Assembly (NCBI GenBank): GCA_964552565.1
Contig: CAZKGL010000001.1
Location: 754,406-818,405 of the forward strand
Direction: 5' to 3'
Source of the DNA: an uncultured Gammaproteobacteria bacterium
Lineage (GTDB): Bacteria; Patescibacteriota; Patescibacteriia; UBA9934
DNA length: 64,000 bases
The position numbers and the translations under genes were made by a program. Shown here one piece after another: positions 1-64,000 of this stretch; positions within the stretch are counted from its first letter, which is position 1, and the number at the start of each line of letters is the position of its first letter. The notes below the pieces were generated by a model. It made no database searches, had not been told where the DNA came from, and saw only the letters and a list, made by a program, of their open reading frames with translations.

Positions 1-3000
1 GATGGTCATCGTTGATGCTCCTGCACTGAGAGCGCCACCGTTGATGGCGAGATCGGCTCCGGCTGACGTGGTGACGGCATAGCCGCCGGTCGCGAACGAA
101 CCAGAGGTGATCGTGAGGTCACCCGTCGAGTCCATAACAAGGGCGGATCCCAGCGTCACCGTTTCATCAGTTTTTTCAACAGTAATGTTCCCGTTCCACT
201 TGTCGGTTGCGCCGGTGAGATTGAATGTCTGGCCGTTGCCGCCGCTAAATTTGAGCGTCGCATCTCCGCCGTCAGCGTTTGCGCCAACCGTGACGCCGGC
301 TTGGGCTTCGAGCGTTCCGGTGCCGACCGCACCATCGGTGAGCGTCAAGGTACCGGTCGTAATGAGTGCGTCGCCGCTTGCGACGGTAAGCGTTTGGCCG
401 TCCGTCTTGTTGATCGTCAGCGCGCTGAACGTTTCCGTGGACGCGACGTCGACGGTTACCGAGTTCCCGGTGAATGCGACCGTGCCGGAGTTATGCGTAA
501 AGGCGCCGCCCGCGGTATGCGTCCAGGCGCCGGAAACCGTGGTCGTCCCGCTCGACGCGGTCAACGTGCCGCCCGAGATGGTCAACCCGCCGGAGAACGT
601 CGGCGTCGACGTGTTGCCGTTGTACGCGCCACTCGAGAGCAGGAAGGCGCCCGAGACGACGCCGGTCGAGGTGTCGCCGTTGTAGGTACCGCCAGCCACG
701 GTCAGGGCACCCGCAACAGTCATCGTCGACGCGCCCGTATTGAATGTGCCGCCGTTCACGGCGATATCAGAACCGGCCGATGTCGTGACGGCAAAATCGC
801 CGGTCGAGAACGTACCGAGCGTCAGGGTGAAGTCGGCGTTGACGTGGTCGAGCGTGTAGGCGCTGGCGAGCGTCAGGGATCCGCCGGACTTGTTCACGAC
901 GAGGGGATTATCGAGCGCAGCAGTCGCCCCGGTGAGGTCGAGCGTCTGCGTCCCGCTCCCCTGGACGTCGAGCGTTCCCGTGCCGCCCGCGTCCCACGTC
1001 GATGCGACCACGACGTTACCAAGCGCGCGGACGCTGCCAGTCGCCCAGGTGCCGTTCGTGAGCGTCAGCGCTCCGTTCGCAATCAGCGTGTCGCCGCTTG
1101 CGACGGTGAGCGTGTTCGCGTCGGTCAGGTTGATGTTCAGGGCGTTGAAGTCCTCGGTCGACGCGACGTCGATCGTTGCCGACGTTCCCGTATACGCCAC
1201 CGTACCGCTGTTGTGCGCCCAGGTGCCGCCAGCCGTATGCGTCCACGGGCCGACCACCGTGAGGGTGTTCGACGTGGATGTGAACGTGCCCGAGCTTATG
1301 GTGACGCCGAGGGAACCGGTCAGCGTCATTGCGCCGGAGCCACCAGTGAGCGTACCGCCATCGACGTTGATCGAGCCGACGTCGAGCGTGTAGGTCCCTT
1401 GCGAAAACGATGAACTCGAAACGCGAAGCGTGCCGTCGCAATCGAGGTTAGCGCCGATCGAGAACGTGTCTTTCGTCGCCGAGGTATCGTTAATGCGGAG
1501 GTTGTAGTAGTCGACGCCGACGCCGAAATCCTTGATGGTGCGCGGATCCGCGCTCCCGTCGTTATTCCCGACGTATACCCACGACCCGGAGTTCGTGTCT
1601 TGCGTGAGGCTGATCGTTTCAAGGCCCTGGAGCCGGATGGCATCGTCGTTCGTAAAGGTCCCGGTCACCGTCAAGTTCTTGCCACCGAGGTTGAGCGTGC
1701 CGGACGTAATCGTGAGGTTGCCGCCGAGAATCTCGTTTGCCGCGAGCGTGAAGAGCACGTTTGTCGTCCCCGCGATCGTGAGATGGTGGTACGTGTAGTC
1801 CTTTATCGTAATGTTCGATCCGCCGTCATACGTCACGGTCGATCCGCTGTCGAGCTGGGGGTAACTCGCGCTGTCGGCGGTAATCGTTTCGCCGCCCTGG
1901 AGCTGCAGGTTGCCCCCGGTTTCTACGATGATTCTTTCCGTTCCCGCACCGGTGACCGACAGGCTGGAACCGTTGAGGTCAAACGTACCTTCCTGGATGG
2001 TGAGGTCTTGATTGGCCGCGTCCATGGTGAGCGTGCCGCTGAGGTTCACCTGGCCGCCGCTCTTGTTGACGGTGATGTCGGCGTTGAATACCGCTGCACC
2101 GGTCATGGTGAGCGTCTGGGTCGCGCTGCCGGAAAAGAGAAGCGGAGCGGTATTGGCGGCATACCCGGTGCCGATCGTCACGTCCCCTCGAGCCTCAAGC
2201 GTCCCGGTCTGGAAACGGCCGTCGTACAGCTCGAGCAGCCCGACTACGATGAGCGTGTCGCCGCTCGTGATTGTTACCTGGTTCAATCCCTTATTGATCT
2301 TCAGGTTGTTGAACGTGATCGACGTACTGACGTCGTACGTTTCGTCGCTTCCCGTATCGAGAACGACGGAACCGCCATTGTGCGCGAAGGTGCCGCCGGA
2401 TTCAGTGAGCGTATCGGCAAAGTACGTTGTTCCTGACGTCGCGGTGTACGTACCGCTGGAAAGCGTGAATACGCCGTTATGGTCGACGGTCGTGCTTGAT
2501 CCGCCGTTAAACGTCCCGCCGCCTTGCGAAAATGCAAGCGTGCTCAGGTTGAAATTTCCCGTTGAGAACGCGCCATTTGTCAGGGTAAAGGTCTGGCTGC
2601 CGCTATCGAGCGTAAGCGCTGACCCGAGGGTGAGGCTGCCGCCGGATTTATCGACGACAATATTGCCGTCGAAGTTGTTGACGCTCGCGTGTTGCATGGT
2701 AAGCGTCTGCGTCGCGGTACCGGAAAACTTGAGTACTGCCGTGCCCGAGTCATATCCGCTCGCCACCGTTGTTGTCGCTCCTTGCATGTCGATCGTCCCG
2801 GTCTGGAAACGGCCGTTCGTCAGGTTGAGCGTGTTCGTAATAGCGATGGTGTCGCCTGACGTGATGGTTTGTTGATTATTCCCTTTGTCAATGGTGAGAT
2901 CGTAAAAGGTCTCGCTCGTGTCGACATTGATGGTTTGATCAGCGGCGGTATCAAACGTGAAGGAACCGCTGTTGTCGTTAAACGCCGCGCCGGCGGAAAC

Positions 3001-4098
3001 GGTAAGGTCGCCGCCAACGATCGTCGAACCGGTGGACGCGTTCCAGGTACCCGCGCTGACCGTGAGGTCATCGTCGATATCCACGGATACCGCGCCGCTC
3101 GTAAATGTGCCGTTCGTATGGGTGAAGTCGTTGCAGCGTAGCGCGAAGCCGTTGAGGTTAAACGTTCCTTGCGTCAGGGTCACGTTCGCCCCAGTCCCTC
3201 CGCCGTCGAGGGTCAGCGCCGATCCGAGCGTAAAGTTCCCCGACGCCTTGTCGATCGTCAGGCCGCCGTTGGGATCCCATGAAGACGTGTTGATGAGCGT
3301 CAGCGACTGGTCGGCCGTTCCGGAAAACTTGAAATTCGCCGAGCCCGAGTCCCACGTGCTTGGGATCGAAATCGCCCCTTTGAGGTCGTACACCGAGGTG
3401 CTTGTGCTCGACATGAGACGGCCGTCCGTCAACGTGAGCGTTCCGTTAATTGTCGCCGTATCCCCGGTGGAAAGGATGACCTGCCAGTTCGTCGTCTTTT
3501 CCTCGATAAAATGATAGAACGACTCGGTGGTGTTCACGTCGATCGTCGTGTCTGGGGTGCCGCCGAAGAACCGCACCGTGCCGTTATTATGCGTAAAGGT
3601 CCCGCCTGCCGTATGGGTCCAGTTGCCTTGCACGGAAAGGTTCGCCCCGGTCGGCGCGGTAAACGCTCCACCGGACAGGACGAACGCGCCGTTGATCGTG
3701 ATCGGCGCATCGCTTCCCGTGAACGTGCCTGCCGCCTGGTCGAAGTTCGACGTTCCGACCGTAATCGACACGCCGGTATTCTGCGTGATGATGCCCGTGT
3801 ATCCGACGTTGATATCGATGCCTGCCGGAGCGGTCCCGCCAGTGAGCGTGGTGGCGATCGTGACGTTGTTCGTGTTGGTCGCGTCGAAGGTTGCGATATC
3901 GATCGAGGTCGGACATGTATTGCCCGACCAGTTCGCGCAGGTGCCCCAGTTCGTGTCCGCGCCACCGCCGCCGTCCCAGGTCACCACCGCGGCATCCGCG
4001 GGATGCGCGTAAAAAAATACCGCCGCGAGGGCGAGGGCAATACCAAATACCGTACGGCAAAGAAACGTCTTTACCACGTGCAGAGAGAGAAACGACAT
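1..4098 (-). CDS. Giant secreted repeat protein (N-terminal about 1366 aa; C-terminus lies beyond the window start). Signal peptide MSFLSLHVVKTFLCRTVFGIALALAAVFFYAHPADA, then many degenerate roughly 90-aa beta-helix-like repeats.
   Basis: The reverse complement from the ATG at 4098 reads open to the window edge by manual translation. Repeat motifs recur: ...WTHTAGGTFTHNNGTV..., TIDV..TE.F..L.I.K....TLTVASGDTL...GTLTLTNG. The + strand ORFs 107..4012 are low-complexity antisense shadows. The ORF track apparently omits ORFs that hit the window edge. Confidence 0.55.
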   Translation of the reverse strand, partial: MSFLSLHVVKTFLCRTVFGIALALAAVFFYAHPADAAVVTWDGGGGADTNWGTCANWSGNTCPTSIDIATFDATNTNNVTIATTLTGGTAPAGIDINVGYTGIITQNTGVSITVGTSNFDQAAGTFTGSDAPITINGAFVLSGGAFTAPTGANLSVQGNWTHTAGGTFTHNNGTVRFFGGTPDTTIDVNTTESFYHFIEEKTTNWQVILSTGDTATINGTLTLTDGRLMSSTSTSVYDLKGAISIPSTWDSGSANFKFSGTADQSLTLINTSSWDPNGGLTIDKASGNFTLGSALTLDGGGTGANVTLTQGTFNLNGFALRCNDFTHTNGTFTSGAVSVDIDDDLTVSAGTWNASTGSTIVGGDLTVSAGAAFNDNSGSFTFDTAADQTINVDTSETFYDLTIDKGNNQQTITSGDTIAITNTLNLTNGRFQTGTIDMQGATTTVASGYDSGTAVLKFSGTATQTLTMQHASVNNFDGNIVVDKSGGSLTLGSALTLDSGSQTFTLTNGAFSTGNFNLSTLAFSQGGGTFNGGSSTTVDHNGVFTLSSGTYTATSGTTYFADTLTESGGTFAHNGGSVVLDTGSDETYDVSTSITFNNLKINKGLNQVTITSGDTLIVVGLLELYDGRFQTGTLEARGDVTIGTGYAANTAPLLFSGSATQTLTMTGAAVFNADITVNKSGGQVNLSGTLTMDAANQDLTIQEGTFDLNGSSLSVTGAGTERIIVETGGNLQLQGGETITADSASYPQLDSGSTVTYDGGSNITIKDYTYHHLTIAGTTNVLFTLAANEILGGNLTITSGTLNLGGKNLTVTGTFTNDDAIRLQGLETISLTQDTNSGSWVYVGNNDGSADPRTIKDFGVGVDYYNLRINDTSATKDTFSIGANLDCDGTLRVSSSSFSQGTYTLDVGSINVDGGTLTGGSGAMTLTGSLGVTISSGTFTSTSNTLTVVGPWTHTAGGTWAHNSGTVAYTGTSATIDVASTEDFNALNINLTDANTLTVASGDTLIANGALTLTNGTWATGSVRALGNVVVASTWDAGGTGTLDVQGSGTQTLDLTGATAALDNPLVVNKSGGSLTLASAYTLDHVNADFTLTLGTFSTGDFAVTTSAGSDIAVNGGTFNTGASTMTVAGALTVAGGTYNGDTSTGVVSGAFLLSSGAYNGNTSTPTFSGGLTISGGTLTASSGTTTVSGAWTHTAGGAFTHNSGTVAFTGNSVTVDVASTETFSALTINKTDGQTLTVASGDALITTGTLTLTDGAVGTGTLEAQAGVTVGANADGGDATLKFSGGNGQTFNLTGATDKWNGNITVEKTDETVTLGSALVMDSTGDLTITSGSFATGGYAVTTSAGADLAINGGALSAGASTMTI

Positions 4099-4244
4099 AG
4101 GTTCAATAAAGTATACCCTATCCCGTCCCATGGGTCACCGACTTTTCCACATAGAAACAAAGCGAACACAGCCGTTTTCCGTGCACACGCAACCCGCGTC
4201 CGAACTAGCCGAAACCGCAAGAATGCGCTAGCATAGGACTACCT

Positions 4245-5012
4245 ATGACTGACAACCACGCCCACGAGGAACGCCGCAGGAAAGCCATCGCCCGCCGCAT
4301 TGTGAAGTACGTCGCCGTCGTCGGCGTCCTGGCGCTTGCGGTCGCCGGCCTTGCCGCGCTCTCGAACGCCACGAAGCTCACCGTCCCCGTCCCGCTCGCG
4401 ACCGAAGTGTCCGAGGGCGACTGGATGAAAGGAAACCCGGAGGCTGAGGTCGTCATTGTCGAATACAGCGACTTCCAGTGCCCCGCATGCGCCGCGTACG
4501 ACCCGGTCATGGCGCAGCTGGTCGCGGAGTACGGCGACCGCATCTTGTTCGTGTACCGCCACTTCCCGCTGAAAGCGATCCATCGCAACGCCACGGCCGC
4601 CGCCGCGTCTGCGGAAGCCGCGGGTATCCAAGGCAAGTTCTGGGAGATGCACAACATCCTGTTCGCAAACCAGGACATGTGGGCCAACCTTCCGGACCCG
4701 AGCACCGCGTTCGAGCAGTACGCCACGGCGCTTGGGCTGAACATGGACCAGTATCGCGCGGACTACACCTCGAAGGCGGCAAAAGACCAGGTTGAAGCCG
4801 ACTACCAGAGCGGCCTTGATGCAAACTTGAGCAGCACGCCGTCATTCTTTGTGAACGACATGCGCTTGTCGGACAACCCGAACGGCTACGAACCGTTCGC
4901 CGCGCTCATCGAAGCCGAACTCGCGAAAACGAGCCAAGCGCCAGCCGACACAGAAGAACCTGCGGAAGAGGCGGATACCGAAACGGTCGAGGAAGAGTCC
5001 GTCGCTGAGTAA
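4245..5012 (+). CDS. DsbA-family thiol:disulfide oxidoreductase, membrane-anchored (thioredoxin fold, CPAC active site).
   Basis: N-terminal TM segment, then EYSDFQCPACAAYDP and FVYRHFPL motifs typical of DsbA/BdbD-like proteins. Confidence 0.8.
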   Translation: MTDNHAHEERRRKAIARRIVKYVAVVGVLALAVAGLAALSNATKLTVPVPLATEVSEGDWMKGNPEAEVVIVEYSDFQCPACAAYDPVMAQLVAEYGDRILFVYRHFPLKAIHRNATAAAASAEAAGIQGKFWEMHNILFANQDMWANLPDPSTAFEQYATALGLNMDQYRADYTSKAAKDQVEADYQSGLDANLSSTPSFFVNDMRLSDNPNGYEPFAALIEAELAKTSQAPADTEEPAEEADTETVEEESVAE

Positions 5013-5014
5013 CT

Positions 5015-5530
5015 ATGGCGAGCCTGCTCCCCAACCATCGCTGGCTCCCGTACGCCTTCCTGCTCGTGAGCTTCCTCGGGTTCCTCGATGCGAGCTACCT
5101 CACGCAAAAGCACTATTCGCAAACGGTGATCCCCTGCTCCATCACGCATGGCTGCGAAACGGTGACGAACAGCGTCTATTCGCAAGTTGCCGGAATCCCG
5201 GTCGCGTTGCTTGGCGCCCTGTTCTACCTTGCGGTGTTCCTCGGTACGTTCGCGGCGATGGAAAGCGGCAACCGCCGGCTGTTCGGCTGGGTTGCGAAGT
5301 TCACGCTCGCCGGCCTCCTCGCCTCCGCATGGTTCGTGTTTGCGCAACTCGTGCTCATCAAGGCGATCTGCCAGTGGTGCATGGCCTCCGTGCTCACGTC
5401 GACGACATTGTTCATCCTCGGGTACGCGGTCACTCCAAAGGCGCTGACTTCTCCCCCAACACCCGACCATCAACAAAAAAACCATCCCGACGTAAGGAGG
5501 GACCCAGAACGCCCATCAGCGTTTTTCTAG
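5015..5530 (+). CDS. VKOR (vitamin K epoxide reductase) family membrane protein, DsbB-like partner of DsbA.
   Basis: Multi-TM protein with conserved Cys pairs (CSITHGC ... CQWC). It sits immediately downstream of the DsbA gene with a 2-nt gap. The last roughly 17 codons are encoded by the R1 palindromic repeat, so the C-terminal tail is probably an artifact of that repeat. Confidence 0.75.
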   Translation: MASLLPNHRWLPYAFLLVSFLGFLDASYLTQKHYSQTVIPCSITHGCETVTNSVYSQVAGIPVALLGALFYLAVFLGTFAAMESGNRRLFGWVAKFTLAGLLASAWFVFAQLVLIKAICQWCMASVLTSTTLFILGYAVTPKALTSPPTPDHQQKNHPDVRRDPERPSAFF

Positions 5531-5557
5531 GTCCCTCGGCATCCGCCTCGGGATGGG
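5481..5557. repeat. R1 REP-like palindromic element, copy 1 (roughly 77 bp imperfect hairpin: ccatcccgacg..aggagggaccc..ctaggtccctcgg..cgcctcgggatgg).
   Basis: Near-identical copy at 23368..23447. Two nested inverted repeats. Both copies abut the 3' end of a + strand gene. Confidence 0.7.
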
Positions 5558-5594
5558 TTTTCTTTTTTCGAGCAACGTGATGTACCAAATCTCG

Positions 5595-6335
5595 TTATGC
5601 ATACTTCCGATCCTTCCCGGTGACGATGCGGATCTGTTTCGGGAGGACGCGAATCTCGAACTCGTTTCCTTGGACCTCTTCGCCATCGATGGAAAGCGTC
5701 ATGGGTTCGCGCGACGAAAGAAGGAGGTGCGCGAACGGGACGAAGGTCTCCGCGTCGCCGCGTTTGACGATCCAGCTGCGCCGCGGCGTGTGCATGATGA
5801 ACTCCAGCTTGCCGTCGGTCGGGTCCGCAGCACCGTGCGCCTCTGACTGCGCAAGGTTGCGGACTTCAAATTTGCTCTTCCTGACCGGCGTAAACGTGTA
5901 CGCTCCCTCGCAGCGGCACGTCGGCTGGACGTCTTCCGCAGTGACCGCATGCAAGAACCGCATGCCGTTCACGCTGCCGGTATCCAGCTCCTCGACCAAG
6001 CGGGCGGAAAGGACGTCGCACGCGGCGACGCCGGTCGGGACGCCGAGGATTTCGGCGATGCGGTTGCCGGGCCCAAGCGGAAGAATGGCGATGACGATTT
6101 TCGGGTCCGTCACCGCGTCGATCACTTTGCGTAACGTCAGATCGTTGCCCACCGCGACCACCGTCGTCGCGCCCCGGCGGATTTCGTCCCGGATGAGTTC
6201 TTGCGCATCGCGAAAGAGCGCGAGGCGTGCGATTTTGCCCGCGATGCCAAGGTCGGTAAGCCGCGTTTCGATGAGCGCGAGTTCGCGCTCGTACCGCGGC
6301 CCCTGCACGAATTCATCGTAGACGTAGAGGTACAC
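5595..6335 (-). CDS. Diacylglycerol-kinase catalytic-domain (DAGK_cat/YegS-like) lipid kinase family protein.
   Basis: VVAVGNDLTL and LPLGPGNRIAEILGVP segments match the GGDGT / LGxIPxGTxNDFAR core of the DAGK_cat family (degenerate). Confidence 0.5.
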   Translation of the reverse strand: MYLYVYDEFVQGPRYERELALIETRLTDLGIAGKIARLALFRDAQELIRDEIRRGATTVVAVGNDLTLRKVIDAVTDPKIVIAILPLGPGNRIAEILGVPTGVAACDVLSARLVEELDTGSVNGMRFLHAVTAEDVQPTCRCEGAYTFTPVRKSKFEVRNLAQSEAHGAADPTDGKLEFIMHTPRRSWIVKRGDAETFVPFAHLLLSSREPMTLSIDGEEVQGNEFEIRVLPKQIRIVTGKDRKYA

Positions 6336-6339
6336 AGGA

Positions 6340-6735
6340 CTACGAGCCGTCCTCTTCCTTTCCCTTCTTCGCTTTTTCGGCGGCGGTGCCGTCCATCGTC
6401 ACTTTCCCGTTCACCTGCGCGCCGGCCGATACGGAAAGCACTTCCGCCGACACGTCGCCGATGATTTTCGAGGATGCCATGAGTTCGAGGCGTCCCGCGA
6501 CGTGCAGGTTGCCGCGCAGCTCGCCGGCGATAACCGCGTTTGCCGCAGTGACGTCGGCCGTGATCTTCGCCTCTTCGCCGACGCGCAAATCGCCGCCGGC
6601 ATGGATCTTGCCTTCAACGTCCCCCTCGATGACGATGTTCCCCTGGCTCACGAACTCCCCCTCCACCCGGACGCCGTGTGCGATGATTGTTTCTTCTCCG
6701 CTGTGTTTTGCCATAGATTGCATGCCAAATGCCAT
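6340..6735 (-). CDS. Bactofilin-family cytoskeletal protein (beta-helical polymer-forming).
   Basis: Repetitive G/V-rich beta-strand pattern (VIEGDVEGKIHAGGDLRVGEEAKITADVTAANAVIAGELRGNLHVAGRLEL) typical of bactofilin/CcmA. Confidence 0.75.
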   Translation of the reverse strand: MAFGMQSMAKHSGEETIIAHGVRVEGEFVSQGNIVIEGDVEGKIHAGGDLRVGEEAKITADVTAANAVIAGELRGNLHVAGRLELMASSKIIGDVSAEVLSVSAGAQVNGKVTMDGTAAEKAKKGKEEDGS

Positions 6736-6795
6736 AACGGGGCTATCTTACTACATCCGAGCCCAAAAATAGGCGGTTTTCCACAGTACGGAGCG

Positions 6796-6882
6796 GCCGG
6801 GTGACGCCGAGCAGGTCCCCTGTTTGGGCGCGCAGACGCAAGTCGAGCACCCAACAGGGTGCGAAGGCGGCAGGACCCGGCC
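6796..6882. repeat. R2 palindromic element, copy 1 (roughly 87 bp: ggccgggtgacgccgagcaggtcccctgtttggg...cccaacagggtgcgaaggcggcaggacccggcc).
   Basis: Second copy at 62876..62970 with one indel block. The ends and internal segments are inverted repeats. Both copies are intergenic. Confidence 0.7.
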
Positions 6883-6944
6883 TATGCATAAGGTGCCGAT
6901 GGGTGTTCTAGGCCCCTCCTGGCGTCGGGGTGGTTGCAGGGCAG

Positions 6945-8669
6945 CTACATCTCCTTAACGGTCTGGATGCCAAGCAGCTCGCACGCATTCGTAAGCGTCT
7001 GGCGGACGACGGCGATAAGCGCCAAGCGGGCGCCGCGGCGGTCGTGGTTCTCGTCCTCGAGGATGCGGACCTCGTGGTAATACTCCGCAAACTTCTTCGC
7101 GAGCGCGAACGCCTCTTGGGCAACGGCGGAGACCTGGAACGTCGCTGCGGCCTTCGCGACGACGGACGGGTAATCGGCGACGATGCGGAGCATCGCCTTC
7201 TCGTGCTCGTGCGTCAGGTGTTCGCCAAGGAGGATGGGCGGCATGTCCGCCTTCGCCTCGATGCTATTGATGCGCGCAATCGTGTAGAGAAGGTACGGGC
7301 CGGTAAAGCCGTCGATCGACATCGCTTCGTCCATGTCAAACACAATCTGCTTGCCCGGGTCCTGGCGGAGCATCGTAAACACCATTGCGGCCTGCGCGAG
7401 CGCCGCCGCGTTTTTCTCTACCTTCTTTTTGCGCCAATCCGCATGACGCTTCGCCGTCTCTTCCACAAGTTTTTCCCGCATCGCGTCGCGGAGGTCCTCG
7501 TAGCGGACAATATTGCCCTTGCGCGACGACATGGCGCCTTCCGGCAGCGTCACCATTTCGTAGCCGACATGTACGAGCTCCGGCGTGAAGCCCATGCGCT
7601 GCAAAGCCGCGAACAGCTGCTTCATGTACAGCGACTGGCGGACGTCGATGACAAAAATCTGCCGGTCGGCGTGGAACTCCTCATCTTTTCGGAACGCGAG
7701 CGCCAAGTCCTTCGTCGCGTACAGCGACGACCCGTCCGACTTCAGCACGAGGAAGACGCCGAGTTTCTCCTCTTCAAGATCCACGATCGTCGCCCCCTCG
7801 CTCTTGCGCGCAATGCCGTCAGTGAGCATTTTTTTCACGAGCTCCTTGCCGGGCTTTTCTACCTGGCTCTCGTAGTACCAAACGTCTGGTTTTACGCCGA
7901 GCTCACCGAAGACGTCGCGGAATGCAGCGAGGCTCCACTCCCGCGTCTCGCGCCACAGCGAATACCACGGCTCTTCGTCGGCCTCAAGCTTGCGCTGCAC
8001 CTCCGCAATCTCCTCCTTCGCCTCCGGATGCTCGTCCACGTAGCGCGTCGCCTCGGTGTAGACCTCGCCGAGCACGCGGGCGCGGTCCTCTTTGGGTATC
8101 TCGTCCGCTTTCACGAACTTTTCGAGGCCCCACACCGCCTTCGCAACGTGCGCGCCGATATCGCCGATATATGACGCGGCGACGGTTTCGTAGCCGTTCG
8201 CCTTCAGTACGTTGACGATGGCCTGGCCGAGGACCGCGTTGCGGATATGGCCGACGTGGAATTCCTTGTGCGTGTTCGGCTGGGCGTATTCGACAAGCAC
8301 CTTCTTGCCCTTGCCCGCGGAGCCATGGCCGTAGCGCTTGCGCTTCGTGGCAACGTCGCGCAGCACCGACGAGGCGAACGCGGCATCGTCAAAAACGAAG
8401 TTCACGTACGGCCCCGCGGCGGTGATTTTTTTGATAAGCGGCGACGGGGCAAGCTGGGCGGCGAGCTCGCTCGCAATCTCGGCCGGGTTCCTCCCCTGCC
8501 CCTTTGCGAGCTGGAAACAGGCGAACGACAAGTCGCCGAGCGCGAGGTTCGGCGGGGTGACGAGCATGTCCGGCGACACGGGGAATTTCTTCCCCAGCGC
8601 CTTCTTCAAACTCGCGAGCGCTTCTTTCCGTGCCTGTTCTTTTGTGTACATATCAAACCAAACGGACAA
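6945..8669 (-). CDS. argS: Arginyl-tRNA synthetase.
   Basis: 574 aa. Class I aaRS with an ArgRS anticodon-binding C-terminal domain. Last gene of the valS-tyrS-argS operon. Confidence 0.9.
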   Translation of the reverse strand: MSVWFDMYTKEQARKEALASLKKALGKKFPVSPDMLVTPPNLALGDLSFACFQLAKGQGRNPAEIASELAAQLAPSPLIKKITAAGPYVNFVFDDAAFASSVLRDVATKRKRYGHGSAGKGKKVLVEYAQPNTHKEFHVGHIRNAVLGQAIVNVLKANGYETVAASYIGDIGAHVAKAVWGLEKFVKADEIPKEDRARVLGEVYTEATRYVDEHPEAKEEIAEVQRKLEADEEPWYSLWRETREWSLAAFRDVFGELGVKPDVWYYESQVEKPGKELVKKMLTDGIARKSEGATIVDLEEEKLGVFLVLKSDGSSLYATKDLALAFRKDEEFHADRQIFVIDVRQSLYMKQLFAALQRMGFTPELVHVGYEMVTLPEGAMSSRKGNIVRYEDLRDAMREKLVEETAKRHADWRKKKVEKNAAALAQAAMVFTMLRQDPGKQIVFDMDEAMSIDGFTGPYLLYTIARINSIEAKADMPPILLGEHLTHEHEKAMLRIVADYPSVVAKAAATFQVSAVAQEAFALAKKFAEYYHEVRILEDENHDRRGARLALIAVVRQTLTNACELLGIQTVKEM

Positions 8670-9852
8670 ACTGACGCTTGCCGCGGCGGAGCACGCCGTG
8701 CATCCCAGGCTGCATCATCTGGAACGCGTCGGACAACTTCGTGTCATCAAGCGTAATGCCGCCTTGTTCCACAAGCCGGCGCGCCTCGCCCTTGCTCTCC
8801 GCAAGCTTCGATGCGACCAGCACGTCAGCGAGCGCCATCGGGCCTTCGACGCGGAAGTCCGGCATCGCATCCGGTGTCTCTTTCTTTTGGAAGACGCTGA
8901 CAAAATGCTTTTCGGCACGCGACGCGGCGCGCGGGCCGTGGAACATCGCGGTGACGGTCTTCGCGAGCTTCATCTTGATGTCGCGCGGGTTTGCGCCGCC
9001 GGCAAGCTGTTCACGGATCGTCGCAACTTCCTCTGCCGGCATGTCGGTCACGAGCTCGAAGTACGGGACGATCATCCCATCCGCCATAGCCATGATCTTG
9101 CCGTACATCTCTTCCGGTGCGTCGTTGATGGCGATAAACCCGCCCTCCGACTTGCTCATCTTCTTCCCCTCGTCGTTCGTGAGCAGCTTGAGTGAGAGCA
9201 CGAACTTTTCTTTCTGTTTCATCGCTTTCATGAGCGTCCGGCCTGCGAGCATGTTAAACAGTTGGTCGTTCCCCCCGATCTCGAGGTCCACGTCCATAGC
9301 GACCGAATCGTACCCCTGCATGAGCGGGTACATGAATTCGGTGATCGAAATCTCTTTCTGTTCGTCCCACCGCTTCGCGAACATGTCGCGCTTCATCATC
9401 TGCTGCACGGTGAAATGGCTTGTCAGTTCCAACACGTCACGAAACGACATCTTCGCAAGCCACTTGTGGTTGTACATGAGCTTTACCGGATTCTCGCCAC
9501 GAAAACGCAGGAACTTCGACGCTTGTTTCTTAAACGTCTTCGCATTTTCCATGACTTGTTCCTGCGTCAGCGGTACCCGCGCGGCCATTTTATCGGTCGG
9601 GTCCCCGATCATGGCAGTGAACGAACCAATCAACAAGATAACCTCGTGCCCGAGATCCTGGAATTCACGGAGCTTTTTGAGCTGCAGCGCATGGCCGAGG
9701 TGGAGATGCGGCGCCGTCGGATCGATACCGACGTACAGACGCAACCGCTTGCCGTTCGCCAAGACGTCGGCGAGCGCTTCTTTCGTAGGGAGCACGGTCT
9801 CGACCCCGCGGGTCAGGACGCGTTCGATAGCGTTTCGATCGGTGACGGGCAT
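8653..9852 (-). CDS. tyrS: Tyrosyl-tRNA synthetase.
   Basis: HIGH-type motif (PTAPHLHLGHA) and KMSKS motif, plus a C-terminal S4-like domain. Overlaps argS by 17 nt. Confidence 0.9.
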   Translation of the reverse strand: MPVTDRNAIERVLTRGVETVLPTKEALADVLANGKRLRLYVGIDPTAPHLHLGHALQLKKLREFQDLGHEVILLIGSFTAMIGDPTDKMAARVPLTQEQVMENAKTFKKQASKFLRFRGENPVKLMYNHKWLAKMSFRDVLELTSHFTVQQMMKRDMFAKRWDEQKEISITEFMYPLMQGYDSVAMDVDLEIGGNDQLFNMLAGRTLMKAMKQKEKFVLSLKLLTNDEGKKMSKSEGGFIAINDAPEEMYGKIMAMADGMIVPYFELVTDMPAEEVATIREQLAGGANPRDIKMKLAKTVTAMFHGPRAASRAEKHFVSVFQKKETPDAMPDFRVEGPMALADVLVASKLAESKGEARRLVEQGGITLDDTKLSDAFQMMQPGMHGVLRRGKRQFVRLV

Positions 9853-9864
9853 AAGTTTCCTCCG

Positions 9865-26444: not shown

Positions 26445-28370
26445 ATGCAACTTTTTTCCCGGTTGCGTGATTTCCTCCGCCGCGTCTTTGCGCGTGGCGG
26501 CGCTTCGCGCTCCCCGCTCCACCTGGCGCAACGCCAAGTCATGACGGTGCGCGGCAGCCGCGCCATCCCGAGCCTTGCGCAGTGGCGCGAACTCCCCCGC
26601 TATCTTTCGCAGGGCGAGAAGCGCATCTTTACGGTCGCCATCGCCGGCATCCTCCTTGCAGGCGGCCTCCTCACCTTCCGGTTCATCGCTTCCCACCAGA
26701 CCACGGTCCCCGCGGTCGGGGGCAGCTACACCGAAGGGCTCATTGGCACGCCGCAATTCCTGAACCCGCTCTACGCCGTGGCGAGCGACACGGACACCGA
26801 CCTCACGCGCCTCGTCTTCAGTGGTCTCATGCGCTTCGACCCGGCGGCCGGCCTCACGACCGACCTTGCCGAGTCCTATACCGTCTCGGACGACCAGAAA
26901 ACGTACACGTTCACCCTCCGCCCGGAGGTGACATGGCACGACGGCGCGAGCGTGACGGCAGAGGACGTCGTCTACACCATTTCCGCCATCCAAAACCCGG
27001 ACTACCGCAGCCCTCTGTCGGTGAGTTTTTCCGGTGTCGCGGTCCAGGCGGTCGACGAGCGCACGGTCGCGTTCTCGCTCGCCGAGCCGTTCGCCCCGTT
27101 TTTGTCGACACTGACGGTCGGCATCATCCCGTCCCACATCTGGCAGGAGATCCCGCCGTCTTCGGCGCCGCTCGCCCGCCGCAATATTGACGACGTCGTC
27201 GGCTCGGGCCCCTACATGCTGGAAAAGACCTCGCTCGACCAAAAAGGCACCATCCGCAGCATGACGTTCGTCCGCAACCCGGACTTTTCCCGCGGCGCGC
27301 CGTACATCGAGGAGCTGACGTTCAAGTTCTACAACGACGCGGACGCGCTTGCAGAAGCCCTGAAAAACCGCAACGTGGAAGGCGCGGGCTTCGTGCCGTT
27401 CGCAACCGCGGGCGAGCTCTCCGACGACCGTCTGCAGGAGGTCCTCCCGAGCCTCTCGCAATACACCGCGGCGTTCCTGAACGACGCGCACACGAGCATC
27501 CTCCAGGACGACAAGGTGCGCCAGGCGCTCGCGCTCGCCACGGACCGCGACGCGCTCATCGCCAACGCCCTTGCCGGCAACGGCAGCGCCATCACCTCGC
27601 CCATTCTCCCGTCCATGCCCGGTTACGACGCGGCAATTGGCGCGAGCACGTACGACCTCGCCGGCGCCATCACGCTTCTTGAGAGCGCAGGGTGGACGCT
27701 CGCCGAAGGCGCGGCAATCCGCACGAAGGGCGAAAGCGCGCTCGCTTTCACCATGACCACGGTCGACACGCCCGAGCTGACCGGCGTCGCCACGGCGCTG
27801 CGCGAACAGTGGGCGCTCGCCGGCATCGAGCTCACCATCGTCGCGGTCGACCAGACGACGCTGCACAACGATGTCCTCAAGAACCGCAACTACGACATCC
27901 TCCTCACCGGCGAGCTGTACGGCGCCGACCAGGATCCGTACCCGTTCTGGCACTCGTCGCAGGTCGCCTACCCCGGCCTGAACGTCGCCCAGTTCGCGAG
28001 CCGCAAAGCGGACGATGCCATCGAGGCGGCGCGCAAGACGAACGACGCGACGGTCCGCGCAGAGTCCTACACGACGCTCGCGACGATCATCGCGGAAGAA
28101 TACCCGGCCGTGTTCCTCTACCAGCCGCGCTACACCTACCTCACGACGACGCGCATCAAGGGGATCGACCTTCCGACCATGACCGTCCCCGCGGACCGCT
28201 TCGCCAATGTGGAAACGTGGTACATCAAGACGAGGAGCGTGCTCCTGGGCGGCGGGGAGCCCGCGGAGGAAGAAGCGGTCACGGACGCGCCGGTGGACAC
28301 AACCGAGACACCGGCCGAAACCCCTACAGAAACCACCGAAACCCCGACGGAGACGGCCCCGGCGAATTGA
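26445..28370 (+). CDS. ABC transporter substrate-binding protein, family 5 (oligopeptide/dipeptide OppA/DppA-like), with a Thr/Glu/Pro-rich C-terminal tail.
   Basis: SBP_bac_5 hallmarks (…YTEGLIGTPQFLNPLYA…, …TFTLRPEVTWHDG…). N-terminal TM/signal. Ends ...TETPAETPTETTETPTETAPAN. Confidence 0.8.
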   Translation: MQLFSRLRDFLRRVFARGGASRSPLHLAQRQVMTVRGSRAIPSLAQWRELPRYLSQGEKRIFTVAIAGILLAGGLLTFRFIASHQTTVPAVGGSYTEGLIGTPQFLNPLYAVASDTDTDLTRLVFSGLMRFDPAAGLTTDLAESYTVSDDQKTYTFTLRPEVTWHDGASVTAEDVVYTISAIQNPDYRSPLSVSFSGVAVQAVDERTVAFSLAEPFAPFLSTLTVGIIPSHIWQEIPPSSAPLARRNIDDVVGSGPYMLEKTSLDQKGTIRSMTFVRNPDFSRGAPYIEELTFKFYNDADALAEALKNRNVEGAGFVPFATAGELSDDRLQEVLPSLSQYTAAFLNDAHTSILQDDKVRQALALATDRDALIANALAGNGSAITSPILPSMPGYDAAIGASTYDLAGAITLLESAGWTLAEGAAIRTKGESALAFTMTTVDTPELTGVATALREQWALAGIELTIVAVDQTTLHNDVLKNRNYDILLTGELYGADQDPYPFWHSSQVAYPGLNVAQFASRKADDAIEAARKTNDATVRAESYTTLATIIAEEYPAVFLYQPRYTYLTTTRIKGIDLPTMTVPADRFANVETWYIKTRSVLLGGGEPAEEEAVTDAPVDTTETPAETPTETTETPTETAPAN

Positions 28371-28440
28371 CGCCCGGGCCGGAAAATGGTAGGTTGTTAT
28401 CTTAATGGATGCTGGCAGCCCGAGGGCTTGCCGAGCACGA

Positions 28441-28556
28441 CCGCATAAAATTTTCATATGCAAGGCGCGGGGCAGCGAGCCGCCGAGGCGACCTGTTTCC
28501 GGTCGGTGAGGCGGTCGCGGGGTCCCCGCAACACCGCAGATGGAAATTTTATGTGG
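28441..28556. other. Roughly 115-bp long imperfect hairpin directly upstream of tRNA-Leu (cataaaattttcatatg ... cagatggaaattttatg outer arms; GC-rich inner helices). Possibly a small RNA or processing element.
   Basis: Outer 10-bp inverted repeat plus inner gcgcgggg/ccccgc and cgacc-tgtttcc-ggtcg helices. No ORF. Confidence 0.35.
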
Positions 28557-28560
28557 TCGG

Positions 28561-28647
28561 GCGGATGTGGCGGAATTGGTATACGCGCAGGTCTCAGAAG
28601 CCTGTGCCTTCACCGGCTTGAGGGTTCGAGTCCCTCCATCCGCACCA
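28561..28647 (+). tRNA. tRNA-Leu (anticodon CAG), type II with long variable arm, CCA encoded.
   Basis: GCGGATGTGGCGGAATTGGTATACGCGCAGGTCTCAGAAGCCTGTGCCTTCACCGGCTTGAGGGTTCGAGTCCCTCCATCCGCACCA. Acceptor GCGGATG/CATCCGC, anticodon loop CTCAGAA. Confidence 0.85.
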
Positions 28648-28897
28648 CCGAGCTGAGCTCGGTTGTCGATATTACGGCCAACGCTGAGCGTTGGCTGACG
28701 ACAACACCGTGCTCAGCTCAGCGAGGGCAGACCCGCTCAGCGGGTCCAGAAGAAACTGGCGCTCGATTCACCTCGATGCATTCGAGATGAGCCGACTGTC
28801 AGTTTCATCGGAGTCTTTTGCACAAGATTCCAGGAGTCACATATTTTTCGATATCCGTGACTCACGAATTTAAGAAGTAACACGACAGTACATTCCT

Positions 28898-30817
28898 ATG
28901 GGTAACTTTAAACCCCGGTCGTTCCGCCCCGGTCGCGCTGAGCGCGACCCGAGTCGCGCATCACGCGACGGACAAGGCGGCGATCGCAACCAGGGCGGCC
29001 AGCCCGGCCAACAGCGCCAGGGCGGTCGTCCGTTCCGCCGCGACCGTCGTGGCGGCGGCCATCCGCCGGGCCCGCGCGGCATCGGCGAAGGCGCGCTCAA
29101 AGCGCACGAAGGCATGCTGAGCACCCGCACGTTTACCGGACCGACCGGCGACCGCGTGCGCGTCATCGTGCTCGGCGGCCTGGAAGAAGTCGGCCGCAAC
29201 TGCACGCTCATCGAATACAAGGATGACATCATCCTCGTTGACATGGGCCTCCAGTTCCCTGACGAAGACATGCCGGGCGTCGACTACATCATCCCGAACA
29301 TGTCCTACTTGAAGGGCAAGGAGAAGAACGTGCGCGGCGTCATCATTACGCACGGCCACTACGACCATATCGGCGCCATCCCGCACGTCATCCCGCACAT
29401 CGGGAACCCGGTCGTCTACGCGCTGCCGATCGCCGCGGGCATCATCAAGAAGCGCCAGACCGACTTCCCGACGAGCAAGGTCAACGTGAAGACGATCACC
29501 ATCGACACCGAGCTCCAGCTCGGCGCGTTCAAGGTGCACTTCTTCCATATCAACCACAACATCCCGGACTCCGCGGGTATCGTCATCGAGACCCCGGCCG
29601 GCACCATCTGCCACACCGGCGACTGGAAGTTCGACTACCATCCCGTCGGCGCCCCGCCGGCCGACTTCCATAAGATCGCGAAGGTCGGCATGGACGGCGT
29701 CACGCTCCTCATGGGCGACTCGACGAACGCGAGCCACGCCGGACACCAGACCTCCGAGGCGGTGATCGGCGAGGAGATCCGCACCATCCTCGAGAAGGCC
29801 AAGGGCCGCGTCATCGTCGGTACCTTCGCCTCGCTCCTCTCGCGCGTAAAGCAAATCATGGAAATCTCCGAGTCGCTCGGCCGCAAGGTCGCGCTCGAGG
29901 GCTACTCCATGAAGACGAACACGGAAATTGCGCGCGAGCTCGGGTTCATCAAGATCAACCCGAAGTCCATCATTCCGATTGAAAAAGTGAACGACTACCC
30001 GCCGGAAAAGATCACCATCATCTGCACCGGCGCCCAGGGCGAACAGCGCGCCGCGCTGTCGCGCATCGCGAACGACGAGCACCGCTTCGTCCGCATCGAA
30101 CGCGGCGACACCGTCATCTTCTCGAGCTCGGTCATCCCGGGCAACGAGGCCTCGGTGCAGCGCCTGAAGGACACCTTCTACCGCAAGCGCGCGAAGGTCA
30201 TCCACAAGGACATTATGGACGTCCACGCCGGCGGCCACGCGAAGAAAGAGGACATCAAGCTTATGCTGTCCCTCTTCAAGCCGAAGTACTACATGCCGAT
30301 CGAAGGCAACCACTTCCTCCTGCGTGAAAACGCCGAAGTGGCGTACAGCATGGGCTGGAGCGAGGAAAACGTCTTCGTCGCCGACAACGGGCAGATCATT
30401 GAGTTCTGGAAACAGGGCGCTGCATCGCACGGCGTCATGACGAAGGACAAGGTCCCTGCGGACTACGTCTTCGTCGACGGCCTCGGCGTCGGCGATATCT
30501 CCCAGGTTGTGCTCCGCGACCGCCAGGCGCTCGCCGAAGACGGCATGGTCGTCGTCATCGTCCAGGTCGAAAAGAAGACCGGGCAGATGTCGGCACCGCC
30601 GGACATCGTGAGCCGCGGGTTCATCCACATGAAGGAAAACCGCGACCTCATCGCCGAAGCGCGGACGCTCATCGAAAAGTCGCTGCGTGACTCGGACCCG
30701 AACTCGCCGGCCGACCCGGACGCCATCAAAGACGGCGTGCGTGAAGAACTCGGCAAGTTCATCTTCGAGAAAACCCAGCGCCGCCCGATGATCCTCCCGG
30801 TCCTCATCGAAGTGTAA
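28898..30817 (+). CDS. rnj: Ribonuclease J (metallo-beta-lactamase/beta-CASP), with an N-terminal Arg/Gly-rich extension.
   Basis: HGHYDHIGAIPHV, HTGDWKFD, beta-CASP and C-terminal domains. The N-terminal roughly 70 aa are RG/GG-rich. Confidence 0.9.
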   Translation: MGNFKPRSFRPGRAERDPSRASRDGQGGDRNQGGQPGQQRQGGRPFRRDRRGGGHPPGPRGIGEGALKAHEGMLSTRTFTGPTGDRVRVIVLGGLEEVGRNCTLIEYKDDIILVDMGLQFPDEDMPGVDYIIPNMSYLKGKEKNVRGVIITHGHYDHIGAIPHVIPHIGNPVVYALPIAAGIIKKRQTDFPTSKVNVKTITIDTELQLGAFKVHFFHINHNIPDSAGIVIETPAGTICHTGDWKFDYHPVGAPPADFHKIAKVGMDGVTLLMGDSTNASHAGHQTSEAVIGEEIRTILEKAKGRVIVGTFASLLSRVKQIMEISESLGRKVALEGYSMKTNTEIARELGFIKINPKSIIPIEKVNDYPPEKITIICTGAQGEQRAALSRIANDEHRFVRIERGDTVIFSSSVIPGNEASVQRLKDTFYRKRAKVIHKDIMDVHAGGHAKKEDIKLMLSLFKPKYYMPIEGNHFLLRENAEVAYSMGWSEENVFVADNGQIIEFWKQGAASHGVMTKDKVPADYVFVDGLGVGDISQVVLRDRQALAEDGMVVVIVQVEKKTGQMSAPPDIVSRGFIHMKENRDLIAEARTLIEKSLRDSDPNSPADPDAIKDGVREELGKFIFEKTQRRPMILPVLIEV

Positions 30818-30842
30818 TGCAAGGAGCCCCGCAAGGGGCTTT

Positions 30843-31862
30843 TTGCTATACTGCCGACATCTGATACGCTACATGCCTATGCGCGCGCTTACCGGCATCC
30901 AACCCACGAACGTCATGCACATCGGCAACTTGTTCGGTGCGCTGAAGCCTGCGGTGGAGCTCCAAAAAGAGACCGACCTCGTCATGATGATCGTCGACCT
31001 GCACGCCATCACCGTCCCCCAGGACCCGAAGGCGCTCAACGACAACATCCTCTTCCTCACCGCGGCATACCTCGCCGCCGGTATCGACCCGAAGAAGACC
31101 CTCCTCTTCCAGCAGTCCGCCGTTCCGCAACACGCGGAGCTTGCGTGGATCCTCCAGACCATCTGCCGCATGGGCGAGGCGGAACGCATGACGCAGTACA
31201 AGGACAAGGCGCTCGGCAAAGGCGAGAAGGTCTCTGTTGGGCTCTTCACCTACCCCATCCTCATGGCCGCGGACATTCTCCTGTATGACACGGAGGTCGT
31301 TCCGGTCGGCGAGGACCAAAAGCAACACGTGGAGCTTGCGCGTGACTTGGCCGAACGCTTCAACCGCGACTTCGGCGAGACGTTTGTCGTCCCCCGGCCG
31401 CAAATCCGTGCCGCCGGCGCACGCATCAAATCGCTGCTTGAACCGGAAAAAAAGATGAGCAAGAGCGCCGCGAACGCAAAGAGCTACATCTCCCTCCTCG
31501 ACGATGCCGACGTCATCCGCAAAAAAATCATGAGCGCGGTGACGGACAGCGACCCGCATATCACGGTCGACGACGCCCGCCCGGGGCTCAAAAACCTCCT
31601 CACCATCTCCCACCTCGTCACCGGGGAGCCGATGGTCGACATCGCCGCCCGCTATGCCGACAAGGGGGCGAAATACCTCAAAGAAGACCTTGCGGAGGCC
31701 CTTGTCCTGTACCTGACCCCGCTCCAGGCCGAAATCCAGGGTTACCTGGCAAATCCCCTCGCCCTTATCGACATGTTGCGCGCCGGGGACGAGCGGGCGC
31801 GGAACATTGCCGAAACAAAGATGCGGCTTGTGAAACAGCGGATGGGAATGTTGCTAAAATAA
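30843..31862 (+). CDS. trpS: Tryptophanyl-tRNA synthetase.
   Basis: GIQPTNVMHIGNLFGAL (HIGH-like), KKMSKSAAN (KMSKS), and the GEDQKQHVELARDLA motif. Start possibly M at 30873. Confidence 0.9.
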   Translation: MLYCRHLIRYMPMRALTGIQPTNVMHIGNLFGALKPAVELQKETDLVMMIVDLHAITVPQDPKALNDNILFLTAAYLAAGIDPKKTLLFQQSAVPQHAELAWILQTICRMGEAERMTQYKDKALGKGEKVSVGLFTYPILMAADILLYDTEVVPVGEDQKQHVELARDLAERFNRDFGETFVVPRPQIRAAGARIKSLLEPEKKMSKSAANAKSYISLLDDADVIRKKIMSAVTDSDPHITVDDARPGLKNLLTISHLVTGEPMVDIAARYADKGAKYLKEDLAEALVLYLTPLQAEIQGYLANPLALIDMLRAGDERARNIAETKMRLVKQRMGMLLK

Positions 31863-31895
31863 GCGAAAAAATAGCAAAAATGGCTTGACAGAAGG

Positions 31896-31925
31896 GCCAT
31901 TTTTTGCTAGAGTAGAAGGCGTACA
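31896..31925 (+). promoter_or_regulatory. Strong sigma70-like promoter (TTGACA-N17-TAGAGT) at the left border of the accessory island, followed by a roughly 180-nt structured leader.
   Basis: ggcTTGACAgaagggccattttttgcTAGAGTag. The leader contains the ggccatgaaaag/cttttcatggcc 12-bp inverted repeat and a UUCG-capped hairpin. Confidence 0.45.
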
Positions 31926-32113
31926 CTGCTTCAAAACCAGAGGAGAGCGGGTGGGGTTACGAGACCCCCGCCTGTACGTAAAAGGCCATGAAAAGGCTTT
32001 TTGCAGAACCACCGTACCTTCGGGTATGGCGGCCTCCGCAGAAATACTTTTCATGGCCTTTTCTCTTCGGGGAGAAGCCGTGGTCCGTCCTCACCCCACA
32101 CGCAGAGGTTCCC

Positions 32114-32389
32114 ATGCGCACGCTGTTCTTCGTCCTCACCCACCCGAACGTCCTCGTCACCGAATTCAAGGTGATGTTCGACCGCACCGTGATCCTGAGC
32201 GCCCTCACCGGCGCCACGGCCACGAACGCCGCGGGTCTGGGGATGCTGCTCACCGGCGCCCCGGACCTCCCGATCTCGGCCTACTTCACGTCGGCTCCCC
32301 ACCTGATCTTCATCAGCCTCCTCGGCGCCGGCCTGGGCGCCTGGGCCCGGTGGGTCTGGCGAGGCGACTTCGACAAACCGCAGGGCTAG
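32114..32389 (+). CDS. Small integral membrane protein (91 aa).
   Basis: MRTLFFVLTHPNVLVTEFKVMFDRTVILSALTGATATNAAGLGMLLTGAPDLPISAYFTSAPHLIFISLLGAGLGAWARWVW... Real start inside the longer track ORF 31988..32389. Confidence 0.4.
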   Translation: MRTLFFVLTHPNVLVTEFKVMFDRTVILSALTGATATNAAGLGMLLTGAPDLPISAYFTSAPHLIFISLLGAGLGAWARWVWRGDFDKPQG

Positions 32390-32494
32390 CGCCGCTAGCC
32401 CGTCCGGTTCGCGAGGACCACACCACGCACGTCGTGGTCCTCGTCACCGGTCGATGCTGCAAGAGTCCACAACCACTCACCGGGGGTACGTACC

Positions 32495-32698
32495 ATGTCG
32501 ATTCAGAACCTCATCGCGCTTTTCATCTCCCTCATCATCACGCTCATCGGCTTCGCGTACACGAACGGCGCGGCCGAGGAGATCACGCTCTTCTACGCGT
32601 GGTTCGACGAGAACCACCTCACGTTCGTCCCGCTCGGCATCGGTTCCGCGTTCGGCATCGCCGTCCTCGGCGGCATCGGGCACATCACGACCGACTGA
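32495..32698 (+). CDS. Small integral membrane protein (67 aa).
   Basis: MSIQNLIALFISLIITLIGFAYTNGAAEEITLFYAWFDENHLTFVPLGIGSAFGIAVLGGIGHITTD; two hydrophobic helices. Confidence 0.4.
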   Translation: MSIQNLIALFISLIITLIGFAYTNGAAEEITLFYAWFDENHLTFVPLGIGSAFGIAVLGGIGHITTD

Positions 32699-32826
32699 GC
32701 ACGTGGGAGGATGGCACGCCATCCTCACCCACCGCATCGCGACGATTGATCTCCTCGATCGTCGCGAGCCGGAGGGCAAGCATCCCGCTTCCCCGAACTT
32801 CCGGGCAATCGCCCGAAGGAGACCCA

Positions 32827-33552
32827 ATGACCCTGTTCCTGCTCTTCGCCTGCCACGTCGACCGCACCACCGACCGCACCGCGGATGGCTACGGCTTCGA
32901 GGTGAGCGACCCGCGCACCGACTTCACCCCGCACGAACGGGAGGAGGACATCGGTGACACGGGCAACCCCACCCAGGACACCGACACGACGATCGAGACC
33001 GGCGACACCAGCGCGAGCACGAACTGCACGTTCGAGCTGGTCGCTTCGGGGAACGGGCGGATCGAGGTCAGCAACGAGCTGCAGTTCTCGCTCAGCTCGC
33101 TGTCCCCGTCCGGCTCCGGCGTCCCCAGCTACCAGGAGGTGTTCATCTTCAACATCGCCTCGCTCCACACGGAGTGCGGCGACGTGACGGCCGACACCGC
33201 GAGCCTCGAGATCTTCGCCAGCGACAACAACGGCGGCGAGACCCACTGGGCCGTCGGTGTCGAGGTCGCGATGGTCGACCTCACCGTCGACCCCACCGCG
33301 GCGATCATGACCGGCACCACGGACATGAACAGCACCGACAACATCTACGGTCCGCTCTCGGGCACCCTGACCGTCCCGGCCGGCGAGGCCCACACGTTCG
33401 CGGTCTACATGGACACGAACGGTGCCTCGGCGAGCCAGGACGACACGCTCAAGCTGAAGCTCCGCCGCTACATGCACATCGTGGACACGCCCGAGACCGC
33501 CGCCGCGGTCATGATGGATGAAGAGATCGAGGGCGGCACCCTCACCTTCTAG
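32827..33552 (+). CDS. Lipoprotein (lipobox LLFAC), paralog family member 1, acidic Thr/Asp-rich.
   Basis: MTLFLLFAC signal with Cys at +9. RBS aaggagacccaATG. Preceded by the conserved leader module (…gagccggagggcaagcatcccgcttcccc…). Only this C-terminal part of track ORF 31885..33552 is credible. Confidence 0.6.
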   Translation: MTLFLLFACHVDRTTDRTADGYGFEVSDPRTDFTPHEREEDIGDTGNPTQDTDTTIETGDTSASTNCTFELVASGNGRIEVSNELQFSLSSLSPSGSGVPSYQEVFIFNIASLHTECGDVTADTASLEIFASDNNGGETHWAVGVEVAMVDLTVDPTAAIMTGTTDMNSTDNIYGPLSGTLTVPAGEAHTFAVYMDTNGASASQDDTLKLKLRRYMHIVDTPETAAAVMMDEEIEGGTLTF

Positions 33553-33695
33553 CCCGGAGCTGCCGGCAACGGCAACTCCACCAGGGCTCGACCTGCGAGA
33601 ACGCTCGCAGGCCTCCGCATCGTCATCATCCGCCGATGGTGACGAGCCGGAGGGCAAGCATCCCGCTTCCCCAAGCCCTTTCACGGAGGACCGCC

Positions 33696-34205
33696 ATGAA
33701 GCGCGTCATCGAGATCCCCGCCGTCAAGATGCCATTCCTCAAGCTCACCTTCGACGACATCTGCGTTGAAGGAACGATCGACGGCTGGTACATCGACATC
33801 GGCGGCGACGCCGCGACGATGTTCGCCAGCTTCAAGCAATACCACGGGATCCGCATCGGCAACAAGCCGACCCCCGCGCTCGCGTCGATCCTCGAGGCCT
33901 TCCGCCTCGCCGGCCGTCCCGTGCTCAGCTACACCCTGTACACGAGCAGCCGGCCGGTGTGCGCGACGCACGCGATCCGCGACGGCTGCCTGTACAAGCC
34001 CACCGATGACTGGAGCGTGCCCGGCGGCGTGTTCGGCGAGATCTCCCCCGCCGATCCCATCGAGCAGATCGCGCCGATCGACCCCCGGTACCGCCAGGAG
34101 TACGACGATCGAGTCGCGCTCCGGGACGGCACGAATCCCGAACTCGCCGCAGAGATGGCGAAGTTCATGGCCTGGGCGAACAACGGCGCGGACGACCTCA
34201 CCTAG
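33696..34205 (+). CDS. Hypothetical cytoplasmic protein (170 aa) in a cassette-like position.
   Basis: MKRVIEIPAVKMPFLKLTFDDICVEGTIDGWYIDIGGD... RBS ggaggaccgccATG. Preceded by the same conserved leader module as the lipoprotein genes. Confidence 0.5.
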   Translation: MKRVIEIPAVKMPFLKLTFDDICVEGTIDGWYIDIGGDAATMFASFKQYHGIRIGNKPTPALASILEAFRLAGRPVLSYTLYTSSRPVCATHAIRDGCLYKPTDDWSVPGGVFGEISPADPIEQIAPIDPRYRQEYDDRVALRDGTNPELAAEMAKFMAWANNGADDLT

Positions 34206-34378
34206 CCCCGGAGCTGCCGGCAACGGCAACTCCACCAGGGCTCGACCTGCGAGATTCGCTCGCGGGCCCCGCAATCCGCATCATCCGAGACTAAGTCTAG
34301 ACTAAGTCTCGGTCCGATGGTGCCGAGTGCGGGGAACCAACCGGTTCGCACCATCCACTAAAGACCAGGAGGCCACCC

Positions 34379-34804
34379 ATGGCCTGGCAAAAGTTCAACC
34401 CCACGACTCCGCCCAAGGGCGTCATCGTGAAGGGCGACCCCGACGCGCCGCCCACACGGTGGTACAACCACCTGTGGCTCGTCCTGTTCGGATGGAAGAC
34501 CCAGGCGCTCTTCGTAGTCCACACGGACGACAAGCCCTTCCGGATCGGCTTCCGCAATCACAAGGGCGACCAGTACCTGAACAGCACGGTCTTCTCCGGC
34601 CGCCGCCTCCACGAGGTGACGTTCCTGCCGGACGGCACGCCCAAGTTCCACTGGCCCGCCTTCCGCGCGAAGATCGGCCACGAGGCCTGCACCTTCTTCG
34701 CCATCGGACTCGACGGCAAGGAGATCAAGATCGAGCACCTCCACTCCGGTGAGGGCGACTTCTACATCGAGATCTACGACCCCCACCAGTGCCCGCTCCT
34801 CTAG
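34379..34804 (+). CDS. Hypothetical protein (141 aa) in a cassette-like position.
   Basis: MAWQKFNPTTPPKGVIVKGDPDAPPTRWYNHLWLVLFGWK... RBS ccaggaggccacccATG. Conserved upstream module with a variable palindrome (gagactaagtctagactaagtctc). Confidence 0.5.
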   Translation: MAWQKFNPTTPPKGVIVKGDPDAPPTRWYNHLWLVLFGWKTQALFVVHTDDKPFRIGFRNHKGDQYLNSTVFSGRRLHEVTFLPDGTPKFHWPAFRAKIGHEACTFFAIGLDGKEIKIEHLHSGEGDFYIEIYDPHQCPLL

Positions 34805-34952
34805 AGCACAGGCAACGGCGAGCAGCGCATTCTTCGTCCGCGCTGCTCGACCCCCGCATCGTCACTATCTGATCTCCTCGGATAGCGACGAGCCGGGGGA
34901 AATGCCACAGTGGCAAAGTACCGACAACCACCTCCCAACCCCGGAGCTTCCG

Positions 34953-35681
34953 ATGACCCTGATCCTGCTCTTCGCCTGCAACACCCCCGCCCCCGAGAAG
35001 CCCGACGACACCGCCGGGCACAACCTCGAGGACAGCGGCGGCATCACGGACACCGGCACGATGACCACGGATGACACGGCTACCGACCCGTGCGCCTACA
35101 GCGTGACGGTCTGGGACATCGACCGCGAGGATGGCGAGCCGTACCCAGAGTCGGTGGAGGACGAGATGACGATGGAGAACGAGCTCATCGCGACGCGCGC
35201 CGAGTCCTCGCCCGAGGGCACGGTCGCGCCGAGCGAGGAGCTCACCATCGCGCACATCGCCTTCACGGCCCCGCACGCCGACTGCCCGAACGACGTCCTG
35301 GAGCACTTCCAGTTCCAAGTGTCGGGCATGGACTACCAGCACGTGCAGTGGGAGGAAGCCATCCGCGAGGACGGCGTCACCTTCCGCACCCTCGAGGACA
35401 ACGCCCTCATCGCCACGACCGCCGACGGCGTGTTCTACGGCGACGGGAGCGAGGACCCCGACTGGCACACCTGGTACTCGTCGCTGCCGCAGGACGTCGG
35501 CATCGATGCGGGCACGACGACGACCGTCGCCGTGTCGATCAATGCCTCGGGCGCCCAGCCCGGCGACACCGTCTACTTCCGGCTCTCGCCGGACAGCATG
35601 ATCTACTCGGTCGCGGGCAACGCCCAAGAGGCGGAGCTCCGGCACGAGGCGGTCGCCGGCAACACGCTCACGTTCGAGTAA
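34953..35681 (+). CDS. Lipoprotein (lipobox LLFAC), paralog family member 2.
   Basis: MTLILLFACNTPAPEKPDD...; same leader module with a 60-nt block shared with the next paralog (ggggaaatgccacagtggcaaagtaccgac...). Confidence 0.6.
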   Translation: MTLILLFACNTPAPEKPDDTAGHNLEDSGGITDTGTMTTDDTATDPCAYSVTVWDIDREDGEPYPESVEDEMTMENELIATRAESSPEGTVAPSEELTIAHIAFTAPHADCPNDVLEHFQFQVSGMDYQHVQWEEAIREDGVTFRTLEDNALIATTADGVFYGDGSEDPDWHTWYSSLPQDVGIDAGTTTTVAVSINASGAQPGDTVYFRLSPDSMIYSVAGNAQEAELRHEAVAGNTLTFE

Positions 35682-35863
35682 CGTCACTCCTTCTCGGCCG
35701 GCACCTCCCCTCGTGGAAAGGTGCCGGACCCCGCAATCTGCATCACTGTCGAGGCTTAGGCTCGAAGCTAAGCCTCGACAAGACCGTCCACAGTGGTGCC
35801 GAGTGCGGGGAAATGCCACAGTGGCAAAGTACCGACCATCACCTCCCAACCCCGGAGTTTCCG

Positions 35864-36580
35864 ATGACCCTGACCATGATCCTGTTCCTCGGCTGCCGAG
35901 TCCACTACTCCGTCGCGTACGACAAGAGCGACGGGGCGGACCTCGACAGCGGCAACGCGGACACCGACGCCGCCGACACCGGTACCGTGCAGGACACGGA
36001 CACCGGCTCGGTCGACACGGGCGTGACGGACACCGCCCCGCCCGAAGACACGGGCGGCACCGCGACAACGCCGACCGGCCCCACCGTCGCGTGGGTCGTC
36101 GACCACGAGTACGTCACGCTCGACCAGGTCATCCTGCCCGAGCTGTACGTCTCCGCGGACGACGGCAACGCGTACGCCATCACGCGGGTCGATGTCTTCG
36201 TCGGCGCGACCAACGACTCGTGGCCCACCACGGTCGAAGACACCCGCGTCGGCGTCGGGACGACCGACCAGCACGTCGGCGTCTTCACCGCCAACGACGA
36301 GTTCTGCGGTTCGCACGACGACGGGAACACGTACTGCTCGCTCGAGTGGGACATCGACCTCACGAACTTCGCGTTCGTGGTGGACGACACGTCCCTCCTC
36401 GACTTCGGCTTCACCATGGCCTTCTTCGCCTACACGGAGGAGCAGGTCAGCGAGGTCGAGTCGCTGCACGACGCCGAGGACGACCTCATGCGCGTGTACG
36501 CGACCGTGGCGTGGGAGGCGTCGGACGGCACGTCCGGCGAGACCAGCGCCGACGAGTTCTTCACGATCGAGGCCGAGTAG
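35864..36580 (+). CDS. Lipoprotein (lipobox LFLGC), paralog family member 3, Asp/Thr-rich.
   Basis: MTLTMILFLGCRVHYSVAYDKSDGADLDSGNADTD...; conserved leader with the variable palindrome tcgaggcttag-N8-ctaagcctcga. Confidence 0.6.
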   Translation: MTLTMILFLGCRVHYSVAYDKSDGADLDSGNADTDAADTGTVQDTDTGSVDTGVTDTAPPEDTGGTATTPTGPTVAWVVDHEYVTLDQVILPELYVSADDGNAYAITRVDVFVGATNDSWPTTVEDTRVGVGTTDQHVGVFTANDEFCGSHDDGNTYCSLEWDIDLTNFAFVVDDTSLLDFGFTMAFFAYTEEQVSEVESLHDAEDDLMRVYATVAWEASDGTSGETSADEFFTIEAE

Positions 36581-36715
36581 CACCTTCCCCGACAAGTCCT
36601 GCGAGATTCGCTCGCAGGCCCCCGCATCGTCATCATCCCGCCGGATGGTGACGAGCCGGGGGAACCTCTGGCGCACATCGCGTCGGAGCGTCCTCTGCCC
36701 TTTCCCGAGGCCAAC

Positions 36716-37195
36716 ATGCTGTTCCTGCTCATCGCCTGCGCCAACCGCGAGGCCGACATCGCCACGCCGTCGCCCGAGGCCGCCCAGCTCACCGCGCACT
36801 TCAGCCGCGGAGCGGCCTGCCGCGAGGACGGCGTCCTCGGCACCCTCACGTTCCACACGAACCGCGAGGTGTCGCTCCACTCCATCTCCCTCGACCCGCG
36901 CTTCGGCTGCGGCAAGGGGTGCGGCGGCGCGGTCCCGGTCGATATCGCGTTCGCGGGCGTCACGGTGGGCAGCGGCCGGCCCGTCGCCTGGGGGCAGCAC
37001 GGCTCGCGCCTCGTGCCTCGCAGCGATGTCCACGCCATCTGGATCCACCGCCCCGACTCCTTCGACGACACGCTCCTCACGGCGACGATCTCCGTCGATC
37101 CCGAGGACTGCGGCAAGATCCCGGACCGCGCGGTCATCCAGGTCGAGGCCTGGGACAACGTGGCCGGCCGGGACATCGTCGCGACGGTGCGGTAG
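36716..37195 (+). CDS. Lipoprotein (lipobox LLIAC), 159 aa.
   Basis: MLFLLIACANREADIATPSPEAAQL...; preceded by the conserved leader module (…ccgcatcgtcatcatcccgccggatggtgacgagccgggggaacc…). Confidence 0.55.
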   Translation: MLFLLIACANREADIATPSPEAAQLTAHFSRGAACREDGVLGTLTFHTNREVSLHSISLDPRFGCGKGCGGAVPVDIAFAGVTVGSGRPVAWGQHGSRLVPRSDVHAIWIHRPDSFDDTLLTATISVDPEDCGKIPDRAVIQVEAWDNVAGRDIVATVR

Positions 37196-37678
37196 CATCG
37201 GCCCTCCCGTGCGGCATGCCAGTACGCTGGTATGCCGCCGGCACCTCAGGTATCATGACTTCCCGGTCGTGGCCCCTGAGGTGCCCGACAACCCTTACCC
37301 ACCGGAGGAACACCACCGTGTCTGACAACCCGCGGCCGCCGCCGCGCGACGAGGACCCGATCCTCGAGATGATCCGCCACTTGGACCGGCACGAGCTCGG
37401 CGACGGCACGCAGCCGTTCCTGAGCCCGGCAGCCTTCGAAGAGTTCGCCCCGCGATCCGAGGAGGAGCCATGCCACCGGTAAGCGACCTCATCGTCGTCC
37501 TGAGCGTCCTCATGCTCACGGGCCTCATCGCCTGGATTGGCCCGCCACGGCGCTCGTGACTCCAGCCGGGAACGCCCGGCTGTCCTTCCCCCGCCATGCG
37601 CATTGCGCGTGGCGGGTGGATGCTTTTTATTGACAACCCAGCAGATTTCTGAGTATCCTGTGGCTGCCTGCGCCGCTT

Positions 37679-38122
37679 TTGGCCCAGGAGTTCCGTCCAC
37701 CACTCGCCCTCGAGGCTGTCACTCAGATGCACGCTGCCCCTTCGTCCCCCACCACCCCCCGCCGCATCGCCGGCATCTCCACCACCCCCGCCCAGGACGC
37801 GCTCCTCACGCGCATCACCGAGGCCTCGGAGCGCAACCCGCGCCTCGCCGGCTCGTTCGACCGCCTGTCGCGCTTCGCGAGCGGCACCGCCTGCCGCGAC
37901 CACGAGTGCTGCCGGCACTTCGCCGACCGCCTCATCGCGAAGATCGAGAACCAGCGCATGGTCGAGAAGGACGTGGGCACGGAGATCGCGACGCACGTCA
38001 GCCAGCGCCACCCGACGCGCGAGCCCTCGCGCCGCCGCATCGGCCCGGAGCTCGACGCCAAGAACGCGCTCGAGAGGGAGCGGCTCCGCAACGGGAACCG
38101 CGCGAAGCTGCAGCTCGCCTAA
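37679..38122 (+). CDS. Hypothetical protein (147 aa) with its own promoter (TTGACA-N18-TATCCT at roughly 37630) and terminator (roughly 38141-38190).
   Basis: ORF with a CRDHECCRHF Cys cluster. Flanked by the promoter-like hexamers and a ctgccccc/gggggcag + T-run hairpin. Confidence 0.45.
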   Translation: MAQEFRPPLALEAVTQMHAAPSSPTTPRRIAGISTTPAQDALLTRITEASERNPRLAGSFDRLSRFASGTACRDHECCRHFADRLIAKIENQRMVEKDVGTEIATHVSQRHPTREPSRRRIGPELDAKNALERERLRNGNRAKLQLA

Positions 38123-38235
38123 CCTCCCGCCGAGCGGGACTCGTCCGTACTGCCCCCGTCCCACCGGCCGGGGGCAGTCGACTTTTTCGGGAACGCCACT
38201 TCCGCTAGACAAAAACTTTAAAATCTGCTATATTT

Positions 38236-38655
38236 TTGACGCTCAGGGATGCCAGACGATCGCTGGGCCGCAAGGCCGAGAGGAAAGTCCGGACACCCGT
38301 GCGGCAGCAATGCCACACGACAAGAAGCGTCGCTAACGGCGACCAGGTATATTCAGACGATGAGGGATTGGCGAAAGTTATCCTTGACCGTCGGAACAAG
38401 CCTAGGGAAAGTACCACAGAGACAATACTAGTCCGCCCCTGGCGGATGAAACGTGAAAAGTACGATGAGGTCCGCAAGGGCTACATCGTTCGTCCCATGG
38501 CGACATGGAGACGTGGCAAACCCGCTTCGGTGCAAGAGCAAGTTTGGTCGCTCGCATGAGACGGTTGGCAACAACCGCCCTAGAGAGATGATCGTCACTC
38601 CTTCGGGAGGACAGAATCCGGCTTACCGGCTCCCCCTGGACACCATCACAAGGCC
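38236..38655 (+). ncRNA. rnpB: RNase P RNA (bacterial type A).
   Basis: P4 strands GAGGAAAGTCCGGAC ... ACAGAATCCGGCTTACCGGCTCC, and GGATGAAACGTGAAAAG (GGGTGAAA-like P10/11 region). Followed by the terminator hairpin gccgccc-gcaca-gggcggtttt. Confidence 0.8.
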
Positions 38656-38693
38656 GCCCGCACAGGGCGGTTTTGTGTTAGAATGGTCGCAAT

Positions 38694-40091
38694 ATGAAAC
38701 GTGTTGATTTGGTGTTCGCGGCTGCGGCCGTGCCGCTTGATTATGTCGCGCTCGTCGGAGCCGCGGCGCTCGCGTACTCCCTGCGTTTTGCGGACGCCTT
38801 CGAAACCCTGCGCCCCGTCGTGTTCGACCTTCCCTTCTCCTCGTACATGCAAGTGGCGCTGCCCGCCGCGATTGGGTTCATTGTCGTCTACGCGCTTGCC
38901 GGCCTGTACCGCCTCTCCCCCCGCGGCATCGCCGCAGAGGCCACCCGCGTCATCCTCGCGACGTCGACCGGCTTCGCCGCCGTCCTCGCGGTCGCCTTCT
39001 TCTCCCGCACCTTGTTCGAGTCCCGCTTCATCATGCTTGCGGCGTGGGCGCTCGCCCTTCTTTTCGTCGTCGCCGAGCGCGTCATGCTGCGCGGGCTCCA
39101 GCAGTCGCTGCGGACGTTCGGCATCGGCTGCCGCAACGTCGCCATCATCGGCAAGACGAAAAGCGGCAATGCGCTCCATGACTTTTTCCGCGACGCCCGC
39201 CGCCTCGGATATCGACCCGTCCTCCACGTTGCAAACTTCGCCGACGCCAAAAATAAGCTGCTCACCTTGCGCCGCCATGGCACGCTCGACATGGTCGTCA
39301 TGGCAAACCCCGACGCGGACCGCCGCGAAGTCGAGGCGGTAAAAGCATTCACCGATATCGAGCACCTGACGTTCGCGTATTCCGCCGACCTCGTGCCGAG
39401 CGGCACGGCGCGGCCCATCATCCATACGTTCGCCGGCCGCCCGGTCATCGAAGTCCCGCAGACGCCGCTCGACGGCTGGGGGGCCATTTACAAGCGTGCG
39501 TTCGACATCGTCCTGTCCGCCATCCTCATCATCATCACGCTCCCGTTCCAGATCCTCATCGCGCTCGCCATCGTCATCGAAAATCCCGGCCCCGTCTTCT
39601 TCCGCCTGAACCGCGTCGGCCAGCGCGGCGAAGAGTTCCCGTTCCTCAAGTTCCGCACCATGGTCCGCGACGCGCACAAGCTGCGCTTCGACCCGGAGTT
39701 CATCAAAAAATACGGCAACGAGCGCGGAGGCTCCCCGCTGTTCAAGCTCAAGGACGATCCGCGCGTCACGCGGGTCGGCCGGTTCCTGCGCGCATCGAGC
39801 CTCGACGAAATCCCGCAGTTTTACCTCGTGCTGCTCGGCTCCATGAGCCTGGTCGGCCCGCGCCCGCACCTGCCGGAGGAGGTCGCCGTCTACAAGCCGG
39901 AGCACCGCCGCGTCCTCACCATCAAGCCGGGCATCACCGGCATGGCGCAGACCGGGGGGCGCGCGAGCCTTGACTTTGAGGACGAGGTTCGACTAGATAT
40001 GTACTACATTGAAAACTGGAGTCCCTGGCTGGACCTGATAATTTTGCTGAAAACGCCTCTTGCGGTCTTGTTCCGTCGCGGGGCGTACTAA
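38694..40091 (+). CDS. Undecaprenyl-phosphate sugar phosphotransferase (WbaP/WcaJ-type bacterial sugar transferase) initiating polysaccharide synthesis.
   Basis: N-terminal TM helices, then the Bac_transf domain (AIYKRAFDIVLSAILIIITLPFQILIALAIVIENPGPVFF...FLKFRTM...VGPRPHLPEEV). Confidence 0.85.
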   Translation: MKRVDLVFAAAAVPLDYVALVGAAALAYSLRFADAFETLRPVVFDLPFSSYMQVALPAAIGFIVVYALAGLYRLSPRGIAAEATRVILATSTGFAAVLAVAFFSRTLFESRFIMLAAWALALLFVVAERVMLRGLQQSLRTFGIGCRNVAIIGKTKSGNALHDFFRDARRLGYRPVLHVANFADAKNKLLTLRRHGTLDMVVMANPDADRREVEAVKAFTDIEHLTFAYSADLVPSGTARPIIHTFAGRPVIEVPQTPLDGWGAIYKRAFDIVLSAILIIITLPFQILIALAIVIENPGPVFFRLNRVGQRGEEFPFLKFRTMVRDAHKLRFDPEFIKKYGNERGGSPLFKLKDDPRVTRVGRFLRASSLDEIPQFYLVLLGSMSLVGPRPHLPEEVAVYKPEHRRVLTIKPGITGMAQTGGRASLDFEDEVRLDMYYIENWSPWLDLIILLKTPLAVLFRRGAY

Positions 40092-40093
40092 CT

Positions 40094-41209
40094 ATGAAGG
40101 TTGCGTTCGTCCACGACCATCTCATCCAAAGCGGCGGTGCCGAACGCGTCCTCTCTGCGCTCCAGGCCATGTGGCCGGACGCGCCGACCTTTACCCTCGC
40201 CTACGACAAGCCCGCCATGGACGCGGAGTTCGGCCACCGCGATATCCGCACCTCGTTCCTCCAACGCCTCCCCGGCGGCCTGCGCAAACTCCGTTGGTAC
40301 CTTCCCCTCATGCCCACGGCGACGGAGCGGTACGACCTCTCGGCGTACGACGTCGTCATCTCGAGCTGCAGCGCGTTTGCCAAAGGCGTCGTGACGTCCG
40401 CGCATACCGTGCACATCTGCTACTGCCACACCCCGACCCGCTATCTCTGGAGCGATACGCTAAGCTACGTCGACGAGCTGCGCGCGCCGTGGCTCGCGAA
40501 GATGGTGTTGCCGTTCGTCCTGACGTATCTCCGCCTGTGGGACCGCGCGGCAGCAGACCGTGTCGACCACTTTCTTGCGAACTCCGAGGCGGTGCGGCAG
40601 CGCATCACGAAATACTACCGGCGGGAAAGCACGGTCATCCACCCTCCGGTCGACGTCCACCGGTTTGCCATTTCGGACGCCCCAAAGACGTACTACCTCA
40701 TCGGCGGCCGCATCGTCGCGTATAAGCGTTTTGATATCGTCATCGATGCATTCACCAAACTCGGCATCCCGCTGAAGGTCTTTGGTTCCGGGCCCGCAGA
40801 AAAGGACCTCCGCCGCCGCGCCGGCCCGAACATCGAGTTCGTCGGCCGCGTTTCCGACGACGAACGCGCGCGGCTGTTCGCCGGCGCGATCGCCTTCCTC
40901 CATCCGCACGAAGAAGACTTCGGCATCACCGCGGTCGAATCCATGGCCGCCGGACGCCCCGTCATCGCATACCGCCGCGGCGGCGCGCTCGAAACCGTGA
41001 TCGACGGCGTGACCGGCACGCTCTTCGATGAACAAAGCTGGGAAGAACTCGCCGACACCGTCCTCCACTTCGACGAACACACGTTCAACCCGCACGCCAT
41101 CCGCGCCCATGCCGAGACGTTCGCAACCGAACGCTTCCGCACGCAGTTCCACGACTTCGTCATGCGCGCGTGGAACGAACACCGCCAAAAAACCCTCGGC
41201 GTGCTGTAG
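40094..41209 (+). CDS. Glycosyltransferase family 4 (GT-B).
   Basis: C-terminal EEDFGITAVESMAAGRPVIAY (E-x7-E motif). Confidence 0.8.
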   Translation: MKVAFVHDHLIQSGGAERVLSALQAMWPDAPTFTLAYDKPAMDAEFGHRDIRTSFLQRLPGGLRKLRWYLPLMPTATERYDLSAYDVVISSCSAFAKGVVTSAHTVHICYCHTPTRYLWSDTLSYVDELRAPWLAKMVLPFVLTYLRLWDRAAADRVDHFLANSEAVRQRITKYYRRESTVIHPPVDVHRFAISDAPKTYYLIGGRIVAYKRFDIVIDAFTKLGIPLKVFGSGPAEKDLRRRAGPNIEFVGRVSDDERARLFAGAIAFLHPHEEDFGITAVESMAAGRPVIAYRRGGALETVIDGVTGTLFDEQSWEELADTVLHFDEHTFNPHAIRAHAETFATERFRTQFHDFVMRAWNEHRQKTLGVL

Positions 41210-41219
41210 ACTGGTACTC

Positions 41220-42365
41220 ATGCGCATCGCCATCGACGTCCGCCACCTCACCCACCCCAACCTGTCGGGCGTGGGGCAATACACGCTGCACCTCGTCCGC
41301 GCGCTCTCCCGCCTCGCGCCGGACGACCGTTTCGTGTTGTTCGCAAGCGGGACGGCGCCGACGCTCGCCCGGCTCCCCGCACTTGCAGCACCGAACATCG
41401 AGGTCGTCACGAAGGCTATCCCGAACCGCGCGCTGTTCGCGCTCCTCAAAACGCCGGGCGGCCCCGCGTTGGAGTCGTTCCTGCCCGGCCGCGTCGACGC
41501 ATGGCTGTTCCCGGACGGCAACATCATTCGCACCCGCCTGCCGTACGCCCTGACGGTCCATGATCTGTCGTACGACATCTTCCCCCAGTTCTTCACAGCC
41601 AAGGACCGTCTACGGAATCGCGTCGCCGGGCTGCGACGCCTTGCCGAGGGCGCGGATACGCTGCTCGCCGTGTCGCGCAGCACCGCGCTCGACCTCACCC
41701 ACCGTTGGGGTATCGCGGACGACCGCATCGTCGTGACCCCGCTTGGGGTCGGTCCGCAGTTCGTCCCGTCCCGTGCCCCGTCCGACACTAACTACCAGCG
41801 CGGGTACGGCCTCAACGCGCCGTACCTCCTGTCGCTCGCGACCCTTGAGCCGCGCAAAAATATTGAAAGCGTCATCGAGGCCTACGGCGCGTTCCGGCAA
41901 GCGACCGGGCACAAGGTTCGTTTGGCGATCGGCGGCGGCAAGGGATGGAAATATAAAGAAATTTTTGCCGCGGCGGCAGCATCGCCGTTTGCGCACGACA
42001 TTATCTTCCTTGGCTATGTGCACGAAAAGCACAAACCGGCGCTCTACCGCGGTGCGCGCGCCTTCCTCTTCCCCTCATTTTACGAAGGGTTCGGGCTGCC
42101 GGTGCTGGAGGCGATGGCCTCCGGCACTCCGGTCGTCACGAGCGCGACGAGTTCGCTCCCGGAACTCACGGGCGACGCCGCGGTCCTTGTCGACCCGATG
42201 AACGTCACGGACGTCGCCGTGGCCCTGGAAGAGCTCTTGGCCTCCCCCGGGGCCGATGCGCTGCGCGCCATGCTCGTCCGCCGCGGCCTCACCCGCGCCC
42301 GCCAGTTCCACTGGGACAGGACCGCGAGCCTGACGCTCGACGCGCTCCGTGCGTTGACGGCATAG
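41220..42365 (+). CDS. Glycosyltransferase family 4 (GT-B), second copy.
   Basis: MRIAIDVRHL... and YEGFGLPVLEAMASGTPVVTS. The track ORF starts earlier (41028), but the conserved N-terminus begins at 41220. Confidence 0.8.
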   Translation: MRIAIDVRHLTHPNLSGVGQYTLHLVRALSRLAPDDRFVLFASGTAPTLARLPALAAPNIEVVTKAIPNRALFALLKTPGGPALESFLPGRVDAWLFPDGNIIRTRLPYALTVHDLSYDIFPQFFTAKDRLRNRVAGLRRLAEGADTLLAVSRSTALDLTHRWGIADDRIVVTPLGVGPQFVPSRAPSDTNYQRGYGLNAPYLLSLATLEPRKNIESVIEAYGAFRQATGHKVRLAIGGGKGWKYKEIFAAAAASPFAHDIIFLGYVHEKHKPALYRGARAFLFPSFYEGFGLPVLEAMASGTPVVTSATSSLPELTGDAAVLVDPMNVTDVAVALEELLASPGADALRAMLVRRGLTRARQFHWDRTASLTLDALRALTA

Positions 42366-42403
42366 CCCGGCCACGGTACCGTTTTCGCGCTCCCGGAGGC
42401 GCC

Positions 42404-43129
42404 GTGGATTACATCGAGTATGTACGGGGCGATGGCCCGATCGTTCTTACGGTGCCCCACGATGGCGGGCACACCGACGACTTCCTCCCGCGACGCCAGG
42501 TCGCGGGCTGGACACGGGACTGGCGGGACGAAGGGACGCTTGCAATCGGCTTCGTCGTCACGCATTTGCTGCACGCGTCTGGGCTCTCGCCCGCGGTCAT
42601 CACCCAGTGCCTCCATCGCCGGTTCCTCGACGTGAACCGTCCCGAAGGCCACGACCCCTACCAGGACGCCCGCCTCGCCAAGCACTACCGCATCTTCCAT
42701 GATGCGGTCGACGATGCGGTGCGAACGGCCTACCAGCGCCACGGCCGTGCCCTCCTCATCGACCTGCACGGCTTCGCGACGTCGCCCGGACCCGAGCGGT
42801 ATGACCTCGTGCTGGGGAGCGACAGCGGCGCAACCTGCCCGCTTGCGAGCGACCGCGTGCTCCAGGCGATGCTCGATGCCCGGGGATGGAACGTGGCGTT
42901 CTCGCCCGACCCCGCCCGCGGCGTCAGCGCCCGCTACCGTGGCGGATGGACGGTGCGGCGCACTGCCCGCGACTTCCGGCTTGAGCAGGTTGAGGCCTGC
43001 CAGATCGAGATCGCCCGGCACCTGCGAACCGGGGAGGACTTCCTCACGGCCGATGCCGAACGCCTCGTCGTCGACCTCGCCGACACCCTCATGGCACTCA
43101 TGCACCGCGCCCGCCGCGGCGTCGCCTGA
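42404..43129 (+). CDS. N-formylglutamate amidohydrolase-like (FGase family) zinc hydrolase.
   Basis: LTVPHDGGH and LIDLHGF motifs characteristic of the FGase/HutG-like family. Confidence 0.5.
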   Translation: MDYIEYVRGDGPIVLTVPHDGGHTDDFLPRRQVAGWTRDWRDEGTLAIGFVVTHLLHASGLSPAVITQCLHRRFLDVNRPEGHDPYQDARLAKHYRIFHDAVDDAVRTAYQRHGRALLIDLHGFATSPGPERYDLVLGSDSGATCPLASDRVLQAMLDARGWNVAFSPDPARGVSARYRGGWTVRRTARDFRLEQVEACQIEIARHLRTGEDFLTADAERLVVDLADTLMALMHRARRGVA

Positions 43130-43267
43130 CACGTTCCCGCCCGGAAGCCGCCGCTCGGCTTCCGGGCGGCACTCTTTTCCGGACAAAACTTTTTCGCTTC
43201 ACAACTTCACGATCGTGAACTTATGAAGCTGCGAGGTCCCTCCTCACGTCGGGATGATGAAAATTTT

Positions 43268-45094
43268 CTATTCCTCCACGTACCCCTTGCCCTCTACCAG
43301 CGCATCCCCTTCACATTCCGTCGTCAGCGTGTCCGCCGTCAGCTGGATGGACGATCCGGTCTCGGAATCGGTCGCGCGGAACGCGCTGCCGGAAAGCAGT
43401 TTCACGAACTCGCCGACGTCGTCATTTTCGGGCGTTGTCGTCACCATGAACGTCGCAATAGCCTCCCCTGCCGCAGCCTGGAGCCCGGCGATATCCCACG
43501 ATACCGTGCGCGTCGCCGCGTCATAGCTGAGCGACCCGAGGTCGGCGTTCGTCGTTCCCTCCCATTCCGCCGACGGGGGCAGGGTCGCCGACACGCGGAC
43601 ATCGTCGAGGGCATGGAGCGCGTTCGTCACCGACCACACGATCTGGTACGACGTCGTTTCGCCAACCGACGGGGGCAGCGGGCCTTCGCCGACCGGCGCG
43701 CCGTCCTCCGTGTAGTAGCGCGACTGCGCCGTAAACGACGTGTCCGAGTTCAGTGTTACCGTGAGCGGCTGGCTGGAAATGGTCACGCCGCCGACGGTCG
43801 CATGCACGACGACGGTCCACGTCTGCGAGTCACCGGTAACAAGCTCATCACGTACTGGGAAAATAAGGTTCTTCAGCTTGTTGTCGTTCGGAACGAGCGT
43901 CCCGATGGTCGCCGCATCAAAACGGATGCCGTCGGCGGTCAACCGGCCGCCATCGAGGCTCGCCTCGCTCCAGGAAATCGGAATCTTTCCCTCTGCCTGG
44001 AAGTCGACGAGGAACGAGACATCGGCCATGTCCGACTCCCCCGTGTTCTCGTAGCCAAGCGTGATGCGGAGCGGATCGCCCGGATCGAGGGTCACGTCGC
44101 CTGCGGTACCATTTGCGACCAGCTGGATACTGAGGCCGTTCCCTACAACGTCGGTAAACGCGCTCGCCTCGCCCTGCACGCGCTCCTCGCCGTCCACCGT
44201 GATCGCCGCGGTCGCGGCGAGCTGCTGGACGTCCGAGACGTCCGCCGCAAACGACCCGACGAGCACAATCTCCTGCGTGGCGCCCGCCGCGAGGTCGGCG
44301 ATGTCCCATCGGGGCTCCGCGCCCGCGACAAGCGGGGGCGTGCTGCTCGCCACAAAAAATCCGGTCGGGAGCTCCATCTCCGCCACCACGTCCGTCACCG
44401 CCATGGCCGAGGTGTTCTCGACCGCCATGGTGTACGTCAGCGCTTCGCCCGGCCGCGCCTCTTCCGGGCCCGTCATCGCGACACGGAGCGTGCTCGCCAA
44501 GGTCGTCACTCCGGCGGTCGCGACCGCGTCGAAGTCCGCATTAAAGTTTGCCGGACGGTACGTCGCAAGCGCCTGCACCGACGTGCTGCTCGGCACTGCG
44601 GCGATCCAGATGCCGGAAAGGACGATCGCCCCTTCTTCGCCTGCCGCGATGCTGCCGACGTTCCACACGAGATTCGCTTCGTCGGTCGGCATCGGGACCG
44701 CCGAGGACGCGGTGAGCGCGGACGGGACGTTTACGTCGATGGCGAGCGCGGCGAGCGGGACGCGGCCGGTGTTCGTATAGCGAATGGTGATGTCCGTTTC
44801 CGTGCCGCTCACAAGCTCCGACGGGACTTCGACCGCCAGCGTCAACGGATCGGCGGCCTCGCCGGCAAAAAACTTCACGTACACAAAAAACGCCGAGTAT
44901 GCGAGAACTGCGGCTGCGGCGAGGCCGATGACCACGCGCATGAGGATGCGCGTCACCCGCGACCCGCCACGCTCGAGCGTCGCAAGGTCGTCACGCGTTT
45001 CCCCGTAAATCGCGGCGAGTCCTTCGTCCATCGCCTCTTCCGCGGCTTTCCGGGCCTCGTGCTGGTGGTCATGGTCCTTGTGGTGCGACGTCAT
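43268..45094 (-). CDS. Membrane-anchored cell-surface protein with DUF11/CARDB-like repeat domains.
   Basis: His-rich N-terminus, single TM (VVIGLAAAAVLAYSAFFVYV), then repeated Ig-like segments (…TYTMAVENTS…, …TLGYENTGESDMADVSF…). Confidence 0.55.
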   Translation of the reverse strand: MTSHHKDHDHQHEARKAAEEAMDEGLAAIYGETRDDLATLERGGSRVTRILMRVVIGLAAAAVLAYSAFFVYVKFFAGEAADPLTLAVEVPSELVSGTETDITIRYTNTGRVPLAALAIDVNVPSALTASSAVPMPTDEANLVWNVGSIAAGEEGAIVLSGIWIAAVPSSTSVQALATYRPANFNADFDAVATAGVTTLASTLRVAMTGPEEARPGEALTYTMAVENTSAMAVTDVVAEMELPTGFFVASSTPPLVAGAEPRWDIADLAAGATQEIVLVGSFAADVSDVQQLAATAAITVDGEERVQGEASAFTDVVGNGLSIQLVANGTAGDVTLDPGDPLRITLGYENTGESDMADVSFLVDFQAEGKIPISWSEASLDGGRLTADGIRFDAATIGTLVPNDNKLKNLIFPVRDELVTGDSQTWTVVVHATVGGVTISSQPLTVTLNSDTSFTAQSRYYTEDGAPVGEGPLPPSVGETTSYQIVWSVTNALHALDDVRVSATLPPSAEWEGTTNADLGSLSYDAATRTVSWDIAGLQAAAGEAIATFMVTTTPENDDVGEFVKLLSGSAFRATDSETGSSIQLTADTLTTECEGDALVEGKGYVEE

Positions 45095-45096
45095 AC

Positions 45097-47703
45097 CTAT
45101 TCACGCTCAAGGAGCACGCGGTAGAATTGGTCTTCCGCATTGTCGGCCGTCACCGTACCCTGGCCGAATGCGTCATGCGAGCTCCAGACCGCAGCGAGCG
45201 ACGGCGGGAGGCTCACGGTGACCGACGTCATGCGAGACAGCACGCCGGGCTGCTTTTGGACAAACATCGTATACGGCGCAAGGCGACCGAGGCCGAGCTC
45301 GTTTTTTGCCATGCCGAGGAGGCCGGAGTCTTCGTTCGGCGCCACGGAAAACGGGAGGCGGTAGGTCAACCGCACGACTTCGGTCTCTCCCGGCGCCGTC
45401 TGCATCCAGTTGCCAAACACCGTCTTCCCTTCTTCGTTCCAGATGTCCGTTCCCGTCGCGAGGTCGCTATGGACATCCGTCATCGCGAGCGTCAGCTCTT
45501 CGTCGAGCGCAAGCGGAAGGTCCGAGTCCTCAAAGAGCTCTTCCGAAGGGATTTCAAATCCTTCCGCGGAGAGCAGCGTGCTCCCCTGCGGGACGTACAG
45601 TCGGAGATAATCGACGTTATTTCTTCCGGAGAACAACGCATCCGGCATGCCGGTGTGTACTTTGGTGATCGTCACCGTATTCGTGACCGCGCCGGCCTCG
45701 TCGATATCGACCGCGACATCGACGGTCTGCGCGATGACCGAGTCGGTCTTCCCGCCGCCGAGGTTCGTGTTCACGACCATGAGGTAATCGCCGCTCGTCG
45801 ACTTGATGCCGCCCGACCACCCGAGGTCCTCAATGGCAGCCTCAAGATCGTTGTCGTCAAAGAACACCTGGATATCCTTTTCGTGGAGGCCCTCCCCGAC
45901 GAGGTCGAGGATGGCGAGGAAGGTCGGAAGGTCGGCCTCGGTGATGCGCTCGAGGAGTTTCGGAGCAAGATCGCCGATGAACGCCTTCGGGGCATTCTCC
46001 TCTTTGTCGTACTCGAGCTCGACGATCTTTTGCGTTTCGAACAGGAAGTTTTCCGCATCGATGGTGCGGCCGTACTCCGGCATCTCGACCGGACCGGTCA
46101 GCGCCAAGAGTTTTACGACGAACGTCGCGTTGACCGCGATGACCCCGTCGGTCGTCGGGCCGCCGGCGTTTTCGTAAAACCACTGTAATTTGCGTGCGGA
46201 CGACGGGAAATCGGGGAACCAGTTCGCGTCCTGCATCTCCCACCGCGCCTTCAGGAGCGACAAGGGGCCGGGCGCCGCGACGAACTCGGTCAGCTGGCCC
46301 TGCACGTCGTAGGTACCGCCGCCGGGGATATGCATGTCCTCGATGACCCCGTGGCGGACGTCGAGTTCGGCAAAACTGCCGATGAACCCGCCGGTCGGGC
46401 GGAGTTCGGTGTTGTTTTGGAACGCCACGAGGTAACGCATGGCGCCGTCGCCGCCGAGCATCGTCGACAGGGCGCTCGCAAACGTCACAAACTCGTCGAG
46501 CGCGACGGACAGGCGCGGGACGTATTCCTTGAGGTCGGCGACCTGCGCCTGGTACGAGGCGGGAACGACTGTGGGATCCACATCATCGAGGCTCGCCGCG
46601 GCAGCATCGGCGTGGGGCGCAGCCGCAGCGACCGCGGTCGCGAGGAGCTCGAGCTTTGTCACGACGTCGGTCGATTCTTGCCCGCCTACCGAGACCGCGA
46701 CGTCGCTCATGGTCGTCGCAATCGTCGCAAGCTCGCGGCCGGCGGTAATGAGTCCGCGCACCGAGTCGTACGTGCGGTCGGTCTCCGGGATGACGTTGAC
46801 GACCGTCGCGATGGCCGCGTGCATGTCGCCAAGCTGTGCCTCGGCGTCCGCAAACTTCGAGGCGGCGCGGGAAAACTCGTCTTCGGCAAGGGTAAACCGC
46901 TGGTCCGCAAAGGCAGACGCGCCGCGGGCAAAGTCATCGAACGCCGCACGGCTCTCGGCTTCGATCGCCGCCGCGTCCCCGCCCAGCGACCCGAACCCCT
47001 GCATGGCCTGCAGCGGAAGGACGAGGAGGAACGAAAGGCCGGTAAATGCCGCGAGCGCACGACGGGTGCCGTGCGGGAACACCCACACGCGCCGCCACGA
47101 GAACATGACGGTGCGTTCGGTCGGATCGGGTTCGGTCGCCGGCTCAGGATCGGATTCGACCTCGCAGATGATCTCTTCCGGCGTGATCTCGGCCGCGACG
47201 GTCTTCGCGGCATCGGGAACCGACGCGGCGGCCGCAGGCGTCACGAGGTCGTCAATCGACAGCCGCTCGGCAGGAATCGCATCGAAGACGAGCTCCTCAG
47301 GGACATCGGCCTCGTCCATCGTATCCTCCACTTCGGGCAAGTCCAGGACGATGTCCGCTTCGCGCATCTGCAGGCCGACCTCATCGGGGGTCGCATGGAA
47401 GTCGGGCGCGGCAAGCGACAGCGGAAGCGCATCGTCCTCCTCCCCTGCGTCGAGGATGAGGCTTGCTTTGAGCGCGGCGACCGCGTCCTCCTCCCGGGCA
47501 ATGGGGGCATCGCCGCGGGTCAGGCGGATGATGTACGGGGACAATGCCGGGGCCGAGCCGCGATAGACCGGCACGTGACGCTCGCCCGACGCAGCTTGCG
47601 TCCCGCGGAGGCGCTCTGGCAGGGCATCATCAAACACGCCGGGGGGCGAAACCATGACCTCCGTCTTGGGTTTTTGGGATTTTCGGGTTCGCTTGATGCT
47701 CAC
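45097..47703 (-). CDS. DUF4012 domain-containing membrane protein (polysaccharide/cell-envelope associated).
   Basis: MRYLVAFQNNTELRPTGGFIGSFAEL matches the DUF4012 core. N-terminal TM and a long coiled/Ala-rich region. Confidence 0.65.
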   Translation of the reverse strand: MSIKRTRKSQKPKTEVMVSPPGVFDDALPERLRGTQAASGERHVPVYRGSAPALSPYIIRLTRGDAPIAREEDAVAALKASLILDAGEEDDALPLSLAAPDFHATPDEVGLQMREADIVLDLPEVEDTMDEADVPEELVFDAIPAERLSIDDLVTPAAAASVPDAAKTVAAEITPEEIICEVESDPEPATEPDPTERTVMFSWRRVWVFPHGTRRALAAFTGLSFLLVLPLQAMQGFGSLGGDAAAIEAESRAAFDDFARGASAFADQRFTLAEDEFSRAASKFADAEAQLGDMHAAIATVVNVIPETDRTYDSVRGLITAGRELATIATTMSDVAVSVGGQESTDVVTKLELLATAVAAAAPHADAAAASLDDVDPTVVPASYQAQVADLKEYVPRLSVALDEFVTFASALSTMLGGDGAMRYLVAFQNNTELRPTGGFIGSFAELDVRHGVIEDMHIPGGGTYDVQGQLTEFVAAPGPLSLLKARWEMQDANWFPDFPSSARKLQWFYENAGGPTTDGVIAVNATFVVKLLALTGPVEMPEYGRTIDAENFLFETQKIVELEYDKEENAPKAFIGDLAPKLLERITEADLPTFLAILDLVGEGLHEKDIQVFFDDNDLEAAIEDLGWSGGIKSTSGDYLMVVNTNLGGGKTDSVIAQTVDVAVDIDEAGAVTNTVTITKVHTGMPDALFSGRNNVDYLRLYVPQGSTLLSAEGFEIPSEELFEDSDLPLALDEELTLAMTDVHSDLATGTDIWNEEGKTVFGNWMQTAPGETEVVRLTYRLPFSVAPNEDSGLLGMAKNELGLGRLAPYTMFVQKQPGVLSRMTSVTVSLPPSLAAVWSSHDAFGQGTVTADNAEDQFYRVLLERE

Positions 47704-48830
47704 ACGCGGCGGGTGGCGATTCGGGCGTAGGTTTCCAGAGTAAGTTGCGCGGTGCGTTCCCAGCGGTACTCGAGTGCGTGCCGTTTCGCTTGGTCGATGC
47801 CCTGCGCCGGCTTCCGTTTCGCCGCATCGTCCATAATCTCCGCCAGCCCCTCGATATCGTCCGGTTCGAAAAACCGTGCATGGGTGCCAAGGATCTCGGG
47901 GATCGACGCGGCTCGCGCCGCAGCGACCGGCGTGCCGTACGTCATTGCTTCCAGAGGGGGAATGCCGAACCCTTCGATGCGCGAGGGGTAGATGAACAGC
48001 TGCGCATGGCGGTACAGGGCGGCGAGTTCGTCGTCGGTCGGCAGGTCCACGAACCGGATTACCGCAGACGGGATGCCGATCTCGCTCGCTTCCGTTTCCA
48101 GCTTCCGGGAAAACACGTCCCGGCGACCGGCGATGACGAGTTGGATCGAAGGGTGCGCGCCGCGGAACATCGCGAACGCATGCAGCATCATCTCGAGGTT
48201 CTTGTGCGGGTACGCGTTCCCGACATACAGGAAGTACGGCTCATACGCCCCGAGCGCCCGGAGGTTCACGCCGCTGCCGTCGCCCGGCCTTCCCACCCCG
48301 TTCGGGACGACGGAGATCTTCTGCGCCCGGACACGGAAGTGGCGCAAAAGGGAGGCTTTTGTGTACTCGGACACGGCAATGATGTGCTTGCTGCGATGGA
48401 CCGCATGCTCGAGCGCGATGCGGTGCCCGACCTGCTTGATGCCGTGCACGAACGGGTTCCTCGTACTTGCGCGAGCCGACTGGGCGTCTTCGAGCAAGAT
48501 GAGGTCGTGGATGGTGACGACAAACGGGACGCGTGAAAGGACGGGGACGTTCCAGTGCGGGTAGTGCATGAAGTGGACCTTCGCATGCGCCACTTCACGC
48601 GGCATGACGCGCTGTTCCTCGAACGTGTACCACGGAACGTCCACGAGACGCTTTTGGAAGTTGGGATTCGTAATGGCGCACTCGTGGAAGTTTTCCTTGC
48701 GCAAGAAGAGGACGTAGGAATTCGTGCGGTCCAGGGCCTGCAAATGCGTGACCAATTCGGCGACGTAACGGCCAAGACCGCCCCCGCCTACACGCGGCCC
48801 ATAAAACCGTGCATCGATGCCTATCCTCAT
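47700..48830 (-). CDS. Glycosyltransferase family 4 (GT-B), third copy.
   Basis: MRIGIDARFYGPRVGGGGLGRYVAELV... and EGFGIPPLEAMTYGTPVAAA. Overlaps the DUF4012 gene by 4 nt (operon). Confidence 0.8.
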   Translation of the reverse strand: MRIGIDARFYGPRVGGGGLGRYVAELVTHLQALDRTNSYVLFLRKENFHECAITNPNFQKRLVDVPWYTFEEQRVMPREVAHAKVHFMHYPHWNVPVLSRVPFVVTIHDLILLEDAQSARASTRNPFVHGIKQVGHRIALEHAVHRSKHIIAVSEYTKASLLRHFRVRAQKISVVPNGVGRPGDGSGVNLRALGAYEPYFLYVGNAYPHKNLEMMLHAFAMFRGAHPSIQLVIAGRRDVFSRKLETEASEIGIPSAVIRFVDLPTDDELAALYRHAQLFIYPSRIEGFGIPPLEAMTYGTPVAAARAASIPEILGTHARFFEPDDIEGLAEIMDDAAKRKPAQGIDQAKRHALEYRWERTAQLTLETYARIATRRV

Positions 48831-48912
48831 GGGGATATTTTATCACAGTCTGTGGACAAATTGTGTTCATACAAGTGCTAGACTGTGTACAAATTTTTCT
48901 CGTCCTGACGCT

Positions 48913-49458
48913 ATGTACCGCGGCGGCATTGAAGTCATCTCCGGATGCATGTTTTCCGGCAAAACTGAAGAGTTATTACGGCGCATCCGCCGTGCCGAAC
49001 TGGCCCGGCTCCCGGTGCAGCTCTTTAAGCATGCAATCGACAACCGCTACACCGACGGCCACGTAGAGAGCCATTCGTCCATGAAGCTGCCGGCGACCGG
49101 CGCCATGAGCGTCGCCGAACTGCGCGCGAAGCTCTCCCCCACCGCGCACGTCATCGGCATCGACGAGGCGCAGTTCTACGAGCCCGAGATCGTGCCGTTC
49201 GTCACCGAACTCGCGAACCGCGGGCGGCAAGTCATCCTTGCCGGCCTCGACACGGATTTCCGCGGCGTTCCCTTCGGTCCCATGCCTGCGCTGATGGCTA
49301 TCGCGGAACAGGTGACGAAAATCCACGCGGTCTGCATGGTCTGCGGGAACCCCGCGACGCAAACCCAGCGTCTCACCGACTCACGCGAAATCGTGGTCGT
49401 CGGCGCCAAAGACACGTACGAAGCCCGCTGCCGCCAGTGCTTCCGGCCGGGTGTATAA
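48913..49458 (+). CDS. tdk: Thymidine kinase.
   Basis: ISGCMFSGKTEELLRR (P-loop), IGIDEAQF, and C-terminal Zn ribbon CMVCGNPATQTQR...CRQCF. Confidence 0.85.
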   Translation: MYRGGIEVISGCMFSGKTEELLRRIRRAELARLPVQLFKHAIDNRYTDGHVESHSSMKLPATGAMSVAELRAKLSPTAHVIGIDEAQFYEPEIVPFVTELANRGRQVILAGLDTDFRGVPFGPMPALMAIAEQVTKIHAVCMVCGNPATQTQRLTDSREIVVVGAKDTYEARCRQCFRPGV

Positions 49459-49545
49459 CTCGTTTGACCACGGTACTATTTGGCGATAAGCTGGGATTAA
49501 TCCCGATGGAGCTTTCCTACAAGGCTTATTCGAGGTGACGATAAA

Positions 49546-49587
49546 GACTCCCCTGATGCATCTGCATCGGCGGGAGTCTTTATTTTC
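49546..49587 (+). terminator. Rho-independent terminator after tdk (gactcccc...ggggagtc + tttattttc).
   Basis: 8-bp stem, 18-nt loop, T-rich tail. Confidence 0.6.
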
Positions 49588-49610
49588 ATCTATCCCCGGG
49601 GTCGGATCTG

Positions 49611-49688
49611 GGGCCTGTAGGAGTAATCGGTAACTCCATCGTGATTGTCACCTCGAGGTTGCGGGTTCGAATCCCGCCAGGTCCACCA
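49611..49688 (+). tRNA. tRNA-like sequence with well-formed acceptor, D and T arms but a non-pairing anticodon stem (possible pseudo-tRNA or non-decoding tRNA-like element).
   Basis: GGGCCTGTAGGAGTAATCGGTAACTCCATCGTGATTGTCACCTCGAGGTTGCGGGTTCGAATCCCGCCAGGTCCACCA. Acceptor 7 bp with one G·U, D stem GGAG/CTCC, T arm GCGGG-TTCGAAT-CCCGC, CCA present. The anticodon stem TCGTG/CCTCG pairs only 3 of 5, and the GTGATTGTCAC palindrome is internal. Confidence 0.4.
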
Positions 49689-49760
49689 TCGCTCCCCAGA
49701 TGGTTCCGTGACCCCAAAGACCACACAAACCCGCGCCCAGCGCGGGTTTGTGCTATGCGT

Positions 49761-50369
49761 TCAGATAATCCCTTGGCACCGGGCGATGAAGTGGCGGACG
49801 TGGTGGGCGATGATATCGCAGCGCTCCTCCCACATCATGGCCGCAGGGACTTCAATGAGGTTCGGGTGGCCAACCCACGTCGCGCGGGTCTTTCGGTCGA
49901 GGTCGTCGACAATCGCGATATCGTCGATGCGGTAGCTTTTTGTTTTCCAATAAAACTCGAGGATGTGCCGCGCAGGGACGGTAAAGTACAGCACAAGGTC
50001 GTAGCGTTCATGGAGCGTCGGAACCGGCTGGTTGAGCGCCTCGGCAAGCTCGTGGATGCCGCCGTCGAGGTATGCGGCGGCGTCATGCACCGCACGGTCG
50101 ACGATGACCGCCTGGAGCTCGGGCCGGCGTGTCCGCTGGACGTCGGCCATGTCTTCAAGCGCCATGCGCATAGAACTGATCGCCTCGACGAAACGGTGGT
50201 CTTCGGACTCGTTCGGCGGCGGGAAGAGCTCGGCATCAAACACGAACGAGGCGATCTCCGGCACGACGCGCACTTGGTCGCGAAAGCGGTCCTTCAGCAT
50301 TTGGAGCGCCGTCGTCTTTCCCGTACACGGGGCGCCGGAAAGCGCGATGCGCGGCAAACGAACGCTCAT
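49761..50369 (-). CDS. P-loop ATPase/kinase of the AAA_28 (NadR C-terminal/Ttd14-like) type.
   Basis: Walker A IALSGAPCTGKTT. About 200 aa. Starts with an ATGA overlap with the upstream FemAB gene. The real start is within track ORF 49761..50684. Confidence 0.55.
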   Translation of the reverse strand: MSVRLPRIALSGAPCTGKTTALQMLKDRFRDQVRVVPEIASFVFDAELFPPPNESEDHRFVEAISSMRMALEDMADVQRTRRPELQAVIVDRAVHDAAAYLDGGIHELAEALNQPVPTLHERYDLVLYFTVPARHILEFYWKTKSYRIDDIAIVDDLDRKTRATWVGHPNLIEVPAAMMWEERCDIIAHHVRHFIARCQGII

Positions 50370-51325
50370 AGGCGGAGTCCGCGGCGGATGCCTTGGACGA
50401 GTTTTGACCCGCGGTAGAGCGCGTACACGGGCATGCTGAGCGGAATGTCGTAGGTGCCGGGCATCGCCACGATCTCCCCGCCGAACCCGAGCTTGAACTG
50501 CGTCACGCCGGCCCAGCGGTGCCCCTTGCGCGCGCCGACCGGCGCAACGCCCCAAAAATCGTAGCTCGTCATACCGGCCGCGATCGCGTCCTGAATGAGG
50601 AAGCGGTGCAGAAAGCTGGGCGCTTGCAGGTTGCGGTGCAGGTTGCTCGACGCCCCGTGGAGGTAGGTCCGTTGGCCGTTGCAATCGATGGAAATGTTTG
50701 CGGCTAGCGGCCGCCCCTCGAACTCGGCAAACGCAAGCGTCGCGCGGACATCCCCGCCCGAAAGCGCGCCGAGCATCGCCTCATAGTAGGCAATGGGATG
50801 GAGGTGGAACTTGTCCCGCGTCGCCGTCTGTTCGAGCAGCCGCGCAAGGTCATCGATGGCGTCATGGCCGGCGAACCGCGCCGTCACGCCTTTCTTTTCC
50901 GCAAGGCGGATGTTGTAGCGCATTTTCGGCTTCATGTTTGCCAGGAGCTTGTCCATGCCTTGCGTCAGGTCGAGGATCGCCGTCACCGCCGGCTGGACCT
51001 CGCGGACGTGGAGGCCGCGCGGTGCCTCCTTCGGCTCCACGCGGACAAACGCCCCGTGCGGGAAATGTCCCGAGAGTTCCTTCATCATGTCCGCGACCGG
51101 CATGGTGCCAAGCGGGCCCTTCGGGATCTGCCAGTAACTCCAGCCGAACGGGAGGTCGAGACGAACCGCTTGCGCAAGCATGACGCCGCGTTCGTCCTCA
51201 ATGTGGATGCGCTCGACCTTGCGGCCAAGCGACTCCTGGAACATGCCCCACTCCCACGACTGCAAAAACGCCCCAAACCGCGGCGCGTGCGCATTCACCA
51301 GTGCGTTCCAGGTAGTCCGGTCCAT
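50366..51325 (-). CDS. FemAB-family peptidyltransferase (lipid II aminoacyl-tRNA-dependent cross-bridge formation, FemX-like).
   Basis: MDRTTWNALVNAHAPRFGAFLQSWEWG... and ...TYLHGASSNLHRNLQAPSFLHRFLIQDAIAAGMTSYDFWGV fit the FemAB fold hallmarks. Start chosen at 51325 (conserved N-terminus). Confidence 0.7.
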   Translation of the reverse strand: MDRTTWNALVNAHAPRFGAFLQSWEWGMFQESLGRKVERIHIEDERGVMLAQAVRLDLPFGWSYWQIPKGPLGTMPVADMMKELSGHFPHGAFVRVEPKEAPRGLHVREVQPAVTAILDLTQGMDKLLANMKPKMRYNIRLAEKKGVTARFAGHDAIDDLARLLEQTATRDKFHLHPIAYYEAMLGALSGGDVRATLAFAEFEGRPLAANISIDCNGQRTYLHGASSNLHRNLQAPSFLHRFLIQDAIAAGMTSYDFWGVAPVGARKGHRWAGVTQFKLGFGGEIVAMPGTYDIPLSMPVYALYRGSKLVQGIRRGLRL

Positions 51326-51326
51326 G

Positions 51327-51878
51327 CTAGCGGGTCTTTCCAAGAAGCTGCAGGGCGTGTTTGAGACGGTCCTCCGTGCGTTCACCCTCGATCGACGGCA
51401 ACACCGCCGTGACATCGCTCCGATGGTACCCGAGTCCGAGCAGCGCCTCAACCAGCTCTCCATCGCCCGGCGCCACCTCGCCAGTTTCTTCTACAAGCAC
51501 CCCTTTCAACTCGAGCACGATCTTCTGCGCGGTCTTTTTGCCCACGCCGGAAATGCTCGTAAGGAAGGCAACGTCTCCTTTTGCGATGCGGGCCCGCAAC
51601 ATCGACTCCGAACCGCTCGCAAGGATCTTCTGCGCCATCTTGGGGCCGACGCCGTCGATGGCGATAAGGCGATGGAAAAACGCGAGCTCCTCCCGGGTCG
51701 CGAAGCCGTACAGGTCATAGCGGTCCTCACGGATAACTTCCGCAAGATAGAGCCGCGCCGTTTCCCCGGTCTCGCCGACGCCCCTGCTTGTAAACACGCG
51801 GTACCCGACGCCCGAAACGAGCAGCACGACGCTGTCCTCTTCGCGGATAGCAATGGTCCCTTCGAGCAGCGCGAGCAT
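51327..51878 (-). CDS. ruvA: Holliday junction ATP-dependent DNA helicase RuvA.
   Basis: MLALLEGTIAIREEDSVVLLVSGVGYRVF... OB domain, two HhH (GVGPKMAQKIL, ISGVGKKTAQKIVLEL), C-terminal domain III. Confidence 0.85.
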   Translation of the reverse strand: MLALLEGTIAIREEDSVVLLVSGVGYRVFTSRGVGETGETARLYLAEVIREDRYDLYGFATREELAFFHRLIAIDGVGPKMAQKILASGSESMLRARIAKGDVAFLTSISGVGKKTAQKIVLELKGVLVEETGEVAPGDGELVEALLGLGYHRSDVTAVLPSIEGERTEDRLKHALQLLGKTR

Positions 51879-51912
51879 AATGCGGTTATTGTGGCATGCC
51901 CCCAGGGCACGG

Positions 51913-53106
51913 TCAAAGCGCGGCGAGCAGCGTACGCGCGTGGGCGGCACGACGCAGGATTTCTTCGGTATGCGGACCAAAATCCGGCCGGTGGGACGGG
52001 TCGGCGAGCGTCGCCATCACCCGCGCCATCACTTCGCCCCGCTCCGGGCCGATCGGCGTCCCAAGGAGCGCGAACACGGATTCCCCATCGAGCCCTGCGG
52101 CGGCGAGGGCGTCTTTCTGCGCCTGTTTCACCGCCCGTGCCGCACGCTCCTCGCGTTCGGCATGCCGGCGCGGCATTGCGTCGCGTTCGGCGCGGAGGAC
52201 GTTGACGACAAGGTCGGTCTGCGCAACCGGGGCGCCGTCGGCGACCCCGACGCTCCCCACCACGGCGTCGAGAAACAGTACCGCAAGCATGAGGTCGAGG
52301 AAGAGCCCGACGTTCAGCCCCGCCTTGCCCGCCCGCGCAGCCATCACCTCGTACTTTTTTGCGTCAGGGCCCTTCGTGAACGATTGGATGACGTCGATGT
52401 GGTACCGCACGAGTTCCGCGAGGAGCTTTGCTTGGGATGTCGGCAAACCGAGGAGCGCGAGGACGTCATGGCGTACGGCGGCAAACTCCGGCGACCCGCC
52501 GTGCGTGTCGTGGCCGATGTAATGCGTCGCGATCCGGCACTCCTCGTAAAATCCCTGCATTGCGTCGATGGTGTCCCCTGGATGCGCAGCCGCATAGGCT
52601 CGGCGCAGCTTGTCGTACCGCACGCACTCGGCGGCGGTCGCGGGGTGCGACGGGTCGCGTTTGCGTACCGCGAACCCCTCTTTCGCGCCGCGCGAGTCCT
52701 GCGGCGCGTCGAAGGACGTCGTGCCGGGCTTCGCGGCATCATGGACAAGCGCAAAGGCGGCGAGAAACGTCGCGTGCGTACGGAGCGTCGCTTCAAGCGA
52801 CGCGATATCCAGCCGGAGGTCCTTTTCGCGCGCAAACTCTTCGATATCGGCGAGCGACGCGCCGGATTCGATGACAAACAGGCCGGCCAGGATGCGCGCG
52901 ACATGGTCGGCGAGCACCGGCCCCTCGCAATGCCACGGCCCGCCTTGCGGCGTCGTCCGCCAGGAGCCGAGCGCGGGTACGGTCTGCTCGGCGCGACGCA
53001 TGAGGTCGGCCGCCCGGCCCCGGGCCCCCGCCTCATGCGCAGAAAACCAGGCCAAAAGTGGCCGCACTTCACCTTCCCTCCGTGCTGTTCCCCGCTGCTC
53101 AAACAT
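51913..53106 (-). CDS. HD-domain phosphohydrolase family protein.
   Basis: H...HDxxK metal-binding signature (HATFLAAFALVHDAAKP). About 400 aa. Confidence 0.5.
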   Translation of the reverse strand: MFEQRGTARREGEVRPLLAWFSAHEAGARGRAADLMRRAEQTVPALGSWRTTPQGGPWHCEGPVLADHVARILAGLFVIESGASLADIEEFAREKDLRLDIASLEATLRTHATFLAAFALVHDAAKPGTTSFDAPQDSRGAKEGFAVRKRDPSHPATAAECVRYDKLRRAYAAAHPGDTIDAMQGFYEECRIATHYIGHDTHGGSPEFAAVRHDVLALLGLPTSQAKLLAELVRYHIDVIQSFTKGPDAKKYEVMAARAGKAGLNVGLFLDLMLAVLFLDAVVGSVGVADGAPVAQTDLVVNVLRAERDAMPRRHAEREERAARAVKQAQKDALAAAGLDGESVFALLGTPIGPERGEVMARVMATLADPSHRPDFGPHTEEILRRAAHARTLLAAL

Positions 53107-53736
53107 GGTCGAAGTATAACATGATACCGGATATCCCCAACTTCTGTACGAAGTGTTTTTCCACTTTTTGCCTTATTTTGCTTCCTTTTCTCCTCCTACC
53201 AGGAAAGTTGTAAACAACTTATTGACAGTTAATTGCTGAGTTGTTAAGGTCCACTCGGCGTGCGGGTAGCCCTGACTCCCGGGGCTTGCACGTCACTTGG
53301 AGGGCGCTTGTTCGGGACCAAGCCGTAGCCATGTGCTACCACAACCGTCACCCGGACACTCGCCTTTAGCTGAACCTAAGTAGCCTGGCAGGACTTCGTC
53401 CCTTCCCCCTCCCACACGCAGCCGCGTGGTGGCTCCACACAAGCCTTGAGGTTTGGGGGGGTAATGGACAACAAATGCCAAAGTGGGGCGTCGCGCGGAG
53501 CAATCCAAGCGAATGGGCGGCTGTTCGCCGCCCGGGCAAGCCCCAATACTCTCCTGCGTCCGGGTTCCTAGGATGGGAACCGACAAAGGCCGCGAACCCT
53601 GGTGAGGGAACGCGCTGACGGCAGGGTAATGGTTCACGCTCCTCATTTGGGGTAATCAGAGGAGTCCAGCGTCGAAGAGGTCCGGCTTCCTTCGTCCTTC
53701 GGGACGTTGGAGGCCGGACCTCAATTGCTTTCTGAC
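53107..53736. other. 630-bp GC-rich non-coding region with extensive secondary structure (UUCG-capped 10-bp-stem hairpin at roughly 53650-53697, multiple G/C-rich helices). Candidate structured ncRNA of unknown class.
   Basis: No credible ORF. TTGACA-N17-TAAGGT promoter-like hexamers at roughly 53223-53257 (+). Hairpin gaggtccggc...cgtcc-TTCG-ggacg...gccggacctc. The AT-rich promoter of the HD gene sits only in the last roughly 120 bp. Confidence 0.3.
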
Positions 53737-54501
53737 TTACTTTTTTGTCGTTTTCACAGCCTTCGTCACAGGCGCCTTCTCCCATGCCGCCATGAACAGC
53801 GCCTTCATCGTATCGGCGAAGATCTGGTTGTCGATAATGACGACTTCCACCTTCCCATAAAAGTGCACGAACGCGACGCGGTTTGCGTAGACCCAGATGT
53901 CGCCCTGGAACTCGCACAGCGGTTGCGACAGTTCGCGCAGCTGGACGTTCTGCATCGGGTTGATCGGCGTCCCGCAGTGGAGGATGCGGGTGGTGATCTT
54001 CGAGTAGTCGATCTGCTTCTTTTCCGAGCTGAGCAACTTTGCGTCGAGCGCCGAGTAGACGATGTCGAGGTTCGACACTTCATACACCTCGGTCGGCTCG
54101 ACGAGCGCGACGTCGCGGAACAGCGCGCGTACCGCCTCATCGCCCTTGTAGTAACGGACGCGCGGCTTGCTCGACCCTCCCTGGAGCAGGCGGATCTCCG
54201 GCAGGATGCGGTTCAATGTCCCGAGTTCGCTTTGGATGTCGCGGATGCGTCCTTCAAAGTACGACTCGAGTTTTTCCGGTTCCTCTGCAGTGAAGTTTTT
54301 GCGCTTCCCTTGGGTGAAGCTACTGGCGAGCCCCTTCTTTTCCAGGGTCGAGATGATCTCGTAGGCGGCGGTGCGGGAAATCTTCGCCTCTCGGGCGATG
54401 TGCTGCACTGTGTCCGGACCGAGCTTCAACATGGCCAAGTAGACGCGTGCCTCCGTCTCGGTCAAACCGAGTTTTACGAGCGATGATTGGATCGGGCTCA
54501 T
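53737..54501 (-). CDS. TrmB-family transcriptional regulator (N-terminal winged HTH).
   Basis: LGLTETEARVYLAMLKLGPDTVQHIAREAKISRTAAYEIISTLEKKGLA is a typical TrmB HTH. Confidence 0.65.
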   Translation of the reverse strand: MSPIQSSLVKLGLTETEARVYLAMLKLGPDTVQHIAREAKISRTAAYEIISTLEKKGLASSFTQGKRKNFTAEEPEKLESYFEGRIRDIQSELGTLNRILPEIRLLQGGSSKPRVRYYKGDEAVRALFRDVALVEPTEVYEVSNLDIVYSALDAKLLSSEKKQIDYSKITTRILHCGTPINPMQNVQLRELSQPLCEFQGDIWVYANRVAFVHFYGKVEVVIIDNQIFADTMKALFMAAWEKAPVTKAVKTTKK

Positions 54502-54540
54502 AGCGTTGGATGTTGCCGAAGGGTAGCACGGCTGCCATTA

Positions 54541-55368
54541 TTATGCAACCTTAGCCAAAATCTCATCGACTGCCGGAAGTGGTTTTTCCGGCGTTCCCTG
54601 GATCCCCCAGCAGCGGTCCCGGCCAAAGGTAAACCCGCCGTATTCCTGGAACAGCGCCGCGGCGTGGTCGGATTCCTGCACGAACAAGCGCCGCGTCCCC
54701 TCGACGACGATGCTTTGCGGCGGGGCGTCGTACGCGTCGGCAATGAGGAACGAGACTGCGTCGCGGATAGAGACGTCGTTGCGGTCGGTGCGGACGATGA
54801 CGACCCCGTCCCGCACCTCGCGATGCTCCCATGCCTCCTGCGCGGCTTCTTCGATGCGGGCGCGATCCTTACCCAGCTCCAGCGCAAGCGAGCGGTAGAA
54901 GTCGCGGATGCGTTTGCGCGTCTCGACGTCCGGTATCTCGTTCCGGAGCGCCCAGAGGAACCCGCGGTCGATGATGCCGACCCCGCGAACAAGTACCGGG
55001 TCGAACCCGAGCGTCGCAAGCATCGCCTCGTCGATCCCAAACATCTCGAGGAACTGCTCGAGTGAACTCTTGTCCGTCATGCGGTCGAGCTCGGTGTACC
55101 GGTGGTGGTCGATCACGGCAACGTCATACCCCGCCTCGCGCAACACGCCCTCCGTCTCCGGCCCGGGAATCTCGACAATGACGACGCGGCGTGCCGCCGG
55201 GTTCGCTTTGCGCAGGCGGTCGAGTACCGCGGGTTCGCGCTCGAGCTTTGCCCCGTGCGGCTGGGCGGACACGACCATGGGGATCTTCGCGGCCTCCGCG
55301 ATGCGGACGATCATGAGCGACTCCTCGTCATTTTTTGGCGTCAGCAGGACGAAATCCGAGAATGGCAT
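54541..55368 (-). CDS. Hypothetical protein (275 aa).
   Basis: ORF with coding-like composition, immediately upstream of and co-oriented with ileS. No motif I can name confidently. Confidence 0.4.
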   Translation of the reverse strand: MPFSDFVLLTPKNDEESLMIVRIAEAAKIPMVVSAQPHGAKLEREPAVLDRLRKANPAARRVVIVEIPGPETEGVLREAGYDVAVIDHHRYTELDRMTDKSSLEQFLEMFGIDEAMLATLGFDPVLVRGVGIIDRGFLWALRNEIPDVETRKRIRDFYRSLALELGKDRARIEEAAQEAWEHREVRDGVVIVRTDRNDVSIRDAVSFLIADAYDAPPQSIVVEGTRRLFVQESDHAAALFQEYGGFTFGRDRCWGIQGTPEKPLPAVDEILAKVA

Positions 55369-55376
55369 ACGGCGGT

Positions 55377-58253
55377 TTAGAAACTCACCGTAACATCATG
55401 TTCCGCAACGCGGAAGGTGGCGCAGTGCGGGAGGGCGGTCGACTCGTCCACAAAGGCGATCGATTGCGCGAGCGTCGAGGCCTTGATCTCCTCGCCATGC
55501 TCGTCATACATCGTCCGCACCTCGGGCGATTCCGACCAGATACGAAGGTCGATGCGGTCGCTGATGGTAAGGCCCGCTTCCTTGCGCATCCCGTTCACGC
55601 GGCGGATGACTTCGCGCGTCATGCCTTCGCGGATGAGTTCCGGCGTCAGCGTCAGGTCGAGCTCGACCGCAAGGTCGCCTTTCTCGACCGTCGCCTGTTT
55701 CACGTTCACTTCGTCGAGAATGACCGCGAGCTCCTCGTCGCCGATCGCGCCCGACGGGACGGTAATCGTCATGCCGCCGAGCGCCTGCTTCACGGCTCGA
55801 CCCGATTGCTCGCGGATTTCCATGGCCCGCGACACGATGGCGCGCGCCTCCCCCATCTTCGTGAGCGCGTCCTCGTCCACCGCCTCGGCCTTCGGCCACG
55901 CCATAAGGTGCACCGAGTTCCCCGGCGGAAGCTTCGCCAGCGGCTGGCGGTCGGTCAGCGAGAGGAAGATCGATTCGGCAAGGAACGGCATGAACGGCGC
56001 GAGCATCTTGCTGAACTCGACGAGCACGGTGCGGAGCGTCGCCAGCGCCTCGGCGCGGTCCGGCCCCTCCGTCTTCATGCGGTCGCGGCTGCGGCGGACG
56101 TACCAGGTGGAAAGGTCGGTGACGAACGCCTGCAGGCTGCGCGCCGCGTCCGAGAGGTCGTACGCCTCAAGCGACGCCGTCTCGCGCGCCAGGGTTTCGT
56201 TGAGGCGCGCCATGATCCAGCGATCGAGGACATGCGCCTTCCCGCCCGGCGCCGACCAATCGTCGTGCTCGCGGTACAGCTCGTAGAACGCGTGGACGTT
56301 GCGGAGGATAGTGATGAACTTTTTGCTTACCTCATCGACGCCCGCCTCGCTGAAATTGAGGTTTTCGCCGTTCACGACCGGAGTCGACATGAGGTAGTAC
56401 CGCACCGCGTCAGCGCCGTACTTTTCGATGACGAGGTTCGGGTCCGGGTAGTTCTTCTTCGACTTCGACATCTTCGTTCCGTCCTCGGCGAGGATGGTGC
56501 CGGTCGTCAGGATGTTGTCGACCGCGTGGCGGCCGAAGAGCGCGACCGACATGACGTGCATGACATAAAACCATGCGCGGGTCTGCGCGATGTATTCGGT
56601 GACGAACTGCGCCGGAAACGACGCGTCGAACCGCTCCTTGTTTTCAAACGGCGCATGGATTGCGGCGTACGGCATGCTGCCGGACTCCACCCAGCAGTCG
56701 AAGACCTCCGGAATGCGCTTCCCCTTCTCCGTGCGCGCATCGTCGACCCAGATTTCAATAGGGTCGATGAACTCGCGGTGGTAGTCGGTCAGTACGTCGA
56801 CCTGCGCCGGGTCGACCGCCCACTCCTTCAGCTCGGCAAACGAGCCGAGGATGCGCATCGTCCCCTTCTCCCCGACCCAGACCGGCATCGGCGTGCCCCA
56901 ATAGCGGCTGCGCGAGATGTTCCAGTCCGGCGCAGTCTCCAAGCCCTTCCCAAAACGGCCGTGTTTGAGGTGCGACGGATACCAGTTGATGTGTTCGTTC
57001 TGCGCAACGAGCTCCGGCTTCAACTGTTGCACGTGAATGAACCATGCCGGCACCGCGTTGTAGTACAGCGGCGTCGCGCAGCGGTAGCACATCGGGTAAC
57101 TGTGCGTCATCTTCTCCGCACGCAAAACGAGGGCGCGAGCGGCGAGGTCGTCAATGATCCACTGCTCCGCCTTCTTGTAAAACACCCCCTTGAGCGGCTC
57201 GACGAAGTCGAGGAACCTCCCCTGGTCGTCGAGCGTGGGGACACGCGGAAGATCCAGCTTCTCCGCGAGCTTGTAGTCGTCTTCGCCGAAGATCGCGGCG
57301 GTGTGCACGATGCCCGTACCATCGTCGAGGCTCACGAAGTCCGCCGGCACGACGGAATGCGCCTTCTTCCCCTCGGTCGGCATGAACGTGTACAGCGGCT
57401 CGTATTCCGCGCCGACAAGTTCCGATCCTTTCACGGTCGGGCCGATCTCGCCCTCGCCCTTGAGGACGTCGAGGCGCTTTGCAGCAACCCACAGAAACGC
57501 ATCGCCACGGCGCACCTTGACATAATCGGCCGTGACGTCAACCGCAAGTGCGACGTTACCCGGCAGGGTCCAGGGCGTCGTCGTCCAGGCGACAAAATAC
57601 TCGTTCTCCGTCCCCTTCCGCTTGAACTTCACGTACAGCGAGTTGTCCTCGACGTCCTTGTACGAGTTGTCCATCGCGATCTCAAAGTTCGAGAGCGGCG
57701 TCGCGCAGCGCGGACAGTACAAAATGACGCGGCGGCCTTCGTACACGAGCTCCTTCTCCCACAACGTCTTGAACGCCCACCACACGCTTTCCATGAACGA
57801 GTTGTCCATGGTCTTGTACGAGTGTGCGAAGTCGACCCAGCGCGCGATGCGGCGGATCGTCCCTTCCCACTCCTTGTCAAAACGCAAAATCGCAGCGCGG
57901 CAGGCGGCGTTAAACTTGTCGATGCCCATCTCCTCGATGCCCTTTTTGCCGCCCTTCAGGTCGAGCTCCTTCTCGATCATGTTCTCGATCGGGATCCCGT
58001 GGCAGTCCCAGCCCCAACGGCGCTCGACGCGGTACCCTTTCATGGTCCAAAACCGCGGAACAACGTCCTTAATGACCGACGCGAGCAGGTGGCCGTAGTG
58101 GGGCAGGCCGGTCGCGAACGGCGGGCCGTCGTAAAAGGTGTAGCGCTTGTCCTCCGGCCGTTCCTCGACCGACCGTTCAAACACGCGGTACGTGTCCCAG
58201 TATTCCAAAAGTTCTTTTTCGACCTCGGAGTGACTCTTATGCATATCAGGCAT
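55377..58253 (-). CDS. ileS: Isoleucyl-tRNA synthetase (type 2).
   Basis: 958 aa. HYGH-type (PPFATGLPHYGHL), KMSKS (TKMSKSKKN), CP1 editing domain. The 1119-aa + ORF 55335..58694 is its antisense shadow. Confidence 0.9.
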   Translation of the reverse strand: MPDMHKSHSEVEKELLEYWDTYRVFERSVEERPEDKRYTFYDGPPFATGLPHYGHLLASVIKDVVPRFWTMKGYRVERRWGWDCHGIPIENMIEKELDLKGGKKGIEEMGIDKFNAACRAAILRFDKEWEGTIRRIARWVDFAHSYKTMDNSFMESVWWAFKTLWEKELVYEGRRVILYCPRCATPLSNFEIAMDNSYKDVEDNSLYVKFKRKGTENEYFVAWTTTPWTLPGNVALAVDVTADYVKVRRGDAFLWVAAKRLDVLKGEGEIGPTVKGSELVGAEYEPLYTFMPTEGKKAHSVVPADFVSLDDGTGIVHTAAIFGEDDYKLAEKLDLPRVPTLDDQGRFLDFVEPLKGVFYKKAEQWIIDDLAARALVLRAEKMTHSYPMCYRCATPLYYNAVPAWFIHVQQLKPELVAQNEHINWYPSHLKHGRFGKGLETAPDWNISRSRYWGTPMPVWVGEKGTMRILGSFAELKEWAVDPAQVDVLTDYHREFIDPIEIWVDDARTEKGKRIPEVFDCWVESGSMPYAAIHAPFENKERFDASFPAQFVTEYIAQTRAWFYVMHVMSVALFGRHAVDNILTTGTILAEDGTKMSKSKKNYPDPNLVIEKYGADAVRYYLMSTPVVNGENLNFSEAGVDEVSKKFITILRNVHAFYELYREHDDWSAPGGKAHVLDRWIMARLNETLARETASLEAYDLSDAARSLQAFVTDLSTWYVRRSRDRMKTEGPDRAEALATLRTVLVEFSKMLAPFMPFLAESIFLSLTDRQPLAKLPPGNSVHLMAWPKAEAVDEDALTKMGEARAIVSRAMEIREQSGRAVKQALGGMTITVPSGAIGDEELAVILDEVNVKQATVEKGDLAVELDLTLTPELIREGMTREVIRRVNGMRKEAGLTISDRIDLRIWSESPEVRTMYDEHGEEIKASTLAQSIAFVDESTALPHCATFRVAEHDVTVSF

Positions 58254-58284
58254 AGTGAGCGAAGCGTAGTATACTTAGCACGCT

Positions 58285-58737
58285 ATGTCCACCGTCTATC
58301 TCGGCGCCGACCATGCCGGCTTCGACATGAAACAGATCATCCGCGACCACCTCGACAGCCGCGGGGTCATTGTCGAGGACCTCGGCGCGCACGCACTGGA
58401 TCCGCGCGACGATTACCCCGAGTACGCCCGGGCCGTCGCGACCGCGGTGCGCGAGCATCCGGGATCATTCGGCATCCTCGGCTGCGGGAACGCGGAGGGC
58501 GTCATGATCGCCGCAAACAAGTTCGACGGCATCCGCGCCGGCCTCGGGTTCTCCGTCGACGCGGCGGTGACCATGCGCCAAGACGACAACGCGAACGTGC
58601 TGTGCGTCCCAGGACGGATCGCGACCGACGACGACCCGCTCATGATCGTCGACGCGTTCCTCGCCACGGCGTTCTCGAACGGCGAGCGGCATAACCGCCG
58701 CCTCTCTGCCATCACCAAAATCGAAGAACATAATTAG
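58285..58737 (+). CDS. rpiB: Ribose-5-phosphate isomerase B (RpiB/LacAB family).
   Basis: MSTVYLGADHAGFDMK... and GILGCGNAEGVMIAANK conserved RpiB motifs. Confidence 0.85.
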   Translation: MSTVYLGADHAGFDMKQIIRDHLDSRGVIVEDLGAHALDPRDDYPEYARAVATAVREHPGSFGILGCGNAEGVMIAANKFDGIRAGLGFSVDAAVTMRQDDNANVLCVPGRIATDDDPLMIVDAFLATAFSNGERHNRRLSAITKIEEHN

Positions 58738-58904
58738 CACGTCGGGTGACGCCGAGGGAATGTCACGGAGGGACGAGCGGTGCGTCGTTGGGCGGAGGCG
58801 TCTGTGCCCAGTCGTCGGCGAGCAGCGCGAGCCGCCAACGACGTCGCACAGCTGCGCAGCACAACGACGTACCCGAGTCCCGACCGAAACGCACATAACG
58901 ATGC

Positions 58905-59549
58905 ATGCTTATGGAAATCCTCCCCGCCGTACTTGCGCGCGACGCCACGGACTGCAAGGCACGGCTCCTCCATGACGGCCTGCGCCGCGTCGCGCCCATG
59001 TTCCATGTCGACGTCCTCGACGGGAGCATGTTTGACGCGACGTGTTTCGCCGACCCGACCGTCATCGGACAATGGGAGAACCTGCCGGACATCGAGGTGC
59101 ACTTCATGGTGCATAATCCTCTTCCGCACATCGTCGCTTGGCACGAACATGTCGCGACGACAAAACGCGTCCTCATCCATGCCGAGGTCGCCCGCCCGCT
59201 CGGCGCCATCATCGAGCGCGCGACGCAGCTCGGGCTCGAAACCGGCCTCGTCTTGAACCCGGAGACCAAGGTCGAGCGAATCGAGCACCACCTCCACGAC
59301 CTCGACGCGCTCCAACTCATGGGCATCCACCCCGGAGCCAGCGGCCGTCCGTTCCTTGGCGAACCGATCCTTGCAAAAATCCGCCGCGCGCGACAGCTCT
59401 ACCCCAACCTCGTCATCGCCGTCGATGGCGGTGTCGGCCCGTCCACTCTCGGCCCCCTTCGCGAGGCCGGGGCAACGCGGTGCGTCGCGAGCTCGGCGAT
59501 TTGGGCATCGGAAGACCCCGCGGAGGCCTACCGCAATTTGGTATACTAA
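58905..59549 (+). CDS. rpe: Ribulose-phosphate 3-epimerase.
   Basis: HVDVLDGSMF, MGIHPGASGRPF and AVDGGV motifs. A 14-bp inverted repeat (gcgtcgttgggcgg/ccgccaacgacgtc) lies in the rpiB-rpe spacer. Confidence 0.8.
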   Translation: MLMEILPAVLARDATDCKARLLHDGLRRVAPMFHVDVLDGSMFDATCFADPTVIGQWENLPDIEVHFMVHNPLPHIVAWHEHVATTKRVLIHAEVARPLGAIIERATQLGLETGLVLNPETKVERIEHHLHDLDALQLMGIHPGASGRPFLGEPILAKIRRARQLYPNLVIAVDGGVGPSTLGPLREAGATRCVASSAIWASEDPAEAYRNLVY

Positions 59550-59556
59550 GAGGGCT

Positions 59557-60363
59557 ATGTGGCGCTCCTGGTGTTTCCGCATGTTTTTCGCTGCGTTTGT
59601 CGCGTCGAGCGCGGGTGTTTTGGGTGGCGCCGGGTTTACGCCTGCCGTCACGACAGCGGCGGATCCGGGCGACCTCATCCGCGGCCAGAGCTACTCGTCC
59701 GTCTACTACCTCGGCGCCGACGGTCTTCGGTACGTCTTCCCCAACGAAAAGACCTTCTTCACCTGGTACGACGACTTCTCGGACGTCGTCTGGATCTCCG
59801 ACGAGGAGCTTGGCGCGATCCAGATCGGCGGCAACGTGACGTACAAGCCGGGCGTGAAGCTGGTCAAGATCAATACTGACCCAAAAACGTACGCGATTAC
59901 GGAAGGCGGGCTCCTGCACTGGGTCGAAACCGAGGAGCTTGCCGCGGCGCTGTACGGGGACGACTGGCCGTCGGACGTCGACGATATTCCGGACGCGTTC
60001 TTTACGAACTACCACATCGGTCCGTCCATCCGCTCGATTGGCGACTTCATCCCGGAAGAGGCGATTGCCGGCACGACGGACATCAACGACGACAAGGACC
60101 TCGTGTCACCCGCCGTCATCACGATCACCGGCCAGGGCTACTCCCCCATCGACGTGACCATCACCGTCGGACAGAGCGTCCGGTTCGTGAACGGCGACAC
60201 CGTGCAGCACACCGTGACCGCGGACGATCTCCTCTGGGGAAGCGGGACGCTTGCGCCCGGAGCCGAATTCGTACATACTTTTAGCTCAGAGGGTACGTTC
60301 CCTTTCTTTGACAGCTACAATTCGCGCCATACTGGCGCGGTGTACGTGACTGCAAACGACTGA
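59557..60363 (+). CDS. Secreted protein, paralog 1 of a three-gene tandem family. C-terminal cupredoxin-like beta-sandwich lacking Cu-ligand Cys.
   Basis: Signal peptide. Shared N-terminal domain (GDLIRGQSYSSVYYLGADGLRYVFPNEKTFFTWY...IQIGGNVTYKPG..KINTDPKTY). C-terminal VTITVGQSVRFVNGDTVQHTVTADD...GAVYV. Confidence 0.5.
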   Translation: MWRSWCFRMFFAAFVASSAGVLGGAGFTPAVTTAADPGDLIRGQSYSSVYYLGADGLRYVFPNEKTFFTWYDDFSDVVWISDEELGAIQIGGNVTYKPGVKLVKINTDPKTYAITEGGLLHWVETEELAAALYGDDWPSDVDDIPDAFFTNYHIGPSIRSIGDFIPEEAIAGTTDINDDKDLVSPAVITITGQGYSPIDVTITVGQSVRFVNGDTVQHTVTADDLLWGSGTLAPGAEFVHTFSSEGTFPFFDSYNSRHTGAVYVTAND

Positions 60364-60383
60364 AATAATCTTTTTCATTCATT

Positions 60384-61181
60384 ATGCACGCATCGCACCT
60401 CCGTTCGATCGCTATCGGCATGTTCGTCCTTGCCGCTATCGTCGGCCTGAGCGCGTTCGCCGCCATGTCCCAAAAGGCATCGGCCGCAACGAGCATCGAG
60501 GCCGGCGACCTTATCCGCGGCGAGACGTTCTCGGCCGTGTACTACATGGGCGCGGACGGTTTCCGTTATGTCTTCGTGAACGAAAAGACGTTCTTCACCT
60601 GGTACGACAACTTTGACGACGTCGTCTTCATCACCGACGAAGAGCTCGGCCAGATCCAGATCTGCGGGAACGTGACCTACAAGCCGGGTTCGAAGATGAT
60701 CAAGATCAACACCGACCCGAAGGTGTACTACGTCGACGAAGGCGGCAGCCTGTACTGGGTATCGTCGGAGAGCCTGGCGACCGAGATGTACGGCAGCAAC
60801 TGGAACCAACAGATCGACGACGTCCCGGATGGTTTCTTCTCGAACTACACCATCACGGGCGACGAAGCGGTTGCGAGCATGGCCGATGAGTCATTCACCG
60901 ACCACACCATCAACGAGGACAAGGGTCTCGTCGCACCGGAAGAAATCGTCATCGACGCCGACGGCTTCAGCCCGATCGACGTCACGGTCGATGCCGGAGC
61001 AACGGTCCGCTTCACCAACGAGGACAGCGAGCGCCACACGGCGACCGCGGACGACGGCAGCTGGGGTACCGGCACCATCCTCCCGGGCGGGACGTTCGTC
61101 GTCCGCTTCGAAGAGGCCGGCACCTACACCTTCTACGACGGCTACGACAACAGCAACACCGGCGCGGTCTACGTGGAGTAG
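60384..61181 (+). CDS. Secreted protein, paralog 2 of the tandem family.
   Basis: Same domain order as 59557..60363 (GDLIRGETFSAVYYMGADGFRYVFVNEKTFFTWY...; ...TVRFTNEDSERHTATADDGSWGTGT...GAVYVE). Confidence 0.5.
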   Translation: MHASHLRSIAIGMFVLAAIVGLSAFAAMSQKASAATSIEAGDLIRGETFSAVYYMGADGFRYVFVNEKTFFTWYDNFDDVVFITDEELGQIQICGNVTYKPGSKMIKINTDPKVYYVDEGGSLYWVSSESLATEMYGSNWNQQIDDVPDGFFSNYTITGDEAVASMADESFTDHTINEDKGLVAPEEIVIDADGFSPIDVTVDAGATVRFTNEDSERHTATADDGSWGTGTILPGGTFVVRFEEAGTYTFYDGYDNSNTGAVYVE

Positions 61182-61324
61182 ATTGGCGCGGATGTGAAAA
61201 GGCGGGGCTTCCATGCCCCGCCTTTTGCTTTGCTCAGCAGTATTTTCTTATTTTGTAAACTATAACTTGACACTATTTTCCTCGAACATTAGGGTTAGCG
61301 GGTTAGTCTTTACCCGTTCCCCGT

Positions 61325-62308
61325 ATGCAACCCACCCAGGCGAATCGTCCGCTTACCGCGCGCGTCGCCGAACGTATCGGCGTTTTGCGCTGGAAGCTTT
61401 GGAAAAAGGCGGTGATGCCCAGAAAGCCGGCGCTCCGCCGACCCGCCGATACTCCGCGACTGACGCGCATCTATGCCTGGCGGCAGTCGAAGGCCCCCGC
61501 GGGCCGCGCACGGCCGCAGACCATCGTCGCGGCGGTAGCCATTTTCTCCCTCCTCCTTCCCGGCATCCTGACACCGCCCCCGGCGCATGCGCAGTTGGAT
61601 GTCGCGGCCGGCTCGCTTATCCGCGGCCAGACGTTCTCCGCCGTGTATTACCTGGGCGCAGACGGCCTCCGCTACGTCTTTCCCAGCGAAAAGACCTACT
61701 TCACCTGGTACGCGAACTTCAATGACGTGCAGTGGCTGACCGACGCGGAGCTTGGGAAAATCCAGATTGGCGGCAACGTGACGTACAAGCCGGGCGCCAA
61801 ACTCGTCAAAATCAACTCAGATCCGAAAACATATGCCGTCGGCCAGAACGGCGAGCTCCGCTGGGTAACGAGCGAGGAGATCGCGGTAAGCCTCTACGGT
61901 AGTACCTGGAATACGACAAAGACCGACGATATCCCGGACGCATTCTTCTCCAATTACACGGTCGGCGAACCGATCATGGGCGCCGACGAGTACTCGGTGA
62001 CCGAGGAACTCGTGAACGCGACGTCGATCAACGACGACAAAGAACTGACGTCGTATAGTACGGTCGTCATTACCGACGACGGCGTGGACGGCGACAGCGG
62101 CTCGGAAACGACAATCAACGAGGGCGAGACCGTCCTCTTCGTGAATAGCGGGACGACCGCGCACACGGCGACCGCGGACGACGGCAGCTGGGGAACCGGC
62201 ACCCTGAACCCTGGCGACTTCTACGTCCGTCGCTTCAACGACCAGGGCGTCTATGACTTTTATGACAGCTATGATGACTCCATCACCGGAAGTATTGTGG
62301 TCGAATAA
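61325..62308 (+). CDS. Secreted protein, paralog 3 of the tandem family, with its own promoter and a longer N-terminal leader.
   Basis: Preceded by the terminator ggcggggc-ttccat-gccccgcctttt and the promoter TTGACA-N17-TAGGGT. GSLIRGQTFSAVYYLGADGLRYVFPSEKTYFTWY... Confidence 0.5.
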   Translation: MQPTQANRPLTARVAERIGVLRWKLWKKAVMPRKPALRRPADTPRLTRIYAWRQSKAPAGRARPQTIVAAVAIFSLLLPGILTPPPAHAQLDVAAGSLIRGQTFSAVYYLGADGLRYVFPSEKTYFTWYANFNDVQWLTDAELGKIQIGGNVTYKPGAKLVKINSDPKTYAVGQNGELRWVTSEEIAVSLYGSTWNTTKTDDIPDAFFSNYTVGEPIMGADEYSVTEELVNATSINDDKELTSYSTVVITDDGVDGDSGSETTINEGETVLFVNSGTTAHTATADDGSWGTGTLNPGDFYVRRFNDQGVYDFYDSYDDSITGSIVVE

Positions 62309-62467
62309 CACGTAGGCCACACAACAACGCAAAAGAGCAACCACCCTGAGGCGAATGCCGAAGGGTCCCGCAGCAAGTCGAACTGGCTGCAGGACCCCTC
62401 CTCGCGTCGGGGTGGTTTCGTTTTTGGTAACCGCAAGTGTTATACTTTCGATAATTCATTTTTCTTT

Positions 62468-62872
62468 ATGCGCTTCCGCAATCTGAAAGCGGTCCATTGG
62501 ATCATTTTCGCGCTCGCGTTCTGGATCATCATCGGCCCATTTGTCGCCGACGACATCCTCCGCCTGTTCCTCGATGGGGACGTGCTCGACGAGATCGGCG
62601 TCATCTCCCTCCTGCGCTGGGACGACTTTTTCATCGGACTTGCCATCAGCGTCCTGGCGCTCGTCGTCGTGTCGCTCGAGCAACCGAGCATCAAAACCGC
62701 GGGCCTGCGCGCCATGCACTGGCTCCAGGTCGGCCTCGGCGCATGGATCGCCACCGCCCCGTTCGCGCTCGACTTCACGTACGCACAATTCACCTGGTCG
62801 CACTTTGTGACCGGTTTCTTCGTCGCCATTTTCGCCCTCATCCAACTAAACTTGGAGGACGCGAAGCATTAA
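62468..62872 (+). CDS. SPW-repeat membrane protein.
   Basis: Two SPW-type repeats (HWIIFALAFWIIIGPFVAD; HWLQVGLGAWIATAPFALDF) in a 4-TM protein. Confidence 0.6.
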   Translation: MRFRNLKAVHWIIFALAFWIIIGPFVADDILRLFLDGDVLDEIGVISLLRWDDFFIGLAISVLALVVVSLEQPSIKTAGLRAMHWLQVGLGAWIATAPFALDFTYAQFTWSHFVTGFFVAIFALIQLNLEDAKH

Positions 62873-62875
62873 GAC

Positions 62876-62970
62876 GGCCGGGTGACGCCGAGCAGGTCCC
62901 CTGCTTGGGCGCGCAGACGAGTCCGACGAGTCGAGCACCCAACAGGGTGCGAAGGCGGCAGGACCCGGCC
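62876..62970. repeat. R2 palindromic element, copy 2.
   Basis: ggccgggtgacgccgagcaggtcccctgcttggg...agcacccaacagggtgcgaaggcggcaggacccggcc; about 90% identical to the copy at 6796..6882. Confidence 0.7.
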
Positions 62971-62983
62971 TCATGAACACTCT

Positions 62984-63868
62984 ATGCCCGCAGTACGACG
63001 TGAAGTCCCCTCCCTCACGGAAAAAAAGCTCCTCACCCTCGAGGCAAAGGCGAACGCCATCCGCGAGGACATTTTGACTATGCTCACGACGGCGGGCAGC
63101 GGCCACTCCGCCGGCCCGCTTGGCATGGCGGACATCTTCACGGCGCTGTACTTCCACGTCCTGCACCATGACCCCAAGCGCCCGGCCTGGGCCGAGCGCG
63201 ACCGGCTGTTCTTGAGTAACGGTCATATTGCCCCGGTGCGCTACGTCACCATGGCGCACGCGGGCTATTTCCCCACGTCCGAACTCGCGACGCTGCGCAA
63301 GTTCGGCTCCCGGCTCCAGGGCCACCCCGAAGTCCGCATGCTCCCCGGCCTTGAGAACACCTCGGGGCCGCTCGGCGACGGCTCGTCGCAGGCTGCAGGC
63401 GCGGCGTACGCCGCAAAACTCGATAGCGCGGCATGGCACACGTACTGCGTCATGAGCGACGGCGAACTCGAGGCCGGCATCACCTGGGAAGCGGCGCTGT
63501 TCGCAAGCCGCTACCGGCTGAACAATCTCACGTGGATCATCGACCGCAACAACATCCAGATCGACGGCTATACGGAAGACATCATGCCGCTCGAGCCCCT
63601 GCACGAAAAGTTTGCCGCGTTCGGGTTCACGGTCATCGAGATCGACGGCCACAACATCCGCGAGTTCGTCGACGCCTGCGACCGCGCCAAGGCGACGTTT
63701 GAGGCGCCTACGGTCATCATTGCCCACACCATCCCGGGCAAAGGGGTCGATTTCATGGAATTCGAGCCGGCCTGGCATGGAAAGCCGCCAAAGGATAGAG
63801 TGGAACTCAACAAGGCGCTCCGCGAATTGCGGACCCTTGGGGGGAAAATCGAATCAGAAATTGAATAA
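62984..63868 (+). CDS. tktA: Transketolase, N-terminal subunit (split transketolase, TPP-binding pyrimidine domain).
   Basis: LEAKANAIREDILTMLTTAGSGHSAGPLGMADIFTALYFHVL and GPLGDGSSQAAGAAYAAK...MSDGELEAG. Start chosen after the R2 repeat; the track ORF starts at 62882, inside the repeat. Confidence 0.8.
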   Translation: MPAVRREVPSLTEKKLLTLEAKANAIREDILTMLTTAGSGHSAGPLGMADIFTALYFHVLHHDPKRPAWAERDRLFLSNGHIAPVRYVTMAHAGYFPTSELATLRKFGSRLQGHPEVRMLPGLENTSGPLGDGSSQAAGAAYAAKLDSAAWHTYCVMSDGELEAGITWEAALFASRYRLNNLTWIIDRNNIQIDGYTEDIMPLEPLHEKFAAFGFTVIEIDGHNIREFVDACDRAKATFEAPTVIIAHTIPGKGVDFMEFEPAWHGKPPKDRVELNKALRELRTLGGKIESEIE

Positions 63869-63878
63869 CCCATCCTTA

Positions 63879-64000
63879 TGCAGCGTCAGCACGCTATTGC
63901 GCTCGGTGTCGTCATCCTCGCGGTCCTGTTCGTCATTTTGTCAGGAGACAGCCGATCGAGCGTCTTCATGATGCGTGACAGCCTCGGTGTGACGGGGTCT
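63879..64000 (+). CDS. Start of a membrane protein (partial, truncated by the window end). It is not the expected transketolase C-terminal subunit by sequence.
   Basis: ATG then MQRQHAIALGVVILAVLFVILSGDSRSS...; only 40 codons visible. Confidence 0.2.

Follow-up and report, generated by a model that had tools for sequence, protein, structure and literature searches.

In a genome of Candidatus Uhrbacteria (CPR), six adjacent orphan genes have one copy of a hairpin-rich spacer between each, and this module most likely acts as part of one long messenger RNA rather than serving mobile cassettes as a site of recombination. The copies occupy consecutive intergenic regions, I1 to I6, at 32.7-36.7 kb on the + strand of the 64-kb window (the whole stretch of DNA analyzed), and each consists of a short hairpin, H1, and, 0-2 nt downstream of it, a long hairpin in two parts, H2. 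We give about an even chance to the reading in which the H2 hairpins are intercistronic RNA processing or stability hairpins in a single operon whose surface genes evolve fast, with duplication and gene conversion having spread and homogenized the hairpins. The elements of the six spacers are as follows.

32707..32726, + strand: H1 hairpin of I1, GAGGATGG-CACG-CCATCCTC, without a U-tract
32729..32775, + strand: H2 of I1, medium class, loop TGATCTCCTCG, 55.2 bits with the covariance model
33553..33611, + strand: trailer block T and H1 of I2 (T hairpin 33556-33579, H1 33592-33611)
33612..33653, + strand: H2 of I2, short class, with 6 bp, a 2x2 loop, 11 bp and a tetraloop
34207..34266, + strand: trailer block T and H1 of I3 (H1 34246-34266)
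34267..34334, + strand: H2 of I3, long class, with a CTAAG-containing apical extension
34820..34848, + strand: H1 of I4, GAGCAGCGC...GCGCTGCTC
34851..34899, + strand: H2 of I4, medium class, loop as in I1, compensatory stem changes
35698..35727, + strand: H1 of I5, CCGGCACCT...AGGTGCCGG
35729..35810, + strand: H2 of I5, long class
36598..36618, + strand: H1 of I6, CCTGCGAG-ATTCG-CTCGCAGG
36619..36662, + strand: H2 of I6, short class

Recurrence of a module upstream of the genes at 32827, 33696, 34379, 34953, 35864 and 36716, claimed in an earlier note on this DNA, was borne out. With a covariance model, the six copies scored 50-62 bits, all of them co-oriented with the genes, and no further H2 copy was found in the 64-kb window, where the runner-up match reached 18.7 bits. 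A degenerate motif pattern, which catches 4 of the 6 copies with zero chance matches expected in the window, found no related copies in 185,579 species genomes, JGI metagenomes and IMG/VR; these collections returned only single, chance-like matches without the fold. No known RNA family matched the module. The region is indeed GC-richer than its flanks, as had been noted (GC of 0.65-0.70 versus 0.59-0.63; GC3 of 0.92-0.97 versus 0.73-0.88).

The covariation that the earlier note had proposed as a check on the leaders was found in H2: in an alignment with 16 pairs, 91.4% of the cells were paired and compensatory double changes occurred at 6 pairs, the observed score being reached by 0 of 500 shuffles, while slid controls collapsed. 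An independent RNAalifold run gave the same fold. In the four shorter copies (I1, I2, I4 and I6), a 2x2 internal loop separates a 6-bp lower stem from an 11- to 14-bp upper stem with a variable tip, and those of I3 and I5 take a longer, more interrupted form; overall, H2 spans approximately two turns. When 128 kb of strand was scanned strictly for perfect two-part hairpins having a 2x2 loop, 5 were obtained, 4 of them in the operon spacers on the + strand. The conserved gaGYcgggggaa, described earlier as a separate box, turned out to be the 3' strand of the 6- to 7-bp lower stem of H2, its partner being 5' CCCCCG, CCTCCG or CCCCGCA, with compensatory changes present. Nor is the enclosed palindrome completely different in each copy: the sequences form three related pairs, I2/I6 with a tetraloop alone at the tip, I1/I4 with a common loop and stems that differ by compensatory changes, and I3/I5 with related CTAAG-containing extensions; gatctcctcggatagcgac, taken for a palindrome, is a loop plus 3' arm. 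The hairpin cctgcgaga..cgctcgcagg, reported for every copy, is present in I2, I3 and I6, whereas I1, I4 and I5 carry hairpins of other sequence at that position.

The genes and transcription signals of the cluster are given below.

31885..31913, + strand: sole sigma-70-like promoter match upstream of the cluster (TTGACA-17-TAGAGT, TG present)
31914..32100, + strand: highly structured 5' leader or noncoding RNA (-97.1 kcal/mol, z = -6.6) at the putative transcript start
32114..32389, + strand: ORF for a 91-aa membrane protein, opening the putative operon, a gene call in the MAG copy
32495..32698, + strand: g0, 67-aa membrane protein, GC3 of 0.94
32827..33552, + strand: g1, paralogous to g4, putative lipoprotein of 241 aa (MTLFLLFAC...)
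33696..34205, + strand: g2, 169-aa cytoplasmic ORFan
34379..34804, + strand: g3, 141-aa protein, one homolog only, at 39% identity
34953..35681, + strand: g4, putative lipoprotein of 242 aa, its C-terminal domain beta-rich in a low-confidence model
35864..36580, + strand: g5, 238-aa putative lipoprotein
36716..37195, + strand: g6, 159-aa protein, lipobox-like start MLFLLIAC

The description of four paralogous lipoproteins holds for g1 and g4 (BLASTP E 6e-9); the others show no significant similarity, and g5 and g6 have little in common past a short lipobox signal. The homolog of g3, in another organism, sits behind its own canonical promoter without an H2. An RNase J gene lies directly upstream of the cluster, within the window.

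From consensus promoter and terminator scans alone we infer co-transcription of these genes; RNA-level function and the identity of the nuclease we likewise infer. No promoter-like site was found within the leaders by the consensus scan, CPR promoters being poorly known, and the next such site on the + strand lies at 37630-37659. No U-tract terminator was scored among the leader hairpins by the terminator scan, and classic hairpin-plus-U terminators are present in other intergenic regions of the window. The segment at 31914..32100 had no Rfam match at E<=5. The six leaders would be spacers of one polycistronic transcript, apparently starting at 31885-31913 and spanning genes that are lineage-specific and rich in GC3 and that encode putative lipoproteins, cytoplasmic ORFans and small membrane proteins. 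In the mRNA sense, each spacer would fold into H1 and an abutting H2.

A G·U position readable only on the + strand had been claimed for the stem. A U.G pair does occupy the same stem position in four copies, but the bias toward one strand is weak: in 5 of the 6 copies the + strand fold is stabler, by 1.1-2.8 kcal/mol, and in I4 the - strand is favored by 1.3 kcal/mol, an A.C mismatch becoming G.U on the - strand. Common ancestry of the four U.G copies makes this preference partly non-independent, so that a DNA-level hairpin is possible too.

The same architecture, H1 plus a two-part hairpin, recurs with unrelated sequence in the flanking spacers I0 and I7.

32404..32450, + strand: two-part hairpin of I0, unrelated in sequence to H2, with 5 bp below an internal loop and an upper stem above it; a GCTAGC-GCC-GCTAGC hairpin comes before it
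37211..37285, + strand: I7, an H1-like hairpin of unrelated sequence (37211-37238) and a two-part hairpin (37240-37285) of 11 bp, a 2x2 loop and 8 bp, in which three pairs are G.U and form on the + strand only

The resemblance of I0 and I7 to the module is no more than suggestive, as the genome has many GC-rich hairpins of comparable energy (182 clusters at dG <= -26 kcal/mol). The one foreign homolog of g4 (68% amino acid identity), on Logan contig L002, is flanked by a spacer of this architecture as well, again of unrelated sequence: a 9-bp H1, a gap of 0 nt, then 8 bp, a 2x2 loop and 10 bp, the hairpin being reconstructed by joining the ends of the 954-bp contig through an overlap of only 16 nt. 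Its upper stem has a U.G at the 7th pair, as in I2, I6, I3 and I5. Shape kept without sequence in I0, I7 and L002 fits a reader of structure better than a sequence-specific recombinase. The fallback suggestion of the earlier note, a structured leader RNA family, fits much better than cassettes because of the covariation, the weak + strand wobble bias, the lack of internal promoters and U-tract terminators, and the architecture recurring with unrelated sequence in another organism.

Among known systems, early mRNA of phage T7 carries intercistronic RNase III processing hairpins, R0.3-R1.3, and similar stabilizer stem-loops occur within operons. Like H2, the T7 hairpins are repeated hairpins of approximately two turns with a small internal loop between consecutive cistrons, lack a U-tract, and keep shape more than sequence. 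Unlike them, H2 lies at a chromosomal locus of a CPR host in a window with no visible RNase III gene, has a second hairpin abutting each copy on the 5' side, and is held near-identical among copies by recombination. By analogy with RNase III sites and stabilizer hairpins, such elements would allow the cistrons to be separated by cleavage or to decay, and to differ in rate of expression; H1 would cap the upstream segment at its 3' end, and H2 the downstream segment at its 5' end.

In a second reading, which we consider unlikely, the spacers would be mainly DNA-level homology tracts that promote homologous recombination or gene conversion of surface-protein genes, with the hairpins incidental or secondary, at a variable surface-antigen locus where genes are shuffled, duplicated or replaced. 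Intergenic blocks are 94-100% identical across 15-67 nt, in a mosaic between different spacer pairs, and no meaningful nucleotide similarity was found among the CDS interiors of the cluster genes. The 5' untranslated region and first codons of g4 and g5, which encode the signal peptide, are 95.5% identical over 67 nt and their mature parts unrelated; the genes are ORFans or encode fast-evolving putative surface proteins; and the Logan contigs end within the repeats. This recalls the vlp, vsp and vsa variable lipoprotein multigene families of Mycoplasma, which have a conserved 5' untranslated region and signal peptide; there too, lipoprotein genes stand in tandem with 5' noncoding sequence and signal-peptide codons far more conserved than the mature proteins. 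Unlike those families, the cluster has no invertase, inversion sites or homopolymer or tandem-repeat switch, and its spacers are also common to non-lipoprotein ORFs. Homology tracts need no pairing, yet H2 has its compensated pairs and I0, I7 and L002 keep the architecture with unrelated sequence; moreover, the identical stretches are short, and three assemblies, probably from related samples, show no strain variation.

Alternatively, the leaders could be RNA or DNA binding sites of a dedicated regulator, for instance the small basic protein encoded at 37727-38122 or another protein that binds RNA, with gene-specific control through the three H2 classes. The classes are discrete and each occurs in a pair, an unpaired CA/GC is conserved in the internal loop of I1, I2, I4 and I6, H3 hairpins lie near or overlap ribosome-binding sites, and an ORF of unknown function next to the cluster comes with a promoter-like site of its own. 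We nevertheless find this reading doubtful, as no regulator domain is recognizable (the 131-aa ORF has only weak, sub-threshold TetR-like matches), I7 and L002 lack the conserved loop nucleotides, and there was no match to an Rfam cis-regulatory family.

The mobile cassettes favored by the earlier note failed each test that could be run. In an integron-like version, which we judge very unlikely, H2 would be an attC-like folded site at which a site-specific recombinase inserts and excises promoterless ORFs. The cluster does resemble attC arrays in its co-oriented, promoterless, unrelated small ORFs behind one promoter-like site and its skewed composition, and H2 in its layout, where an unpaired internal loop lies between a conserved base or lower stem and an upper stem that ends in a variable structure; in addition, the unrelated g1 and g2 have near-identical left and right boundaries. 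However, the window holds no tyrosine recombinase or other integrase, precomputed Pfam matches included, and no IntI; RYYYAAC/GTTRRRY core pairs (R''/R' sites) number zero in 32300-37400; and the degenerate pattern found no relative in any collection scanned. An H2 precedes the first array gene and none follows the last, and H2 class goes with the downstream paralog (g1 and g4 both have the medium class), where attC would go with the upstream ORF. The rAID-1 elements of Bacteroidales are defined by a conserved XerD-family recombinase and immunity-gene homologs, and share with the cluster small unrelated gene arrays, skewed GC and repetitive intergenic sequences (bioRxiv 10.1101/471110); in contrast, neither the recombinase nor the immunity-gene homologs were found at this locus.

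Equally improbable is colonization of the intergenic regions by a small, selfish repeat of palindromic type, similar to REP/BIME or MITE elements and without host function. The module is a BIME-like mosaic of imperfect palindromes and other short motifs between operon genes, and two other small dispersed repeat pairs occur in the window. REP elements are found genome-wide in both orientations, whereas H2 has six copies in consecutive spacers of one cluster in one orientation, with none in some 45 other intergenic regions of the window; target-site duplications and, within the window, a RAYT or IS200-type gene are absent, and H2 class co-segregates with paralogous downstream genes. Some REP/BIME elements stabilize upstream mRNA.

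The array at 18.5-20.9 kb, to whose presumed recombinase system the variable palindromes had been tentatively tied, is probably a TIGR-Tas stem array (PMC12045711) and not a recombinase system: its protein matched a TIGR-Tas endonuclease model better than an IS110 model, indicating an RNA-guided locus, and the cluster shows no excess complementarity to it over control segments. That H2 tips are natural targets of this neighboring array (16.8-20.9 kb), whose RNA-guided DNA binder would control or rearrange the surface-gene operon, is barely credible: what TIGR systems target in nature is unknown (PMC12045711), GC3 is unusually high in both the Tas-like gene (0.96) and the island (0.92-0.97), a CCTCCG/CGGAGG base is common to the array S2 hairpins and H2 of I1 and I2, and the I3 tip holds one 8+8 tandem match, but that match is within chance, exact matches of at least 10 nt number 36 versus 18-51 in control segments, tandem-spacer-style matches number 117 versus 104 expected at k=7 with none at k=9, and the array hairpins score only 10-13 bits (E > 1) with the covariance model.

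What survives of the cassette idea points to a locus that evolves by recombination between spacers. The 3' gene ends, said to be conserved throughout, are so for g1 and g2 (48/48 nt plus CTCACC..TAG) and not for the remaining genes; trailer block T of I2 is identical to 34207-34254 at 48 of 48 positions, and since RNA structure is insufficient to account for such identity in an unstructured linker, recent recombination is required. The near-identical boundaries of the unrelated g1 and g2 likewise suggest recombination between spacers as the mode of evolution. For the operon of processing or stability hairpins, an ancient duplication of a unit of H2 plus lipoprotein gene would have left g1 and g4 with the medium H2 class and compensatory stem changes; later exchange of spacer blocks, by gene conversion or unequal recombination, would have produced the mosaic and set the unrelated g2 and g3 between identical boundaries. 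Altogether, the spacer module is real, yet a local curiosity.

The window is 99.98% identical to JACOUU010000002.1, a contig of the Candidatus Uhrbacteria (CPR/Patescibacteria) MAG GCA_016177675.1. Structurally, the two differ only at 30270-30313 and 42512-42564, where indel-like gaps (about 43 nt and 52 nt, respectively) interrupt sequence that is otherwise 99.7-99.98% identical. Three assemblies of the locus, probably from related samples, are identical. The cluster under study has the following features and neighbors.

Features of the gene cluster and its surroundings
28898-30817, RNase J gene (precomputed annotation of the MAG copy)
30843-31862, trpS (PF00579), left neighbor of the cluster
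32114-32389, +, ORF for a 91-aa membrane protein
32495-32698, +, g0
32827-33552, +, g1, putative lipoprotein gene
33696-34205, +, g2
34379-34804, +, g3
34953-35681, +, g4, putative lipoprotein gene
35864-36580, +, g5, putative lipoprotein gene
36716-37195, +, g6
downstream of g6, +, two small ORFs
37727-38122, +, 131-aa ORF
38244-38642, RNase P RNA gene (rnpB), right limit of the region

None of the cluster genes, that is, g0-g6 and the neighboring + strand ORFs, reached a Pfam family cut-off, and searches against PHROG and NCBIfam gave no matches; the 131-aa ORF has a sub-threshold TetR-like match. Homologs, all on contigs of 1-2 kb, amounted to one foreign homolog for g4, one for g3, and merely a marginal one for g2. 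Structures were predicted with low confidence (pLDDT 55 for g4 and 38 for g3), and Foldseek matched the g4 model to generic beta-sandwich folds (TM ≤0.46), which is compatible with a surface protein, no more. GC3 is 0.92-0.98 in g0-g6 and the 131-aa ORF versus 0.73-0.88 in most other genes of the window, making the island compositionally distinct; together with the GC comparison, this bears out the skewed, GC-rich composition noted earlier. When the island was compared by blastn with phage and plasmid collections as a possible origin, no match was found.

The six consecutive spacers I1-I6, upstream of the genes at 32827, 33696, 34379, 34953, 35864, and 36716, all fold alike, confirming the repeated module that an earlier note had described there. 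Each carries a perfect 8- to 9-bp hairpin without a U-tract (H1), followed after 0-2 nt by a long two-part hairpin (H2), a small hairpin, and a GGAG-type ribosome-binding site. H2 consists of a 6- to 7-bp lower stem (CCCCCG/CGGGGG, CCTCCG/CGGAGG, or CCCCGCA/TGCGGGG), a small internal loop (2x2 in I1, I2, I4, and I6), an upper stem of 9-14 bp, and a variable tip. Covariation among the six aligned copies extends over 16 pairs, with 91.4% of positions paired and 6 pairs showing compensatory double changes; the observed score was reached in 0 of 500 shuffled controls, and the signal collapsed when pairing partners were slid by 1-3 columns. Unguided RNAalifold returned the same H2 fold. On the 64 kb, a covariance model retrieved the six + strand copies at 50-62 bits, with the next match at 18.7 bits. 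The module had no Rfam match at the gathering threshold, and at E ≤5 the region 31800-38300 yielded only RNase P and one chance-level sRNA match. Altogether, the repeated structured element is genuine and statistically solid.

Several details of the initial description change with this alignment. The gaGYcgggggaa sequence, listed as a conserved box of its own, is the 3' strand of the H2 lower stem, and the tips, described as a different palindrome in every copy, form three pairs: I2 and I6 have a tetraloop, I1 and I4 share one loop on compensated stems, and I3 and I5 carry related extensions. The cctgcgag hairpin is present in three spacers but not in the other three, and conservation of the 3' ends of the preceding genes applies to g1 and g2 but not to the remaining genes. 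Of the proposed family of four paralogous lipoproteins, g1 and g4 are indeed related (E 6e-9), but no other pair is significantly similar; what g5 and g6 have in common is mainly an unusually short lipobox signal. The case for a strand preference is weaker than first described: the G·U position readable only on the + strand recurs as U.G in four copies, although these are of common descent, and the + strand is favored by 1-3 kcal/mol in five copies but disfavored in I4. I6 alone contains a second perfect two-part hairpin (36657-36697; 7 bp, 2x2 loop, 9 bp). Because it reuses CGGGGG, the 3' strand of the H2 lower stem, it is mutually exclusive with H2, and the two alternative structures could act as a switch.

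The layout of the module extends beyond its sequence. The flanking spacers I0 and I7, unrelated in sequence to I1-I6, likewise present a short hairpin and then a two-part hairpin of 18-19 pairs, that of I7 with three G.U pairs on the + strand only. The only foreign homolog of g4 (68% amino acid identity) is encoded on a 954-bp Logan contig from SRR23882323 that starts and ends inside one hairpin, its ends overlapping by 16 nt; hence, in the foreign organism as well, hairpin spacers are repeated on both sides of the gene. The spacer reconstructed by joining the contig ends has a 9-bp hairpin directly followed by one of 8 bp, a 2x2 loop, and 10 bp, with U.G at pair seven of the upper stem, a feature shared with four H2 copies of the window. 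The encoded homolog has a lipoprotein signal of normal length (MRTDMLLASLLFLPGC) versus 8-10 residues in the window. A loose scan for strong hairpins, uninformative in such GC-rich DNA (872 matches, then 182 clusters), was replaced by a strict scan of both strands for perfect two-part hairpins with a 2x2 loop, which found five, four of them in the operon spacers on the + strand. That the shape persists without the sequence, across spacers and organisms, speaks for recognition of the RNA structure rather than for a DNA enzyme that reads a sequence.

A consensus scan placed a strong sigma-70-like promoter match (TTGACA-17-TAGAGT, extended -10) at 31885-31913, the following promoter-like sites on the + strand being at 37630 and, before rnpB, at 38206; none was detected inside the six leaders. 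Intrinsic terminators combine a hairpin with a U-tract, and no leader hairpin, all lacking the U-tract, scored as one, while textbook examples are present in other intergenic regions of the window. A single upstream promoter-like site, with no promoter or terminator scored in the leaders, suggests a putative common transcript of some 5.7 kb. Past this site, a stretch of roughly 190 nt (31914-32100), whose GC content is below that of the following genes, is predicted to fold very stably (-97 kcal/mol, z = -6.6), and no Rfam family matched it at E ≤5; it could be an unrecognized riboswitch or leader of the operon, or a separate small RNA.

RNase III processing sites, as in T7 early mRNA, are helices that span some two turns, contain a small internal loop, and lie between cistrons. 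H2 and its counterparts of unrelated sequence show the corresponding double-stranded RNA of about 20 bp with such a loop: 17-19 pairs plus the 2x2 loop in I1, I2, I4, I6, I7, and the reconstructed foreign spacer, and more in I3 and I5. By this likeness, H2 may be an RNase III-type processing site between cistrons, and the abutting hairpins would then each cap one fragment, the upstream fragment at its 3' end and the downstream fragment at its 5' end, an arrangement that would benefit a bacterium possessing RNase J. The module is best read as an intercistronic RNA element in a fast-evolving surface-gene operon, with cleavage as its putative mechanism, and the DNA-level alternatives to this reading are less likely but keep some weight.

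Blocks of 15-67 nt in the spacers are 94-100% identical, and the coding interiors are essentially without nucleotide similarity. The I1/I4 pair, with three compensated stem positions and adjoining paralogs of 24-30% identity, shows an old divergence. Near-identical blocks nevertheless occur in differing spacer pairings, namely, the trailer block in I2 and I3 (48/48 nt), the block after H2 in I1 and I2 (30/30 nt), and the 5' untranslated region with signal codons in I4 and I5 (64/67 nt), a mosaic that cannot be explained without gene conversion or unequal recombination among the spacers. Furthermore, g2, an ORFan unrelated to g1, has the boundaries of g1 (on the left after ...CGCTTCCCC, on the right CTCACC..TAG and the trailer block), and the sole homolog of g3 stands behind its own canonical promoter without H2; unrelated genes have thus been placed between shared spacers. 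To this extent the impression of gene cassettes was correct, but the evidence indicates placement by homologous or illegitimate rather than site-specific recombination.

In a far-reaching alternative, surface-protein genes would be exchanged as cassettes by a CPR system not described before, with the spacers as its sites of recombination or targeting, in one version addressed by the array of structured repeats at 18.5-20.9 kb. The promoterless ORF array would then be a programmable surface-antigen repertoire; we regard this reading as very improbable. The recombinase-cassette reading failed at the enzyme, as no tyrosine recombinase was found in the 64 kb (Pfam on scanned ORFs and precomputed MAG hits). 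The repetitive intergenic sequence and skewed GC that serve as criteria for rAID-1 are both present in the cluster, but rAID-1 is headed by a XerD-family recombinase, whereas the upstream neighbor here is trpS and the window contains no recombinase, and its immunity-protein homologs have no counterpart among g0-g6 (Pfam cut-offs, PHROG, NCBIfam). H2 resembles an integron attC in shape only (imperfect hairpin, unpaired spacer, variable tip): core pairs (R'' RYYYAAC and R' GTTRRRY, 40-160 nt apart, either strand) numbered zero in 32300-37400. Moreover, attC forms the 3' end of a cassette, whereas g1 and g4, the one clear pair of paralogs, are each preceded by an H2 of the medium class, so that H2 seems to travel with the downstream gene. 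REP/BIME and MITE elements are dispersed in both orientations, in contrast to the six clustered + strand copies within 64 kb, and no RAYT gene was found among the window ORFs. An invertible promoter, as in the mpl genes of Mycoplasma penetrans, was rejected, since the inverted repeat encloses 4-40 nt with no promoter match. Judged on the 64 kb, the module belongs to none of the integron, rAID, and REP types and to no Rfam family, and the locus provides no evidence for a new class of mobile element.

The array itself has a different character. Directly upstream of it, a 563-aa ORF (16804-18495; GC3 0.96) matched NCBIfam TIGR_Tas_endo (E 1.8e-19, 70.6 bits, curated cut-off 100), and more weakly IS110 (E 5.8e-10), as well as Pfam Transposase_20. 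About 11 structured units of roughly 155-210 nt follow up to 20900, where a terminator lies beside tRNA-Val; their parts are GCGCGCGACT...GTCGCGCGC, CCCTCC...GGAGGG hairpins, and GGCGGTGACT...ACCGCC stems around variable loops. TRF and Rfam did not detect the array. A 'stem array' clade of CPR TasR is mentioned in PMC12045711, and the locus at 16804-20900 fits it; given this fit to the description of Faure et al., the array is probably RNA-guided and not a recombinase system.

The suggested complementarity between the spacers and the array loops did not emerge. Exact k-mers of at least 10 nt shared by 18496-20900 and 32000-38200 in either orientation numbered 36, against 18-51 in controls, and none fell in any H2 tip. 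In a coarse test for tandem-spacer matches, defined as a reverse-complement k-mer with an adjacent direct k-mer from one array unit, the island gave 117 at k=7, where 104 were expected, and at k=9 it gave none. Array hairpins reached just 10-13 bits in the H2 covariance model, and the 'same design principle' seen in array hairpin S2, a conserved base with a variable tip, is common to hairpins in general. A link between the spacer module and the TIGR-Tas array is not demonstrable.

Outside the cluster, the covariance model found no further leader-like sequence in the 64 kb covered, out of a genome of approximately 839 kb. GTDB species genomes (the source genome being absent from this set), JGI metagenomes, and IMG/VR were scanned with a degenerate pattern that catches 4 of the 6 copies and would miss diverged relatives. 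The matches, on 13 genome, 19 metagenome, and 0 viral contigs, were all isolated; as none resembles the window and all score ≤24 bits in the covariance model, they are chance hits, and within the reach of this pattern H2 is not a widespread recombination site.

Other parts of the window contain repeats and structures of their own. An 81-nt intergenic repeat containing TTTTTCTAGGTCCCTCGGCATYCGCCTCGGGATGGG occurs at 5480-5557 and 23366-23446 (85% identity); both copies follow a gene end and fold into hairpins, and a partial third may lie near 43240. A 97-nt repeat (91% identity) is found at 62875-62971 and 6794-6883, one copy overlapping the start of a transketolase-like gene and the other lying between bactofilin and ArgRS genes. 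A second locally duplicated gene family, at 59356-62308, comprises three tandem paralogs with 67-79% nucleotide identity, two with cupredoxin-like C-terminal domains. A highly stable structure (49480-49690; z about -4) is situated directly upstream of a tRNA-like gene and overlaps it (4-nt anticodon tgtc by ARAGORN; Rfam tRNA at just 42.5 bits); the gene may represent an atypical tRNA, a tRNA with an intron, or an element resembling tRNA. The anticodon of tRNA-Ile at 21736-21810 is TAT, uncommon in bacteria.

The analysis distinguishes the locus from the probable TIGR-Tas stem array, which lies 12 kb upstream and is the more interesting of the two, and the repeats account for assembly breaks at this locus. 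The practical value of the finding is limited; it includes a covariance model applicable to the complete genome and its relatives. The module is a clear small example of compensatory hairpin maintenance alongside concerted spacer evolution. To our knowledge, post-transcriptional control in CPR episymbionts is almost unstudied, and if the reading as an RNA element is true, the module would be an uncatalogued structured RNA through which such an episymbiont organizes the expression of a surface-protein operon specific to its lineage.
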